Origin: Macrostomum lignano
Lineage: Eukaryota
Assembly (NCBI GenBank): GCA_002269645.1
Contig: NIVC01003689.1
Coordinates: forward strand, 1 to 64,000
Reading direction: 5' to 3'
DNA: 64,000 nucleotides
In this document: positions 1 through 64,000 of the stretch, in pieces
Position numbering within the stretch: position 1 is the first letter of the stretch
How the letters are laid out: the number at the start of each line of letters is the position of its first letter
The notes under the pieces: model-generated
What the model was told of the DNA's origin: nothing
Database searches by the model: none
What the model saw: only the letters and a program-made list of their open reading frames with translations
Made by a program: the position numbers and the translations under genes

Positions 1-294
1 AAAGGCTAAATGCCTTTGTTATCTAATTAGTACTACACCTATATTTTGGTACAAAAATTCAATGCAACATGTTCTATGTTGCCTCACATTTTTGAGCTAT
101 AATTTTAGACCCCATGTTGCATGTTTGCAGTTTTCTACACTTATATTTCAATAAATTTGCATAGGATAATTCTATATTTATATATAAATTTCATATTTGA
201 ATTACTGGACCATCTAGGGATACATATTAAATCAGGCTAGATGGCCAGCTTGCTCAGCTTTAGATATAAAATATTAATAGAAAAACCATGTTTA

Positions 295-1918
295 GGGCCA
301 TTCCATATAATTATGGTTGTAACATGACAGACTATTTTTACTTATTAAAATGAAATCTAATAATAGAATATACTAAACCAATATTTGGAATGAAAGATTA
401 TTTTGTCAAGAATATGTTTATAAAGTTTCATATAGATATCATCAAATAGTATAGATGCTATTAAACCTTGAATGGCACTTATGGTCGTAACAACAAGTTT
501 TTTAACATATAGAGACTAAAAAGGTAAAAGTCTTATAACATTTTTCATTTTTAATATTTTGCAATAATTTTTTTTAATTTGACTAAGAACATCTTTAGAA
601 GTCATACTCTTTATTAGAATATATAAACTCAAAAAGGCAACAAATATACAAAAGAAAAGGCAGCCTTATGGTCATAACATTATGGTCATAACATTTTTTT
701 CTGTCAATTCAGTAACTTTGAGGCATTAATATATTCAAAATATAATAAATTATATGGTTGCTAATGTTTTTATCTGATGATGCAAGTAGGCCTACTATAA
801 TTTAATACATAGTTTGTTTTAACTTTCTAAAGCTTTCTATTTGTTTTTAAAAGGTACATAAACTTAATGATGTCTTTTTCTTAGAAAATGTCCAATTTTT
901 TTACAAAAATAACTTTTTGCCAATTGATAACATACTAATCCAACATTTTACGAGGGGTGTCCCAAAAGTTCCCGGAATGTCTAACATAGCTCTTCAACAG
1001 AGCCATGAAATTTCACGCCCATGGTGTCAAATGAAAAGAAATTTTGTCACAAAGAATACAAAGTTAAAATCATGTTGATATCTTTTTTTATTCAAGAGCT
1101 ACAGCAAGAAACGTGCGCAAAGGTCAGGGGTAGTGTTACACAACCTCAACAATCTATGGCAATAATTTTTTCATCTCCATTTTTGGAGTTTTTCATTTTG
1201 AATTCGTGCTACTGACGTGTCAGAAAGACGTGGTAGTGTCTATGGAAAAAAGCAGAAATGCTCATAAAGCTAATCTGAGCTTTTGCGCGAGTGCAGATAA
1301 TTCGTATCAAGCGCTTGCCTTCAACTTGAAATTTCTTTGCAAAAATGAGTTCTCTTCAGAGCCTTGAAAGTCAGCAAAGTCAAGTTTTTGCCCTTTGGTC
1401 AGTAGGATGGAGTGGAGCCAAGATTTCTGACCACTTATTCTCCATCCACAGTGAGAACAGCCTGAAAAAAGCTGCAATTTACGGATGGATCGAATGCTTT
1501 AGAGATGGCCAGTCTGCTGTGAATGAATTCAAAATGAAAAATTCCAAAAATGGAGATGAAAAAATTATTGCCATAGATTGTTGAGGTTGTGTAACACTAC
1601 CCCTGACCTTTGCGCAAGTTTCTTGCTATAGCTCTTGAATAAAAAAGATATCAACATGATTTTATTTTTGTATTCTTTGTGACAAAATTTCCTTTCATTT
1701 GATACCATGGGCGTGAAATTTCATGGCTCTGTTGAAGAGCTATGTTAGACATTCCAGGAACTTTTGGGACACCCCTCGTATCATTTATTTATTCTTAGAT
1801 TGTATACATTACATATAAAAAATATTAGGTAAAAAAATTGGCTGATAAGGCAATGACAAGCAAAAATATTGACTTTTTTCTATTTTTCAAAGATGTCTAT
1901 CTTATATGGAATGGGCCT
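295..1918. mobile_element. Probable PIF/Harbinger (Tourist-like) MITE hosting a nested mariner MITE
   Basis: 16-bp imperfect TIR (GGGCCATTCCATATAA at 295-310; reverse complement at 1902-1917), TTA/TTT(A) flanks consistent with a TWA TSD, repeated internal motif TTATGGTC(G/A)TAACA, AT-rich non-coding interior. Confidence 0.45.
951..1778 (+). mobile_element. Mariner-derived MITE (internally deleted) retaining a transposase N-terminal HTH remnant
   Basis: ~255-bp TIRs (951-1205 / 1525-1778) starting CGAGGGGTGTCCCAAAAGTT, TA on both sides (949-950, 1779-1780). Interior ORF 1345-1584 (LWSVGWSGAKISDHLFSIHSENSLKKAAIYGWIECFRDGQSAV) matches the mariner N-terminal HTH pattern. Confidence 0.88.
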
Positions 1919-2080
1919 TTAGGCAAAAATGATCATAGTGGTCAGTAAGCACAATGCATTATAAAAATATTGAAATTTTAATGTATAAAAAGTGTTATAG
2001 CTTTTTTTATTACATGACTTATTTTCAAAAGTAACATATTTGTGTCATATTTAACATATAAAAAAGTAAAATTTAACATA

Positions 2081-2898
2081 GAGGGGCGTCTAGAAAGTAG
2101 TATTACTATTACTTGGTGTGGATGTATGGAAAGTTGCACTTGCATGAGTTTGGTGTCATTTGAAAGCAGCAAGTCTCTTATTTAAAATGATAGCAATTGC
2201 AAGAGATTTGAATATGTGCTTCAAGAGATATGGATAATTAAGTAGAGAAAGGTCAGTCATAGACTTACACAAGCTAAAATTTAAGCTAAAAATAGCATTC
2301 AGCTTGAATTTTTATCAATTTTTCTCGCATGCATAAACTGTCTATGGCCAAATTTGATGTAGTAAATGAGAGGGGCTGCCTCAGAAAACTAAGACTGCAG
2401 TTGCTGTGCTAAGTCCATAATAGTTGCAATCAATTGGAGAGCAAGGTTAGGGTCCTGTTGCACCAGATTCCAAGAACTCTGGATGTAGACACCATTGACA
2501 AGATGTGAGACCAATCGGAGAAGTGTGTCATGTCTGGTGGTGACTACATTGAGAAGACAACTCTGCCAACCAATGAGTTATTTTAACATTGTTTGCTTGT
2601 ATAACAATTTTGCTTGTTATCATCTGTTATCACCTGTTTTTTACTGTACTTTTGTTGTGTTGTTTGGATTTTCTTGGAGTGATTAATAAGTTTTCTGTAG
2701 ACACAGCTTATGTAAGTCTATGACTGACCTTTCTCTACTTAATTATCCATATCTCTTGAAGCACATATTCAAATCTCTTGCAATTGGTGTCATTTAAAGA
2801 AGAGACTTGCCACTTTCAAATGACACAAAACTCATGCAAGTGCAACTTTCCATAGGTCCACACTGAGTAATAGTAACACTACTTTCCAGATGCCCCTC
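2081..2898 (+). mobile_element. Older mariner-derived MITE retaining a transposase C-terminal remnant
   Basis: ~195-bp TIRs (2081-2275 / 2705-2898) starting GAGGGGCGTCTAGAAAGT. Interior reads ...IPRTLDVDTIDKM*DQSEKCVMSGGDYIEK, matching the mariner C-terminal KC(V/I)xxxGDY(V/I)EK motif. Ends are degraded. Confidence 0.8.
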
Positions 2899-3479
2899 AT
2901 TTATTATAATATATATGTATAGATACTTTAATATTGAGATTTTATTAGATTAGATGAATAGATAAGGATGATATAGATAAGGATCTATATTGATTCTCTT
3001 TTATATAAAAGCAATCCTAATAGTGAAACATTATTGGTAATCTAAAAACCTCAAATTTAATTTTAATAAAAGTATTTTTCTATGGCTTAAAGAATAACAA
3101 AACAAAGCTACATATAACTATAATTAAAAATCAGGGTTTGCCCATTTCTATACTTGATAGGATGTCAATGCATTTTTAGATTTTCAAAAAGATGCCAGTG
3201 TGCTAGCAAAATGTTGTTTTTGCCAGATATCTAATGTCAGAACCTTTACTTTAATAAAGTCATGTGGGATAAACCTAGAACATCAAGATTGCTAATGAAA
3301 AATAAAGTAAAAAATTACAAGCCAATTATAAAACTTAAGCATTTGATTCATATATTCCAACATTGGTATATAATAATGAATCATGTTTAATGATTATGGC
3401 TAATACTAATAAATAAGCTAATTATAATATTTATAATTATTAAACTTAAAATGATGCTTAGATATTGATTCTAGCTAGT

Positions 3480-3900
3480 GTCAGTTAGCCAATTGGAATG
3501 TCTATGATGATTCTGATTTGTATTGATTTGGAATGCTTTTATTGATGTTTAGGTTTTGTATAGGATATTATATGTTAGCCCAGCTGGATTGTCTATGGTA
3601 ATTCCCTGGTCCAAGTTGTATCTAATAAGCAAACTAACCCAACTGGAATGTTTATGGTAATTCCTTGGTCTTTGTTTTATTCAGTGAGCTAATCTATCAG
3701 GAATATCTATGGTAATTTCTCAGTCTCAGCTGTATCCAGTGAGCTAATCCAACTGGAACACCTATTGTCTCTGGTAATTCATTGGTCATTCAGTGAGCTA
3801 ATCTATCTGAAATGTCTATGGTAATTTCTTGGTCTCAGTTTTATTCAGTTAGCCAGCCTAAGTGAAATGTCTATGGTAATTTCTTGGTACCTCATTTTTA
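3480..3900. repeat. Degenerate ~60-bp tandem repeat (core GGAATGTCTATGGTAATT)
   Basis: About 7 diverged copies of the core motif. Confidence 0.65.
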
Positions 3901-5622
3901 TTCAGTAAGCTAATTAGCTAGACAGTGAAGTGTCTGATAATTCATTGGCCTCAAAGGTATCAATCCCTACAAGTTCCTGACTGATTTAAAACTCCTTTCT
4001 GTACTTCTAAAATTTTAGTTTTTTTCTTGCGCGAAAACAGGGCTTATTATTTTAATGACGTGAATCTCTATTCCACATTTTCTCTCGATATCATACAGAA
4101 ATATAGATTTTCTAATGACTTTGCAGCTAGGACTATTGCTCTATGTGTTTTCCTTTTCCGCCTCCAATTTAGGAGCCACGCGCGCGTGTGTGTGGGCGGG
4201 ACTCTGTGGGCCGACTTTTTTGGAAGTGAAACACAAACCTGTTTTTTGGATTATTAGAATGACGCAGTTCTCTAGTTCTTATGCGTAGTTCTATGCATGC
4301 GTGTTGCGAGTTATAGCTATGGTGGATAGATGTTTATAATCGACTCAAATTAATCTATATGCATATTATCATCTCGAATGCATTAATACTCAGTCCAAAT
4401 TTATAAATTATTAGAGAAATTGAAGTAAAGAAAGAGTTTCAGTGGGTTTACAGTTCTTTTCTCTCCTCTTTTGGTTTCCATGGTCTTGAAGCTGGGGGAA
4501 TAGAAAATGCTATATTGATACAGTATAGACTCTGCGCGTGTGTATAATTTGATGGCTTGGCCTGACAAGGGTACCAGAGAATAGCGCGGGCTGGAGGTTG
4601 AGGCACTGCAAATGATAGAAGGAGAGATGAAGATGAAGGGATAGAAGGGAACTGCAATGCCTTGGCGATGGAATAAGGAACATTGCGCGCGCGGTGAAAC
4701 CATTTTCCTATCTATATATATGTATATATACACTGTTTTTTTTCACTTTCCCTCTTTCCCACCACCCAGCCTCCTTCTACCCGGTTTCCAACGTGCATCA
4801 AAGAGCAAAAGAGAAAAAAAACTCGCTGAACAGGGACTTCTAGTTACTAGTAAAACAATTGGACTGGAACGACGCCCCATAGACATTCTCAAATCGGCCG
4901 TCACTCGGTAGTATAAATGAACGTAGTACAGTTGAGATTGTGTACAGTATTCGTTCTAGGCTTATCCCAAGAATCCGATTCAGTTTGCCTTGAGAATGGT
5001 ATACGCGCTAACCGCGGTCAACTCTGCTTAACCTGTGCAGCTTGCTTGCGCTAATTTGCTGATCATATAAATATTCAAATTCTATAGTGATAGCCTCCAG
5101 TTCGGATGGTCGCCTGTCCGATTCCAGTCCAAGTCTCTTTAAAAGTCACCGACCTCGCTTCGCTCTGAAGATATCCCTTTCTGTGCTGCTTTGCCTTGTC
5201 GAAAAAATGCCACCACCACCCCCTTGGGGCAGCCAATAGGGAATAGTCTACAAATGGGTTGCCCTCGCGCACTTAGCTCTCTCCCTCTCTGTTTCGGGAT
5301 CTTAATCCTCTTTCAGCTGGGTAGGGGTTTGTACGTTTTTTCAACTATTAAAAAGAAGATAGAACAGACAAGATAGAGAGACAGAAAACAGGAGAAAAGT
5401 TCCAGTAACTGCATGCACGCAATGCCGTGCAGTGTCAAGGGTTAGCAACTTTTAAAATTGAAAGTTAAGTCCAGACTAAAAAAAGCAAGAGAAAAACAGT
5501 CCAGACTTTCTATTTTATACCTTGCAGTTGGTCAACTCAATTGTTGGCATGGATTTACAACTATAGACATTTTTTTTGAACAGAGAAACACAAACAACAG
5601 AGAAGATCAGAGAAGATAACAG

Positions 5623-8600
5623 TTGGCAGCGTCGCTCTCCATGCCATGCTGCGTTGCTGGCGGCGCCTGTTGCGGCGGTAGCGAGTGGACCAACAATCGC
5701 TTCTATTGCCGCTCTTTGTCCAGTAACAGCGTTGACAACAATGCCAGCAGTTGCTATCGGTTCTGTAGTGAACGAAAGCGAAGATTTAGCAGAAATTCAT
5801 CTGTAATAATTCGTTTTGGAAATATCTTCTTCTGTCTACTGATAATATTAATAGTGTTGAGTTGTTTGGCCTCGGCTAGTGAAGAACCAGCTGATTTCCT
5901 ATCTACAGTGCTGTCAATCTGTCCCAAGACATTTCCTAGTCGAACTCGGCGTAGTCAGCAATCGTTCGATCTGTCATCTGTTACAGCAGAAGTAGACAAT
6001 GTTGATAATAATTCAACATTTGTTGCGCTGACAAATCATAATCTTTTAATTAGCCAGCTCTGTCAGGAGAACTATAATGATAATAATAACCAATCTTCCG
6101 AGTCTGAATTGCTACTCCTAGCTAGATTGTTGAACCGGTTCAATCGCAGTCTGTACGAGTGCCGAATTGTCGCCACCTTCCTATCCAGTATGTTCTGCCC
6201 CAATTCGATGGCTGCTCTAATCTTACTGCCATTTTAACTAAGACACTTTCTGAACGTAATCTGACAGCAGTCCGAGCCGTCAGATCGTTAGCCTGCGACT
6301 GTATTGATCGGCTATTGATTGTATCGGCTGATTTAGAATTTGTATTGGAAAATTTTCATTTGCTTGTTGATCGAATCTATTTTACTAAGTCTTCTGTGGA
6401 CAGGGCGGCGCACCAGAGACAGATGCAGGCCTGTCAGGTGAGTTGCATTTTTAATTGGTCTTCTCTCACATTTTGTTTCCATCTAATGAGTTCTAATCTC
6501 ACTATCCGAATGTATCTATCTCACCGAGATCTGATCTCATTTTGTTAAGACCTCATTTCACTAACGAGATCTAATCTCACCACCCGTGTATCTCTATATA
6601 TCATCGCACTCTATAAAGATCTCATCTCTCTTCACCGAGATATGATCTCATTTTGTCAAGACCTCATCTCACTAACGAGATCTAATCTCAACAACCGTAT
6701 ATCTTTATATCATCGCACTCTATAAAGATCTCATCTCTCTTCACCGAGATCTAATCTCAGTCCATCTATATCTACGTCTCTTCTCTGTCTTCTATTTTCT
6801 CTAACTTAGGTCATCAAATCTCGTCTCACCCTCATTCTATCTGCATGTCTCGCGTCGAGTTGTAGCCAAAAGGGGTTGTAGCCTTGTAGTCAGAGCGTCG
6901 CACTCGCGACTTGAAGGTCGGGGTTTCGATTCCTGATCCTACTGGAACAACTTGTGTCCTTGACCAAGACACTTAACTCTGCATTGCTTCAGTTCACCCA
7001 GCTGTAAAATGGGTGCCAGCATTAGCTGGGGTAATTGAGGGTGTGGGGGGCGACCCGCGACCCCCAATCCTTGGACTGAACAGCCGTACGCAGCCTTCAG
7101 ATGCGCCGCGCAATAGCTGCGGCTGAGCTGTCGGTCAATAATCAATAATTATTTATTACTCGCGTCATCTTGACAGAGTAAGAAATCTATATTCTTTCAA
7201 TGAAATGAAACTTCATTTATTTCATATCTGTAGACTAACCTAATATTTCTGTATCTCTTGGTCCCTTAATCTGTAATATTTTTTCCAAACTGCGTTTGCC
7301 TGCGTTTCATAAGTGGCCGTTAGATAATTAATTTTACGACTGAATCTATCCAAGCTTTTAAAGAAATCAGTTGACGTACAAAAATAAGTTCGATTTATAT
7401 ATTTTTATAATGTTTTATAAAATCATTCTTAAGCTTCTGGACTGTCTGCTGTGTCCGGAAATGAGGCAGATTTGGACTGTCTGGTCTTTCTCAAATTTAA
7501 AATGAGAACGGTGAACGATAAAAAATTACATCTTAGAATGGTAGGCGATAGCAAGGTAGAACGTAAAATTTTATATGGTAGATCAGTAGAATTGTAGATG
7601 CTAAATGGTAGATTGTAGAACGGTAGTCTAGAGTGTAGAAGTAGAACAGTAGAATGGTAGATGGTAGAACGTTAAAGTGTAGAAATCGAACAGTGGATGT
7701 TAGAACGGTAGATGGTAGAATGGTAGTGTAGAACGGTAGATGGTAGAGTGTAGAACTGTGGATGGTAGAATGGTAGAGTGTAGAACTGTAGATGGTAGAA
7801 TGGTAGAGTGTAGAACGGTAGATGGTAGAACGGTAGATAGTAGAATGGTAGATGGTTGATTGTAGAACGGTAAAGCATTAAATGGTAGAGATTTTGGATA
7901 GTAGAACGGTAGATGGTAAAACTTTTCTACCCTATCAGCAGCCTATCCGTACCTTGATCCTGCGAGCACTGATTTTAGGTTAAAATGAATGCATGCTTGA
8001 TTAAAATGAGTGCTCGCAGGTTCAAACTTGGCTTTAAAAAGGTAAAGTGTTGCAATTGAACCAATAATACGTGTATCCTGCCGCCGAAGACTAAATTGCA
8101 TTACCCGCAAGATTAAATAGACTGCTAACTGCCATACGCCTTAAGTTTAAACATTTGGGTCTTGACATTTTGTAGGCTGTAAAACCTCGTAGGTATGCTT
8201 ATGTTATAATATTACACAGTATACAGTATGTACGTTTATAGGTAAAGTTTCGGTATTTTACATCTATACTTATGCCTCTTCTGCAGGCCAGGTGGAAGAG
8301 GCAAACAGATAAAATGCTTTCATGTGTAACTAACTGTACAACAGTTAGCGAGCGGCAGCTGTCCCAGATCTATCCCATCTCTCTCCAGTGCTTTAACTGG
8401 CTTTTTCTCCCTTTCTGTACCTGATGCAGGGGATAGATGAAACTGGGATTCTATCCTAATATCCTTTGGCTTTGCCGTTTTCCATTTAAAATCTAAATAA
8501 TACTTGAAAAATTCTAGTCAAAGAGTTAGTGTTTGACATTCAATACACGGAATTGTTCGTGTTAAGGTGTGTTAAGGATCATAGGGGATTGTTCATCTGG

Positions 8601-11600
8601 TAATGATCATGGGGGATTGTTCATCTGTTAATGATCATGGGGAATTGTTCATCTGGTAATGATCATGGGGGATTGTTCATCTGTTAATGATCATGGGGAA
8701 TTGTTCATCTGGTAATGATCATAGGGGATTGTTCATCTGGTAATGATCATGGGGGATTGTTCATCTGTTAATGATCATGGGGAATTGTTCATCTGGTAAT
8801 GATCATGGGGGATTGTTCATCTGTTAATGATCATGGGGAATTGTTCATCTGGTAATGATCATGGGGAATTGTTCATCTGTTAATGATCATGGGGGATTGT
8901 TCATCTGGTAATGATCATGGGGGATTGTTCATCTGTTAATGATCATGGGGAATTGTTCATCTGGTAATGATCATGGGGGATTGTTCATCTGTTAATGATC
9001 ATGGGGAATTGTTCATCTGGTAATGATCATGGGGGATTGTTCATCTGGTAATGATCATGGGGGATTGTTCATCTGTTAATGATCATGGGGAATTGTTCAT
9101 CTGGTAATGATCATGGGGGATTGTTCATCTGTTAATGATCATGGGGATTGTTCATCTGGTAATGATCATGGGGGATTGTTCATCTGTTAATGATCATGGG
9201 GAATTGTTCATCTGGTAATGATCATGGGGGATTGTTCATCTGGTAATGATCATGGGGAATTGTTCATCTGGTAATGATCATGGGGGATTGTTCATCTGGT
9301 AATGATCATGGGGATTGTTCATCTGTTAATGATCATGGGGAATTGTTCATCTGGTAATGATCATGGGGGATTGTTCATCTGTTAATGATCATGGGGATTG
9401 TTCATCTGTTAATGATCATGGGAAATTGTTCATCTGGTAATGATCATGGGGAATTGTTCATCTGTTAATGATCATGGGGAATTGTTCATCTGGTAATGAT
9501 CATGGGGGATTGTTCATCTGGTAATGATCATGGGGAATTGTTCATCTGGTAATGATCATGGGGGATTGTTTATCTGGTAATGATCATGGGGGATTGTTCA
9601 TCTGTTAATGATCATGGGGAATTGTTCATCTGGTAATGATCATGGGGGATTGTTCATCTGTTAATGATCATGGGGAATTGTTCATCTGGTAATGATCATG
9701 GGGAATTGTTCATCTGGTAATGATCATGGGGGATTGTTCATCTGGTAATGATCATGGGGGATTGTTCATCTGTTAATGATCATGGGGAATTGTTCATCTG
9801 GTAATGATCATGGGGGATTGTTCATCTGTTAATGATCATGGGGAATTGTTCATCTGTTAATGATCATGGGAAATTGTTCACCTGTCAATGATGACGGGGA
9901 ATTGTTCACCTGTCAATGATCATGGAGAATTGTTCATCTGTCAATGATCATGGAGAATTATTCATCTGTCAATGATGACGGGGAATTGTTCACCTGTCAA
10001 TGATCATGGAGAATTGTTCATCTGTCAATGATGACGGGGAATTGTTTATCTGGTAATGATCATGGGGAATTGTTCATCTGTCAAATATCACGGGGAATTA
10101 TTCATCTTCCAAAGCTCACCAGGAAATTAATACGAGTTAGTGGTAGCAGAAAGCAGATAAAGCTCACACAGAATTGCTCGAATGCCGTCTTATTTTATAC
10201 CTAGCTCGATATGTATGGTAAACAGCAATGATGGTGATAATTTGGGGGTTGACCAATACCAACCTCAATGGTCGAATTGCGAAAGAGACGAATACGATAA
10301 AAAACAGAAACAAAAAATCTCTATGTAAAAAATAGCCAGCCAGCGTACAGTGCATGTTTTTTTCTTAATTAATTAACACGGTCTGGCGTCCTTTAACTGT
10401 TCCACTCCATTCGGTGTGTGTTCATTATACACCAACCTCGTGCCTGAGCACTTCTCCCATTCACTTTGGGCACTTTCTTCCCAAGTCAGGCAGACAGCCC
10501 TCTTCAAACATGCTTCATTTAAAGCGGCCTCTCTAATCCTTTTTCCGTCTTCTCTTCCCTTTTTCTTTCCATCTTTATTGCGCTCAGGCTTCTTCGAACT
10601 CAGTTATACATATGTAGCTTTATTATTGATGAGTTCGCGCTTCATTAGCTCCAATTATATCATATATAATTGTAGCGCATTATATTTTCCTCACAAATTG
10701 TGTTCTCTAAGTTTCCTTAGTTCGATTTTCGATGGGCGTCTGTGTATTATAGTCCACTTTTATAATAATAATATATAATAGTCCCACTGTTAGTTTATTA
10801 CTTTTTGCGGCGCTTCAATGCCCATCAGAATCGACTCCCTGCGCTTGATTTTGGGTACGTGAGCCTCCCAGATCCTCAGTTGCTGGGCCAGCCCCAGATC
10901 CTCAGTTGCTGGGCCAGCCCCAGATCCTCAGTTGCTGGGCCGGCCTCCCAGATTCTCAGTTGCTGGGCCAGCCTCCCAGAGTGTCAGTTGCTGGGCCAGC
11001 CTCCCAGATCCTCAGTTGCTGGGCCACCAGCCTCGCAGATCCTCAGTTGCTGGGCCAGCCTCCCAGAGTGTCAGTTGCTGGGCCAGCCTCCCAGAGTGTC
11101 AGTTGCTGGGCCAGCCTCCCAGATCCTCAGTTGCTGGGCCAGCCTCCCAGATCCTCAGTTGCTGGGCCAGCCTCCCAGATCCTCAGTTGCTGGGCCAGCC
11201 TCCCAGATCCTCAGTTGCTGGGCCACCAGCCTCGCAGATCCTCAGTTGCTGGGCCAGCCTCCCAGAGTGTCAGTTGCTGGGCCAGCCTCCCAGAGTGTCA
11301 GTTGCTGGGCCAGCCTCCCAGATCCTCAGTTGCTGGGCCACCAGCCTCGCAGATCCTCAGTTGCTGGGCCAGCCTCCCAGATCCTCAGTTGCTGGGCCAG
11401 CCTCCCAGAGTGTCAGTTGCTGGGCCAGCCTCCCAGATCCTCAGTTGCTGGGCCAGCCTCCCAGATCCTCAGTTGCTGGGCCAGCCTCCCAGATTCTCAG
11501 TTGCTGGGCCAGCCTCCCAGATTCTCAGTTGCTGGGCCAGCCTCCCAGATTCTCAGTTGCTGGGCCAGCCTCCCAGATCCTCAGTTGCTGGGCCAGCCTC

Positions 11601-14600
11601 CCAGATCTTCAGTTGCTGGGCCAGCCTTCCAGATCCTCAGTTGCTGGGCCAGTCTCCCAGATCCTCAGTTGCTCGGCCAGCCTCCCAGAACGTCGTCAAT
11701 ATTAACCCCCACACAGCCTCTGAACTCACTAACTACTAGCAACTTGCCAACCCCCTTTCCTTCACAGACAATGTACAGAGACTGGCTGTGCTCAGTAAAG
11801 TTCAACGTGTACGACATTAACGACTCCTTAACCCAAGTGAACCCCTGCTCCGAATGGTGCCAATCAGTTGAGACCGAATGTCCTTATTTGACCCCGTCTG
11901 ACGACTTCTCAAATGCCGGCGAACCAGTGTTTCTCTGTCACGGTGAGTTTTGCTGTTCATGCATAGGCGTTTCATTTGGCAACTGTCATTTTATGGTGCG
12001 ATACTTGTAGTGCAAGACGGCGCCAAAGCCACTGCAAGATGGCGCCAAAGCCACTGCAAGACGGCGCCAAAGCTAAAATTAAGTTGGAGCCAAAGCTACT
12101 GCAAAATAGCGCCAAAGCTACTGCAAGGTGGCGCCAAAGCTACTGCAAGGTGGCGCCAAAGCTACTGCAAGATAGCGCCAAAGCTACTGCAAGGTGGCAC
12201 CAAAGCTACGGCAAAATAGCGCCAAAGCTACTGCAAGATAGCGCCAAAGCTACTACAAGGTTGCGCCAAAGCTACTGCAAGGCGGCGCCAAAGCTACTGC
12301 AAGATAGCGCCAAAGCTACTGCAAGGTGGCGCCAAAGCTACTGCAAAATAGCGCCAAAGCTACTGCAAGGTGGCGCCAAAGCTACTGCAAAATAGCGCCA
12401 AAGCTACTGCAAGGTGGCGCTAAGCTACTGCAAGGCGGCGCCAAAGCTACTGCAAGATAGCGCCAAAGCTACTGCAAGGTGGCGCCAAAGCTACGGCAAA
12501 ATAGCGCCAAAGCTACTGCAAGGTGGCGCCAAAGCTACTGCAAAATAGCGCCAAAGCTACTAAAATTATTGCAACGCTTTTTTCGCAAGGAGGTTCCTGA
12601 GGCTTTTTTGCCAGTAAATTGGTGCTGCTGGGAACCACATGCCCCCTAGCGCAAAATTTCATGCAAAATGAAATTATACCTTGCCACTTGCAATGTTTAT
12701 TAAATAAAAAAACATTGGCTTTTAATGAGACCTTTCTAGTACCAACCCGACTGCTCACCATAGTGCCGCTCTGGGAAATTGCTACTCAAGCTGGCGGCAC
12801 TTAGGCCAGACTGAATATGCCTAAAAGCGGGTGTTTGTGTCAGCATGCCTGCCTGCCATGCCTGTCACTGTGTAAGCCTACCCAGGGATAGCGTAATTCG
12901 ATACTGTAATTAAGGCATGTTTTTGTTCCGCTTTGCAATTTTTATTCCCCCCATGGGAATATTGCGATTTTTTATCATTTCGTTTATATAGTTAATAGAG
13001 CAGCTTTGGGATTTTGGGAGTATGTTTTGAGATTGCTAAGTGTCGGTATTTGTAGGCGGTGTGCCAATGCTGAGCTATTGATCATAGAGTGACCATTCTG
13101 GTACGACAGTGACAATTCTCATATTGGAGCGACAATTCTTAGCATTGGAGTGACAATCCTTAGCATTGGAGTGACAATCCTTAGCATTGGAGTGACAATC
13201 CTTAGTATTGGAGTGACAATCCTTAGCATTGGAGTGACAATCCTTAGCATTGGAGTGACAATCCTTAGCATTGGAGTGACAATCCTTAGCATTGGAGTGA
13301 CAATCCTTAGCATTGGAGTGACAATCCTTAGTATTGGAGTGACAATCAGTATTGGAGTGACACCCTTAGCATTGGAGTGACAATCCTTAGCATTGGAGTG
13401 ACAATCCTTAGCATTGGAGTGACAATCAGTATTGGAGTGACACCCTTAGCATTAGAGTGACAATCCTTAGCATTGGAGTGACAATCCTTAACATTGGAGT
13501 GACAATCCTTAACATTGGAGTGACAATCCTTAGCATTGGAGTGACAATCCTTAGCATTGGAGTGACAATCCTTAGTATTGGAGTGACAATCAGTATTGGA
13601 GTGACACCCTTAGCATTGGAGTGACAATCCTTAGCATTGGAGTGACAATCCTTAACATTGGAGTGACAATCCTTAGCATTGGAGTGACAATCCTTAGCAT
13701 TGGAGTGACAATCCTTAGTATTGGAGTGACAATTCTTAGCATTGGAGTGACAATTCTTAGCATTGGAGTGACAATCCTTAGCATTAAAGTGACAATCATT
13801 AGCAATGGAGTGACAATACTTAGCATTGGAGTGACAATACTTAGCATTGGAGTGACAATCCTTAAAATTGGAGTGACAATGCTTAGCATTGAGTTCACAA
13901 TCCTTAGCATTGGAGTGACAATCCTTAGCATTGGAGTGACAAAAATCAGTATTGGAGTGACAATCAGTATTGGAGTGACAATCAGTATTGGAGTGACAAT
14001 CAGTATTGGAGTGACAAAAATCAGTATTGGAGTGACAATCAGTATTGGAGTGACAATCAGTATTGGAGTGACAATCAGTATTGGAGTGACAATCAGTATT
14101 GGAATGACAATCAGTATTGGAGTGACAATCAGTATTGGAGTGACAATCAGTATTGGACTGACAATCAGTATTGGAGTGACAATCAGTATTGGAGTGACAA
14201 TCAGTATTGGAGTGACAAAAATCAGTATTGGAGTGACAAAAATCAGTATTGGAGTGACAATCAGTGAAAACGCCCGGGAGTGATAACCCAAGCAGTGAAG
14301 TGACAATCCGAGAGTGCCAATTCCAACAGCACTATACTCACACCTACCCCCCTCTTGTTCTTGGCCCATTGCAGAGGACAGCTACAAGGGCACCAGAATG
14401 TCAGATCGGTGCACCGGGTACACTCAATGTTGTTGCTACGCACCTTCAAGTTCGAATCGGACTAATATCAAGATAATGTGCACATCACCAGCTTCCCTAG
14501 GCAGAAAGACCGCATCATCAGCCGCATCAGATTCTGATTTTAGTGTGGACTTTATTAATAACGCCAATTTAACCGATTCTAACAATGCTACTAATAGTAG

Positions 14601-14733
14601 CTTACCGAACGTTGGAGCGAGAAATTTCAATGCGTCAACAACTGATAGACAATTATTAATATTATTGTTTATTCAACTTTTATTATCGTCGCTTTGGTCA
14701 CGTGGTGTATTAAATTTGTCGACAAATTTATGA
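5623..14733 (+). CDS. NALF1: NALCN channel auxiliary factor (NALF/FAM155/NLF-1/Mid1-like), 3 exons, with a frame lesion in exon 1
   Basis: Exons 5623-6437 (donor cag|gtgagt), 11768-11942 (acag|, g|gtgagt), 14375-14733 (gcag|), phases 0 and 1 consistent. Spliced CQTMYRDWLCSVKF...PCSEWCQSVETECPYLTP...GEPVFLCHG matches the FAM155 cysteine-rich domain. Hydrophobic N-terminal segment and hydrophobic C-terminal tail. Exon 1 is 815 nt and needs a frame change within 6126-6234. Confidence 0.85.
6518..6755. repeat. ~113-bp tandem duplication in NALF intron 1
   Basis: Two near-identical copies of TCACCGAGAT...CACTCTATAAAGATCTCATCTCTC. Confidence 0.75.
6872..7150 (+). mobile_element. tRNA-derived CORE-SINE
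   Basis: tRNA-like head with B-box-like GTTTCGATTCC (~6922), then TGTGTCCTTGACCAAGACACTTAACTCTGCATTGCTTCAGTTCACCCAGCTGTAAAATGGG resembling the MIR/CORE domain, and an AT-rich short-repeat tail. Confidence 0.75.
7530..7920. repeat. Degenerate GTAGAACGGTAGATG-type minisatellite
   Basis: Direct inspection. Confidence 0.8.
8572..10095. repeat. 28-bp minisatellite GATCATGGGGGATTGTTCATCTGGTAAT
   Basis: About 50 copies, homogeneous core, diverged 3' edge. Confidence 0.95.
10862..11690. repeat. 28-bp GC-rich minisatellite GCCTCCCAGATCCTCAGTTGCTGGGCCA (locus 1)
   Basis: About 30 copies ending just upstream of NALF exon 2; stop-free in all three + frames. Confidence 0.95.
12010..12560. repeat. 22-bp minisatellite GCGCCAAAGCTACTGCAAGGTG
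   Basis: About 24 copies in NALF intron 2. Confidence 0.95.
13100..14265. repeat. 21-bp/18-bp minisatellite TTGGAGTGACAATCCTTAGCA grading into TTGGAGTGACAATCAGTA
   Basis: Direct inspection, NALF intron 2. Confidence 0.95.
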
Positions 14734-15214
14734 GTCCTGTTGGAGTTACATGTACGTCTTATTACTAATCACTACTTTAATTGCATAGAAGCTTATTCAA
14801 TTATTCTAATCATTATTTGCGCAATTTCTATCAAGTGACAATTATTTAACAGCAACAATTCTTTGACTTTTATGCTACTATCAGTGTTAGTAGTATAAAA
14901 GAAAGTCTTCTCTTTTTTATTAACAATAGCAATTTTTAACGGAATAGCAGAGTTCTTCGCATTTTAACCCAAAAGTACTTACTAGTCGTGAATGTAAATC
15001 AAAGATCATTGTAACCCTATAAGTAGACATTGTTATTGTATACTTTTACTTCATTGACTTCTATGTATTGCATGTACATTGTAAGTGTCTGGCTGACCGT
15101 CAGGGTTTTCTTAGAAATGTATTTATTCGTCTCATAGTACATTTTTGTAAGTTTCCGTATTTCTGTTGAGATATTTTTACAGATAAAGGATGACTGCTAG
15201 TATTTGTCTGAATG

Positions 15215-15600
15215 AGTAGAACGGATTGCTAATCTAGTCAGGTAAATATATATGAGCAGAATAGATTGCTAATCTAATTGAGTAGATATGAATGAGTAAA
15301 ACGGATTGCTAATCTAGTTGATTATATATGAATGAGTAGAACGGATTGCTAATCTAGTTGATTATATATGCATGAGTAGAACGGATTGCTAATCTAGTTG
15401 ATTATATATGAATGAGTAGAACGGATTGCTAATCTAGTTGATTATATATGAATGAGTAGAACGGATTGCTAATCTAGTTGATTATATATGCATGAGTAGA
15501 ACGGATTGCTAATCTAGTTGATTATATATGAATGAGTAGAACGGATTGCTAATCTAATCAGGTAAATATATATCAGTAGAATAGATTGCTAATCTAATTG
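15215..15600. repeat. 40-bp minisatellite GAGTAGAACGGATTGCTAATCTAGTTGATTATATATGAAT
   Basis: About 9 copies. Confidence 0.9.
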
Positions 15601-15957
15601 AGTATTTCGTTATTCAACCCAATTTTGCCTTATCTGTAACTGTATGACTCGAAGTTTTTCTTTGTCCTTATCTGTATGAATATTTGTAATTGAACTGTTT
15701 AATTATTATTAACTTGCAGATTAATTTAGATCTGTTTTGGTACTTTTTTATTCTTACTCTGGTAGTATTATTATAATTATATTCTTTTCATTACCGCAAA
15801 ATGTAGCAAAATTTGCGCAGATAATTGCCTGTCTGTCTCTTTCTTTTATTGATCTTAAGCTTTTTATGCTGTTACAGTTCAAAGACAGTAGTTTAATAAC
15901 TGTACAAAACACCCTAGCAGTACAGCTCCCAAAACAGGCTGTGGAAATCACAAGAAC

Positions 15958-16480
15958 AGGCTGTAGAAACCACAAATACAGGCTGTAGAAACCACAAATA
16001 CAGGCTGTAGAAACCACAAATACAGGCTGTAGAAACCACAAATACAGGCTGTAGAAACCACAAATACAGGCTGTAGAAACCACAAATACAGGCTGTAGAA
16101 ACCACAAATACAGGCTGTAGAAACCACAAATACAGGCTGTAGAAACCACAAATACAGGCTGTAGAAACCACAAATACAGGCTGTAGAAACCACAAATACA
16201 GGCTGTAGAAACCACAAATACAGGCTGTAGAAACCACAAATACAGGCTGTAGAAACCACAAATACAGGCTGTAGAAACCACAAATACAGGCTGTAGAAAC
16301 CACAAATACAGGCTGTAGAAACCACAAAAGCTGGCTGTAGAAACCACAAATACAGGCTGTAGAAACCACAAATACAGGCTGTAGAAACCACAAATACAGG
16401 CTGTAGAAACCACAAATACAGGCTGTAGAAACCACAAATACAGGCTGTAGAAACCACAAAAAAACAGGCTGTAGAAACCA
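15958..16480. repeat. 22-bp minisatellite CAGGCTGTAGAAACCACAAATA
   Basis: About 23 near-perfect copies. Confidence 0.95.
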
Positions 16481-16649
16481 CAGTCTGCCAAAAAAGCCTT
16501 TCAAATAGCTTTACTCTGTTCTCATCTATTTTATAATAATGATTCTTGCATGAGTCGATCTGTATGCTTCATCCGCAGTCTCCTGTTGATTCTCTGGGGT
16601 GACAGCTGAACCGAGCAGATTTTGTACTAAGAGAAAGAAATCGTTTTGC

Positions 16650-17054
16650 ATGGACCAGCCATCGGTAGCGGCCGGCGATTGGCCAGCCGCCAACGAGCAC
16701 GAGAACGAATACGAAGTTGAAAAGATTCTGCGGGTGAAAGGTCGGGGCCATACAATGCGCTATTTGATCAAATGGAAGGGCTTTGGGGACGATTGGAACA
16801 CGTGGGAGCCAAGGAGTAACCTGATTGGCTGCGAGGCTGCTCTGCAAGCGTTCACCAGTGAACAGCAGCAAAAGAAGCGGCAGCAGAAACGAAAAAATAA
16901 GAAACAGCCGCAGGCGGTGAGTTTTTGTGTCATCTCGTAGACAGACACTAAGACATACAGGCAGACAGTCAGACAGGCAGGCAGGCAGAGAGACAGGCAG
17001 GTAGACAGAGAGACAGACAGACAGGCAGACACTAAGACATACAGGCAGACAGAC

Positions 17055-17087
<33 letters not shown>

Positions 17088-17118
17088 CTAAGACATACAG
17101 GCAGACAGACAGACACTA

Positions 17119-17157
<39 letters not shown>

Positions 17158-17172
17158 GAGACAAATACAGGC

Positions 17173-17235
<63 letters not shown>

Positions 17236-20163
17236 GAGACAAATACAGGCAGACAGACAGACAGACAGACAGACAGGTCAATCTCATTATTTCGTTAATC
17301 CAAAACACATGCCGCCTCCTGTTAGGCGGAAGCACCTCAGACAGCGGTCGATTTTCCGAAAGAAGACCAACAGCAGCAGCAACAGGAGCAGCAGGAGCGG
17401 CAAAACAGCCAGTCGGACAGTCAGGGTCTGTTCAACAAATTCCGAAGCGCATCCGGCAGCTCTACTTTCACAGCAGTCGCATCCCATCCAGCTGTCGATG
17501 ATTCCGCCGCATCGCTCACAAATTTCTATTACAAATCCGGAGGCGAATTAGACAGATTCTTGGACTCCCTCTCGGCACTGGACCATTGCCCGACTGTTGC
17601 TTCTCTGCCCGACTGTCTGTCCTCTTCGCCTTCGAAAGCTTCTTCCAGGCTGATTGCGGCTGTAGAGGCCAACTCTCTGGGCGATTTGATTCGCCTGCTG
17701 CACTCGCCAGCTTCATCGGCTGCTGGCGCTTGCGATCTGAATTGGGCCGATGAGGCGCGGAATGGAGAAACGGCGCTGACTGCCGCTCTGAGGCAGGGCA
17801 ATGTGGCAGCAGTTCGGCTGCTGCTGCAGCACGGCTGTGCCGTCAACGCCTGGTGTCAGCTGCCTGCCGCATCGGCTTTGTCAGCTTCTTCATCCGGTGA
17901 TGCTGCTGGAAATGACCGGCAGCAGCAGCAATTCAAAGATCCCATAGTGGTTGCCAGGTGATTATCTTTCTTTCCTAGGTACATACGAGTGTACAGCGGC
18001 CCCTGACTTTATTTACCGTTATGCATGTACACTTCACTGTGGCTTGGGGGTTGGGCCTCAAACTGGGCGTTAATTGCACGAGCAGAGCCAAGCCAAGATT
18101 TTTGTTATTATGATACCACAATAGTCGCTCCTAACCCTAAGACGCGAAAAATAGCCTTCTTAGAATTTGGTTCCAGGTCATCCCCGGTTCTTAGAAATTG
18201 CACCTCCCCTTTCTTAGAAATCTCCCTCAATTTTTAGAAATCACCCCCGGTTATTAGAAATCACCCTCAGTTCTTAGAAATCACCCTCAGTTCTTAGAAA
18301 TCACCCTCAGTTCTTAGAAATCACCCTCAGTTCTTAGAAATCACCCTCAGTTCTTAGAAATCACCCTCAGTTCTTAGAAATCACCCTCAGTTCTTAGAAA
18401 TCACCCTCAGTTCTTAGAAATCACCCTCAGTTCTTAGAAATCACCCTCAGTTCTTAGAAATCACCCTCAGTTCTTAGAAATCACCCTCAGTTCTCAGAAA
18501 TCACCCTCAGTTCTTAGAAATCACCCTCAGTTCTTAGAAATCACCCTCAGTTCTTAGAAATCACCCTCAGTTCTTAGAAATCGCCCTTACCCATTTCTTG
18601 GAAATCACCCCAGTTCTTGGAAATTACCCCCGTTCTTAGAAATCGCCCTTACCCATTTCTTGGAAATCACCCCAGTTCTTGGAAAGTACCCCAGTTCTTA
18701 GAAATCGCCCTTACCCATTTCTTGGAAATCACCCCATTTCTTGGAAATCACCCCAGTTCTTGGAAATCACCCCAGTTCTTAGAAATCGCCCTTACCCATT
18801 TCTTGGAAATCACCCCATTTCTTGGAAATCACCCCATTTCTTGGAAATCACCCCAGTTCTTAGAAATCGCCCTTACCCATTTCTTGAAAATCACCCCAGT
18901 TCTTAGAAATTACCCCAGTTCTTAGAAATCGCCCTTACCCATTTCTTGGAAATCACCCCAGTTCTTAGAAATTACCCCAGTTCTTAGAAATCGCCCTTAC
19001 CCATTTCTTGGAAATCACCCCAGTTCTTAGAAATCGCCCTTACCAATTTCTTGGAAATCACCCCAGTTCTTGGAAATCACCCCAGTTCTTGGAAATCACC
19101 CCAGTTCTTGAAAATCACCCCAGTTCTTGGAAATCACCCCAGTTCTTGGAAATCACCCCAGTTCTTGGAAATCACCCCAGTTCTTGGAAATCACTCCAGT
19201 TCTTGGAAATCACCCCAGTTCTTGGAAATCACTCCAGTTCTTGGAAATCACCCCAGTTCTTGGAAATCACCCCAGTTCTTGGAAATCACCCCAGTTCTTG
19301 GAAATCACCCCAGTTCTTGGAAATCACCCCAGTTCTTGGAAATCACCCCAGTTCTTGGAAATCACTCCAGTTCTTGGAAATCACCCCAGTTCTTGGAAAT
19401 CACTCCAGTTCTTGGAAATCACCCCAGTTCTTGGAAATCACCCCAGTTCTTGGAAATCACCCCAGTTCTTGGAAATCACCCCAGTTCTTGGAAATCACCC
19501 CAGTTCTTGGAAATCACCCCAGTTCTTGGAAATCACCCCAGTTCTTGGAAATCACCCCAGTTCTTGGAAATCACCCCAGTTCTTGGAAATCACCCCAGTT
19601 CTTGGAAATCACCCCAGTTCTTGGAAATCACCCCAGTTCTTAGAATTCGCCTCCCCATTGTCACTCGCAGAAGCTGCCCACTGGCAGGCGAGCTGCTCTG
19701 CTTGCTGCAGCGTCACTGCGACGCCGTTTCGCAGGCTCTGGCCGACTGCGCCCAATCAGCTCTCGGTAGCTCAGCTCGGCTGCTCGCCCCAGTCGGCCGT
19801 TTGCACATTCTTCCCAGGCCTGGCCTGTCTGTTCAATTCGACATTGCCGATCGGCTGCCGTCGCTGCCTTGCGTACTGTTGCTAGGCAACGCCGTGTTCA
19901 ACACCGGAGCCGAAGCTACAGCGGCGCCGTTGGTTCGACTCCGGGGCAGGTGCTCAGTGCGAGAGGTTTGGCTGAACAACGTGCGCCAGATGCCGCTGAG
20001 TCAGGCCGGCTGTTTCATTTGCACCTGCGCCCCGCTCCGTGTCGGCTCCAACACTGTCGGCTTGGTGCCCAGCGGGTCGTTTCGGCTGCCAGCCGACGGC
20101 AGATTCCGGCTATTGGTTAGAGCGTACGAAGTGAAAGTGTTGGCCGAGAGTGGGGCTGCTTAG
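16650..20163 (+). CDS. MPHOSPH8: MPP8 (MPHOSPH8)-like protein: chromodomain + ankyrin repeats + MPP8 C-terminal domain, ~463 aa, 3 exons
   Basis: Exons 16650-16916 (gcg|gtgagt), 17326-17957 (ttag|, ag|gtgatt), 19671-20163 (cgcag|; alternative acceptor at 19644), phases 0 and 2 consistent, 1392 nt. Chromodomain YEVEKIL...YLIKWKGFGDDWNTWEPRSNL; ankyrin NGETALTAALRQGNVAAVRLLLQHGCAVN; C-terminus VRLRGRCSVREVWLNN...RLLVRAYEVKV parallels human MPP8 ARLCGPCSVQAVVLND...KLLIGAYRVQL (from memory). Confidence 0.85.
16938..17276. repeat. (ACAG)n microsatellite in MPP8-like intron 1
   Basis: Direct inspection. Confidence 0.95.
18180..19643. repeat. 19-20-bp minisatellite TTCTT(A/G)GAAATCACCC(C/T)CAG in MPP8-like intron 2
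   Basis: About 70 copies, ending 27 nt before the exon 3 acceptor. Confidence 0.95.
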
Positions 20164-20204
20164 ATCTTTATTGATAATTATTATTATCAGTTAATAAGGA
20201 GGCA

Positions 20205-23200
20205 GACAGACAGACACACAGACACACATAGAACATGTCTATGACACACAGACACACATAGAACATGGCTATGACACACAGACACACATAGAACATGTCT
20301 ATGACACACAGACACACAGAGAACATGTCTATGACACACAGACACACATAGAACATGGCTATGACACACAGACACACATAGAACATGGCTATGACACACA
20401 GACACACATAGAACATGGCTATGACACACAGACACACATATAACATGGCTATGACACACAGACACACATATAACATGTCTATGACACACAGACACACATA
20501 GAACATGTCTATGACACACAGACACACATAGAACATGTCTTTGACACACAGACACACATATAACATGTCTATGACACACAGACACACATAGAACATGTCT
20601 ATGACACACAGACACACATAGAACATGTCTATGACACACAGACACACATAGAACATGGCTATGACACACAGACACACATATAACATGGCTATGACACACA
20701 GACACACATAGAACATGTCTATGACACACAGACACACATAGAACATGGCTATGACACACAGACACACATAGAACATGGCTATGACACACAGACACACATA
20801 TAACATGGCTATGACACACAGACACACATAGAACATGTCTATGACACACAGACACACATATAACATGTCTATGACACACAGACACACATAGAACATGTCT
20901 ATGACACACAGACACACATAGAACATGTCTATGACACACAGACACACATATAACATGTCTATGACACACAGACACACATAGAACATGGCTATGACACACA
21001 GACACACATAGAACATGTCTATGACACACAGACACACATAGAACATGGCTATGACACACAGACACACATAGAACATGTCTATGACACACAGACACACATA
21101 TAACATGTCTATGACACACAGACACACATAGAACATGTCTATGACACACAGACACACAGAGAACATGTCTATGACACACAGACACACATAGAACATGTCT
21201 ATGACACACAGACACACATATAACATGTCTATGACACACAGACACACATAGAACATGGCTATGACACACAGACACACATAGAACATGTCTATGACACACA
21301 GACACACATAGAACATGTCTATGACACACAGACACACATAGAACATGTCTATGACACACAGACACACATAGAACATGTCTATGACACACAGACACACATA
21401 GAACATGTCTATGACACACAGACACACATAGAACATGTCTTTGACACACAGACACACATAGAACATGTCTATGACACACAGACACACATAGAACATGGCT
21501 ATGACACACAGACACACATGGAACATGTCTATGACACACAGACACACATAGAACATGTCTTTGACACACAGACACACATAGAACATGGCTATGACACACA
21601 GACACACATAGAACATGGCTATGACACACAGACACACATAGAAAATGTCTATGACACACAGACACACATAGAACATGTCTATGACACACAGACACACATA
21701 GAACATGTCTATGACACACAGACACACATAGAACATGTCTATGACACACAGACACACATAGAACATGTCTATGGACACACAGACACACATAGAACATGTC
21801 TATGACACACAGACACACATAGAAAATGTCTATGACACACAGACACACATAGAAAATGTCTATGACACACAGACACACATAGAACATGGCTATGACACAC
21901 AGACACACATAGAACATGTCTATGACACACAGACACACATAGAACATGTCTATGACACACAGACACACATAGAACATGTCTATGACACACAGACACACAT
22001 AGAACATGTCTTTGACACACAGACACACATAGAACATGTCTATGACACACAGACACACATAGAACATGGCTATGACACACAGACACACATGGAACATGTC
22101 TATGACACACAGGCACACATAGAACATGTCTTTGACACACAGACACACATAGAACATGGCTATGACACACAGACACACATAGAACATGGCTATGACACAC
22201 AGACACACATAGAACATGGCTATGACACACAGACACACATAGAACATGGCTATGACACACAGACACACATAGAACATGGCTATGACACACAGACACACAT
22301 AGAACATGGCTATGACACACAGACACACATAGAAAATGTCTATGACACACAGACACACATAGAACATGTCTATGACACACAGACACACATAGAACATGGC
22401 TATGACACACAGACACACATATAACATGTCTATGACACACAGACACACATAGAACATGTCTATGACACACAGACACACATAGAACATGTCTTTGACACAC
22501 AGACACACATAGAACATGTCTATGACACACAGACACACATAGAACATGGCTATGACACACAGACACACATGGAACATGTCTATGACACACAGGCACACAT
22601 AGAACATGTCTTTGACACACAGACACACATAGAACATGGCTATGACACACAGACACACATAGAACATGGCTATGACACACAGACACACATAGAACATGGC
22701 TATGACACACAGACACACATAGAACATGGCTATGACACACAGACACACATAGAACATGGCTATGACACACAGACACACATAGAACATGGCTATGACACAC
22801 AGACACACATAGAAATGTCTATGACACACAGACACACATAGAACATGTCTATGACACACAGACACACATAGAACATGTCTATGACACACAGACACACATA
22901 GAACATGTCTATGACACACAGACACACATATAACATGGCTATGACACACAGACACACATATAACATGTCTATGACACACAGACACACATAGAACATGTCT
23001 ATGACACACAGACACACATAGAACATGTCTATGACACACAGACACACATATAACATGTCTATGACACACAGACACACATAGAACATGTCTATGACACACA
23101 GACACACATAGAACATGTCTATGACACACAGACACACATAGAACATGTCTATGACACACAGACACACAGAGAACATGTCTATGACACACAGACACACATA

Positions 23201-25385
23201 GAACATGGCTATGACACACAGACACACATAGAACATGGCTATGACACACAGACACACATAGAACATGTCTATGACACACAGACACACATATAACATGGCT
23301 ATGACACACAGACACACATAGAACATGTCTATGACACACAGACACACATATAACATGTCTATGACACACAGACACACATAGAACATGTCTATGACACACA
23401 GACACACATAGAACATGTCTATGACACACAGACACACATAGAACATGTCTATGACACACAGACACACATAGAACATGTCTATGACACACAGACACACATA
23501 GAACATGTCTATGACACACAGACACACATAGAACATGGCTATGACACACAGACACACATAGAACATGTCTATGACACACAGACACACATATAACATGTCT
23601 ATGACACACAGACACACATAGAACATGTCTATGACACACAGACACACAGAGAACATGTCTATGACACACAGACACACATAGAACATGTCTATGACACACA
23701 GACACACATAGAACATGTCTATGACACACAGACACACATAGAACATGTCTATGACACACAGACACACATAGAACATGTCTATGACACACAGACACACATA
23801 GAACATGTCTATGACACACAGACACACATAGAACATGTCTATGACACACAGACACACATAGAACATGTCTATGACACACAGACACACATAGAACATGTCT
23901 ATGACACACAGACACACATAGAACATGTCTATGACACACAGACACACATAGAAATGTCTATGACACACAGACACACATAGAACATGTCTATGACACACAG
24001 ACACACATAGAACATGTCTATGACACACAGACACACATAGAACATGTCTATGACACACAGACACACATAGAACATGTCTTGACACACAGACACACATAGA
24101 ACATGTCTATGACACACAGACACACATAGAACATGGCTATGACACACAGACACACATAGAACATGTCTATGACACACAGACACACATAGAACATGTCTAT
24201 GACACACAGACACACATAGAACATGGCTATGACACACAGACACACATAGAACATGGCTATGACACACAGACACACATAGAACATGGCTATGACACACAGA
24301 CACACATAGAACATGGCTATGACACACAGACACACATAGAACATGGCTATGACACACAGACACACATAGAACATGGCTATGACACACAGACACACATAGA
24401 AATGTCTATGACACACAGACACACATAGAACATGTCTATGACACACAGACACACATAGAACATGTCTATGACACACAGACACACATAGAACATGTCTATG
24501 ACACACAGACACACATAGAACATGTCTATGACACACAGACACACATAGAACATGTCTATGACACACAGACACACATAGAACATGGCTATGACACACAGAC
24601 ACACATATAACATGGCTATGACACACAGACACACAAAGAACATGGCTATGACACACAGACACACATAGAACATGGCTATGACACACAGACACACATAGAA
24701 CATGGCTATGACACACAGACACACATAGAACATGTCTATGACACACAGACACACATAGAACATGTCTATGACACACAGACACACATAGAACATGTCTATG
24801 ACACACAGACACACATAGAACATGTCTATGACACACAGACACACATAGAACATGTCTATGACACACAGACACACATAGAACATGTCTATGACACACAGAC
24901 ACACATAGAAATGTCTATGACACACAGACACACATAGAACATGTCTATGACACACAGACACACATAGAACATGTCTATGACACACAGACACACATAGAAC
25001 ATGGCTATGACACACAGACACACATATAACATGGCTATGACACACAGACACACAAAGAACATGGCTATGACACACAGACACACATAGAACATGGCTATGA
25101 CACACAGACACACATAGAACATGGCTATGGACACACAGACACACATAGAACATGTCTATGACACACAGACACACATAGAACATGTCTATGACACACAGAC
25201 ACACATAGAACATGTCTATGACACACAGACACACATAGAACATGTCTATGACACACAGACACACATAGAAAATGTCTATGACACACAGACACACATAGAA
25301 CATGGCTATGACACACAGACACACATAGAACATGGCTATGGACACACAGACACACATAGAACATGGCTATGACACACAGACACAT
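20205..25385. repeat. 30-bp satellite ATGACACACAGACACACATAGAACATGTCT (~5.2 kb)
   Basis: About 170 copies; source of the artefactual 1252-aa and 540-aa minus-strand ORFs. Confidence 0.97.
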
Positions 25386-26159
25386 TAAAATATGCATTCA
25401 CTACGGCAGACACTATAAGACAGACAGGCCACCACAGCCATTCATAAATCTGTCTCTGACTAATCATCATTACTTACTTAGAGATTTTTTACCTATTCGG
25501 ATGGAAATAGCTTGGTAAAAAATTGTAATAATGCCAATAAAGGGTGAAAACAATTGATAGAAAATCCGCGCATTACTACTGTTAATTCAGTCGAGTTGTA
25601 TATATAGCTTATAGTAGTGCACAGTTTCTTTTTTAGCGTTTTTATTTACCAACGTTTAAATTTTAACCTTTAATTATAAGTAGTAAAATTGATTTATGAT
25701 TTTTATAACAAAAAATGCGAACTAGATTCGATCGAAGCTTCCTGAGGCACAGACACCACTCGTAGCCAAAATGCTGTTATGAATCGCACCCTTCTGATTT
25801 TACATTTTTCTTGACTTTTTCATTTATGCTAGCTGTTTGACCCCCTTTTTGGGCCATAGACAATGAACAGCAAGTCTTCAGTGGCTTGATTCACTCGCTA
25901 CGTTGTGAAACATTCTAACAATGTTTATGCTCATTATCAATCGCCAGGTTTACTGCGTATGCTGCTTGCAGTCATAATTGTATAGCATCGTACTTAACAA
26001 TTAATATTAGTTATTTGCTTTCGATACTACTGTTAGTGTGACCCTATAAAATTAAATGTTTTTTGTATCTAAAATTAAACGGGGCGATTTTTTGTCAGTT
26101 AAAGTACGAGCGTACTTCGCGATCTTTATTTTTTCTTGTTGTATATTAATTTTATGTAG

Positions 26160-27095
26160 TCTTTGTAGAAATTTTGTTTATGTCTTTGTAGAAATCCAGA
26201 TAAATGGCTTTTTAGAAATTCGGTAAAGGTCTTTGTAGAAACCCGGGAAAGGTCTTTGTAGAAATCCGGAAAAGGTATTTGTAGAAATCCGGAAAAGGTA
26301 TTTGTAGAAATCCGGGAAAGGTCTTTGTAGAAATCCGGGAAAGGTCTTTGTAGAAATTCGGGAAAGGTCTTTGTAGAAATCCGGGAAAGGTCTTTGTAGA
26401 AATCCGGGAAAGGTCTTTGTAGAAATCCGGAAAGGTATTTGTAGAAATCCGGTAAAGGTCTTTGTTGAAATACGGGAAAGGTCTTTTTAGAAACCCGGTA
26501 AAGGTCTTTGTAGAAATCCAGATAAATGTCTTTGTAGAAATATGGGAAAGGTCTTTTTAGAAATCCGGTAAAGGTATTTGTAGAAATCCAGTAAAGGTCT
26601 TTGTAGAAATATGGGAAAGGTCTTTTTAGAAATCCGGTAAAGGTATTTGTAGAAATCCAGTAAAGGTCTTTGTAGAAATATTGGAAAGGTCTTTTTAGAA
26701 ATCCGGTAAAGGTCTCTGTAGAAATCCGGTAAAGGTCTTTGTAGAAATACGGGAAAGGTCTTTTTAGAAATCCGGTAAAAGTCTCTGTAGAAATCCGGTA
26801 AAGGTCTTTGTAGAAATACGGGAAAGGTCTTTTTAGAAATCCGGTAAAAGTCTCTGTAGAAATACGGGAAAGGTCTTTTTGAAACCCGGTAAAGGTCTTT
26901 GTAGAAATCCAGATAAATGTCTTTGTAGAAATCCAGTAAAGGTCTTTGTAGAAATATGGGAAAGGTCTTTTTAGAAATCCGGTAAAGGTATCTGTAGAAA
27001 TCCGGTAAGGATCTTTGTCGAAATCCGGTAGGAGTCAGTGGAAATCTGTCATGGTTTTTTGTCGAAATCCGGTAAGGGTCTTTGTAGTAATCCGG
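26160..27095. repeat. 23-bp minisatellite GGTCTTTGTAGAAATCCGGGAAA
   Basis: About 40 copies ending ~100 bp upstream of the 27201 ATG. Confidence 0.93.
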
Positions 27096-27200
27096 AAGAA
27101 CGTGTATAGGGATCTATAGACTATTGACTATCAAATAAAGTAATTAGATTTCCAGTATGATTCATATTTAATTCCAATTTTCTGTCGTCGAAACTCACCA

Positions 27201-30200
27201 ATGCAGTCCGACGCCAGTCGCGAAGACTTGTTCCGAGCCCTATTCAGAGCCAAGTCTCTCCTAGTTGAATGCGACCAGCTTCATCGAGCCTATGCTAGAC
27301 AGTGCCGCCTGGTCAGTTCGCTGGAAGCCGAACTGGCCAGAGCTAGAGAATCGGCTGATCGTTGCTCAGCATTGAAAGCTGCCCTGTCATTAACCGAAGC
27401 TAACCTGCAGCGAACTCGGCACGAATTAGCGGAGGCTCGACTAGAATTGAGTCAGTTGAAGCAACCGCAACGTCGCGCGTCTAAACGAATAAGCAGCCGC
27501 GCCACCGATCCTGGGGTGTCAGCAGTTCAACCTAAGCGTCCTAGGCGTGTTGATTTGGACGCCACTTCTTCTAGCGATGAGGATAATGATGAGGATAAAC
27601 CGCAACCTCAGGCGGAAGAATCCACCAGGCCTAAGAGCTCCAATCCTCACAGTGAAGCTCAAATACATGTACAAGAGCCTCTGTGCTCCTCCAATCAATC
27701 CGTTGTGATTGTTTCCGATGAAACAGCAAAGACTGCTGCTAATAGAAAGTTGTCTATAGAGCAGTGCCTGTCTTCTGTTAATCAGCGTCCAAGAAGAACG
27801 CTTCAAATGTACGACAAAGATTGCAGCCGTAGAAATAAACATCAGCGCTACAGACAGAGTCTTTCAGCTAGTTGCGGTGCTGACTTCTCTAAGTCTAAAA
27901 CATCCCAGTCTCCAAAAACTGGCGTTATTCGGCGAAGGCATTCCCACCGGGTAGATCTGGATGCTACATCCAGCGAAGAGGAAGGCAATGGAAGCGGCGC
28001 TGCTAAAAGCAAAAGACGGCGTCCATTAGAGCCTCCTTTGCCGATCAAGTCGTTTGCCTATAACACGAGGTCCAATGCGAAACTTTCGTCTGGCATTATT
28101 GAAATAAGTGCAGAATGTCGAGATGAAGCATCGTCTGATGTCACTATTGTCCTGCAGGATGAGGATGCAAATGGCACTGCAACAGATAAGCCTATTGTTG
28201 TGCAGAATGCAGATGGCACTGCAACAGATAAGCCTATTGTTGTGCAGAATGCAGATGGCACTGCAACAGATAAGCCTATTGTTGTGCAGAATGCAGATGG
28301 CACTGCAACAGATGAGCCCATTGTGCAGAATGCAGATGGCACTGCAACAGATGAGCCCATTGTGCAGAATGCAGATGGCACTGCAACAGATGAGCCCATT
28401 GTGCAGAATGCAGATGGCACTGCAACAGATGAGCCCATTGTGCAGAATGCAGATGGCACTGTAACAGATAAGCGCATTGTGCAGAATGCAGATGGCACTG
28501 CAACAGATAAGCGCATTGTGCAGGATGCAGAAGGCACTGCAACAGATGAGTCCATTGTGCAGGATGCAGATGGCACTGCAACAGACGAGCCCATTGTGCA
28601 GGATGCAGATGGCACTGCAACAGATGAGCCCATTGTGCAGGATGCGGATGGCAATGCAACAGACGAGCCCATTGTGCAGGATGCAGATGGCACTGCAACA
28701 GATGAGCCCATTGTGCAGGATGCAGATGGCACTGCAACAGATCAACCCATTGTGCAGGATGCAGATGGCACTGCAACAGATGAGCCCATTGTGCAGGATG
28801 CAGATGGCACTGCAACAGATCAACCCATTGTGCAGGATGCAGATGGCACTGCAACAGATCAACCCATTGTTTTGCAGAATGCAGATGGCACTGCAACAGA
28901 TGACCCTATTGTTTTGCAGGATGCACATGGCACTGCAACAGATGAGCCTATTGTGCAGGATGCAGATGGCACCACGACAGATGAGCCCATTGTTGAGCAG
29001 AATGAGGATTCAGATAGTGTTACATCAGACGAGGAATCATCTGTTTTACATGTTGCTGTAGAAGATTCTAAGGAATCTGCTGTTATGGAAGAAGCTAAGG
29101 AACCATCTGATTCGTTTGTTGGCCCAGTGGAAGAAGCTAAGGAACCATCTGATTCGTTTGTTGGCCCAGTGGAAGAAGCTAAGGAACCATCTGATTCGTT
29201 TGTTGGCCCAGTGGAAGAAGCTAAGGAACCATCTGATTCGTTTGTAGGCCCAGTGGAAGAAGCTAAGGAACCATCTGATTCGTTTGTTGTCGCAGTGGAA
29301 GAAGCTAAGGAACCATCTGATTCGTTTGTTGTCGCAGTGGAAGAAGCTAAGAAATCATCTGATTCGTTTGTTGTCGCAGTGGAAGAAGCTAAGAAATCAT
29401 CTGATTCGTTTGTTGTCGCAGTGGAAGAAGCTAAGAAATCATCTGATTCGTTTGTTGTCGCAGTGGAAGAAGCTAAGAAATCATCTGATTCGTTTGTTGT
29501 CGCAGTGGAAGAAGCTAAGGAACCATCTGTTAATGATGCAATGGAAGACTCAAATGAATCGTTTAGTGTGACGGTTGTGGAAGATTCACTGCACAATGAG
29601 AATAGAAAATTCATTGAACCTTCTATTAGCGAAGATTTCACATCTGAAAAAGATGTCACACTTCAAAATGCTAACAATACTACTGAGCTAAAAGTTGAAC
29701 ATGCGAAGAAAATTGATCCAGCAGAAGATCCTGTCGAATCGAGACTTTCCATAGCAGAAGTAGCAACAGATTCGACTCAAACGGTTGTAGAAAGACAAGA
29801 AAGTGTAGTCCGAGTCAAAACAACTGCATCAGCTTCATCGAGTGCCGCTTCTAGCGATCCTCATCATCATCGAATTGCCAATTGTTCCACAACAAATAGC
29901 GAAGACTTCGACAATGCTTCGTGCAATCTGGCAATTGCCGATTTTAACGAAGACGACGAATTTGACAAAGCCTCGGTGGCAAGTTCAATTAATAATCGAC
30001 AGGTTTTGCCGTCGCTCTTGTCGCCGATCAGATCGCCCGACTCCGAGACGGTCGACCAGCCTGCGGCGCCCAGCGGCGAATCCGCCAGCCGATTGAAACG
30101 GCGCTCTTTTCCTGTCGACGATTTTGTTCGCGATTTGAATACTTCGTCCGCGTTTCGAGCGGTTGCTAGCGCAATACCGGACGGTTGGCCTCTCGATCCA

Positions 30201-30725
30201 GTGATAGATTGGACATTCTTTTTGTCCCACAGGATCGACATGCTCGAATCTTTACCAGCCGAACCGTTAAGCTATTTAGACCGGATTAATGCCGGGATAG
30301 CCGCTATTATTGATAATAGAGACGATAATAACAGCGCCGATTGTTGCCTTGACGACGACGAATTAGATTATCTGCTTCAGCCGGGTTCAATTGCCGAACT
30401 GTGCCGCGGAGGCGGCGTTCAACCGCCTTGGATTGTCAGCCGGTTGATTCCATTTCTTGAGCGGCTGTTAGATAAAACAGCTGATCGAAACAAAGACTCT
30501 AGAATTGGTTCGTTGCGCCGTCGCTGCCTGGCCTGCCTAATGATTGTCGGGCCGCTGTCGCCTCAGGCGGCCGCCCGATCCGCCGTTCGCTGGATCAACG
30601 CCGACCAGCCGGGGCCTGGCGACGTTATTGTTGGCCAAGTGAAACGGTTTCTAAAAATGAGACCGGCCCTGTTGAAAACTCTGTTCGTTACTGAGAAATT
30701 TCCAGTTTGCCTTCTGGCTGCTTGA
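27201..30725 (+). CDS. Intronless 1174-aa protein: N-terminal coiled coil, acidic disordered middle with coding tandem repeats, helical C-terminal domain; possible ICE1 (little elongation complex subunit 1)
   Basis: Uninterrupted ATG-to-TGA ORF with complex sequence at both ends. Coding repeats of 13-14 aa (DADGTATDEPIVQ) and 14 aa (EEAKEPSDSFVGPV). N-terminal ALxxxKxxxxxxDxLxxxYxxxC spacing matches the recalled human ICE1 N-terminus. The ORF itself is high confidence; the ICE1 identity is tentative. Confidence 0.75.
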   Translation: MQSDASREDLFRALFRAKSLLVECDQLHRAYARQCRLVSSLEAELARARESADRCSALKAALSLTEANLQRTRHELAEARLELSQLKQPQRRASKRISSRATDPGVSAVQPKRPRRVDLDATSSSDEDNDEDKPQPQAEESTRPKSSNPHSEAQIHVQEPLCSSNQSVVIVSDETAKTAANRKLSIEQCLSSVNQRPRRTLQMYDKDCSRRNKHQRYRQSLSASCGADFSKSKTSQSPKTGVIRRRHSHRVDLDATSSEEEGNGSGAAKSKRRRPLEPPLPIKSFAYNTRSNAKLSSGIIEISAECRDEASSDVTIVLQDEDANGTATDKPIVVQNADGTATDKPIVVQNADGTATDKPIVVQNADGTATDEPIVQNADGTATDEPIVQNADGTATDEPIVQNADGTATDEPIVQNADGTVTDKRIVQNADGTATDKRIVQDAEGTATDESIVQDADGTATDEPIVQDADGTATDEPIVQDADGNATDEPIVQDADGTATDEPIVQDADGTATDQPIVQDADGTATDEPIVQDADGTATDQPIVQDADGTATDQPIVLQNADGTATDDPIVLQDAHGTATDEPIVQDADGTTTDEPIVEQNEDSDSVTSDEESSVLHVAVEDSKESAVMEEAKEPSDSFVGPVEEAKEPSDSFVGPVEEAKEPSDSFVGPVEEAKEPSDSFVGPVEEAKEPSDSFVVAVEEAKEPSDSFVVAVEEAKKSSDSFVVAVEEAKKSSDSFVVAVEEAKKSSDSFVVAVEEAKKSSDSFVVAVEEAKEPSVNDAMEDSNESFSVTVVEDSLHNENRKFIEPSISEDFTSEKDVTLQNANNTTELKVEHAKKIDPAEDPVESRLSIAEVATDSTQTVVERQESVVRVKTTASASSSAASSDPHHHRIANCSTTNSEDFDNASCNLAIADFNEDDEFDKASVASSINNRQVLPSLLSPIRSPDSETVDQPAAPSGESASRLKRRSFPVDDFVRDLNTSSAFRAVASAIPDGWPLDPVIDWTFFLSHRIDMLESLPAEPLSYLDRINAGIAAIIDNRDDNNSADCCLDDDELDYLLQPGSIAELCRGGGVQPPWIVSRLIPFLERLLDKTADRNKDSRIGSLRRRCLACLMIVGPLSPQAAARSAVRWINADQPGPGDVIVGQVKRFLKMRPALLKTLFVTEKFPVCLLAA

Positions 30726-30814
30726 CGCATTTTTGCCACTACTACTAGTGCTACTAACTGATAATTATTTTACGCTTTTGTTATTTGCCCTGCTGTGGTT
30801 GGTTCTTTTGAATG

Positions 30815-31850
30815 TGCTCTGGTTGTCTTTGTGTCTGTGTCCTGGTTGTCTTTGTGTCTGTGTGTTCTGGTTGTCTTTGTGTCTGTGTGTCCTGGTTGTC
30901 TTTGTGTCTGTGTGTCCTGGTTGTCTTTGTGTCTGTGTGTCCTGGTTGTCTTTGTGTCTGTGTGTCCTGGTTGTCTTTGTGTCTGTGTGTCCTGATAGTC
31001 TTTGTCTCTGTGTGTCCTGGTTGTCTTTTTGTCTGTGTGTCCTGGTTGTCTTTGTGTCTGTGTGTCCTGGTTGTCTTTGTGTCTGTGTGTCCTGGTTGTC
31101 TTTGTCTCTGTGTGTCCTGGTTGTCTTTGTGTCTGTGCGTCCTGGTTGTCTTTGTGTCTGTGTGTCCTGGTTGTCTTTTTGTCTGTGTGTCCTGGTTGTC
31201 TTTGTGTCTGTGTGTCCTGGTTGTCTTTGTGTCTGTGTGTCCTGATAGTCTTTGTCTCTGTGTGTCCTGGTTGTCTTTTTGTCTGTGTGTCCTGGTTGTC
31301 TTTGTGTCTGTGTGTCCTGGTTGTCTTTGTGTCTGTGTGTCCTGATAGTCTTTGTCTCTGTGTGTCCTGGTTGTCTTTTTGTCTGTGTGTCCTGGTTGTC
31401 TTTGTGTCTGTGTGTCCTGATAGTCTTTGTCTCTGTGTGTCCTGGTTGTCTTTTTGTCTGTGTGTCCTGGTTGTCTTTGTGTCTGTGTGTCCTGATAGTT
31501 TTTGTCTCTGTGTGTCCTGATAGTCTGTGTCTGTGTGTCCCCCCGATAGTCTTTGTGTCTCTGTATGTGTCCCCGATAGTCTTTGTGTCTCTGTATGTGT
31601 CCCCGATAGTCTTTGTGTCTCTGTATGTGTACCGGATAGTCTTTTGGTCTCTGTATGTGTCCCCGATAGTCTTTGTGTCTCTGTATGTGTCCCCGATAGT
31701 CTTTGTGTCTCTGTATGTGTCCCCGATAGTCTTTGTGTCTCTGTATGTGTCCCCGATAGTCTTTTGGTCTCTGTATGTGTCCCCGATAGTCTTTGTGTCT
31801 CTGTATGTGTCCCCGATAGTCTTTGTGTCTCTGTGTGTGTTCTGGTCTTT
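30815..31850. repeat. GT-rich 25-bp (CTGGTTGTCTTTGTGTCTGTGTGTC) then 30-bp minisatellite
   Basis: Direct inspection; the reverse complement shares GACACACAGACAC with the 30-bp satellite. Confidence 0.93.
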
Positions 31851-32289
31851 TTGTGTCCTTCTATCCTGATTTTCGTTGAGTCCTGACTGTCTCTATCCTG
31901 GTTGTGTATGTGTGTGTCCTAGTTGCGTTTCAGTTTGTGTACCAGCTGTTTCGGGTTGTCTTTGTTTTTTAGGTTTTCTTTATTTCTTCGACTTTAGTGT
32001 CTTTGTATCCTTTGTGTCTATTTCTACCTTATACTACCGGTACATGTCTGTTTGCCAGATGGTCAATCCATAGAAAACAAGACCGATCACGCCTTCATTC
32101 GACAATAAAGTTGTAAATATAAATATACTTCAATTTTTTATTTTTGCTAGGCTGTTCCGTTGGCAGGTGGTTATGTGCAGAAAAAACATGTACTCGATTT
32201 ATTGTGCTTTAAGTGCTGTGCTGACTCATTCATTTGTTGAAAACAGCTGCTGCACTCTGGTGCGCAAGCGGTTGCAAACTGGGACATCG

Positions 32290-33265
32290 CCAGCCTCCCA
32301 GATCCTCAGTTGCTGGGCCAGCCTCCCAGATCCTCAGTTGCTGGGCCAGCCTCCCAGATCCACAGTTGCTGGGCCAGCCTCCCAGATCCTCAGTTGCTGG
32401 GCCAGCCTCCCAGATCCTCAGTTGCTGGGCCAGCCTCCCAGATCCTCAGTTGCTGGGCCAGCCTCCCAGATCCACAGTTGCTGGGCCAGCCTCCCAGGTC
32501 CTCAGTTGCTGGGCCAGCCTCCCAGATCCTCAGTTGCTGGGCCAGCCTCCCAGATCCTCAGTTGCTGGGCCAGCCTCCCAGATCCTCAGTTGCTGGGCCA
32601 GCCTCCCAGATCCACAGTTGCTGGGCCAGCCTCCCAGGTCCTCAGTTGCTGGGCCAGCCTCCCAGATCCACAGTTGCTGGGCCAGCCTCCCAGGTCCTCA
32701 GTTGCTGGGCCAGCCTCCCAGGTCCTCAGTTGCTGGGCCAGCCTCTCAGATCTTCAGTTGCTGGGCCAGCCTCCCAGAGTGTCAGTTGCTGGGCCAGCCT
32801 CCCAGATCCTCAGTTGCTGGGCCAGCCTCCCAGATCCTCAGTTGCTGGGCCAGCCTCTCAGATCTTCAGTTGCTGGGCCAGCCTCTCAGATCCTTAGTTG
32901 CTGGGCCAGCCTCTCAGATCCTTAGTTGCTGGGCCAGCCTCTCAGATCCTGAGTTGCTGGGCCAGCCTCCCAGATCCTCAGTTGCTGGGCCAGCCTCCCA
33001 GATCCTCAGTTGCTGGGCCAGCCTCCCAGAGTGTCAGTTGCTGGGCCAGCCTCCCAGGTCTTCAGTTGCTGGGCCAGCCTCCCAGATCCTCAGTTGCTGG
33101 GCCAGCCTCCCAGATCCTCAGTTGCTGGGCCAGCCTCCCAGATCCTCAGTTGCTGGGCCAGTCTTCCAAATCCTCAGTTGCTGGGCCAGCCTCCCAGATC
33201 CTTGGTTGCTGGGCCACCAGTCTCCCAAGTCCTCAGGTGCTGAGCCAGCCTCCCAGATCTTTAGT
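32290..33265. repeat. 28-bp minisatellite GCCTCCCAGATCCTCAGTTGCTGGGCCA (locus 2)
   Basis: Same unit and orientation as 10862-11690. Confidence 0.95.
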
Positions 33266-33679
33266 TGCTGGGTTACGTGGCTTCCCGGACGTTTCAGCTG
33301 TTCTTATATTCGTATTCGGCCTTGTGCATACCAAATTTGTACTTTAGCTGTAAAATGGGGCGTCTGCAGAACAGATAAAGTGAATCAAAAACTTCTCAGG
33401 GGTACTTGCAGCCCCCCCCCCCCGGAAGTCACAAGCAGGTTGAAATATCCGGTCGAAAAACTAATAGAATGAACGATTTGTCAGTTAAATGTTTTCAAAG
33501 CAAAGAAGCAATAAATACCAAATTGTCAAAAATTCCAAAAGCAGTTTTTATTTTTATTTTCAGTCAATTAGTTAAATTACGTGCGTAGTTAGTTAGTAGT
33601 TAGTTAAATTAATTAGTTAGTTCAATTAGTTAAAGTCACCAGAATTAGTTCTACAAGCCATTGCCGTTGCATTGATGCT

Positions 33680-35790
33680 GGAGGCGATGTAGGCTGGCCG
33701 AGAGCAGCCGCCGCATCGCTTCCAAGCAGAGGCTCAAAGCTAAAAACAGCACTGAAAGGCGAAGCCAGAGTCGTTGAGTTGCGTCTGCTGTTGTAAGCAA
33801 GTTGGATTGCGTCCAGGTGCCGATCCCAGTTAATGTCAGTTGGGGAGCTGCAAACCTTGCGAAGCAGGCTGAGGCACGTTTGGTTTAGCCTCTCAGTTTG
33901 TCCATTCGTCTGGGGTTGGTAAGCACTCGTTACTCGTCTTTCCCGTACCGACTAGTATCGCCGAGACATACCATTCGGGTCCCTTCCTTGGGGTCCCAGG
34001 GGATAAAATGGGGATCTCGTGTCAACTTAAGGCTCTAGAATGGAGCCCAAAGCAAGGCTCCAGACCAAACCGACTGGAATCGATAACTGGTCGGACCAGG
34101 TGACTAGAATCGCCGAGATATCCCATCCGGGTCTGGATGTGGCCTCGGCTATTCACCACTACCATCTTCTTACTCACTTTTGTTCTTTTGTGAGCGTAAT
34201 ACGAGCGTATATCCGAACTTGAGCTTGATGGCAGCTGCTTTTAGGGATGTAAAATTATGTATTGATCACCAATGAGCAGAACCAATTATTTTCCTCTAAG
34301 TAGATGGTGAAAAACTCCTAGAGTGAATTCATCATTCACAACGCTGCTTTCAAACAGAATTGACGGTTCGCTAGCAGCAAGAAAACGAGGATGGAAAGGA
34401 TCGCGAAGGAATTGTTCGGCAGCAACTTCCCAGAACACATCGCATAGCTCGCTGAGCAAAAATATTAAAGTCAAATGCTAACAACTCGAAACTCAACCCC
34501 TAACGCAGTTTTTTTCAAATAGAAAAAAAGCGCGATTATCTTTAGATAAAAATCTGAGTCTGACAGGGTCAGAAAAGAGGTTGCAAAATTCTGAGAATTG
34601 TCGATGCGTTAAACCAGTTACTCGTTCGATTAGGTCATCTTTCGAAATTCCAGAAAATAAATTCGGATTGAAATACGATCGAAGAACATCTCCAGCACAT
34701 TCGAAAAATTCCCGGGCCTCTAGCGTTGCGGATGAGAGGAGCCTGCGCATCGTCATTGGACCCGCATCTGCTGGTCTGTACATGCTTGGTCAAGTTTGCG
34801 GCCCTACTTAAAGATTTCCCACAATTTGTGCCGATGCAGTTCGCATTACTCATGATAACAAATAGAATAGAAAACACAAAAACTAAAAATCAGTATCTAG
34901 CTACTAAAACTATACATACACACAGGGCACAGCATAAAGAAAAGCCAACATGGAATTATAATACTTATAAAGTACAAAGGAAAAAAAAGTAGCACAAAAG
35001 CAAAAAAGCACACCAGGCCAGATATAGAGAAATAAAAGAATTTTAATTCTAGAGCCTTAAGTTGACATGAGATCCCCATTTTATCCCCTTTATCCCCTGG
35101 GACCCCAAGGAAGGGACCCGGATGGGATGTCTCGGCGATTCTATAGTCACCTGGTCCGACCAGTTATCGATTCCAGTCGGTTTGGTCTGGAGCCTTGCTT
35201 TGAGCTCCATTCTAGAGCCTTAAGTTGACACCCCCTTTACGAAATTTGCAACACATAGTCAGGATTTAACGAGCTCCACTCTCAGTTGTGGTCGGCATTG
35301 TAACGCAATCCAAGCAGAGGAAGCCGAACAATCGTTGAGCGTCAGTAGGCACCTCAGTCGGATGTATTTCACGCTGTTTGCTAGTGAAATTCTTGTTCGT
35401 CTTCTCACATCTATTGCACGACTTTACTACCGACTCTACAATTGGTGTAACAGTCACATCGCTGTGGAATCGCTCGGTAAAGAGGCCAATTAATGGTGCT
35501 CTTTATTCCCATGTGACGTGACTCGACGTGCAGTGTTTTGATTTTTTCCCTGACTTCATCCTCCGTAAAGAGCACATCCCGCGGCTGTCCCATGGGCGCC
35601 TTTTCTTGCTGCAGTTCCGGTTTCTCACTTTGAGAACAATTGACCGTCTTGGAAGAAAAAGGCTTTACTTTTTCCTCGAATTTCGCGCATCAAATTGTCC
35701 TTCACTTTGGCCGGCAAGTCTCCGGGAATGTCGACGTACTCGTTGTTCAATGAATAAAAGAACACTTGGTTTAAAGCCGCCTTTGCCATG
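33680..35790 (-). mobile_element. Decayed Ginger/GIN-type (Ty3/Gypsy-like) integrase, split by an insertion at ~33950-35231
   Basis: 35790-35232: MAKAALNQVFFY...KAFFFQDGQL, HVESRHMGIKSTI, VKSCNRC (H2C2 zinc finger), LDCVTMPTTTESG. 33949-33680: RVTSAYQPQTNGQTERLNQT...WDRHLDAIQLAYNSRRNSTTLASPF (rve core). Frameshifts present; no RT or gag seen. Confidence 0.85.
33950..35231 (-). mobile_element. Truncated PIF/Harbinger-ISL2EU-type transposase relic with circularly permuted inverted terminal repeats
   Basis: Minus strand 34853-34135: zinc-finger-like CIGTNCGKSLSRAANLTKH; HTH_Tnp_4-like TGLTHRQF...EKLR*GLSFELLAFDFNI...DVFWEVA; DDE_Tnp_4-like LIGDQY...RSYYAHKRTKVSKKMVVVNSRG. Inverted blocks at 33950-34132 and 35048-35231. 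Confidence 0.7.
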
Positions 35791-36591
35791 TCTGTCTGTA
35801 CTTGAAAATACAAATACCTGTCACATTTGCAGCCTTCTAAGTTCTTAATTAAATAGCTTTTAAAATAGTAAAATAGAGCATGAGTGAGATGAAGTATACA
35901 TCATCTAGAGCTCACCCCTGCTAGGTACAGATATTAGCTGTTTGCATATAAAGGCCATGTGAGTCCCCGCACATGCAACCAATAATTATTTGGCAGAGTT
36001 TTAGCCCTGTGGCTGTACTTCGCTCATGTTTATTTTTACCCCCGGAGATTTTATGCCATTTTTGCCTTGCGTTGTCCGGGACTGGAGTTCGCAGAGCAGA
36101 GTCACACTTTCGTTTGATTTACTTTTTCACTTAATAGACAATCTACTCTACTATTAGTAGAAAAGAAAGTAATATAGAAGTAATTTGATTATATACTTGT
36201 TTCAACGAGTATCGCTAGGATTGGCCAGTGGCTCTGATTCGTCACGCATGGGAATCCATCGAATTTCGGGATTTGGAAGCGTTTGACATGCAGACAGGCG
36301 AATCATTTCAGATTTTAAAACATTCATTTTCATGGCCACTGTTCGATTCCTGCTCCGCGAATACTCCCTCCACCGGTCTCTAGTGGCACAATAAGCGGAC
36401 AGAACTACGCGTAGCTGACTGGCTGACTGGATTTTGACTTGTTCATTAAATTTTGCTGCTATAAAATCTGCGTTTTTTCGCACTCGCCGAATCTTTCACT
36501 GCAGTTTAGCATAAGCAAACTTGAGTCTACAAATCATAATTAGAATATTCTTTGTGGCTAACTAAAACGCTTATTCTTAGCAGAGAAAAAA

Positions 36592-38188
36592 ATGCAAATG
36601 AGGCTCTGCATAATAACTAAACTGATTGTCGCCTCGGCTACCATTGCCGCTGTGGCTGTGCTGATGGCGGCCTCGGCCGCTGCAAGCTTTGACAACCCTG
36701 AGCAGGAGGGTGAGCGATTGAATTGAAATTGGTGCATGCCTTGTCCGTTTGCTAAAATGCAATTCTGTTGCAGACTGTTTAGCATTGAGCCAACACCCCA
36801 CCCTCAGTTCATTCAGCCAACACCCCAACCCTCAGTTCATTCAGCCAACACCCCACCTAGTTCATTCAGCCAACACCCCAACCCCCAGTTCATTGAGCCA
36901 AAACCTCAATCCCAGTTCATTCAACCAACACCCCACCCAGTTCATTGAGCCAACGCCCCAACTCTAGATCATTCAGCCAACACCCCAACTCTAGTTCATT
37001 GAGCCAACACCCCAACTCTAGTTCATTGAGCCAACACCCCAACTCTAGTTCATTGAGCCAACACCCCACCCAGTTCATTCAGCCAACACCCCAACTCTAG
37101 TTCATTGAGCCAACACCCCAACTCTAGTTCATTGAGCCAACACCCCAACTCTAGTTCATTGAGCCAACACCCCAACTCTAGTTCATTGAGCCAACACCCC
37201 AACTCTAGTTCATTGAGCCAACACCCAACCCAGTTCATTGAGCCAACACCCCACCCAGTTCATTGAGCCAACACCCCACCCAGTTCATTCAGCCAACACC
37301 CAACCCAGTTCATTGAGCCAACACCCCACCCAGTTCATTGAGCCAACACCCCACCCAGTTCATTCAGCCAACACTAGCCAACTCTAGTACATTGAGCCAA
37401 CACCCAACCCAGTTCATTGAGCCAACACCCCAACTCTAGTACATTGAGCCAACACCCAACCCAGTTCATTGAGCCAACACCCCAACTCTAGTTCATTGAG
37501 CCAACACCCCAACTCTAGTTCATTGAGCCAACACCCCAACCCCAGTTCATTGAGCCAAAACCTCAACCCCAGTTTATTCAGCCAACACCCCAACCTCAGT
37601 TCATTCAACCAACACCCAACCCAGTTCATTGAGCCAACACCCAACCCAGTTCATTGAGCCAACACCCCAACCCCCAGTTCATTGAGCCAACACCCAACCC
37701 AGTTCATTGAGCCAACACCCAACCCAGTTCATTGAGCCAACACCCCAACCCCCAGTTCATTGAGCCAACACCCCACGCCATCAACCCTGCTTTTATCAGT
37801 AGCGCCATTGACTTCTACCACCTATCCTGTTATCAGTTGCACTAACACGCTCTCCCCTAATTAACTACATGTACAAAACTTATCAATTCCTTTTAGTACA
37901 TATAGGTGGTGTAGAGATATTCCTTTACTTTAACAAGCAACCCATTTTCGTCTCCAACTCTGCCATTCTCTCAAAAACACTCCAGACCGATCATCCACGC
38001 CTGTGATACCCGACTACTCCAACCTGCCGCTTCATCAAGAGGCTGTTTACAAGCGCGGCATCGAGCTGCCTGGAAATATTCATTGTTGCGTCAACGGCAT
38101 CGCCGGATGCTGTCGACGAAAACGCAGAATCCGCCGACGCCGAAGTTTCGACGATCAGTTGGAGTTCGACGCGAACAAACTGCCGTGA
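36592..38188 (+). CDS. Secreted cysteine-rich prepropeptide (106 aa); predicted mature peptide GIELPGNIHCCVNGIAGCC
   Basis: Exon 1 36592-36709 encodes signal peptide MQMRLCIITKLIVASATIAAVAVLMAASAAA, donor g|gtgagc (phase 1). Exon 2 37986-38188, acceptor ctccag| (phase 1 matches). KR precedes and RRKRRIRRRR follows a CC-X6-CC peptide (38057-38113). Confidence 0.8.
36785..37775. repeat. 24-29-bp minisatellite CAGTTCATTGAGCCAACACCCCA(ACTCT) filling the peptide-gene intron
   Basis: Direct inspection. Confidence 0.93.
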
Positions 38189-38447
38189 GCTTATAATTAG
38201 CTGCCGATAAATGAATGAAACAAACTCAAGCGCTGATCAAAATTTTAAAATGGCCGTGAGAAAAATTATTTTGTTTGTTAAATAAACTGTGACTTGGGAA
38301 ATATATGATTGCGCCGCCCATCCGGTCAAGATGTTTATGATTTGGTCATCTGCAAGGATTTATTAATAAATGGATTTAAAGAGTTTTTTAGTCAATATTT
38401 TTATGAAGTTCAAATAATGAGTATTTTTATGAGTTATCCATTCTCCA

Positions 38448-38876
38448 TCACCTATACTAAATCTCTAAGATCTGTTTGTCCATCTGTACGAGTCTGTCTG
38501 TCTGTCTGTCTCGTAACGCTCTAGAGATTGCAATTCTTGACCAATTTTGATGGCGTTTTCGCCAAAAGAATTTTAATTATCTGGAAGAAAGACAGTTAAA
38601 ATTTCTTTAATCTGCTTCAATGCTAAAGGTATTAAATATTCGAAAAACGAGTTCTCCCTATGCTTTTAATGGAATGCCACACCAAATTGAATTCTTGATT
38701 GGCTGAATTCCAATTCCAAAAATGATTGCGCCACAACTTTTCTCTCTTCACAGTGGCAGTGGCTGCGTGTGTACATTCTGACCCTGTGCATTGGCCCTGC
38801 CGAAGTGCCGTAGCATATATGGCTGATTTTGTCTCCCTCCGATCAATAGGCGGAGTAGCCGCGCTGTAGACACTAG
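38448..38876 (+). mobile_element. Short non-autonomous Helitron-like element (copy 1)
   Basis: A|TC...CTATACTAAA 5' end followed by (CTGT)n; 3' hairpin GCGG-AGTAG-CCGC followed 11 nt later by CTAG; shares TAAATATTCGAAAAAC with 58857-61594. The base after CTAG is A rather than T. Confidence 0.55.
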
Positions 38877-38897
38877 AACTATAGGTTTAGGCTAGGC

Positions 38898-39325
38898 GTA
38901 AGGTCCAAGGTTCGATTCCGCCTCCCGGCGGACAAATAACGTTGAATTAAATCAACTATTGGTAGCCTGTGCATCAGGCTACCATGCACAGGTGGCCTGA
39001 TGCATGGTAGCCTGATAGCCTGATCAGGTCTGTAAGGTCCAAGGTCTGTAAGGTCCAAGGTTCTTATCCTTGGAATAAGGTCCAAGGAATAAGGTTCCTT
39101 GGAATAAGGAATAAGGTTCCTTGGAATAAGGTTCCTTGGAATAAGGTTCCTTGGACCTTATCCTTGGAATAAGGTCCAAGGAATCGGACCTTACAAGGTC
39201 TGTAAGGTCCAAGGTTCTGTGGGCCTGTAAGGTCCAAGGTTCGATTCCGCCTCCCGGCGGACAAATAACGTTGAATTAAATCAACTATTGGTAGCCCGTG
39301 CATGGTAGCCTGATAGCCTGATCAA
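38898..39325. repeat. Pair of ~70-bp direct repeats containing a B-box (GGTTCGATTCC) around AGGTTCCTTGGAATA-type short repeats
   Basis: 38898-38967 is near-identical to 39227-39296. Confidence 0.75.
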
Positions 39326-40544
39326 AATTTTTTGATTAATAGCAAATAAATTATCTTTATTAATTAGCAATTAATTATTTTTGCTACTCAAGACAAGTCG
39401 CTAAGCAAATTTGATTTGTAAAAAACTGCTTCGAGTATTACTGATCCCATCAATGGGTATTGCCTAGCTCCATGAAAGTTTGAAATTCCTAAACTGCAGA
39501 CGATGCTCCGAGACTGCTGAAGGTATTGCTAAATGCTGGGTTGTGCAAAAGACTGCCGATATGTATCGAAAATTGATTAGTGAGCCGTACAATGCCGATG
39601 AAATTTCTTGATTGCTGAAAGGATTATTGCAGTTTGCTAAGGAGATACTGAGAAGAACTGCAGTCTGCTGAGAGGATGAATGAGAATTGTTAAGGGAACA
39701 GTTGTAAACTGCAAATGGAATGACTGCAGACTGCTGAGGGAAACTGCAGATTGTCGAAGGGGTCATTCATGCAGACCTTTCAGACTTATGAGTGCTGCTG
39801 AAGGGATGACTATCTACAGAGTTATTAGTGGATAATAGCTGTGAAGGATTAAATGCAAGTTGTTGAGGAGATTACTGGGGACTGCTAAGTGAATTATTGT
39901 AGTTTGCTGAGAGGACAATTCTAGGCCGCTGAGGGTATAAATGCACAATGTTAATGTAAGTTTTAGACTGCAAAGTAGATAAATACAGACTGCCAAGAGA
40001 TGAGTGCAGTCTGTTTTGCGGGATTAGATGAAGGGATAATTTCAGGCTGTTGTGGAGATTTCTGGGGGGGTTCACTTCAAACTGCTGAAGTTACTAAACT
40101 TCTTGAATAGTGAGGTTATTTCGACCATCTGTCATTAAAAACGATAGCCGCGTTGTAGGCAGGCAGTAACAGGCATAGACTGAAGGTCGGCAGTTCGAGC
40201 CTGCATTGAAAGAACGGATTTATTTCTGAGACCTGTGACAATGTGACAACAAGTGATTTACGGTCTCCTATGCAGATTCATGCAGATTTTTAACATTTAA
40301 AGTTGAATATACTTTTGCTGGGGCTGCGTTAATCTTCTAGAGCAGTGCTAATCTGATGTAAGTGCTAATTTGCAGGAGGTATCACTAATCTGGGTGAGCA
40401 GCGCTTATCGGTGAGAGCAGTGCTAATCTGACGTACAATAAAGTAATAAATATGTAAGAGGATTGCAAATCAATTTCAAGTGGTTTCGATTATTGAAAAA
40501 CAAGTAGATTAGCGGCCAGCTGCGCACTGATTGAGAGAAACAGT

Positions 40545-41135
40545 GCTGGTGAACCATTGCTTGACTGCTGGTGAACCATTGTTTGACTGCTGGTGAACCA
40601 TTGTTTGACTGCTGGTGAACCATTGCTTGACTGCTGGTGAACCATTGTTTGACTGCTGGTGAACCATTGTTTGACTGCTGGTGAACCATTGTTTGACTGC
40701 TGGTGAACAATTGCTAAACTGCTGGTGAAGCATTGCTTGACTGCTGGTGAACAATTGCTAAACTGTTGGCAAACAATTGCTAAACTGCTGGTAAACAATT
40801 GCTAAACTGCTGGTACACAATTGCTAAACTGCTGGTGAACAATTGCTAAACTGTTGGCAAACAATTGCTAAACTGCTGGTAAACAATTGCTAAACTGCTG
40901 GTAAACAATTGCTAAACTGCTGGTAAGCAATTGCTAAACTGCTGGTAAACAATTGCTAAACTGCTGGTAAACAATTGCTAAACTGCTGGTAAACAATTGC
41001 TAAACTGCTGGTAAGCAATTGCTAAACTGCTGGTAAACAATTGCTAAACTGCTGGTAAACAATTGCTAAACTGCTGGTAAACAATTGCTAAACTGCTGGT
41101 AAGCAATTGCTAAACTGCTGGTAAACAATTGCTAT
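40545..41135. repeat. 22-bp minisatellite TGCTGGTGAACCATTGTTTGAC grading into TGCTGGTAAACAATTGCTAAAC
   Basis: Direct inspection. Confidence 0.93.
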
Positions 41136-41209
41136 GAATCACTTTAATTTTTTTTAAAAACTTCTTTAAAGAGAAGAAAACTCAACTCAAAAAAAAGCGA
41201 AAAAGAATC

Positions 41210-42245
41210 ACCATGTCAACCATAAAAGAAGCAGCCTGTCCAGTATAAAAGAATCATTGGGAATTGCTAAGATGTCAGGGCTGGTATGGGAAATTGCTAT
41301 AATGATGTGATTCTGGGGAGAATTACTTTGATTTCAAGTTTCGTTTGTGAAATTGCTGAGTTATAAAGGCTCATTCGAAGATTGCTTTGCTGTCAAAGCT
41401 CATGGGGATAATTACTGGAATGCTGTGGCTGTTGGGGGAATTGCCGAGATTGTTAGGGTAAAGTAAGGGTTAAACCATAAATGAATTGGCCTGTCAAACA
41501 CAAAATACTCATTGGGGAATGTCAAGGCTCATGGGGGGTATCTGAAATATACTGTGGCTCAAGGCTCAGGGGGAATTGCTGTGATTGCAAAACATGGGGA
41601 TATTGCCGAAATTCTGTGCCTCAAATAGGAGTTGCTGAGATATCAAGGCTCATTGGGGAATTGCTGAGCTGTCGAAGCTCATGGGGTATCCGTGTAATGC
41701 TGTACGCTGTGGCTCTTGGGGTATTGCTGAGATGCTGAGGTTCACAGGGGAACGGCTAGGATGTCAAAGGCTCATATGGGAATTAATAACATTCTCGAAA
41801 TGTCAAGGTTCATTGGGAAATTGTTGAAATGCTGTGACTCGACAGGGTTAGGGTTAGGGTCAGTTTTGGTTCAACCATAGAATAACCGCTCTGTCAACCA
41901 TAAAAGACTTGCTAAGATATCAAGACTCATAAGGGGAATCGCTGAGTTGACAAGGTTCATGAAGAAATTGCTGAGATATCAAGGCTCATAAGGGGATTGC
42001 TGAATTCTTGGGGGAGGGGAGTTGGGTTGTTGAGTTGTCAAGGCTTACTGGGCTGGGAGAATTGCGTAGATGTCAAGGCTCGAGTTTAATTGCTGCGATG
42101 TCGATGTCGAATTTCTGAGATGTCAAGGCCTACTGGGGGAATTGCTGAGATATCAAGGCTCCATGGGGGATGGCTGAACTGTTGAGATATTAAGGCTTTT
42201 GGGGGATGGCTGAATTATTGGGGGAGGGGGTTGGGTTGTTGAGCA
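41210..42245 (+). repeat. Degenerate GAATTGCTGAGATGTCAAGGCTC repeats with embedded GGGTTAGGGTTAGGGT; related to the Helitron interior at 58950-59950
   Basis: Reverse complement of the GAGCCTTGACATCTCAGCAATTC motif at 58950-59950; telomeric hexamers at 41845-41860. Confidence 0.65.
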
Positions 42246-42769
42246 ATTGTCAGATCGTCAAGTAGTACGGCTCAAGTAGCTCATTTAATTCAGATATTAA
42301 AATAATACACACAGGTGATGCTGATTTCTGCTAATAGGAAATATAGGAAATACCAGCGTATTAATTAAAGGTTAATGGTTAATTGTTCTTTGAGTTAAGC
42401 CTATAAAGAGGGTCTAGGCCGTCCGGGATTGGCGTATTGAACTTCTGCTGCGGACTAGAATATTATCAGGCCAATGACGATATGCACTAAAAGTTCGTGC
42501 TTGAAAGGATAAGCACTACTTGCTGTTTGAAAAAGGGTTTTGGGCTGATGAAGGAAACTTTTTTAGCTGGTGAAAGTTTTGATTCATGGCAATTTATTTT
42601 TTGCCAAAATCAGAAAAAGTATTTTTTATTAATGAAAATCAACATTTTGGATAATTAGCAAGGTTACTCTTGGTCCAAAATAAAAACCAGTTGGTGTCAT
42701 TTTTAAGTCCCCCCCAGTGGGGGCCAAATGGCTAGTCTAAATAACTAAATCTGAAAAGTTTCTATGCAT

Positions 42770-43345
42770 GTACATAAATCTCTTTTAAAAGAATTTATCC
42801 AACCGATTTTTTTCAAACTTGCACTATTCGATCAGAAATTCTTGCGAATCGAATCGGTACAGTTATCTGAAAGCTTGCTTTATTTTAAAGGGATTAAATA
42901 TTTGAAAAACATGCTTTTTGCAAAGGTCAAGCAGATTTTTTCGACTTGAAATGCATTGAAAAAATGTTAGAGAAAAAACTGACTGGTGAATTCTGATTCT
43001 GAATTGCTGAATTGAATTGCGTCACTGTGTTGAAAACACAGTGTGGAAGCAGAGCACTAGACTACTTGATTTAGAATTCGTAACCATATTGTCAACTTAA
43101 TAGAGACTGGTACTGACTTGCCTAAGCAATTAATTATATCATAACTGACTTGGTTTGAGTGTTGAATTATAAGTTCTACAAATTCATGATATCAAAACGA
43201 TGAGAGCTAGCCTAGAGGTGAACAGACTGAACTGTTAATGCAGCGATGTGGGTTTGAATTTTTAGAGCGTCAAGTTTTTTATTAAAACTTTTTAACGTCA
43301 AGAAAACTAAAGAGAACTTTAAAAGAAACAGCATGTGCTTGTATG
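42770..43345 (+). mobile_element. 5'-truncated copy of the Helitron-like family (copy 2)
   Basis: Co-linear with the reverse complement of ~60945-61510 (ACCGATTTT...CAAACTTGCACT...GATCAGAAATT; CTAGCCTAGAGGTGAACAGACTGAACTG). Confidence 0.8.
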
Positions 43346-44054
43346 AAAAATAAAAAATGAAGCGTCACGTCAGGTTATCAAGGTGTTTAGCGTCACAGAA
43401 GTTTTTAAGTGTCCGGTTTGTGGACTGGAAAGCTTGACGCGACGAACATGCTCGTAGTTTTTATAATGAGCATTAGCCATTAATTGACATCAATCATTTC
43501 TTGTGCGATAAGCTCGTACCATACTTATATATCTGACACGTACTCAGGTTATGTTCCAACCCTCCAGTCAGACTGAGTCAACATGGAAGCGTCGCATTTC
43601 TTTTAAAAATATGAAATCCTTTCGAATCAAAGCTAATCGGGTCAAATTTCAGCAATTAAATTTTTGCTAATCATACGAGCTGGTACAGACGAACAGACGA
43701 ATCAGGACACTTCTGCGCAAGTGTGTTTGCACTAGGATTCTGTATTTCTCGAATTTCTTGCAGAAACTGATGAAGAAGTCAGTTTTATTAAGATACGCCC
43801 GAACTAAGCATATAAAGCTACTATATATGTATACTCTTGCATTACGTGGGGACATTCAGGTTCTTACCGAGGCTTGGCAGTTGATTTTGGCGCATATTTT
43901 TCATTGATTTTAACGCCATTTGTCATGGATTTTGGCACCATTGGTCATTGATTTTGGCGCCATTTGTTATTGATTTTAGCGCCCTCTTGTCTCGAATTTT
44001 CCAGACCGCGACGCTCATACGGTAAATATTTAGTCAACGACGAAATTTCTTAGA

Positions 44055-44325
44055 TGCCAATTGGCTCAATGGGGAGTTGCTGAGATGCCATGGCTCAATG
44101 GGGAGTTGTTGAGATGCCATGGCTCAATGGGGGAGCTGCTGAGATGCCAATTGACTCAATGGGGAGTTGCTGAGATGCCGATTGACTCAATGGGGAGTTG
44201 CTGAGATGCCGATTGACTCCATGGGGAGTTGCTGAGATGCCAATTGACTCAATGGGGAGTTGCTGAGATGCCGATTGACTCAATGGGGAGTTGCTGGGAT
44301 GCCATGGCTCACTGGGGAGTTGCTG
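44055..44325. repeat. 31-bp minisatellite TGGGGAGTTGCTGAGATGCCAATTGACTCAA
   Basis: About 8 copies. Confidence 0.88.
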
Positions 44326-44924
44326 GTACCATTGGTCTAGAAATCTGGATTATCAGGTGTAATGCTTTACCCCAATATATGAACATGAAAATTTTAAGAA
44401 ACCGACAATAATGACAATCCAAAATGATTTGCACGCAGAAACCTACAAGCAATGCTGCTGAGAAGAAGAAATTACAAGGTTAAGTTTTACCTGATGGCAT
44501 AAATAAGAAATCAACCAATTAGTTAGACAGTCGCTGAATAAAAGCCACCCTTAGTCCCAGAAGAGCTGCGCAACTCAATAAGCATAGTTAATTTCGTTAG
44601 TCTTGCATTCAATTTTAACATAATTATATATTTTCTCTGCTTTGAAAGCTTTTAGGCAGTCTGTAGAAGTGAGCCAAATTAATTAGTAATCATTTGCTAG
44701 GAAAATAAAAGCTTCATCGAATCACTAGAGACGTATTGACGCAAACTCAAACAGCGGTGCGGCTTCACGCAGAATTGCAAATTTCGCTTCTCGGGACGCG
44801 ACGAACTTCTACTGTCGCTTATCAGTCAGGGTTACGGATGGAAGAAAATGTAGGTGGAGAGTGAGGCTGGCTTGGTGAATCAGCATAGTATCTCACTGAG
44901 CGACATGTGCGACACGACGAAAGA

Positions 44925-45785
44925 GTGTAGGTGAGGGTAGAGTGAGAGTAGGTGAGGGTAGAGTGAGAGTAGGTGAGGGTAGAGTGAGAGTAGGTGAGGG
45001 TAGAGTGAGAGTAGGTGAGGTTAGGGTGAGAGTAGGTGAGGTTAGGGTGAGAGTAGGTGAGGTTAGGGTGAGAGTAGGTGAGGTTAGGGTGAGAGTAGGT
45101 GAGGTTAGGGTGAGAGTAGGTGAGGGCAGAGTGAGAGTAGGTGAGGGCAGAGTGAGAGTAGGTGAGGGCAGAGTGAGAGTAGGTGCAGAGGGTAGGGTGA
45201 GAGTAGGTGAGGGTAGGGTGAGAGTAGGTGAGGTTAAGGTGAGAGTAGGTGAGGTTGGGGTGAGAGTAGGTGAGGTTAAGGTGAGAGTAGGTGAGGGTAG
45301 GGTGAGAGTAGGTGAGGTTAAGGTGAGAGTAGGTGAGGGTAGGGTGAGAGTAGGTGAGGTTAGGGTCAGAGTAGGTGAGGTTAGGGTGAGAGTAGGTGAG
45401 GTTAGGGTGAGAGTAGGTGAGGGCAGAGTGAGAGCAGAGGTGAGAGTAGGTGAGGTTAGGGTGAGAGTAGGTGAGGTTAGGGTGAGAGTAGGTGAGGTTA
45501 GGGTGAGAGTAGGTGAGGGCAGAGTGAGAGCAGAGGTGAGAGTAGGTGAGGTTAGGGTGAGAGTAGGTGAGGTTAGGGTCAGAGTAGGTGAGGTTAGGGT
45601 GAGAGTAGGTGAGGTTAGGGTGAGAGTAGGTGAGGGCAGAGTGAGAGTAGGTGAGGGTAGAGTGAGAGCAGAGGTGAGAGTAGGTGAGGTTAGGGTGAGA
45701 GTAGGTGAGGTTAGGGTGAGAGTAGGTGAGGACAGAGTGAGAGTAGGTGAGGGCAGAGTGAGAGTAGGTGAGGGTAGAGTGGGAC
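44925..45785. repeat. Purine-rich 21-bp minisatellite GAGAGTAGGTGAGG(TTAGGGT/GTAGAGT)
   Basis: About 40 copies; resumes at 49445-49640. Confidence 0.95.
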
Positions 45786-45810
45786 AAGGGGGTGAGAATA
45801 GCCCTCTGGT

Positions 45811-48800
45811 AAATAAACCAGATAACATCACAAGATAACTTTCGCTCAAAAAAGATAATATGCCCTATTCCGGTTATGCAAAATGTTATTTTATGAATCC
45901 CGTTTGCGTGACGAAATCTTACGTTTCCTTGTTTCAAACAAGATTCAAATAGGATTCGCTGACCAGGTAACAGTCGGGTAATTCATGCGAATCCTGCAGG
46001 GAAACATCGTGTTATCCTGTTTGTTATCTTGTTTGTTATCCTGTCTGGCAAACAGGATTCGCTGACCAGGTAACAGTCGGGTAATTAATGTGAAAGAAAG
46101 CCGGAAGGCATTGACATCAAATTTCGCAGTAAAGAAGCGTATGAAAAGTTGGTGCTTCAAGATTTTATGAGTAGCATCTCTATATTTAACAGCGGGTTGT
46201 ACTTTGTAAGCGCCTTATACAAACTAAACAAGGAACAGGAACAAGCTCAACAGGAACGAAAACTTCTGGAGAACAGCGTGGCATACGTATGAGTTTCGAC
46301 AGTCGAGTTATATGTAGACCTACTTATACTGTGGATACTAATTGACACTACTGAATTGGTGATCTGCTGCGAGCTGGTGCTGAGTCGCAGGTCGGACCTG
46401 CTGTACTCGGACACGACTCTGATGGCAGTCGACGCGTGAGCCAGACGTTTGAAAGATCGGGTCGCGCGCACGGAAGGCGATTAATGAGACCACTGACGGG
46501 GGCTTGCATTATATGCCGGCGCAATGGAACGACTCTGCATTATTAAAGTTAAATTAAATGGCGATGGAAGGCAGTTTCTCCGAAATATACACAGTTATAA
46601 AGAAACAGCAATGTACATACCCACTCGATCGTCTAGCTCTAACAGACAGCGACGGTTCGCCGACAATCATTGCCAGATTGTACGACTGTTCACTAGTAAT
46701 GTCAGCTGCGTCGATAGAATTGTCATTCGTAGCATAGTCGTCATCCAGAATCAACTGGCTTTCGTTGATCGGCTGCTCGTAGACCAGAGACGAAGTGAAT
46801 GGTGTGCCATCTGATGCGCCGGCTTGCGCGGCGCTGGCTTCGTTGCGTCCACGAAATGCCGACTACGCTGGAAACTCTTACATGATTGTCTTCGAAATCC
46901 CGTGTGCCAACGGTAATATCCAACCGACTTGACGTTGCAGATGTCACTAGTGCGATGGACGATCGTCTAACGGCGTCATCAACTGCGTCGTTCGAGGCAA
47001 TGACACCCTCCGGAAAAAGTGGCTGACAAGATTGCCGACACTCATGGTCTGTAACGACTACTCCCTTGACTTGTTCGATGATTTATTAAATCTCGAAAAG
47101 ATTACCGACACTCGTAGTCTGTAACGACTACTCTCTTGACTTGATCTGCTCAGGGCTGGTGCAACTGCAAACGCATTAGACAAACCAATGGAGCATGCAC
47201 AGAAAAAATCGGATTAGCGTCTATCTTAATAGGAAAGCTGCTTTGCATACTGGGCCAGTTAGAGCTATTTGGAACTATGCCACAGTCTCCGTCTAGACAC
47301 CCAGCTGTGCCAAACAATATGGTTGGCTGACTCATGCTTCTAAGCGTCAAATATGACGATAGAATCATTCAGCCCGTTGACACACTAAGCAGCTGTGATA
47401 GACTACATGCCAGTGGTAGTCAAACCTCTCGCACACAATCAGGGCGCAACAATTTTTCAATTGTCACCTGTACGGAGGATGGGCACAGCCTCACATTACG
47501 GACGCTACAGTGCCTCCGAAAAGCAGATCAATTCACCTTGCAATTTCGAGGCTTTATTACCCCTAGGATTAAAGATTGACCCGCGTAGTCAAATAAAAGT
47601 GACTACTCTTAGCAGCTGCCTTGAGCCACAACAGACGCGAGGTTTGATTACCCCTCGTAGGTCAGCATTTTCAGTCAACTGCTCAACTCTGATTCATCGG
47701 TTGAAGCGGGGTTCCATTATCACTCGCTGGTGGCCATACACCAACACTGCAGACGCTTTAGACAACCCAATGGAGCATGCTCTAGCAAGAGCTAGAATAA
47801 CGTCTGTCTTAAAAAAAAGCTACCTTAGAACTGGGCCAGTAGGAGCTTTTGGAACCATGCCACAGCTCCATCTAGACACCCAGCTGCACCAGATAATAGG
47901 GTAATCTGATACACTAAGTAACCGCGACAGACTACATGCCATTGGGAGTCAAACCTCTCCAGCACAATAAGAATGCAATAGTTTGTCGGAGAGCCAACAA
48001 AGCTATCACCTGCAGGGAGGGCGGGCACGGCCTCACATTACGAGCGCTAGCGTTTGGTGATATATGGCACTTTACCCCTCGCAGGTCAGCATAGCAGCTG
48101 CCTTGAACCACAACAGAAGCGAGGATTGATTATCCATCGCAGGTCAGCATAGGAGCTGCCTTGAGCCACAACAGAAGCGAGGATTGATTATCCATCGCAG
48201 GTCAGCATAGGAGCTGCCTTGAGCCACAACAGAAGCGAGGATTGATTATCCATCGCAGGTCAGCATAGCAACTGCCTTGAGTCCCAACAGAAGCGAGGAT
48301 TGATTATCCATCGCAGGTCAGCATAGCAACTGCCTTGAGCCACAACAGAAGCGAGGATTGATTATCCATCGCAGGTCAGCATAGCAGCTGCCTTGAGCCA
48401 CAACAGAAGCGAGGATTGATTATCCATCGCAGGTCAGCATAGCAGCTGCCTTGAGCCCCAACAGAAGCGAGGATTGGTTATCCATCGCAGGTCAGCATAG
48501 CAGCTGCCTTGAGCCACAACAGAAGCGAGGATTGGTTATCCATCGCAGGTCAGCATAGCAGCTGCCTTGAGCCACAACAGACGGAAGACCAGTCTTATCC
48601 GTAACTTCATTGAGATTCCGGTCAATGGGGAGCTGATCCCTGTGGATTTTCCGGATAACTTGGTCTAGATCGCTGAGGAATTCCGACTGAGCTCCCAAAA
48701 TCTCATCCAGAAAATTTTCATTTGGAAAACCTGAAATTTGGGTCTGCAATCAGAATTCAGCAGCTGTTCCAGGTTAAAAATTTTGGAAAATCCAGCCAGA

Positions 48801-49439
48801 ACAGTTTTCCTTTTTCCCGAACTTTTGCAGGATCACACTTTCCGGAAAAGAGGGGCTTTTCCGGGCCAAAAATTCTGATCCAAGCCTTCACTTGGAAATC
48901 AATTAATACATCGGGCCCAGATCACGAAATTCTGGAAAAAATTCTGGGTGAAAAGTACAACGGGTTCTTACAGACCGGATAACACAAAGGCATCTTGATT
49001 GAAATCTTTTTCCATTATCTGCTTTGCAAACCAGATTCGCATCATGTTATCCGACAAATTTCAGATTCACAAGGTTTCTTACAGACCAGATAACACACAG
49101 TTATCTTGATTAAAATCTTGTACTGTTATCTGATTTTCAAACAAGATTCGCGCCATGTTATCCTGTGAAATTCAGATAACTCACCAGATAACAGTCAAAC
49201 AAGAAAACAAAAAATTATCTGGTGGCGAATCTTGTCATGTAATCTGATTTCTAAGCAAAATTCGGGCCATGTTATCTGGTGAAATTCAGATAACTCACCA
49301 GATAACAGGCAAACCAGATAACACTAAAATTACCTGGTGACAAATCTGGTGGTTTCACCAGTTTCGCACCTCAAACAAGGAAATCGGTAGTGAATCTGAC
49401 AAGATTCGCAAATTATCTTGTGGTTTATCTGGTTTATTT
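45811..49439. mobile_element. Putative 3.6-kb non-autonomous TIR element inserted in the 21-bp minisatellite
   Basis: ~33-bp imperfect TIR AAATAAACCAGATAA...CACAAGATAA; dense subterminal CCAGATAAC/GTTATCTGG motifs at both ends; same minisatellite in the same orientation on both flanks. No transposase or TSD identified. Confidence 0.55.
48070..48580. repeat. 58-bp tandem repeat GCAGGTCAGCATAGCAGCTGCCTTGAGCCACAACAGAAGCGAGGATTGATTATCCATC
   Basis: About 9 copies, no spacers. Confidence 0.93.
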
Positions 49440-49444
49440 TATTT

Positions 49445-49640
49445 AGTGAGGGTAGGGTGAGATAAGTGAGGGTAGAGTGAGATTAGGTGAGGGTAGGGTG
49501 AGAGTAGGTGAGGGTAGAGTGAGATAAGGTGAGGTTAGAGTGAGACAAGGGAGTGAGAAGTGAGGGTAGGGTGAGAGTAGGTGAGGGTACGGTGAGATTA
49601 GGGGGTGAGAAGTGAGGGTATGGTGAGAGTAGGAGGTAGG
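49445..49640. repeat. Continuation of the purine-rich 21-bp minisatellite
   Basis: Same unit as 44925-45785, more diverged. Confidence 0.8.
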
Positions 49641-50504
49641 GTCAGACTGATGAAGCAAGTAAACAGTGCCAAATCAAAGGCGGTAGTTACCTCACCCGCA
49701 GCAGTAAAGTCCTACCAAAAAAATTATTATGATTATAATCTGCAGCCAGCTGAGAATTTAACGACTTTCGCGTACACGCAAAATGAGCGTCGCCTGCGAA
49801 TTAATACCCAAATTTGAGCGCGTAAAACAGGTCTTTGAATCCATCGATTCCCGAATCAGGGACAGCACAGCCGCCAGAGCTTAGCGAGGGATTATTGCCT
49901 AGCATATGAAGCTGCCACAGCAAGCAGAGGCATTAAAGACACTGACGCAGCTATCAGATCCTTGCACAGTTATAAAAATTTCCCCACAAATTTAGAGGAG
50001 AAAGTGATCTTTTTAACCCCCATATTATCGGGCATAAAAGTGCCAGTCAATGATTTGGAAAACAACAATAAAAAGCTTTAGTAAATTTATTATTAAAATC
50101 GTAGTTATTAACATTGTTGTTGGTTGCTGTGCAAGCAGAGAGGCGAGTTGTTGAAATAAATAACATAAAATAAATTTATACTTATATTTGATTAAACAAT
50201 ATAGATCTAATTTGACAGGCAAACTTATAAAATGATCAATTATATTGATATACTAATAAATATACTAATATTGATTATACTTCAACAGTATATAATAAAC
50301 AAATATGAAAACACAAATGGTGACCTTGAGTGTCGGGTAGGTCAGATGTGCCGGATGAAAAGCTCATTGTTTAGTTGATTGATACCAGCGTAGCCAATAA
50401 GCGCAACTAATATATAAGATTGAGTATTAAACAGTTCGAGTGAGACGACTTGGGGTTTTACTAATAGAAAATTGTTCGATAGCTGTCTGTAATATTGCGG
50501 ATTG

Positions 50505-51275
50505 AGAAGAGCGAGTGAGAAGTAGGGTGAGATCAAGAGCGAGTGAGAAGTAGGGTGAGATCAAGAGCGAGCGAGAAGTATGGTGAGATCAAGAGTGAGT
50601 GAGAAGTATGGTGAGATCAAGAGTGAGTGAGAAGTAGGGTGAGATCAAGAGTGAGTGAGAAGTATGGTGAGATCAAGAGCGAGTGAGAAGTATGGTGAGA
50701 TCAAGAGTGACTGAGAAGTAGGGTGAGATCAAGAGCGAGTGAGAAGTAGGGTGAGATCAAGAGGGAGTGAGAAGTAGGGTGAGATCAAGAGCGAGTGAGA
50801 AGTAGGGTGAGATCAAGAGCGAGTGAGAAGTAGGGTGAGATCAAGAGCAAGTGAGAAGTAGGGTGAGATCAAGAGCGAGTGAGAAGTAGGGTGAGATCAA
50901 GAGCGAGTGAGAAGTAGGGTGAGATCAAGAGTGAGAAGTAGGGTGAGATCAAGAGCAAGTGAGAAGTAGGGTGAGATCAAGAGCGAGTGAGAAGTAGGGT
51001 GAGATCAAGAGCGAGTGAGAAGTAGGGTGAGATCAAGAGCGAGTGAGAAGTAGGGTGAGATCAAGAGCGAGTGAGAAGTAGGGTGAGATCAAGAGTGAGA
51101 AGTAGGGTGAGATCAAGAGCAAGTGAGAAGTAGGGTGAGATCAAGAGCGAGTGAGAAGTAGGGTGAGATCAAGAGCGAGTGAGAAGTAGGGTGAGATCAA
51201 GAGTGAGTGAGAAGTATGGTGAGATCAAGAGCGAGTGAGAAGTATGGTGAGATCAATAGTGAGAAGTAGGGTGAG
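50505..51275. repeat. 28-bp minisatellite GAGTGAGAAGTAGGGTGAGATCAAGAGC
   Basis: About 27 copies. Confidence 0.95.
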
Positions 51276-51801
51276 AAGCTTCTGTCACCAGGATATTAAC
51301 AAAAATCGAAATTAAATATAAGGAAAAATACACAAAACGTTTTAGGAACCCGAACAAATTTAAAGTGGGCAAACAAGCAGTCAGTATAAATATATAAATA
51401 TGACAAATAAAATAGCAAAAGAAAAAAACACGATGGAGTATTGACTCGACTCGCAATATGAAAATGTTTTGTATAATTTCCATTTGGTTTTGTTGAAAGG
51501 CAAATTTTGAAGTTCAAACACAAAAATTAACAGGCTCATTTGTTATGAAAACCGTAGGATTCGAGTCTGGGACTTAACTATTGAAGCCCTACAAGCATAC
51601 ATAAAGCACTGCAGTATATAACATGTACATGCAAAATAGAAGCCAAACTATCAATCAAAGTGCATTAAGCCTGGCTGACAATAGGAGATAAAAATGATTA
51701 AGTATAATATATAATATTAAGCGACTGTCATTCTGTCTGATTAATTTTTTTTGCAATATTTTATTTAAAGCGCTTAAAGTACTCAAGATTTTGCCAACTA
51801 C

Positions 51802-55419
<3,618 letters not shown>

Positions 55420-55439
55420 CTAGAATTGCCACTCCCTGA

Positions 55440-55760
55440 GTCGATGGTCATACACTGAAATCCCATGGTCATACACTGAAATCCTATGGTCATACACTGA
55501 AATCCCATGGTCATACACTGAAATCCCATGGTCATACACTGAAATCCTATGGTCATACACTGAAATCCCATGGTCATACACTGAAATCCCATGGTCATAC
55601 ACTGAAATCCCATGGTCATACACTGAAATCCTATGGTCATACACTGAAATCCCATGGTCATACACTGAAATCCCATGGTCATACACTGAAATCCTATGGT
55701 CATACACTGAAACCCCATGGTCATACACTAAAATCCCATGGTCATACACTGAAATCCTAT
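55440..55760. repeat. 21-bp minisatellite CATGGTCATACACTGAAATCC
   Basis: About 15 copies upstream of the Ral ATG. Confidence 0.93.
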
Positions 55761-56464
55761 TGATAACAGGTGAAATTTAAAAAGTAATAAAGTCAAAACG
55801 TTTTAGATTTAGATCGAAGGAACAAAGCAAAATAAAACACATGCATCTTTTGTTTATAGAAATTATTTTCAAAATGCTTAACGACATTTTAAATACGATA
55901 ACAAAAGTACATACGTATACATAATATACAGAAATCTATTGTGTATCTATTGTATATAATAAGAAAGCACATTGACGACAAAAAAACTCGTTAAAAACTA
56001 TAAAATGACTGCTACTTTAAATATATGCATTGCGCTAATTACTATGAAATTATATATAAACATACAACAAGAAAATCTAAATAATTAACATTGATTTTAT
56101 CATACACACAGATATAGTACATGTAGACACTATATTCTCAACTACTTAAAAAGTATTATTATGGCTTCAATTATTAGAACGACAATTATATCACATAGGG
56201 ATTGTATAGGTTTATTCAACAGTCGAAAACCCATGACAGAAGTATTTGTTAATTCTCTTCCAAACGGAGACCCATGAGTGTCCCGGATTTTAAAGAAAAC
56301 TCTGGCTTAAAACTTAAAAATAAAACATAAATTTCTGCCGAGATCTGCTGAGATTCGACATTGATATTTCGTATCATCAATGACAGCATCCACTACTATA
56401 AAAGCTTGAAACCAATTCATCTGCTTTAGGTATCGATTTTTCTGAGATCCAAGATTATAACGAT

Positions 56465-56920
56465 CACAGCTTGTGAAGTTTCAAGCTTGTGAAATTTCGA
56501 GCTGATAAAAGTTCGAGCTTGTAAAGTTTCGAACTGATAAAGTTTCGAGCTTGTGAAGTTTCGAACTGATAAAGTCTCGAGCTTGTGAAGTTTCGAACTG
56601 ATAAAGTTTCGAGCTTGTGAAGTTTCGAACTGATAAAGTTTCGAGCTTGTGAAGTTTCGAGCTTGTGAAGTTTCGAACTGATAAAGTTTCGAGCTGATAA
56701 AATTTCGAGCTGATAAAAGTTCGAGCTTGTTAAGTTTCGAACTGATAAAGTTTCGAGCTGATAAAATTTCGAGCTGATAAAAGTTCGAGCTTGTTAAGTT
56801 TCGAACTGATAAAGTTTCGAGCTGATAAAGTTTCGAGCTGATAAAATTTCGAGCTGATAAAATTTCGAGCTGATAAAAGTTCGAGCTTGTGAAGTTTCGA
56901 ACTGATAAAGTTTCGAGTTT
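56465..56920. repeat. 15-16-bp TTTCGAGCTGATAAA / TTTCGAGCTTGTGAAG minisatellite
   Basis: Direct inspection. Confidence 0.9.
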
Positions 56921-57144
56921 AGGAAACATCCGGATGAAAGACAATTTAATAATCAAATCGTTAAAAAATTCTTCATTCTAAAAAAAGTATTTAAATGTCC
57001 TGAAGGTTGCGACAATTGTGTGAAACCAGGTTTTTAACCAATCTGTAAATTTCCTGTGCCTGCATGGCTGCTCCGTTCTGGCGCAAAAAAGACTGTTTAA
57101 AAAATTAATCAGTTAAGTTCATTAACTACCGAGTACGATGTTAA

Positions 57145-58683
57145 CTAAACTGGCAATAAATCTTCCAGACAGGACATCACAGCGGTGGCGTGACTCGCCA
57201 GCATCGAGGCCCACAGTGTCACCTCGCCATTCACCGTGAAATCGTCGCCTTGTGACTGCTCGCCTTCACGGTCTTTAGACGAGCACAAACCAGCAAGCCA
57301 AGCGTCACTTGATGGTCGACAGCCTTCATGGCTACTACTAGCAGTAGCATCAGCAGCATTCGCCGATTGTTTAACAATTAGTTTAGAAGCCAGCTCGGGA
57401 ACTGTGCCAGCAGAGTTAGGCAGCAAATTCAACTCTTCAATAACCATCCAGATGTCCCACTTAGCAACTAAAGAAGCCGTGACTAAATCCGATCGGACAG
57501 AATCGCCAAAGTAGGCAATCTTTCTGGATTGAGTTTTATCATCACATTGTCCAAGAAATTTCCATTCAAATTCTTCCGCACAACCGCTGATGTAAGCTTT
57601 ACCCCGACCGAATGGAAGGCGTTCGAAGCTTTCGTAGCTGCTGTAGTAACTAGCCGAGCTTGAATAATACGATTTGGACTTTTTCATAAAAAAGTTCGGC
57701 TTCCCAGCCTCCAACAGGCAGGCGTCGAATAAATCCGGCCAGTCCTGACCCAGAATGTGCTCAAGATGTCTGGCAGCGAACTGAGCCTCAGAGGATGATA
57801 ATAAAAAGACATAAATGCCGCGTTGGCGAAGCTGTTTGAGCAGCACTCGAACTCCGGAGGTCACCGGGCACAGGTAAGCGCTGGGATTAGCTAATACATA
57901 TTTAAAATAAGCGCCATCATCTGAGTAGACGTGAAGCAAAGCTGAGTAGCAATCCTGCCAAAGGCTGCTGCAGTCAGTCAGTGGGGTGGTTCGATTCTCT
58001 TCTGCCAAGTCCACCTGTTGATGAAGCCAACTTGCTTTTAGTTGAATATCAGCACGTATATGTAGCATCATACTGTACTGCACTGTACTGTACTGTACTG
58101 CAACCCACCTGGCCATTTTCAGTTTTTTGTGCTCACAAAGCCCCAAATGAATGTGGCTGCGCAACCAGAGGTGGTCCTGGAGCCCCCCCCTTCCCCAACG
58201 CACCAATTTAGCGAATATCAAACTGCCAGGCAAGTCGTAGTGAGTATCCTGAAATCGATAGCGACCATCTCGTTCGTGTCGATAGCCGCTATTGAGAACG
58301 GCTTGAGCAAACGGCGGCCGACCGTCTGGCGGATAAGCTAATTTAGCGTCCAACTGTTTGCTGCCGTGACAAACTCTCAATGCTGCACCTGTGGGCGACA
58401 TCAAAAGCAGATTGCCGCCTATTTTGTCTAAAATAGCGGCCCTACTCATTAAGCCACACTCAATTGGCGATGACCAGTCAAGACTGCGCAGATGATCGGG
58501 ATAGCCGCGATGCTTAACTAAATAGTCTGCCAATTGAACGTAAACTAGACTGACCAGATTGCGCAACTGATAACGGCCCAGCGTGAGATCGATGTCGAAA
58601 CCGACTGCGTCGTAGTCAAACAGACGCTCCATATTTATTTGGTGTTGTCTGACTAACCGACTAAATGGACGGAGTCGGTGCAT
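57145..58683 (-). CDS. NT5DC1: HAD-superfamily 5'-nucleotidase domain protein (NT5DC1-like), ~449 aa, 2 exons
   Basis: Motif I GFDIDLTLGRY; later AGKPNFF and YFGDSVRSDL. Exons 58683-58204 and 58014-57145; in-frame 189-nt intron (ttg|GTGCGT...CAACAG|gtg) whose removal restores FAKLVDL. Arg-rich N-terminus resembles a mitochondrial presequence. Confidence 0.88.
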   Translation of the reverse strand: MHRLRPFSRLVRQHQINMERLFDYDAVGFDIDLTLGRYQLRNLVSLVYVQLADYLVKHRGYPDHLRSLDWSSPIECGLMSRAAILDKIGGNLLLMSPTGAALRVCHGSKQLDAKLAYPPDGRPPFAQAVLNSGYRHERDGRYRFQDTHYDLPGSLIFAKLVRWGRGGLQDHLWLRSHIHLGLCEHKKLKMARWVAVQYSTVQYSMMLHIRADIQLKASWLHQQVDLAEENRTTPLTDCSSLWQDCYSALLHVYSDDGAYFKYVLANPSAYLCPVTSGVRVLLKQLRQRGIYVFLLSSSEAQFAARHLEHILGQDWPDLFDACLLEAGKPNFFMKKSKSYYSSSASYYSSYESFERLPFGRGKAYISGCAEEFEWKFLGQCDDKTQSRKIAYFGDSVRSDLVTASLVAKWDIWMVIEELNLLPNSAGTVPELASKLIVKQSANAADATASSSHEGCRPSSDAWLAGLCSSKDREGEQSQGDDFTVNGEVTLWASMLASHATAVMSCLEDLLPV

Positions 58684-59081
58684 GAAATAATAATCAAAAA
58701 TCGGAGTGCTAGTGGGTATCGAGATGAGATGAATATTTAAAATTTGTCATGATTCATGACTTAGACTTTTAGTGTTGGAATCAGTAGTCTTAGTCTTAGA
58801 TTCTTAGTCTTAGACCCTTATTGTTACCATCTTAGTTTTACACTCTTAGTCTTAAACTAGCAATCTACGCCCCCCGTTGGGGAGCCAAATAAATGCAATA
58901 CACGTTTTTTTAATAAGCTACATGTATCCTTGAAATCTTAAAAAATCTCCTGTCAAACCTTGTAAGCCTTGACATGTCAGTAATTCCCCCCCCCACAAGC
59001 TTTGACATATCAACTTCCCCCCTTGACATCTCAGCAATGCCCCCAATAAGCCTTGGAAATCTAAAAATATCTGTCAACCTT

Positions 59082-59144
59082 CTAACCCTAGCCTAACCCT
59101 AACCCTAACCCTAGCCCTAACCCTAACCCTAACCCTAACCTAAC
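59082..59144. repeat. Interstitial telomeric repeat (CCCTAA)n
   Basis: About 10 hexamers with occasional CCCTAG variants, inside the Helitron. Confidence 0.85.
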
Positions 59145-59989
59145 ATTGAAATTTCAGTAATTCTCTCTAAGAGTCACTATAGCACTACTACAGCATTATA
59201 GCGATTTCCTGCAAGCCTCGACATCGTAGGGATTCCCAAATGAATCTCTTAACTTCGACATGAAGCTTCTTTTATTTTTTACATTACGCTTTTTTTATCA
59301 GCGATCCCTCCCCTGAGGAGGCATCAAATAATGTAATAAAAAGTTTTCAATAAACTACATGTAGCTTCTGACTTTAGCCTTGAAATCTCATTTATACCCC
59401 GTGAGCCTTGACATCTCAGCTATTCCCCCCGTAAGCCTTAACATGTCAGCGATGGCCTCCATAAACCTTGAAATCTAAAAAATCCCCTGTTATTCTGTTA
59501 ACCTTGAAACCCGATAAAATATAACCCTCAACCCACACCTGACCTAAACCTAACTTTAACCCAACCTAAAGCCTTGAAATCTCAGCAATTCTTCTCCCCT
59601 AAGCCTTGACATTTTAGTGATTCCTTCTTTAAGAATCACAGCACTATAACGATTTCCACCAAGCTTTGACATCGTAGCAATTCCCAAATGAATCTTTTAA
59701 CTTGAACATGACTTTTCTTTTATGTATAGCTCGTACATACGCTCGTAGTGCTACTTTTATTTTTTACATGACTCTTCTTCTATAAGCGCCTCCCGTGGCG
59801 AGCCAACAAAGAATGCAATAAAAAAATTGAGTAAAGTACATGAACTTTGAAGTAGCTTCTGACTTTTGCTTTGACATCTCAGAAACCCCCCCCGTAATCT
59901 CAGCAGTTATTCTCTGAGAGCCTTTACGTCTCAGTTTTTCTCCCCAGCACAGCATTATAGCTGCATTTAATTTTTGATTTTTATGATTT

Positions 59990-60950
59990 TCTATGATTTT
60001 TAAATGACGCTTCTACGATTTTTACATGACGCTTCTATGATTTTTTACATGACGCTTCTATGATTTTTACATGACGCTTCTATGATTGTTTACATGACGC
60101 TTCTATGATTGTTTACATGACGCTTCTATGATTCTTTACGTGACGCTTTTATGATTTTCACATGACGCTTCTATGATTTTTTAAATGACGCATCTATGAT
60201 TTTTATATGACGCTTCTATGATTTTTTTAAATGACGCTTCTATGATTGTTTACATGATGCTTCTATGATTTTTTAAATGACGCATCTATGATTTTTTTAC
60301 ATGACGCTTCTATGATTCTTTACATGACGCTTCTATGATTGTTTACATGACGCTACTATGATTTTTTTACATGATGCTTCTATGATTGTTTACATGATGC
60401 TTCTATGATTGTTTACATGACGCTACTATGATTTTTTTACATGATGCTTCTATGATTGTTTACATGACGCTTCTATGATTGTTTACATGACGCTTCTATG
60501 ATTTTTTCATGACGCTTCTATGATTGTTTACATGACGCTTCTATGATTTTTTACATGACGCTTCTATGATTTTTATATGACGCTTCTATGATTTTTTACA
60601 TGACGCTTCTATGATTGTTTACATGACGCTTCCATGATTTTTTAAATGACGCATCTATGATTTTTTTAAATGACGCTTCTACGATTTTTTACATGACGCT
60701 TCTATGATTGTTTACATGACGCTTCTATGATTTTTATATGATGCTTCTATGATTTTTTAAATGACGCTTCTATGATTGTTTACATGATGCTTCTGTGGTT
60801 TTTTAAATGACGCATCTATGATTTTTATATGATGCTTCTATGATTTTTTAAATGACGCATCTATGATTTTTATATGACGCTTCTATAATTTTTTATATGA
60901 CGCTTCTACGATTTTTTACATGACGCTACTATGATTTTTACATGACGCTT
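59990..60950. repeat. 23-25-bp minisatellite ATGACGCTTCTATGATTTTTTAC inside the Helitron
   Basis: About 40 copies. Confidence 0.93.
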
Positions 60951-61599
60951 CTTTTTAAAAAGTCTTTTAGTTTTCCTGACGTTGAAAAGCTTTAATTAAA
61001 AAAATTATACTCTATGAAAATTCGAACCATCGTCGCTGCATTTAGCAGTTCAGTCTGTTCACCTCTAGGCTAGTTCTCATCTTTTTGATAACATCAAATT
61101 TTGCACTTATATATATATATAATTCAACAGTTTAAAATCCAAGCATAGAGTAAATCACACGAAGCAGTTATGACATAATCAGTTTCTCAGTCAGTCAGTA
61201 TCAGTTAACAATATGGTTACGCAATTTAAATCAAGTCTGGTGCTACGCTTCCACACTGCATTTTCAATTCAAGTCGGAGTTACAATTCAGTGATGATGCA
61301 ATCTATTTCAGAACCAGAATTCAACCAGTCAGTTTTTTCTCTAGCATTCTTACAATGCATTTCAAGTCGAAAAGTTTGCTTGACCTTTGCAAAAAAGCAT
61401 GTTTTTCGAATATTTAGTGCCTTTAGCATCGAGCAATTTCTTAGCCGCGATGCATGTACAGTCACGGGAAAATTTCTGATCGAACAGTGCAAGTTTGAAC
61501 AAAATCGGTCCAGCCATTTTTTCTCTAATCGATCACATAGATAGATAGATAGATAGATAGATAGACACAGACAGACCATTTTTAGTATATAGGATTCTT

Positions 61600-61880
61600 A
61601 TTCGCAGACTCTTATTATTACTCTCAGTCTTAGACCCTTAGTCTTAGACTCAGTCTCATTTGTGTTTCAACAGGCTTTCATCATTCTTAGTCTAAGATTC
61701 TTAGACTTAGATTCCGTAGTCTTAGACTCTTAGTCCTAGATTCTTAGTCTTGGATTCTTAGTCTTAGCCCCTTAGTCTTAGACCCTTAGTCTTATATTCT
61801 TAGTCTGACTCTTAGTCCTAGATTCTTAGTCTTAGATTCTTAGTCTTAGACTCTTAGTTTCATTTGTGTTTCAACAGGCT
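61600..61880. repeat. TTAGTCTTAGACTC-type repeat (also 58760-58856)
   Basis: Split by the Helitron insertion. Confidence 0.8.
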
Positions 61881-62450
61881 TTCATCATTTTCACTTCGTG
61901 AAATCCACTCTATAGATAGATCTAAGAAATTAGCATTGGACATTACTGGTATTGGCATCTATATCTAAGAAAATCAGTATGCCAAATAACAAAAGTGATG
62001 TACAATGTAACCTTAATCTACAAAAAAACTAAGTGCATATCTATGATTCTTGAGTTTTCATAAATTAACAAACGAACGGGTCATTTATTTCTTTAAAATA
62101 TAGTTTCACCCAGCGGAGGAGCATAGATTACTAGTCTATTATACTAATTTGACAGTAAAATTAAAATACTAGGCATTACTTATCTACGTGCAAAATATCG
62201 GTCTCAAAACCCAATGGTGCGATTTCTAACAGTTTAGAAAAGAATGACAAACATAGGGGGCAATTTAACGCCCAGCCTATAGCGCCTGGCCACTGAGCAA
62301 TTTAGCAGACAACAGCCAATGAGAAAACGATACAGGCGCCATATGGAAGATGCAGTAAGTAGAGAAATGGGATCCTTATTTAATGAGCCATTCGAAAAAT
62401 CCAAATGATAATGAAACAGAAGCTTTGAGGGAAAAAACAAAACCGTTAGA

Positions 62451-62684
62451 ATGGCAAAATCACCTGGCCTGCTATCAATTACTATCGCGCTGCTTGTGGT
62501 CAGCAGCGAACTAAAGATCACAGCACAGGGCTGGCAGTGGACTAGAGCCAATATTAGCGTGAGTATTCAGCAATCAGCTTTGCCACACGGCAAACAAGGC
62601 CAAGATAGAATTGTTCGACTAGCCGGATTTTATGCTCCAAAGACGTCGAATGAAGCGTTCAACAGCAGTGGAAATCTGGTCAAG
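62451..62684 (+). CDS. Exon 1 of a secreted or type-I membrane protein, possibly PA-domain RING ligase (Goliath/RNF130-150-like); continues beyond the window
   Basis: ATG 62451, signal peptide MAKSPGLLSITIALLVVSS, N-glycosylation sequons (NIS, NSS), strong donor aag|gtaagc at 62685. ANISVS...GFYAP...SGNLV resembles the start of a PA domain. Family call is weak. Confidence 0.6.
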
Positions 62685-62819
62685 GTAAGCCAAATACGAG
62701 CTACAGGGTAAAAATGAAGATCGTGAGCTCTTTTTAAAAATAGATCGAAATATTTCCTATTCTGACAAATCGTTTCTTAAAAAGCTTAAGACTTCTGATC
62801 AAAAGTCGCATTAAATTAA

Positions 62820-64000
62820 AATCTGTAAGATATCTGACCAACAGTTGACAATTGTCAGTTAGTCTGTAAGATATCTGACCAACAGTTGACAGTTGTCAGT
62901 TAGTCTGTAAGATATCTGACCAACAGTTGACAATTGTCAGTAGTCTGTAAGATATCTGACCAACAGTTGACAATTGTCAGTTAGTCAGTAAGATATCTGA
63001 CCAACAGTTGACAATTGTCAGTAGTCTGTAAGATATCTGACCAACAGTTGACAATTGTCAGTCTGTAAGATATCTGACCAACAGTTGACAATTGTCAGTC
63101 TGTAAGATATCTGACCAACAGTTGACAATTGTCAGTTAGTCAGTAAGATATCTGACCAACAGTTGACAGTTGTCAGTCAGTCTGTAAGATATCTGACCAA
63201 CAGTTGACAATTGTCAGTCAGTAAGATATCTGACCAACAGTTGACAATTGTCAGTCTGTAAGATATCTGACCAACAGTTGACAGTTATCAGTCAGTCTGT
63301 AAGATATCTGACCAACAGTTGACAATTGTCAGTCAGTAAGATATCTGACCAACAGTTGACAATTGTCAGTCTGTAAGATATCTGACCAACAGTTGACAGT
63401 TGTCAGTAGTCTGTAAGATATCTGACCAACAGTTGACAGTTGTCAGTAGTCTGTAAGATATCTGACCAACAGTTGACAATTGTCAGTTAGTCTGTAAGAT
63501 ATCTGACCAACAGTTGACAATTGTCAGTAGTCTGTAAGATATCTGACCAACAGTTGACAATTGTCAGTAGTCTGTAAGATATCTGACCAACATTTGACAA
63601 TTGTCAGTCTGTAAGATATCTGACCAACAGTTGACAATTGTCAGTAGTCTGTAAGATATCTGACCAACAGTTGACAATTGTCAGTCTGTAAGATATCTGA
63701 CCAACAGTTGACAATTGTCAGTCTGTAAGATATCTGACCAACAGTTGATAGTTGTCAGTTAGTCTGTAAGATATCTGACCAACAGTTGACAGTTGTCAGT
63801 AGTCTGTAAGATATCTGACCAACAGTTGACAATTGTCAGTCTGTAAGATATCTGACCAACAGTTGACAATTGTCAGTCTGTAAGATATCTGACCAACAGT
63901 TGACAATTGTCAGTAGTCTGTAAGATATCTGACCAACAGTTGATAGTTGTCAGTTAGTCTGTAAGATATCTGACCAACAGTTGACAATTGTCAGTTAGTC
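62820..64000. repeat. 37-41-bp satellite GTAAGATATCTGACCAACAGTTGACAATTGTCAGT(TAGT)CT with internal palindrome
   Basis: About 30 copies running off the window end; contains the 12-bp palindrome TGACAATTGTCA. Confidence 0.95.

Follow-up and report, generated by a model that had tools for sequence, protein, structure and literature searches.

Analysis of a 64,000-nucleotide stretch of Macrostomum lignano DNA (the window) revealed an intact three-exon gene on the + strand, the 463-amino-acid product of which is probably a member of the MPP8 (MPHOSPH8) family. Judging from the sequence comparisons described below, the gene is most likely the flatworm MPP8 orthologue, and a reader and tether role similar to that of the human protein would be expected. 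The HUSH complex, which silences transposons, consists of MPP8 together with TASOR and Periphilin; MPP8 is its H3K9me3 reader, whereas Periphilin is a short protein with little ordered structure. HUSH has been described as vertebrate-specific (PMC7532188; PMC10915761), and, according to one paper, Drosophila and C. elegans lack an MPP8 orthologue (PMC9635835). Our data suggest that this supposedly vertebrate-only subunit has a relative in a flatworm. For the gene itself, the result improves on the annotation "hypothetical protein" and brings no new mechanism.

Gene structure

Translation and splice-site analyses placed the gene and its domains at the following window positions:

16650..16916, + strand: exon 1 (267 nt), from the ATG at 16650 to donor GTGAGT; aa 1-89, phase 0
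16710..16856, + strand: chromodomain, aa 21-69 (Pfam Chromo, E 2.3e-13)
16917..17325, + strand: intron 1 (409 bp, GT..AG), 83% of which is an (AGAC)n-type tandem repeat
17326..17957, + strand: exon 2 (632 nt), acceptor TTAG, donor GTGATT; aa 90-300, with a split codon at its end
17650..17850, + strand: two clear ankyrin repeats, aa 198-264, which align with the third and fourth repeats in vertebrate MPP8
17958..19670, + strand: intron 2 (1713 bp, GT..AG), 84% of which is a 19-bp tandem repeat in about 72 copies
19671..20163, + strand: exon 3 (493 nt), acceptor GCAG, TAG stop at 20161-20163; aa 300-463
19702..20136, + strand: MPP8-type C-terminal domain, aa 311-455, corresponding in human MPP8 to helix alpha10 together with the PINIT-like beta-sandwich

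The three exons (phases 0/2/1, with GT/AG borders) together provide 1392 nt of coding sequence in one unbroken frame of 463 codons, and the three phase-consistent exons proposed in an earlier note on this DNA were thereby reproduced exactly. Exon 1 encodes the chromodomain and the beginning of a basic KRKNKK stretch, exon 2 encodes a Q/S-rich disordered linker followed by ankyrin repeats (100% identity by tblastn), and exon 3 completes the last ankyrin repeat (second half and long helix) and encodes the C-terminal beta domain. The predicted protein was identical, over 100% of its length, to the GenBank "hypothetical protein BOX15_Mlig011412g1" of M. lignano, which has the same coordinates on contig NIVC01003689.1 of assembly GCA_002269645.1. 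The M. lignano annotation was built on RNA-seq data assembled with guidance from the genome (PMC5730564); this supports transcription of the three exons as one unit, on which the reading in the earlier note depended. No mention of the gene identifier Mlig011412 was found in a literature search. A neighbouring 1174-aa open reading frame was considered as a possible partner and set aside; it gave no Pfam hits, and its PDB match was confined to low-complexity sequence.

Chromodomain, linker, and ankyrin repeats

The chromodomain retains a complete aromatic cage, as had been noted from its Y, W, and F residues: Y21, W42, and F45 align with F59, W80, and Y83 of human MPP8, and E53 aligns with E91. 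When the PDB was searched with phmmer, the chromodomains of CBX5, CBX1, HP1, and MPP8 were matched at E-values of 1e-10 to 1e-8. An AlphaFold2 (AF2) model of the domain had a pLDDT of about 86-91, and its top Foldseek match was the MPP8 chromodomain 3lwe (TM 0.82). However, CBX5, CBX1, HP1, MPP8, and CDYL all scored between 38 and 43 bits, so that the family cannot be assigned from the chromodomain alone. The best of these scores belonged to the HP1/CBX proteins (CBX1/3/5 and Drosophila HP1; CBX5, 43 bits), which share the methyl-lysine cage with the flatworm protein. Membership of the HP1/CBX family was nonetheless rejected: HP1 proteins lack ankyrin and PINIT-like domains, whereas the flatworm protein has no chromoshadow match in Pfam at E<=10 and carries ankyrin repeats and an MPP8-type domain in its C-terminal half. 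A chromo-ankyrin arrangement of the cpSRP43 type was also rejected, given that the PDB match to cpSRP43 (E 3e-5) ran through the chromodomain only, and that the protein has a single N-terminal chromodomain rather than two further ones after the ankyrin block.

The linker between the chromodomain and the ankyrin block is about 120 aa long, Q/S-rich, and of low complexity. Ankyrin repeats were matched in Pfam as Ank_2 (aa 198-263, E 6.9e-7) and Ank (aa 235-264, E 8.2e-5), and a short linker followed by ankyrin repeats is what the earlier note had described. In the AF2 model, helix pairs were found at aa 191-215 and 239-257 (pLDDT 70-88), and a third pair at aa 295-331, the long second helix of which runs into the beta domain; this last repeat is preceded by a 30-aa low-complexity insert (aa 262-294). 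About three repeats are therefore recognisable, plus one possible degenerate repeat at aa 163-185, compared with five in the human structure 8QFB, and the expectation of fewer repeats than in the human protein was borne out. The ankyrin block lies directly upstream of the C-terminal domain, as in the MPP8 family. At 463 aa versus 860 aa, the protein is indeed compact and roughly half the human length, as had been claimed: its linker is about 120 rather than about 430 aa long, and the two ankyrin repeats nearest the N-terminus of the vertebrate block are missing or degenerate.

Homology of the C-terminal domain to MPP8

The C-terminal domain is the sole MPP8-specific, and hence discriminating, part of the protein. 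In human MPP8, the PINIT-like beta-sandwich is the module that binds TASOR DomI (bioRxiv 10.1101/2023.12.21.572340). When the flatworm C-terminal domain alone was compared by phmmer with the 177,635 sequences of the PDB (E<=10), the only match was 8qfb_B, that is, MPP8, at E 0.12; with the whole protein, the same chain was matched at E 8.5e-5, residues 311-454 being aligned to chain positions 194-333. BLASTP of the human domain against the flatworm protein gave an end-to-end alignment over 149 aa (E 4e-6, 25% identity). The C-terminal exon aligns to the MPP8 domain over the full length of that domain. The description "closely matching", used of this exon earlier, was too strong, identity being about 25%.

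A profile HMM was then built from 10 vertebrate and three spider MPP8 domains, with flatworm sequences excluded. It covered the flatworm domain over model positions 10-149 of 151, with 25.0 bits and an E-value of 7.4e-10 at Z=1, or about 4e-5 when scaled to a proteome of 50,000 proteins. The real domain scored 28.3 bits, whereas 5000 composition-preserving shuffles reached 9.3 bits at most. When all 375 six-frame open reading frames in the window with a length of 50 aa or more were searched, only the exon-3 frame matched the model (25.2 bits; runner-up, 3.4), which is far beyond chance. An hhalign comparison of the flatworm and MPP8 C-terminal domains gave a probability of 92.4% (E 5.2e-7). 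The human, spider, and flatworm sequences share the motif LL(V/I)xAY(E/K/R)V, located at the C-terminal end, as well as the motif G(S/P)N. The human domain itself matched no Pfam family; as Pfam contains no model for this domain, a missing Pfam match is not evidence against homology to MPP8. With the C-terminal domain as query, an exhaustive phmmer search of 1.84 billion representative proteins returned copies from M. lignano only; homologues that might bridge the gap, in other flatworms or in lophotrochozoans, did not emerge. The case for homology is consequently built on pairwise and profile comparisons for which the target had been chosen. These combined sequence data indicate that the C-terminal domain is homologous to the long helix of human MPP8 and its PINIT-like beta-sandwich (residues ~729-860). 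With chromodomain, ankyrin repeats, and C-terminal domain all in the MPP8 order, and with C-terminal homology obtained from independent sequence tests, the MPP8 identity proposed earlier was supported.

Structure prediction of the C-terminal domain was too uncertain to support homology. Without an alignment, AF2 modelled the domain at a pLDDT of about 30; with a 20-sequence alignment, pLDDT was 40-60, still of low confidence, and the model comprised a long helix (305-331) and nine strands. This predicted secondary structure agrees with the long helix and strands described for 8QFB (bioRxiv 10.1101/2023.12.21.572340). When models were compared with the PDB by Foldseek, the top 50 matches were all chromodomains, and 8QFB was not among these 50. 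The beta-sandwich of MPP8 has a PINIT fold (bioRxiv 10.1101/2023.12.21.572340), and by homology the flatworm domain should have it too. However, no sequence similarity to PINIT domains from Siz/PIAS proteins was seen, and the protein has neither a Pfam PINIT hit nor an SP-RING; it is not a SUMO ligase.

Comparison with human and spider proteins

The order of parts in the flatworm protein is the same as in human and vertebrate MPP8 (3LWE and 3R93 for the chromodomain, 8QFB for the ankyrin and PINIT-like domains). The three-residue cage, the disordered linker, the entry of the last ankyrin helix into the beta domain, and the end motif hhhxAYxV are likewise shared. In contrast, no equivalent of the SPOC-binding strand of human MPP8 (536-562) was identified in the flatworm protein. 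The flatworm gene has two introns and holds the C-terminal domain within one exon, whereas vertebrate exon fragments split the domain near GSGILLF.

MPP8-like spider proteins (Trichonephila, Nephila, and Caerostris) contain Chromo, Ank, and the same C-terminal domain, which implies that the MPP8 family predates vertebrates. The spider C-terminal domain matched the human one at E 3e-9. Spider and flatworm chromodomains are 41% identical and are followed by an identical QKRKNKK stretch. At 620-657 aa, the spider proteins exceed the flatworm protein in length; their linker is longer, and they have about four ankyrin repeats. Direct comparison of the flatworm and spider C-terminal domains was marginal (E 0.032), the flatworm-human match being the better one.

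Alternative explanations

Three other accounts of the locus were considered. The least probable of them, which we regard as very improbable, is that part of the genome is duplicated and the gene is one of several copies, decaying or redundant (a pseudogene), or else that the gene model is an artefact of annotation, joined together across satellite arrays. The gene does lie inside tandem arrays, the sequenced DV1 line carries large duplications (PMC5730564), and at least seven other UniProt M. lignano models of the gene show apparent frameshifts. However, these models derive from the older, error-prone ML2 assembly and contain out-of-frame translations of the same locus, for which reason they were also rejected as paralogues; moreover, the 463-codon frame is uninterrupted, splice sites are canonical, the cage is conserved, and the annotation is based on RNA-seq. 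It is also improbable, if somewhat less so, that a lineage-specific chromodomain-ankyrin protein arose by domain shuffling outside the MPP8 family, its C-terminal likeness to MPP8 being due to chance or composition. Both Chromo and Ank domains are common and promiscuous, identity in the C-terminal domain is about 25%, the PDB search with the C-terminal domain alone reached only E 0.12, and the low-confidence AF2 model gave no structural match to 8QFB. Against such an origin, the match is full-length and collinear and follows the last ankyrin repeat, as in MPP8; 8QFB was the single match among all PDB sequences searched; the score of 28.3 bits was not approached by any shuffle (maximum 9.3); hhalign gave 92%; the terminal AYxV and GSN motifs are common to three phyla; and the predicted long helix and nine strands agree with the 8QFB description.

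More weight, although still well short of an even chance, is given to the possibility that the gene encodes a true MPP8 homologue working outside any HUSH-like complex, the partnership with TASOR and Periphilin having been lost or never present in the flatworm lineage. The protein would then be a stand-alone H3K9me reader or adaptor, for example a chromodomain bridging H3K9 methyltransferases, or a reduced ankyrin/PINIT-like module with another partner. In this context, methyl-lysine motifs in SETDB1, ATF7IP, G9a, and GLP are also bound by the chromodomain of human MPP8 independently of TASOR, and the five ankyrin repeats of human MPP8 form a predicted SPOC-binding surface (bioRxiv 10.1101/2023.12.21.572340), which would be smaller in the flatworm protein with about three of the five repeats kept. 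The C-terminal domain is, in addition, so divergent that a single-sequence search finds no protein from outside Macrostomum. No TASOR-like protein turned up for M. lignano, although the search was insensitive: a word-indexed search with human TASOR (residues ~110-640, of which the first 220, the pseudo-PARP part, were checked against 6tl1_A) returned vertebrates only, but it is blind to a flatworm protein of ~25% identity and missed full-length human TASOR, and a word-indexed protein search missed full-length MPP8 as well. On the other hand, the PINIT-like domain is kept end to end, and its only known role is binding of TASOR DomI. A structural dependence of DomI on the C-terminal domain of MPP8 is in turn predicted (bioRxiv 10.1101/2023.12.21.572340), which suggests co-evolution of the two. 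Furthermore, a 2023 study (PMC10578480) reports TASOR-like DUF3715-SPOC-DomI proteins in invertebrates; its text names no phyla, and MPP8 is not addressed.

A possible HUSH-like pathway in M. lignano

Given an MPP8 orthologue, a HUSH-like complex, such as the minimal invertebrate system suggested in the earlier note, may be inferred for M. lignano, with outside support solely from the TASOR-like proteins reported for invertebrates (PMC10578480). By analogy with the human protein, the chromodomain would read H3K9me3 or H3K9-like methyl-lysine motifs, and the ankyrin and PINIT-like module would dock onto a TASOR-like scaffold at its SPOC-DomI region. Reader and docking module could together hold a silencing complex that methylates H3K9 on marked chromatin, and this tethering might reinforce repression of transposons and repeats. 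The flatworm and spider proteins, with their MPP8-specific TASOR-binding domain, supply the other half of the TASOR-MPP8 interface, which suggests an ancient origin of the reader-scaffold pair, followed by its loss in flies and nematodes. We propose only tentatively that the MPP8-TASOR core dates at least to the protostome-deuterostome ancestor, and that a stripped-down HUSH-like pathway silences transposons, and possibly intronless transgenes, in M. lignano. Were such an ancient pathway to exist, the ancestral function of HUSH would be directly testable outside vertebrates. M. lignano is experimentally tractable by transgenesis and RNAi (PMC5730564) and very repeat-rich, with more than half of its genome in repeats, and it is hence a reasonable place to study the ancestral complex. 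Finally, the compactness of the flatworm protein marks parts of MPP8 that appear dispensable, namely two ankyrin repeats and the greater part of the linker.

Gene model and transcript support

The gene model was rebuilt from the sequence of 16000-21000; coordinates in the window are those of the contig (NIVC01003689.1, first 64 kb, Mlig_3_7, GCA_002269645.1). Three exons were obtained:

16650-16916, + strand: exon 1, 267 nt; ATG start, donor GTGAGT
17326-17957, + strand: exon 2, 632 nt; acceptor TTAG, donor GTGATT
19671-20163, + strand: exon 3, 493 nt; acceptor GCAG, TAG stop

Exon lengths are 0, 2 and 1 modulo 3, and splicing yields 1392 nt in a single open frame of 463 codons, so that the coordinates, exon count, phases and length in the earlier note were right. 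The product matches GenBank entry 'hypothetical protein BOX15_Mlig011412g1 [Macrostomum lignano]' at 100% identity along its whole length and is labelled merely 'Chromo domain-containing protein' in UniProt; both databases thus already list the gene, under no more than a hypothetical-protein or chromodomain label. Given that the Mlig_3_7 annotation was built by genome-guided RNA-seq assembly via StringTie, TACO and TBONE (PMC5730564), co-transcription of exons 1-3 has transcript support, through RNA-seq-based annotation rather than individual reads.

Chromodomain, linker and ankyrin repeats

A Chromo domain was found by Pfam at residues 21-69 (E 2.3e-13). When it was aligned by phmmer with the human MPP8 chromodomain, Y21, W42 and F45 fell at the cage positions, the aromatic cage being retained as had been noticed from the sequence, and E53 was also conserved; their human counterparts we take to be F59/W80/Y83 and E91. 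The AF2 model of this domain, made with an alignment, had a pLDDT of ~86-91, and its top Foldseek match in the PDB was the MPP8 chromodomain 3lwe (TM 0.82), closely followed by chromodomains of HP1, Rhino, CBX and SUV39H1. Because CBX5/CBX1/HP1 (39-43 bits) scored slightly higher than MPP8 (38 bits) in phmmer comparison with PDB sequences, the chromodomain reads as an H3K9me-type reader by type, without power to assign a family.

The linker (residues 70-190) is low-complexity, rich in Q/S/A and disordered by prediction. A basic QKRKNKK stretch lies directly after the chromodomain at aa 78-84 (window ~16881-16901), and an identical one follows the spider chromodomain, which is 41% identical to the flatworm's (aa 72-78 in P0010, a spider Chromo-Ank protein); this stretch may serve as a conserved nuclear localisation signal or nucleic-acid-binding hinge.

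Ankyrin repeats were detected by Pfam at residues 198-263 (Ank_2, E 6.9e-7) and 235-264 (Ank, E 8.2e-5). In A3 and A4, our alignments with vertebrate MPP8, vertebrate repeat 3 corresponds to flatworm 198-228, repeat 4 (GGETALMKACKRGNxDIVRLLLEYGADCN) to 235-264 (NGETALTAALRQGNVAAVRLLLQHGCAVNA), and the last repeat plus long helix to 293-331; a 30-residue low-complexity insert (262-294) precedes the last flatworm repeat, and a degenerate repeat is possible at ~163-185. There are three clear repeats, perhaps four, compared with five in 8QFB. The description of the protein as compact, with fewer ankyrin repeats, therefore holds (463 aa vs 860 aa in human), the remainder of the length difference being due to the linker (~120 vs ~430 aa).

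Sequence evidence for homology of the C-terminal domain to that of MPP8

In human MPP8, residues ~548-860 comprise five ankyrin repeats, of which the long last helix, alpha10, packs on a PINIT-like beta-sandwich at 741-860 (bioRxiv 10.1101/2023.12.21.572340). The human beta-sandwich sequence itself has no Pfam family, and because Pfam lacks a model even for this sequence, the missing Pfam match of the flatworm C-terminal domain is meaningless. When the full-length flatworm protein was compared by phmmer with all PDB sequences, it matched 8qfb_B (E 8.5e-5; flatworm 311-454 with chain 194-333), and for the C-terminal 171 aa alone this chain was the sole match at E<=10 among 177,635 PDB sequences, weakly (E 0.12). 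With the 140-aa human segment as BLASTP query, the flatworm protein aligned once, end to end (32 bits, E 4e-6, 25% identity in 149 columns).

A search with a human and spider alignment then supplied C-terminal domains of vertebrates and spiders; an HMM was trained on 10 of the former and 3 of the latter, flatworm sequences being excluded. Flatworm 312-455 aligned with positions 10-149 of this 151-position model and scored 25.0 bits (E 7.4e-10 with one target; ~4e-5 when scaled to 50,000 proteins). The isolated domain scored 28.3 bits, compared with 9.3 bits for the best of 5000 composition-preserving shuffles, and among 375 six-frame window ORFs of at least 50 aa the exon-3 ORF was the only scorer (25.2 bits; next 3.4). 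hhalign gave 92.4% probability (E 5.2e-7). Positions invariant in human, spider and flatworm include a mid-domain G-x-N and, at the extreme end, L-x-x-x-A-Y-x-V. AF2 predicted nine strands after a long helix at 305-331, which fits the published alpha10 and nine-stranded sandwich (bioRxiv 10.1101/2023.12.21.572340). Confidence in this part of the model was low (pLDDT 40-60 with an alignment, ~30 without), and 8QFB was absent from the best 50 Foldseek matches in the PDB, all of them chromodomains. An exhaustive phmmer search of 1.84 billion representatives with the C-terminal domain found no matches beyond M. lignano; by sequence, the domain is very divergent. The earlier note had described the C-terminus as a close match to MPP8, which is too strong a term at 25% identity; on balance, the BLASTP, HMM, shuffle and hhalign results make homology well supported at the sequence level.

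Likeness by chance or convergence is very improbable, since the profile match is full-length and collinear and far exceeds the shuffle control. Still more remote is a pseudogene or annotation artefact: the frame is intact, the splice sites are canonical and the annotation is RNA-based. Two other families were rejected on architecture, HP1 for want of a chromoshadow domain (Pfam) and the cpSRP43 type because there are no further chromodomains beyond the N-terminal one.

Origin of the family

Spider proteins of 620-657 aa (Trichonephila, Nephila, Caerostris) also combine Chromo, Ank and an MPP8-type C-terminal domain, the last matching human at E 3e-9. No MPP8 orthologue has been reported in Drosophila or C. 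elegans (PMC9635835). Occurrence in a lophotrochozoan, chelicerate arthropods and vertebrates suggests that the family arose in the bilaterian ancestor or before and was lost from Drosophila and C. elegans. The M. lignano UniProt entries P0002-P0008 and P0013 were ruled out as diverged paralogues, since they contain out-of-frame translations of the same gene; P0005, for example, includes its +1-frame ORF at 17309-17551. P0002-P0008 are frameshifted models. The source of these entries is the older ML2 assembly, documented as more error-prone, and a line with large duplications (PMC5730564).

HUSH has been termed vertebrate-specific (PMC7532188; PMC10915761), and in the literature searched we found no description of MPP8 with its TASOR-binding domain from any invertebrate. 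Identifying the flatworm gene usefully improves its annotation and makes a point of modest evolutionary weight, complementing a 2023 report of invertebrate TASOR-like proteins (PMC10578480).

A possible HUSH-like complex

What this analysis shows at the sequence level is the domain set and its homology. By analogy with the human protein, the chromodomain would bind H3K9me3 or H3K9-like methyl-lysine motifs. A TASOR-like scaffold would be contacted at two points, at its DomI by the PINIT-like domain and at its SPOC domain by the concave face of the ankyrin block; the complex would then bring in an H3K9 methyltransferase and set up a read-write loop at transcribed repeats. Support for a partner is indirect: invertebrates are reported to have TASOR-like DUF3715-SPOC-DomI proteins (PMC10578480), and a structural reliance of DomI on the MPP8 C-terminal domain is predicted (bioRxiv 10.1101/2023.12.21.572340). 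Our TASOR query (human residues ~110-640, the first 220 of which, the pseudo-PARP part, match 6tl1_A exactly except for the construct's loop deletion) returned vertebrate proteins only, in a word-indexed search that is blind at ~25% identity and missed full-length human TASOR. For vertebrate MPP8 and TASOR this search gave only fragments and short models and in no case a full-length human protein, and its negatives do not equal absence. We infer a HUSH-like complex in M. lignano tentatively, at somewhat less than an even chance. A genuine MPP8 homologue acting without TASOR is unlikely; it gains some room from the smaller ankyrin surface and the extreme divergence. Demonstration of a TASOR-like partner and of a silencing phenotype in M. 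lignano, a tractable and repeat-rich flatworm, would add to the interest of the gene.

Repeats and neighbouring genes

In the window, 31 separate minisatellite/satellite arrays (unit length 4-58 bp, at most 172 copies) occupy 41% of the sequence. Intron 1 is 83% (AGAC)n, intron 2 is 84% a 19-bp unit (~72 copies), and 168 bp separate the ATG from the 22-bp array upstream of it. Other features are:

20213-25384: 30-bp-unit array, 5.2 kb, 172 copies, 97% identical, starting 50 bp past the stop codon of the MPP8-like gene
27201-30725, + strand: 1174-aa ORF, intronless, uncharacterised; gene annotation gives a 1097-aa product
57145-58683, - strand: 512-aa ORF, 5'-nucleotidase family domain PF05761 (E 1.2e-37)

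Given the start of the 30-bp array, the 3' UTR and poly(A) site of the MPP8-like gene must lie in or before the satellite. Two arrays of one 28-bp unit (GCCAGCCTCCCAGATCCTCAGTTGCTGG), at 10862-11689 and 32289-33272, are 20 kb apart, which suggests a dispersed minisatellite family, possibly transposon-borne. Long ORFs over arrays on both strands were dismissed as repeat artefacts, and no Rfam family or tRNA was found in the window. The 1174-aa ORF has a coiled-coil-like N-terminus, acidic coding repeats of 13 aa (~21 copies) and 14 aa (~10 copies), and a non-repetitive C-terminal region; it had no Pfam match and only a low-complexity match in the PDB. The 512-aa ORF probably represents a single large exon within a cytosolic 5'-nucleotidase-like gene.

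Follow-up and report, generated by a model that had tools for sequence, protein, structure and literature searches.

The T-superfamily conotoxins with cysteine framework V carry the arrangement CC-(4 to 6 residues)-CC with disulfides I-III and II-IV, and it is the signal sequence that assigns a conotoxin to its superfamily (PMC4278219). The T-superfamily genes consist of three exons, with the toxin placed at the C-terminus of the precursor (PMC3862624). Among flatworms, many of the planarian spp, npp and npy prohormone genes are confined to their lineage and lack homologues beyond the flatworms, and the processing of planarian prohormones requires PC2 (PMC2953531).

We compared these systems with a locus of Macrostomum lignano that lies in a window of 64,000 nucleotides, the first 64 kb of contig NIVC01003689.1 (GCA_002269645.1, Mlig_3_7), in which contig and window coordinates coincide. 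A sequence-only reading of the window had proposed a gene, here Mlig010892.g2, whose precursor runs from a predicted signal peptide through an acidic pro-region and a KR site to a four-Cys 19-mer, and then over a polybasic run into a tail, and this layout was found to be present. It was noted that the center of the predicted peptide, CCVNGIAGCC (CCVNGIPGCC in the paralogue Mlig027086), has a 6-residue loop like that of framework V, and that the small hydrophobic/acidic mature peptide resembles those of T-superfamily conotoxins such as TxVA and Tx5.11, at 10-20 residues. The order of signal, pro-region, KR and peptide is also shared with this superfamily, as is a phase-1 intron near the end of the signal sequence. 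Secreted-protein genes commonly have a phase-1 intron at this place, and this last likeness carries little weight.

Several other features set the locus apart from the T-superfamily. The signal of Mlig010892.g2 is not of the MRCL/MLCL type. Unlike the three-exon T genes, all copies and Mlig027086 have two exons and one intron, and the core is internal rather than C-terminal, being followed by the polybasic run and then by a tail that measures 14-43 aa across the family. When a profile of four published T precursors (PMC3862624) was compared with the family alignment by hhalign, the probability was 4.1%, and BLASTP against Tx5.11 gave 15.8 bits (E = 0.049, in a single comparison). The conotoxin likeness claimed in the sequence-only reading was therefore retained for the CC-X6-CC spacing and dropped for the signal, the exon number, the peptide position and homology.

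Mlig010892.g2 resembles the planarian prohormone genes in its predicted signal peptide and in the basic sites around a short conserved peptide, and by analogy a dependence on a PC2-type convertase would be expected. Unlike the planarian prohormones, it shows no sequence similarity beyond M. lignano in the collections searched, it has two adjacent Cys pairs, very long Arg runs, no amidation Gly and a single peptide copy, and its peptide is a predicted one. The start KR-GIELPGNIHCC recalls the way in which the insulin A chain of vertebrates begins (KR, then G-I-x-x...CC). However, the spacing is CC-X6-CC and not the CC-X3-C-X8-C of the insulin/relaxin A chain, there are four Cys and not six, and neither a B chain nor any Cys upstream of KR beyond the signal was found. 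The peptide had earlier been called unplaceable in a known family, and the Pfam, PDB-sequence and protein searches agreed in returning no described family: Pfam held none for the Mlig010892.g2 product, with insulin absent even at E <= 10, and the PDB sequences gave no match to it.

Gene model, annotation and genomic copies

We found that 36592-38188 is a real two-exon gene of M. lignano, whose features are listed in Table 1. Exon 1 (118 nt) and exon 2 (203 nt) join in phase to 321 nt, and the spliced translation is 106 aa long, MQMRLCIITKLIVASATIAAVAVLMAASAAASFDNPEQEDRSSTPVIPDYSNLPLHQEAVYKRGIELPGNIHCCVNGIAGCCRRKRRIRRRRSFDDQLEFDANKLP, and ends at a TGA stop codon (38186-38188). The splice donor of exon 1 is AGG/GTGAGC and the acceptor at 37986 is CACTCCAG/AC, giving a GT/AG intron. 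Additional in-frame acceptors are located at 37938 and 38040; position 37986 is the choice of the RNA-seq-based annotation.

Table 1. Features of the Mlig010892.g2 locus on contig NIVC01003689.1.
Feature	Position	Strand	Description
Candidate TATA box TATAAAA	36460..36466	+	Read from sequence; 132 nt before the first ATG
Exon 1, coding part	36592..36709	+	Start codon(s), signal peptide, 8 pro-region residues and base 1 of Asp40; as in the PAA50230.1 CDS
Predicted signal peptide	36592..36684	+	Residues 1-31 if cut after AAA; the -3/-1 rule allows a cut after 28-32
Single phase-1 intron	36710..37985	+	1276 nt, GT...AG; splits the Asp40 codon
27-bp minisatellite in intron	36783..37776	+	Tandem Repeats Finder, 37.7 copies
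Exon 2, coding part	37986..38188	+	Remaining pro-region, KR, core peptide, polybasic run, tail and stop
Predicted N-terminal convertase site Lys62-Arg63	38051..38056	+	Invariant in Mlig027086
Predicted mature peptide GIELPGNIHCCVNGIAGCC	38057..38113	+	19 aa, CC-X6-CC
Polybasic run RRKRR-I-RRRR	38114..38143	+	Predicted C-terminal processing site(s)
C-terminal tail SFDDQLEFDANKLP	38144..38185	+	Poorly conserved; holds the K-to-Q copy difference
Polyadenylation signal AATAAA	38281..38286	+	Read from sequence; 93 nt 3' of the stop codon

The spliced product matched GenBank PAA50230.1 over its full length at 100% identity. This record, "hypothetical protein BOX15_Mlig010892g2", is annotated at exactly 36592-38188 of NIVC01003689.1, so the in-phase splice 36709/37986 that had been proposed from the letters yields the translation then described and agrees with the deposited model at the same coordinates. 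The description of the gene as hidden was not borne out, as the exact model was already in GenBank and exon 1 becomes visible as a 44-aa ORF when shorter ORFs are admitted. The Mlig_3_7 annotation in GenBank is genome-guided and not ab initio, and was built from StringTie/TACO RNA-seq assemblies and a mapped de novo transcriptome, with the CDS called by TransDecoder (PMC5730564). Because the annotation is RNA-seq-derived, it lends indirect transcript support to the 36709/37986 junction. Mlig010892.g2 is thus a transcribed and previously annotated gene that is uncharacterised, having been deposited as a hypothetical protein. Our literature search returned no discussion of the peptide string and no Macrostomum prohormone or peptidome catalogue. 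The M. lignano supplements and full texts, which were covered in part, gave no expression record for Mlig010892, Mlig031427 or Mlig027086, an absence that carries no weight at this coverage.

Two more near-identical copies of the gene were found on NIVC01003244.1 and NIVC01000023.1, where they are annotated as Mlig010892g1 and Mlig031427g1. The copies are virtually identical to each other, their regions are collinear with the NIVC01003689.1 locus, and the product of both is 104 aa long (P0002). The M. lignano genome is recently polyploid and redundant (PMC5730564), and the two extra copies fit this redundancy. Compared with Mlig010892.g2, three residues differ at the beginning of their signal peptide, one Lys of the tail is replaced by Gln, and three changes are synonymous. 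They begin at the equivalent of its second ATG (36598), so the true start of Mlig010892.g2 may be M3. In one of the other copies (L002), the block around TATAAAA is near-identical and the block around AATAAA is identical; the former may act as a promoter element and the latter is probably used for polyadenylation.

We assessed constraint among these near-identical copies by pairwise alignment of non-repeat sequence, a comparison too shallow to show it: divergence was 1.0% in exon 2 and 3.7% in the non-repeat flanks, a difference that was not significant (p = 0.065). A MAFFT alignment had given about 9% divergence in the flanks against 1% in exon 2, and this was rejected as an artefact of repeat alignment.

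The intron had been described as filled by a minisatellite, and this was confirmed with a 27-bp unit. An 18-mer core of the repeat occurs 36 times, with no occurrence elsewhere in the window. The copy number of the repeat varies among the genomic copies, with introns of 1276 nt in Mlig010892.g2 and of 1111 and 1110 nt in the other two. However, 28 high-scoring tandem arrays make up about 40% of the window, and the intron of Mlig027086 holds two unrelated arrays with units of 16 bp and 11 bp. A minisatellite-bearing intron is ordinary for the M. lignano genome and is not specific to this gene.

The paralogue Mlig027086 and constraint on the core

We sought relatives of the product in several collections. 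An exhaustive phmmer search of 1.84 billion representative proteins recovered a M. lignano paralogue of 115 aa (P0004) with E = 3.2e-8, and pairwise BLASTP with this paralogue, Mlig027086, gave 8e-14. The k-mer/HMMER protein search and the family profile search returned M. lignano proteins only. Back-translated patterns searched in the JGI metagenomes gave 406 pattern matches, with 0 confirmed, and the degenerate DNA pattern for CCVNGI[AP]GCC gave 0 matches. The family thus appears to be tiny and is so far known from M. lignano only, in collections that contain few flatworm sequences.

Judged by alignment, Mlig027086 is an old paralogue of Mlig010892.g2. It is present in three copies (g1-g3) and shares 43-51% identity with Mlig010892.g2. 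The cores, GIELPGNIHCCVNGIAGCC in Mlig010892.g2 and GVELAGDMYCCVNGIPGCC in Mlig027086, have 13 of 19 residues in common, including all four Cys, and follow the family pattern G[IV]EL[PA]G[ND][IM][HY]CCVNGI[AP]GCC. KR and the RR that follows the core are invariant, and the check on conservation found the four Cys and both basic sites kept in this divergent relative. Its intron is likewise of phase 1 and lies in an Asp codon right behind the signal peptide. Because an independent paralogue has the same architecture, the layout of Mlig010892.g2 is more than chance.

The other parts of the precursor differ between the paralogues. The signal peptide measures about 28-32 aa in Mlig010892.g2 and about 19-20 aa in Mlig027086, where it is canonical and ends in ALSA/A. 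The core is followed by RRKRR-I-RRRR in the former and, in the latter, by RRRRRR, a 19-aa spacer and RRR. The tail of Mlig027086 is not acidic and has further Cys and RRR sites, its C-terminal modules being CSCC, then RRR, then CCLAC, with a Gly at the end.

The rate of nonsynonymous change was then compared along the precursor. In the 19-aa core dN was 0.15, and across KR, core and basic residues it was 0.18, with dS of about 1.3-1.5 (near saturation) in both. The signal peptide and the tail had dN of 0.51 and 0.62 with dS near saturation, and the pro-region had dN of 0.79 with dS saturated. The paralogue comparison thus gave a dN of 0.15-0.18 for the core against 0.65 outside it (Fisher p = 0.0003-0.0005), a nonsynonymous change about 4 times slower than elsewhere in the precursor. 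Synonymous differences between the paralogues were recorded in 9 of the 19 identical core codons, which indicates that core identity is kept by purifying selection on the peptide. Gene conversion was considered as a source of the core identity and was excluded by the same 9 codons. On this comparison, the peptide and its basic sites are conserved while the precursor around them drifts, as is classically seen for processed bioactive peptides.

These data also bear on the possibility that the ORF called by TransDecoder is spurious and that the transcript has no functional protein. Such a reading could draw on the shortness of the ORF, the lack of a Pfam domain, the finding of relatives in one genome only and a low-confidence structure prediction. 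Against it, the frame, the intron phase, the signal, the cleavage sites and the four Cys are kept in two old groups despite near-saturated dS, and the ORF is intact in 6 of 6 genomic copies from both paralogue groups. We regard a spurious ORF as very improbable.

In conotoxins the signal is conserved and the mature toxin is hypervariable. The pattern in Mlig010892.g2 is the reverse, with a conserved core and a diverged signal, and the host is a flatworm and not a cone snail. On the comparisons made here, the likeness to framework V conotoxins is one of convergence only, limited to the spacing. Mlig010892.g2 would be best described as belonging to the general class of convertase-processed disulfide-peptide precursors, in an undescribed family.

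The predicted product and its possible roles

The product of Mlig010892.g2 is most likely a small secreted peptide with two disulfide bonds, as judged from features of the precursor. Residues 4-31 form a hydrophobic stretch, in which the Kyte-Doolittle mean over 9 residues peaks at 2.87 and which ends in ASAAAS, a sequence with several AxA-type cleavage positions. A signal peptide of 31 aa had been claimed; the hydrophobic N-terminus of a putative signal was recovered, and its exact length was not, cuts after residues 28 to 32 all being allowed. R4 and K10 lie ahead of the hydrophobic segment and an acidic stretch lies behind it, a charge distribution that under the positive-inside rule places the C-terminal part in the lumen. 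AlphaFold2, run on an alignment of four sequences, gave a helix at 3-31 only, with a mean pLDDT of 50 and a core pLDDT below 50.

The same hydrophobic stretch could instead serve as an uncleaved signal anchor of a small type II membrane protein, as it exceeds the typical signal h-region and as the related UniProt entry A0A1I8HXG2 carries the automatic name "Transmembrane protein". However, this 202-aa entry goes back to an earlier model that reads through the stop codon and also takes in upstream sequence, and the extra length of the stretch corresponds to a 9-residue insertion relative to Mlig027086, whose own signal is short and canonical. The cleavage positions at the ASAAAS end argue in the same direction, and we assign the anchor a very low probability.

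For a secreted product, the N-terminal signal peptide would direct entry into the ER and would then be removed, and the four core Cys would form two disulfides in the ER. A PC2-like dibasic convertase would cut behind Lys62-Arg63 and inside the RRKRR/RRRR run, and a carboxypeptidase would trim the basic residues. P4 Arg is absent at KR in both paralogues, so that by established convertase specificity KR is probably a dibasic PC1/PC2-type site and not a furin consensus. The predicted product of these steps is GIELPGNIHCCVNGIAGCC, a hydrophobic, mildly acidic and non-amidated peptide of 19 residues, with a computed monoisotopic mass of 1867.78 Da with two disulfides, a pI of about 5.2 and a GRAVY of +0.86. 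A C-terminal Gly from which an amide could be formed is absent, and each precursor holds one copy of the peptide.

We next considered what such a peptide may do. The core is the sole strongly constrained part of the precursor and the signal has diverged, which favors a signalling peptide over a venom or a fast-evolving exocrine effector. It is easier to reconcile with a ligand that co-evolves with an endogenous receptor than with the product of an arms race. We put at about even the chance that the peptide is an endogenous neuropeptide-like or hormone-like signal that would be released from a secretory prepropeptide, with predicted signal cleavage, convertase processing and disulfides, and act on a receptor of its own. 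The absence of an amidation signal and the single peptide copy are less typical among flatworm neuropeptides, and many signalling peptides are conserved more widely than this family, which is so far seen in M. lignano only, in collections with few flatworm sequences.

The gland or venom-like effector proposed earlier was disfavored by the conserved core and the diverged signal. A broader form of this proposal holds that the same two-disulfide peptide is an exocrine product of glands, acting as a toxin or in defense, as a seminal-fluid peptide or as a pheromone. It accords with the CC-X6-CC spacing of framework V and with a peptide that is non-amidated and present once per precursor, as is common for gland and reproductive secretory peptides. 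The restriction of the family to M. lignano in every search is likewise typical of genes for gland and reproductive secretions, whose fast evolution in Macrostomum is the theme of one study (PMC7336406). However, in an exocrine gene of the conotoxin kind the rates would be expected in the opposite order to the dN of 0.15 in the core, 0.51 in the signal and 0.79 in the pro-region, and homology to T-superfamily precursors was absent by hhalign and BLASTP. The gene identifiers were also absent from the reproductive-gene tables, a weak point since these tables were covered in part. M. lignano in culture eats diatoms, a diet that leaves a prey-directed venom without an obvious use. Taken with this evidence, an exocrine role appears unlikely, although well above a negligible chance.

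Returning to the signalling peptide, we tentatively suggest, at somewhat less than even probability, that Macrostomum has its own signalling-peptide family built on a CC-X6-CC scaffold, independent of framework V and with at least two ancient paralogues. Were this so, flatworm neuropeptides or hormones would gain a new class. Provided that the 19-mer is made, the known flatworm signalling peptides, which are few in number, would be extended by an undescribed disulfide-peptide family. It would also offer a clean case of CC-Xn-CC outside venoms, which bears on how frequently such mini-scaffolds originate independently. M. lignano is transparent and open to transgenesis and RNAi, and it is, to our knowledge, the only flatworm with stable transgenesis; this tractability makes the cell type and the function directly testable. 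The significance is modest, as the gene is short and so far species-restricted, and the audience would consist mainly of flatworm neurobiologists and peptide chemists.

The polybasic run behind the core admits a further reading, in which the Arg run is retained and the product is a cationic peptide (core plus RRKRRIRRRR, about +8) that is membrane-active or cell-entering, for example antimicrobial, with the acidic tail neutralising it in the precursor. Both paralogues have at least 5 consecutive basic residues right behind the core, more than a cleavage site needs, and the tail SFDDQLEFDANKLP is acidic in Mlig010892.g2. However, the tail of Mlig027086 is non-acidic, with extra Cys and RRR, and the idea of a neutralising pro-piece fails there. 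Arg runs are themselves excellent convertase substrates, and the basic residues vary (RRKRR-I-RRRR against RRRRRR) while the core is constrained. A retained cationic run is in our view improbable. Given the 19-aa spacer between the two basic clusters of Mlig027086, the best reading of RRKRR-I-RRRR is a pair of processing sites, and the lone Ile between them may represent a collapsed spacer.

The length of these runs also speaks against the signalling reading: stretches of 5-6 Arg are unusual at neuropeptide sites, and they could be retained after processing or have some other function.

Start codon and database model of the precursor gene

The two-exon gene Mlig010892.g2 (PAA50230.1), which encodes the precursor of a putative secreted four-cysteine peptide, was found to possess, within 36585-36600, an additional upstream ATG at 36592, giving a product that begins MQM and adjoining an indel in an A-run. 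Because both homeologous copies of the gene start with MKLW at the position corresponding to 36598, the gene in the window may in reality begin at its second ATG. We also examined the related UniProt entry A0A1I8HXG2, a 202-aa model from an older assembly labelled "Transmembrane protein". It was noted that this model includes the 104-aa precursor, yet continues both beyond the precursor stop codon and into upstream sequence, and it looks like a gene-prediction artefact.

Tail of the paralogue Mlig027086

Past the conserved core, the tail of the paralogue Mlig027086 contains six extra cysteines, in the order AACSCC, RRR and then SALSSPSPCCLACRQLAHQLG, and its last residue is Gly. Together, the extra cysteines, the RRR and the terminal Gly suggest that the precursor yields additional peptides, either processed or joined by disulfides, and that amidation may occur.

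Minisatellites and other genes

Within the window, 28 high-scoring minisatellite arrays with periods of 4-303 bp were recorded, comprising approximately 25.4 kb in total (~40% of positions 1-64000), and the long ORFs seen in six-frame translation are, with few exceptions, products of reading through these minisatellite repeats. The 28-bp unit AGCCTCCCAGATCCTCAGTTGCTGGGCC was encountered in two distinct arrays separated by ~21 kb, and a far longer array of this unit lies upstream of the gene copy at the homeologous locus L002. A 30-bp unit forms one long array.

Tandem arrays were also found inside the coding sequence of the gene for a 1097-aa protein, a product without a Pfam domain. The chromodomain and ankyrin-repeat ORFs are probably exons of one gene with repeats between them.

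Coordinates of genes, ORFs and repeat arrays (window positions unless L004, the paralogue locus, is named)
Feature	Position	Strand	Remarks
28-bp array	10862-11689		
Chromodomain ORF	16599-16940	+	PF00385, E = 1.9e-14
Ankyrin-repeat ORF	17560-17961	+	follows chromodomain ORF
30-bp array	20213-25384		5.2 kb, 172 copies, 97% identity
Gene for 1097-aa protein	27192-30725	+	sole other annotated gene within 10 kb
39-bp array	28162-28993		in 1097-aa coding sequence
42-bp array	29086-29529		in 1097-aa coding sequence
28-bp array	32289-33272		
512-aa ORF, 5'-nucleotidase family domain	57145-58683	-	clear PF05761 match, E = 1.2e-37
Paralogue Mlig027086	L004 5001-5901
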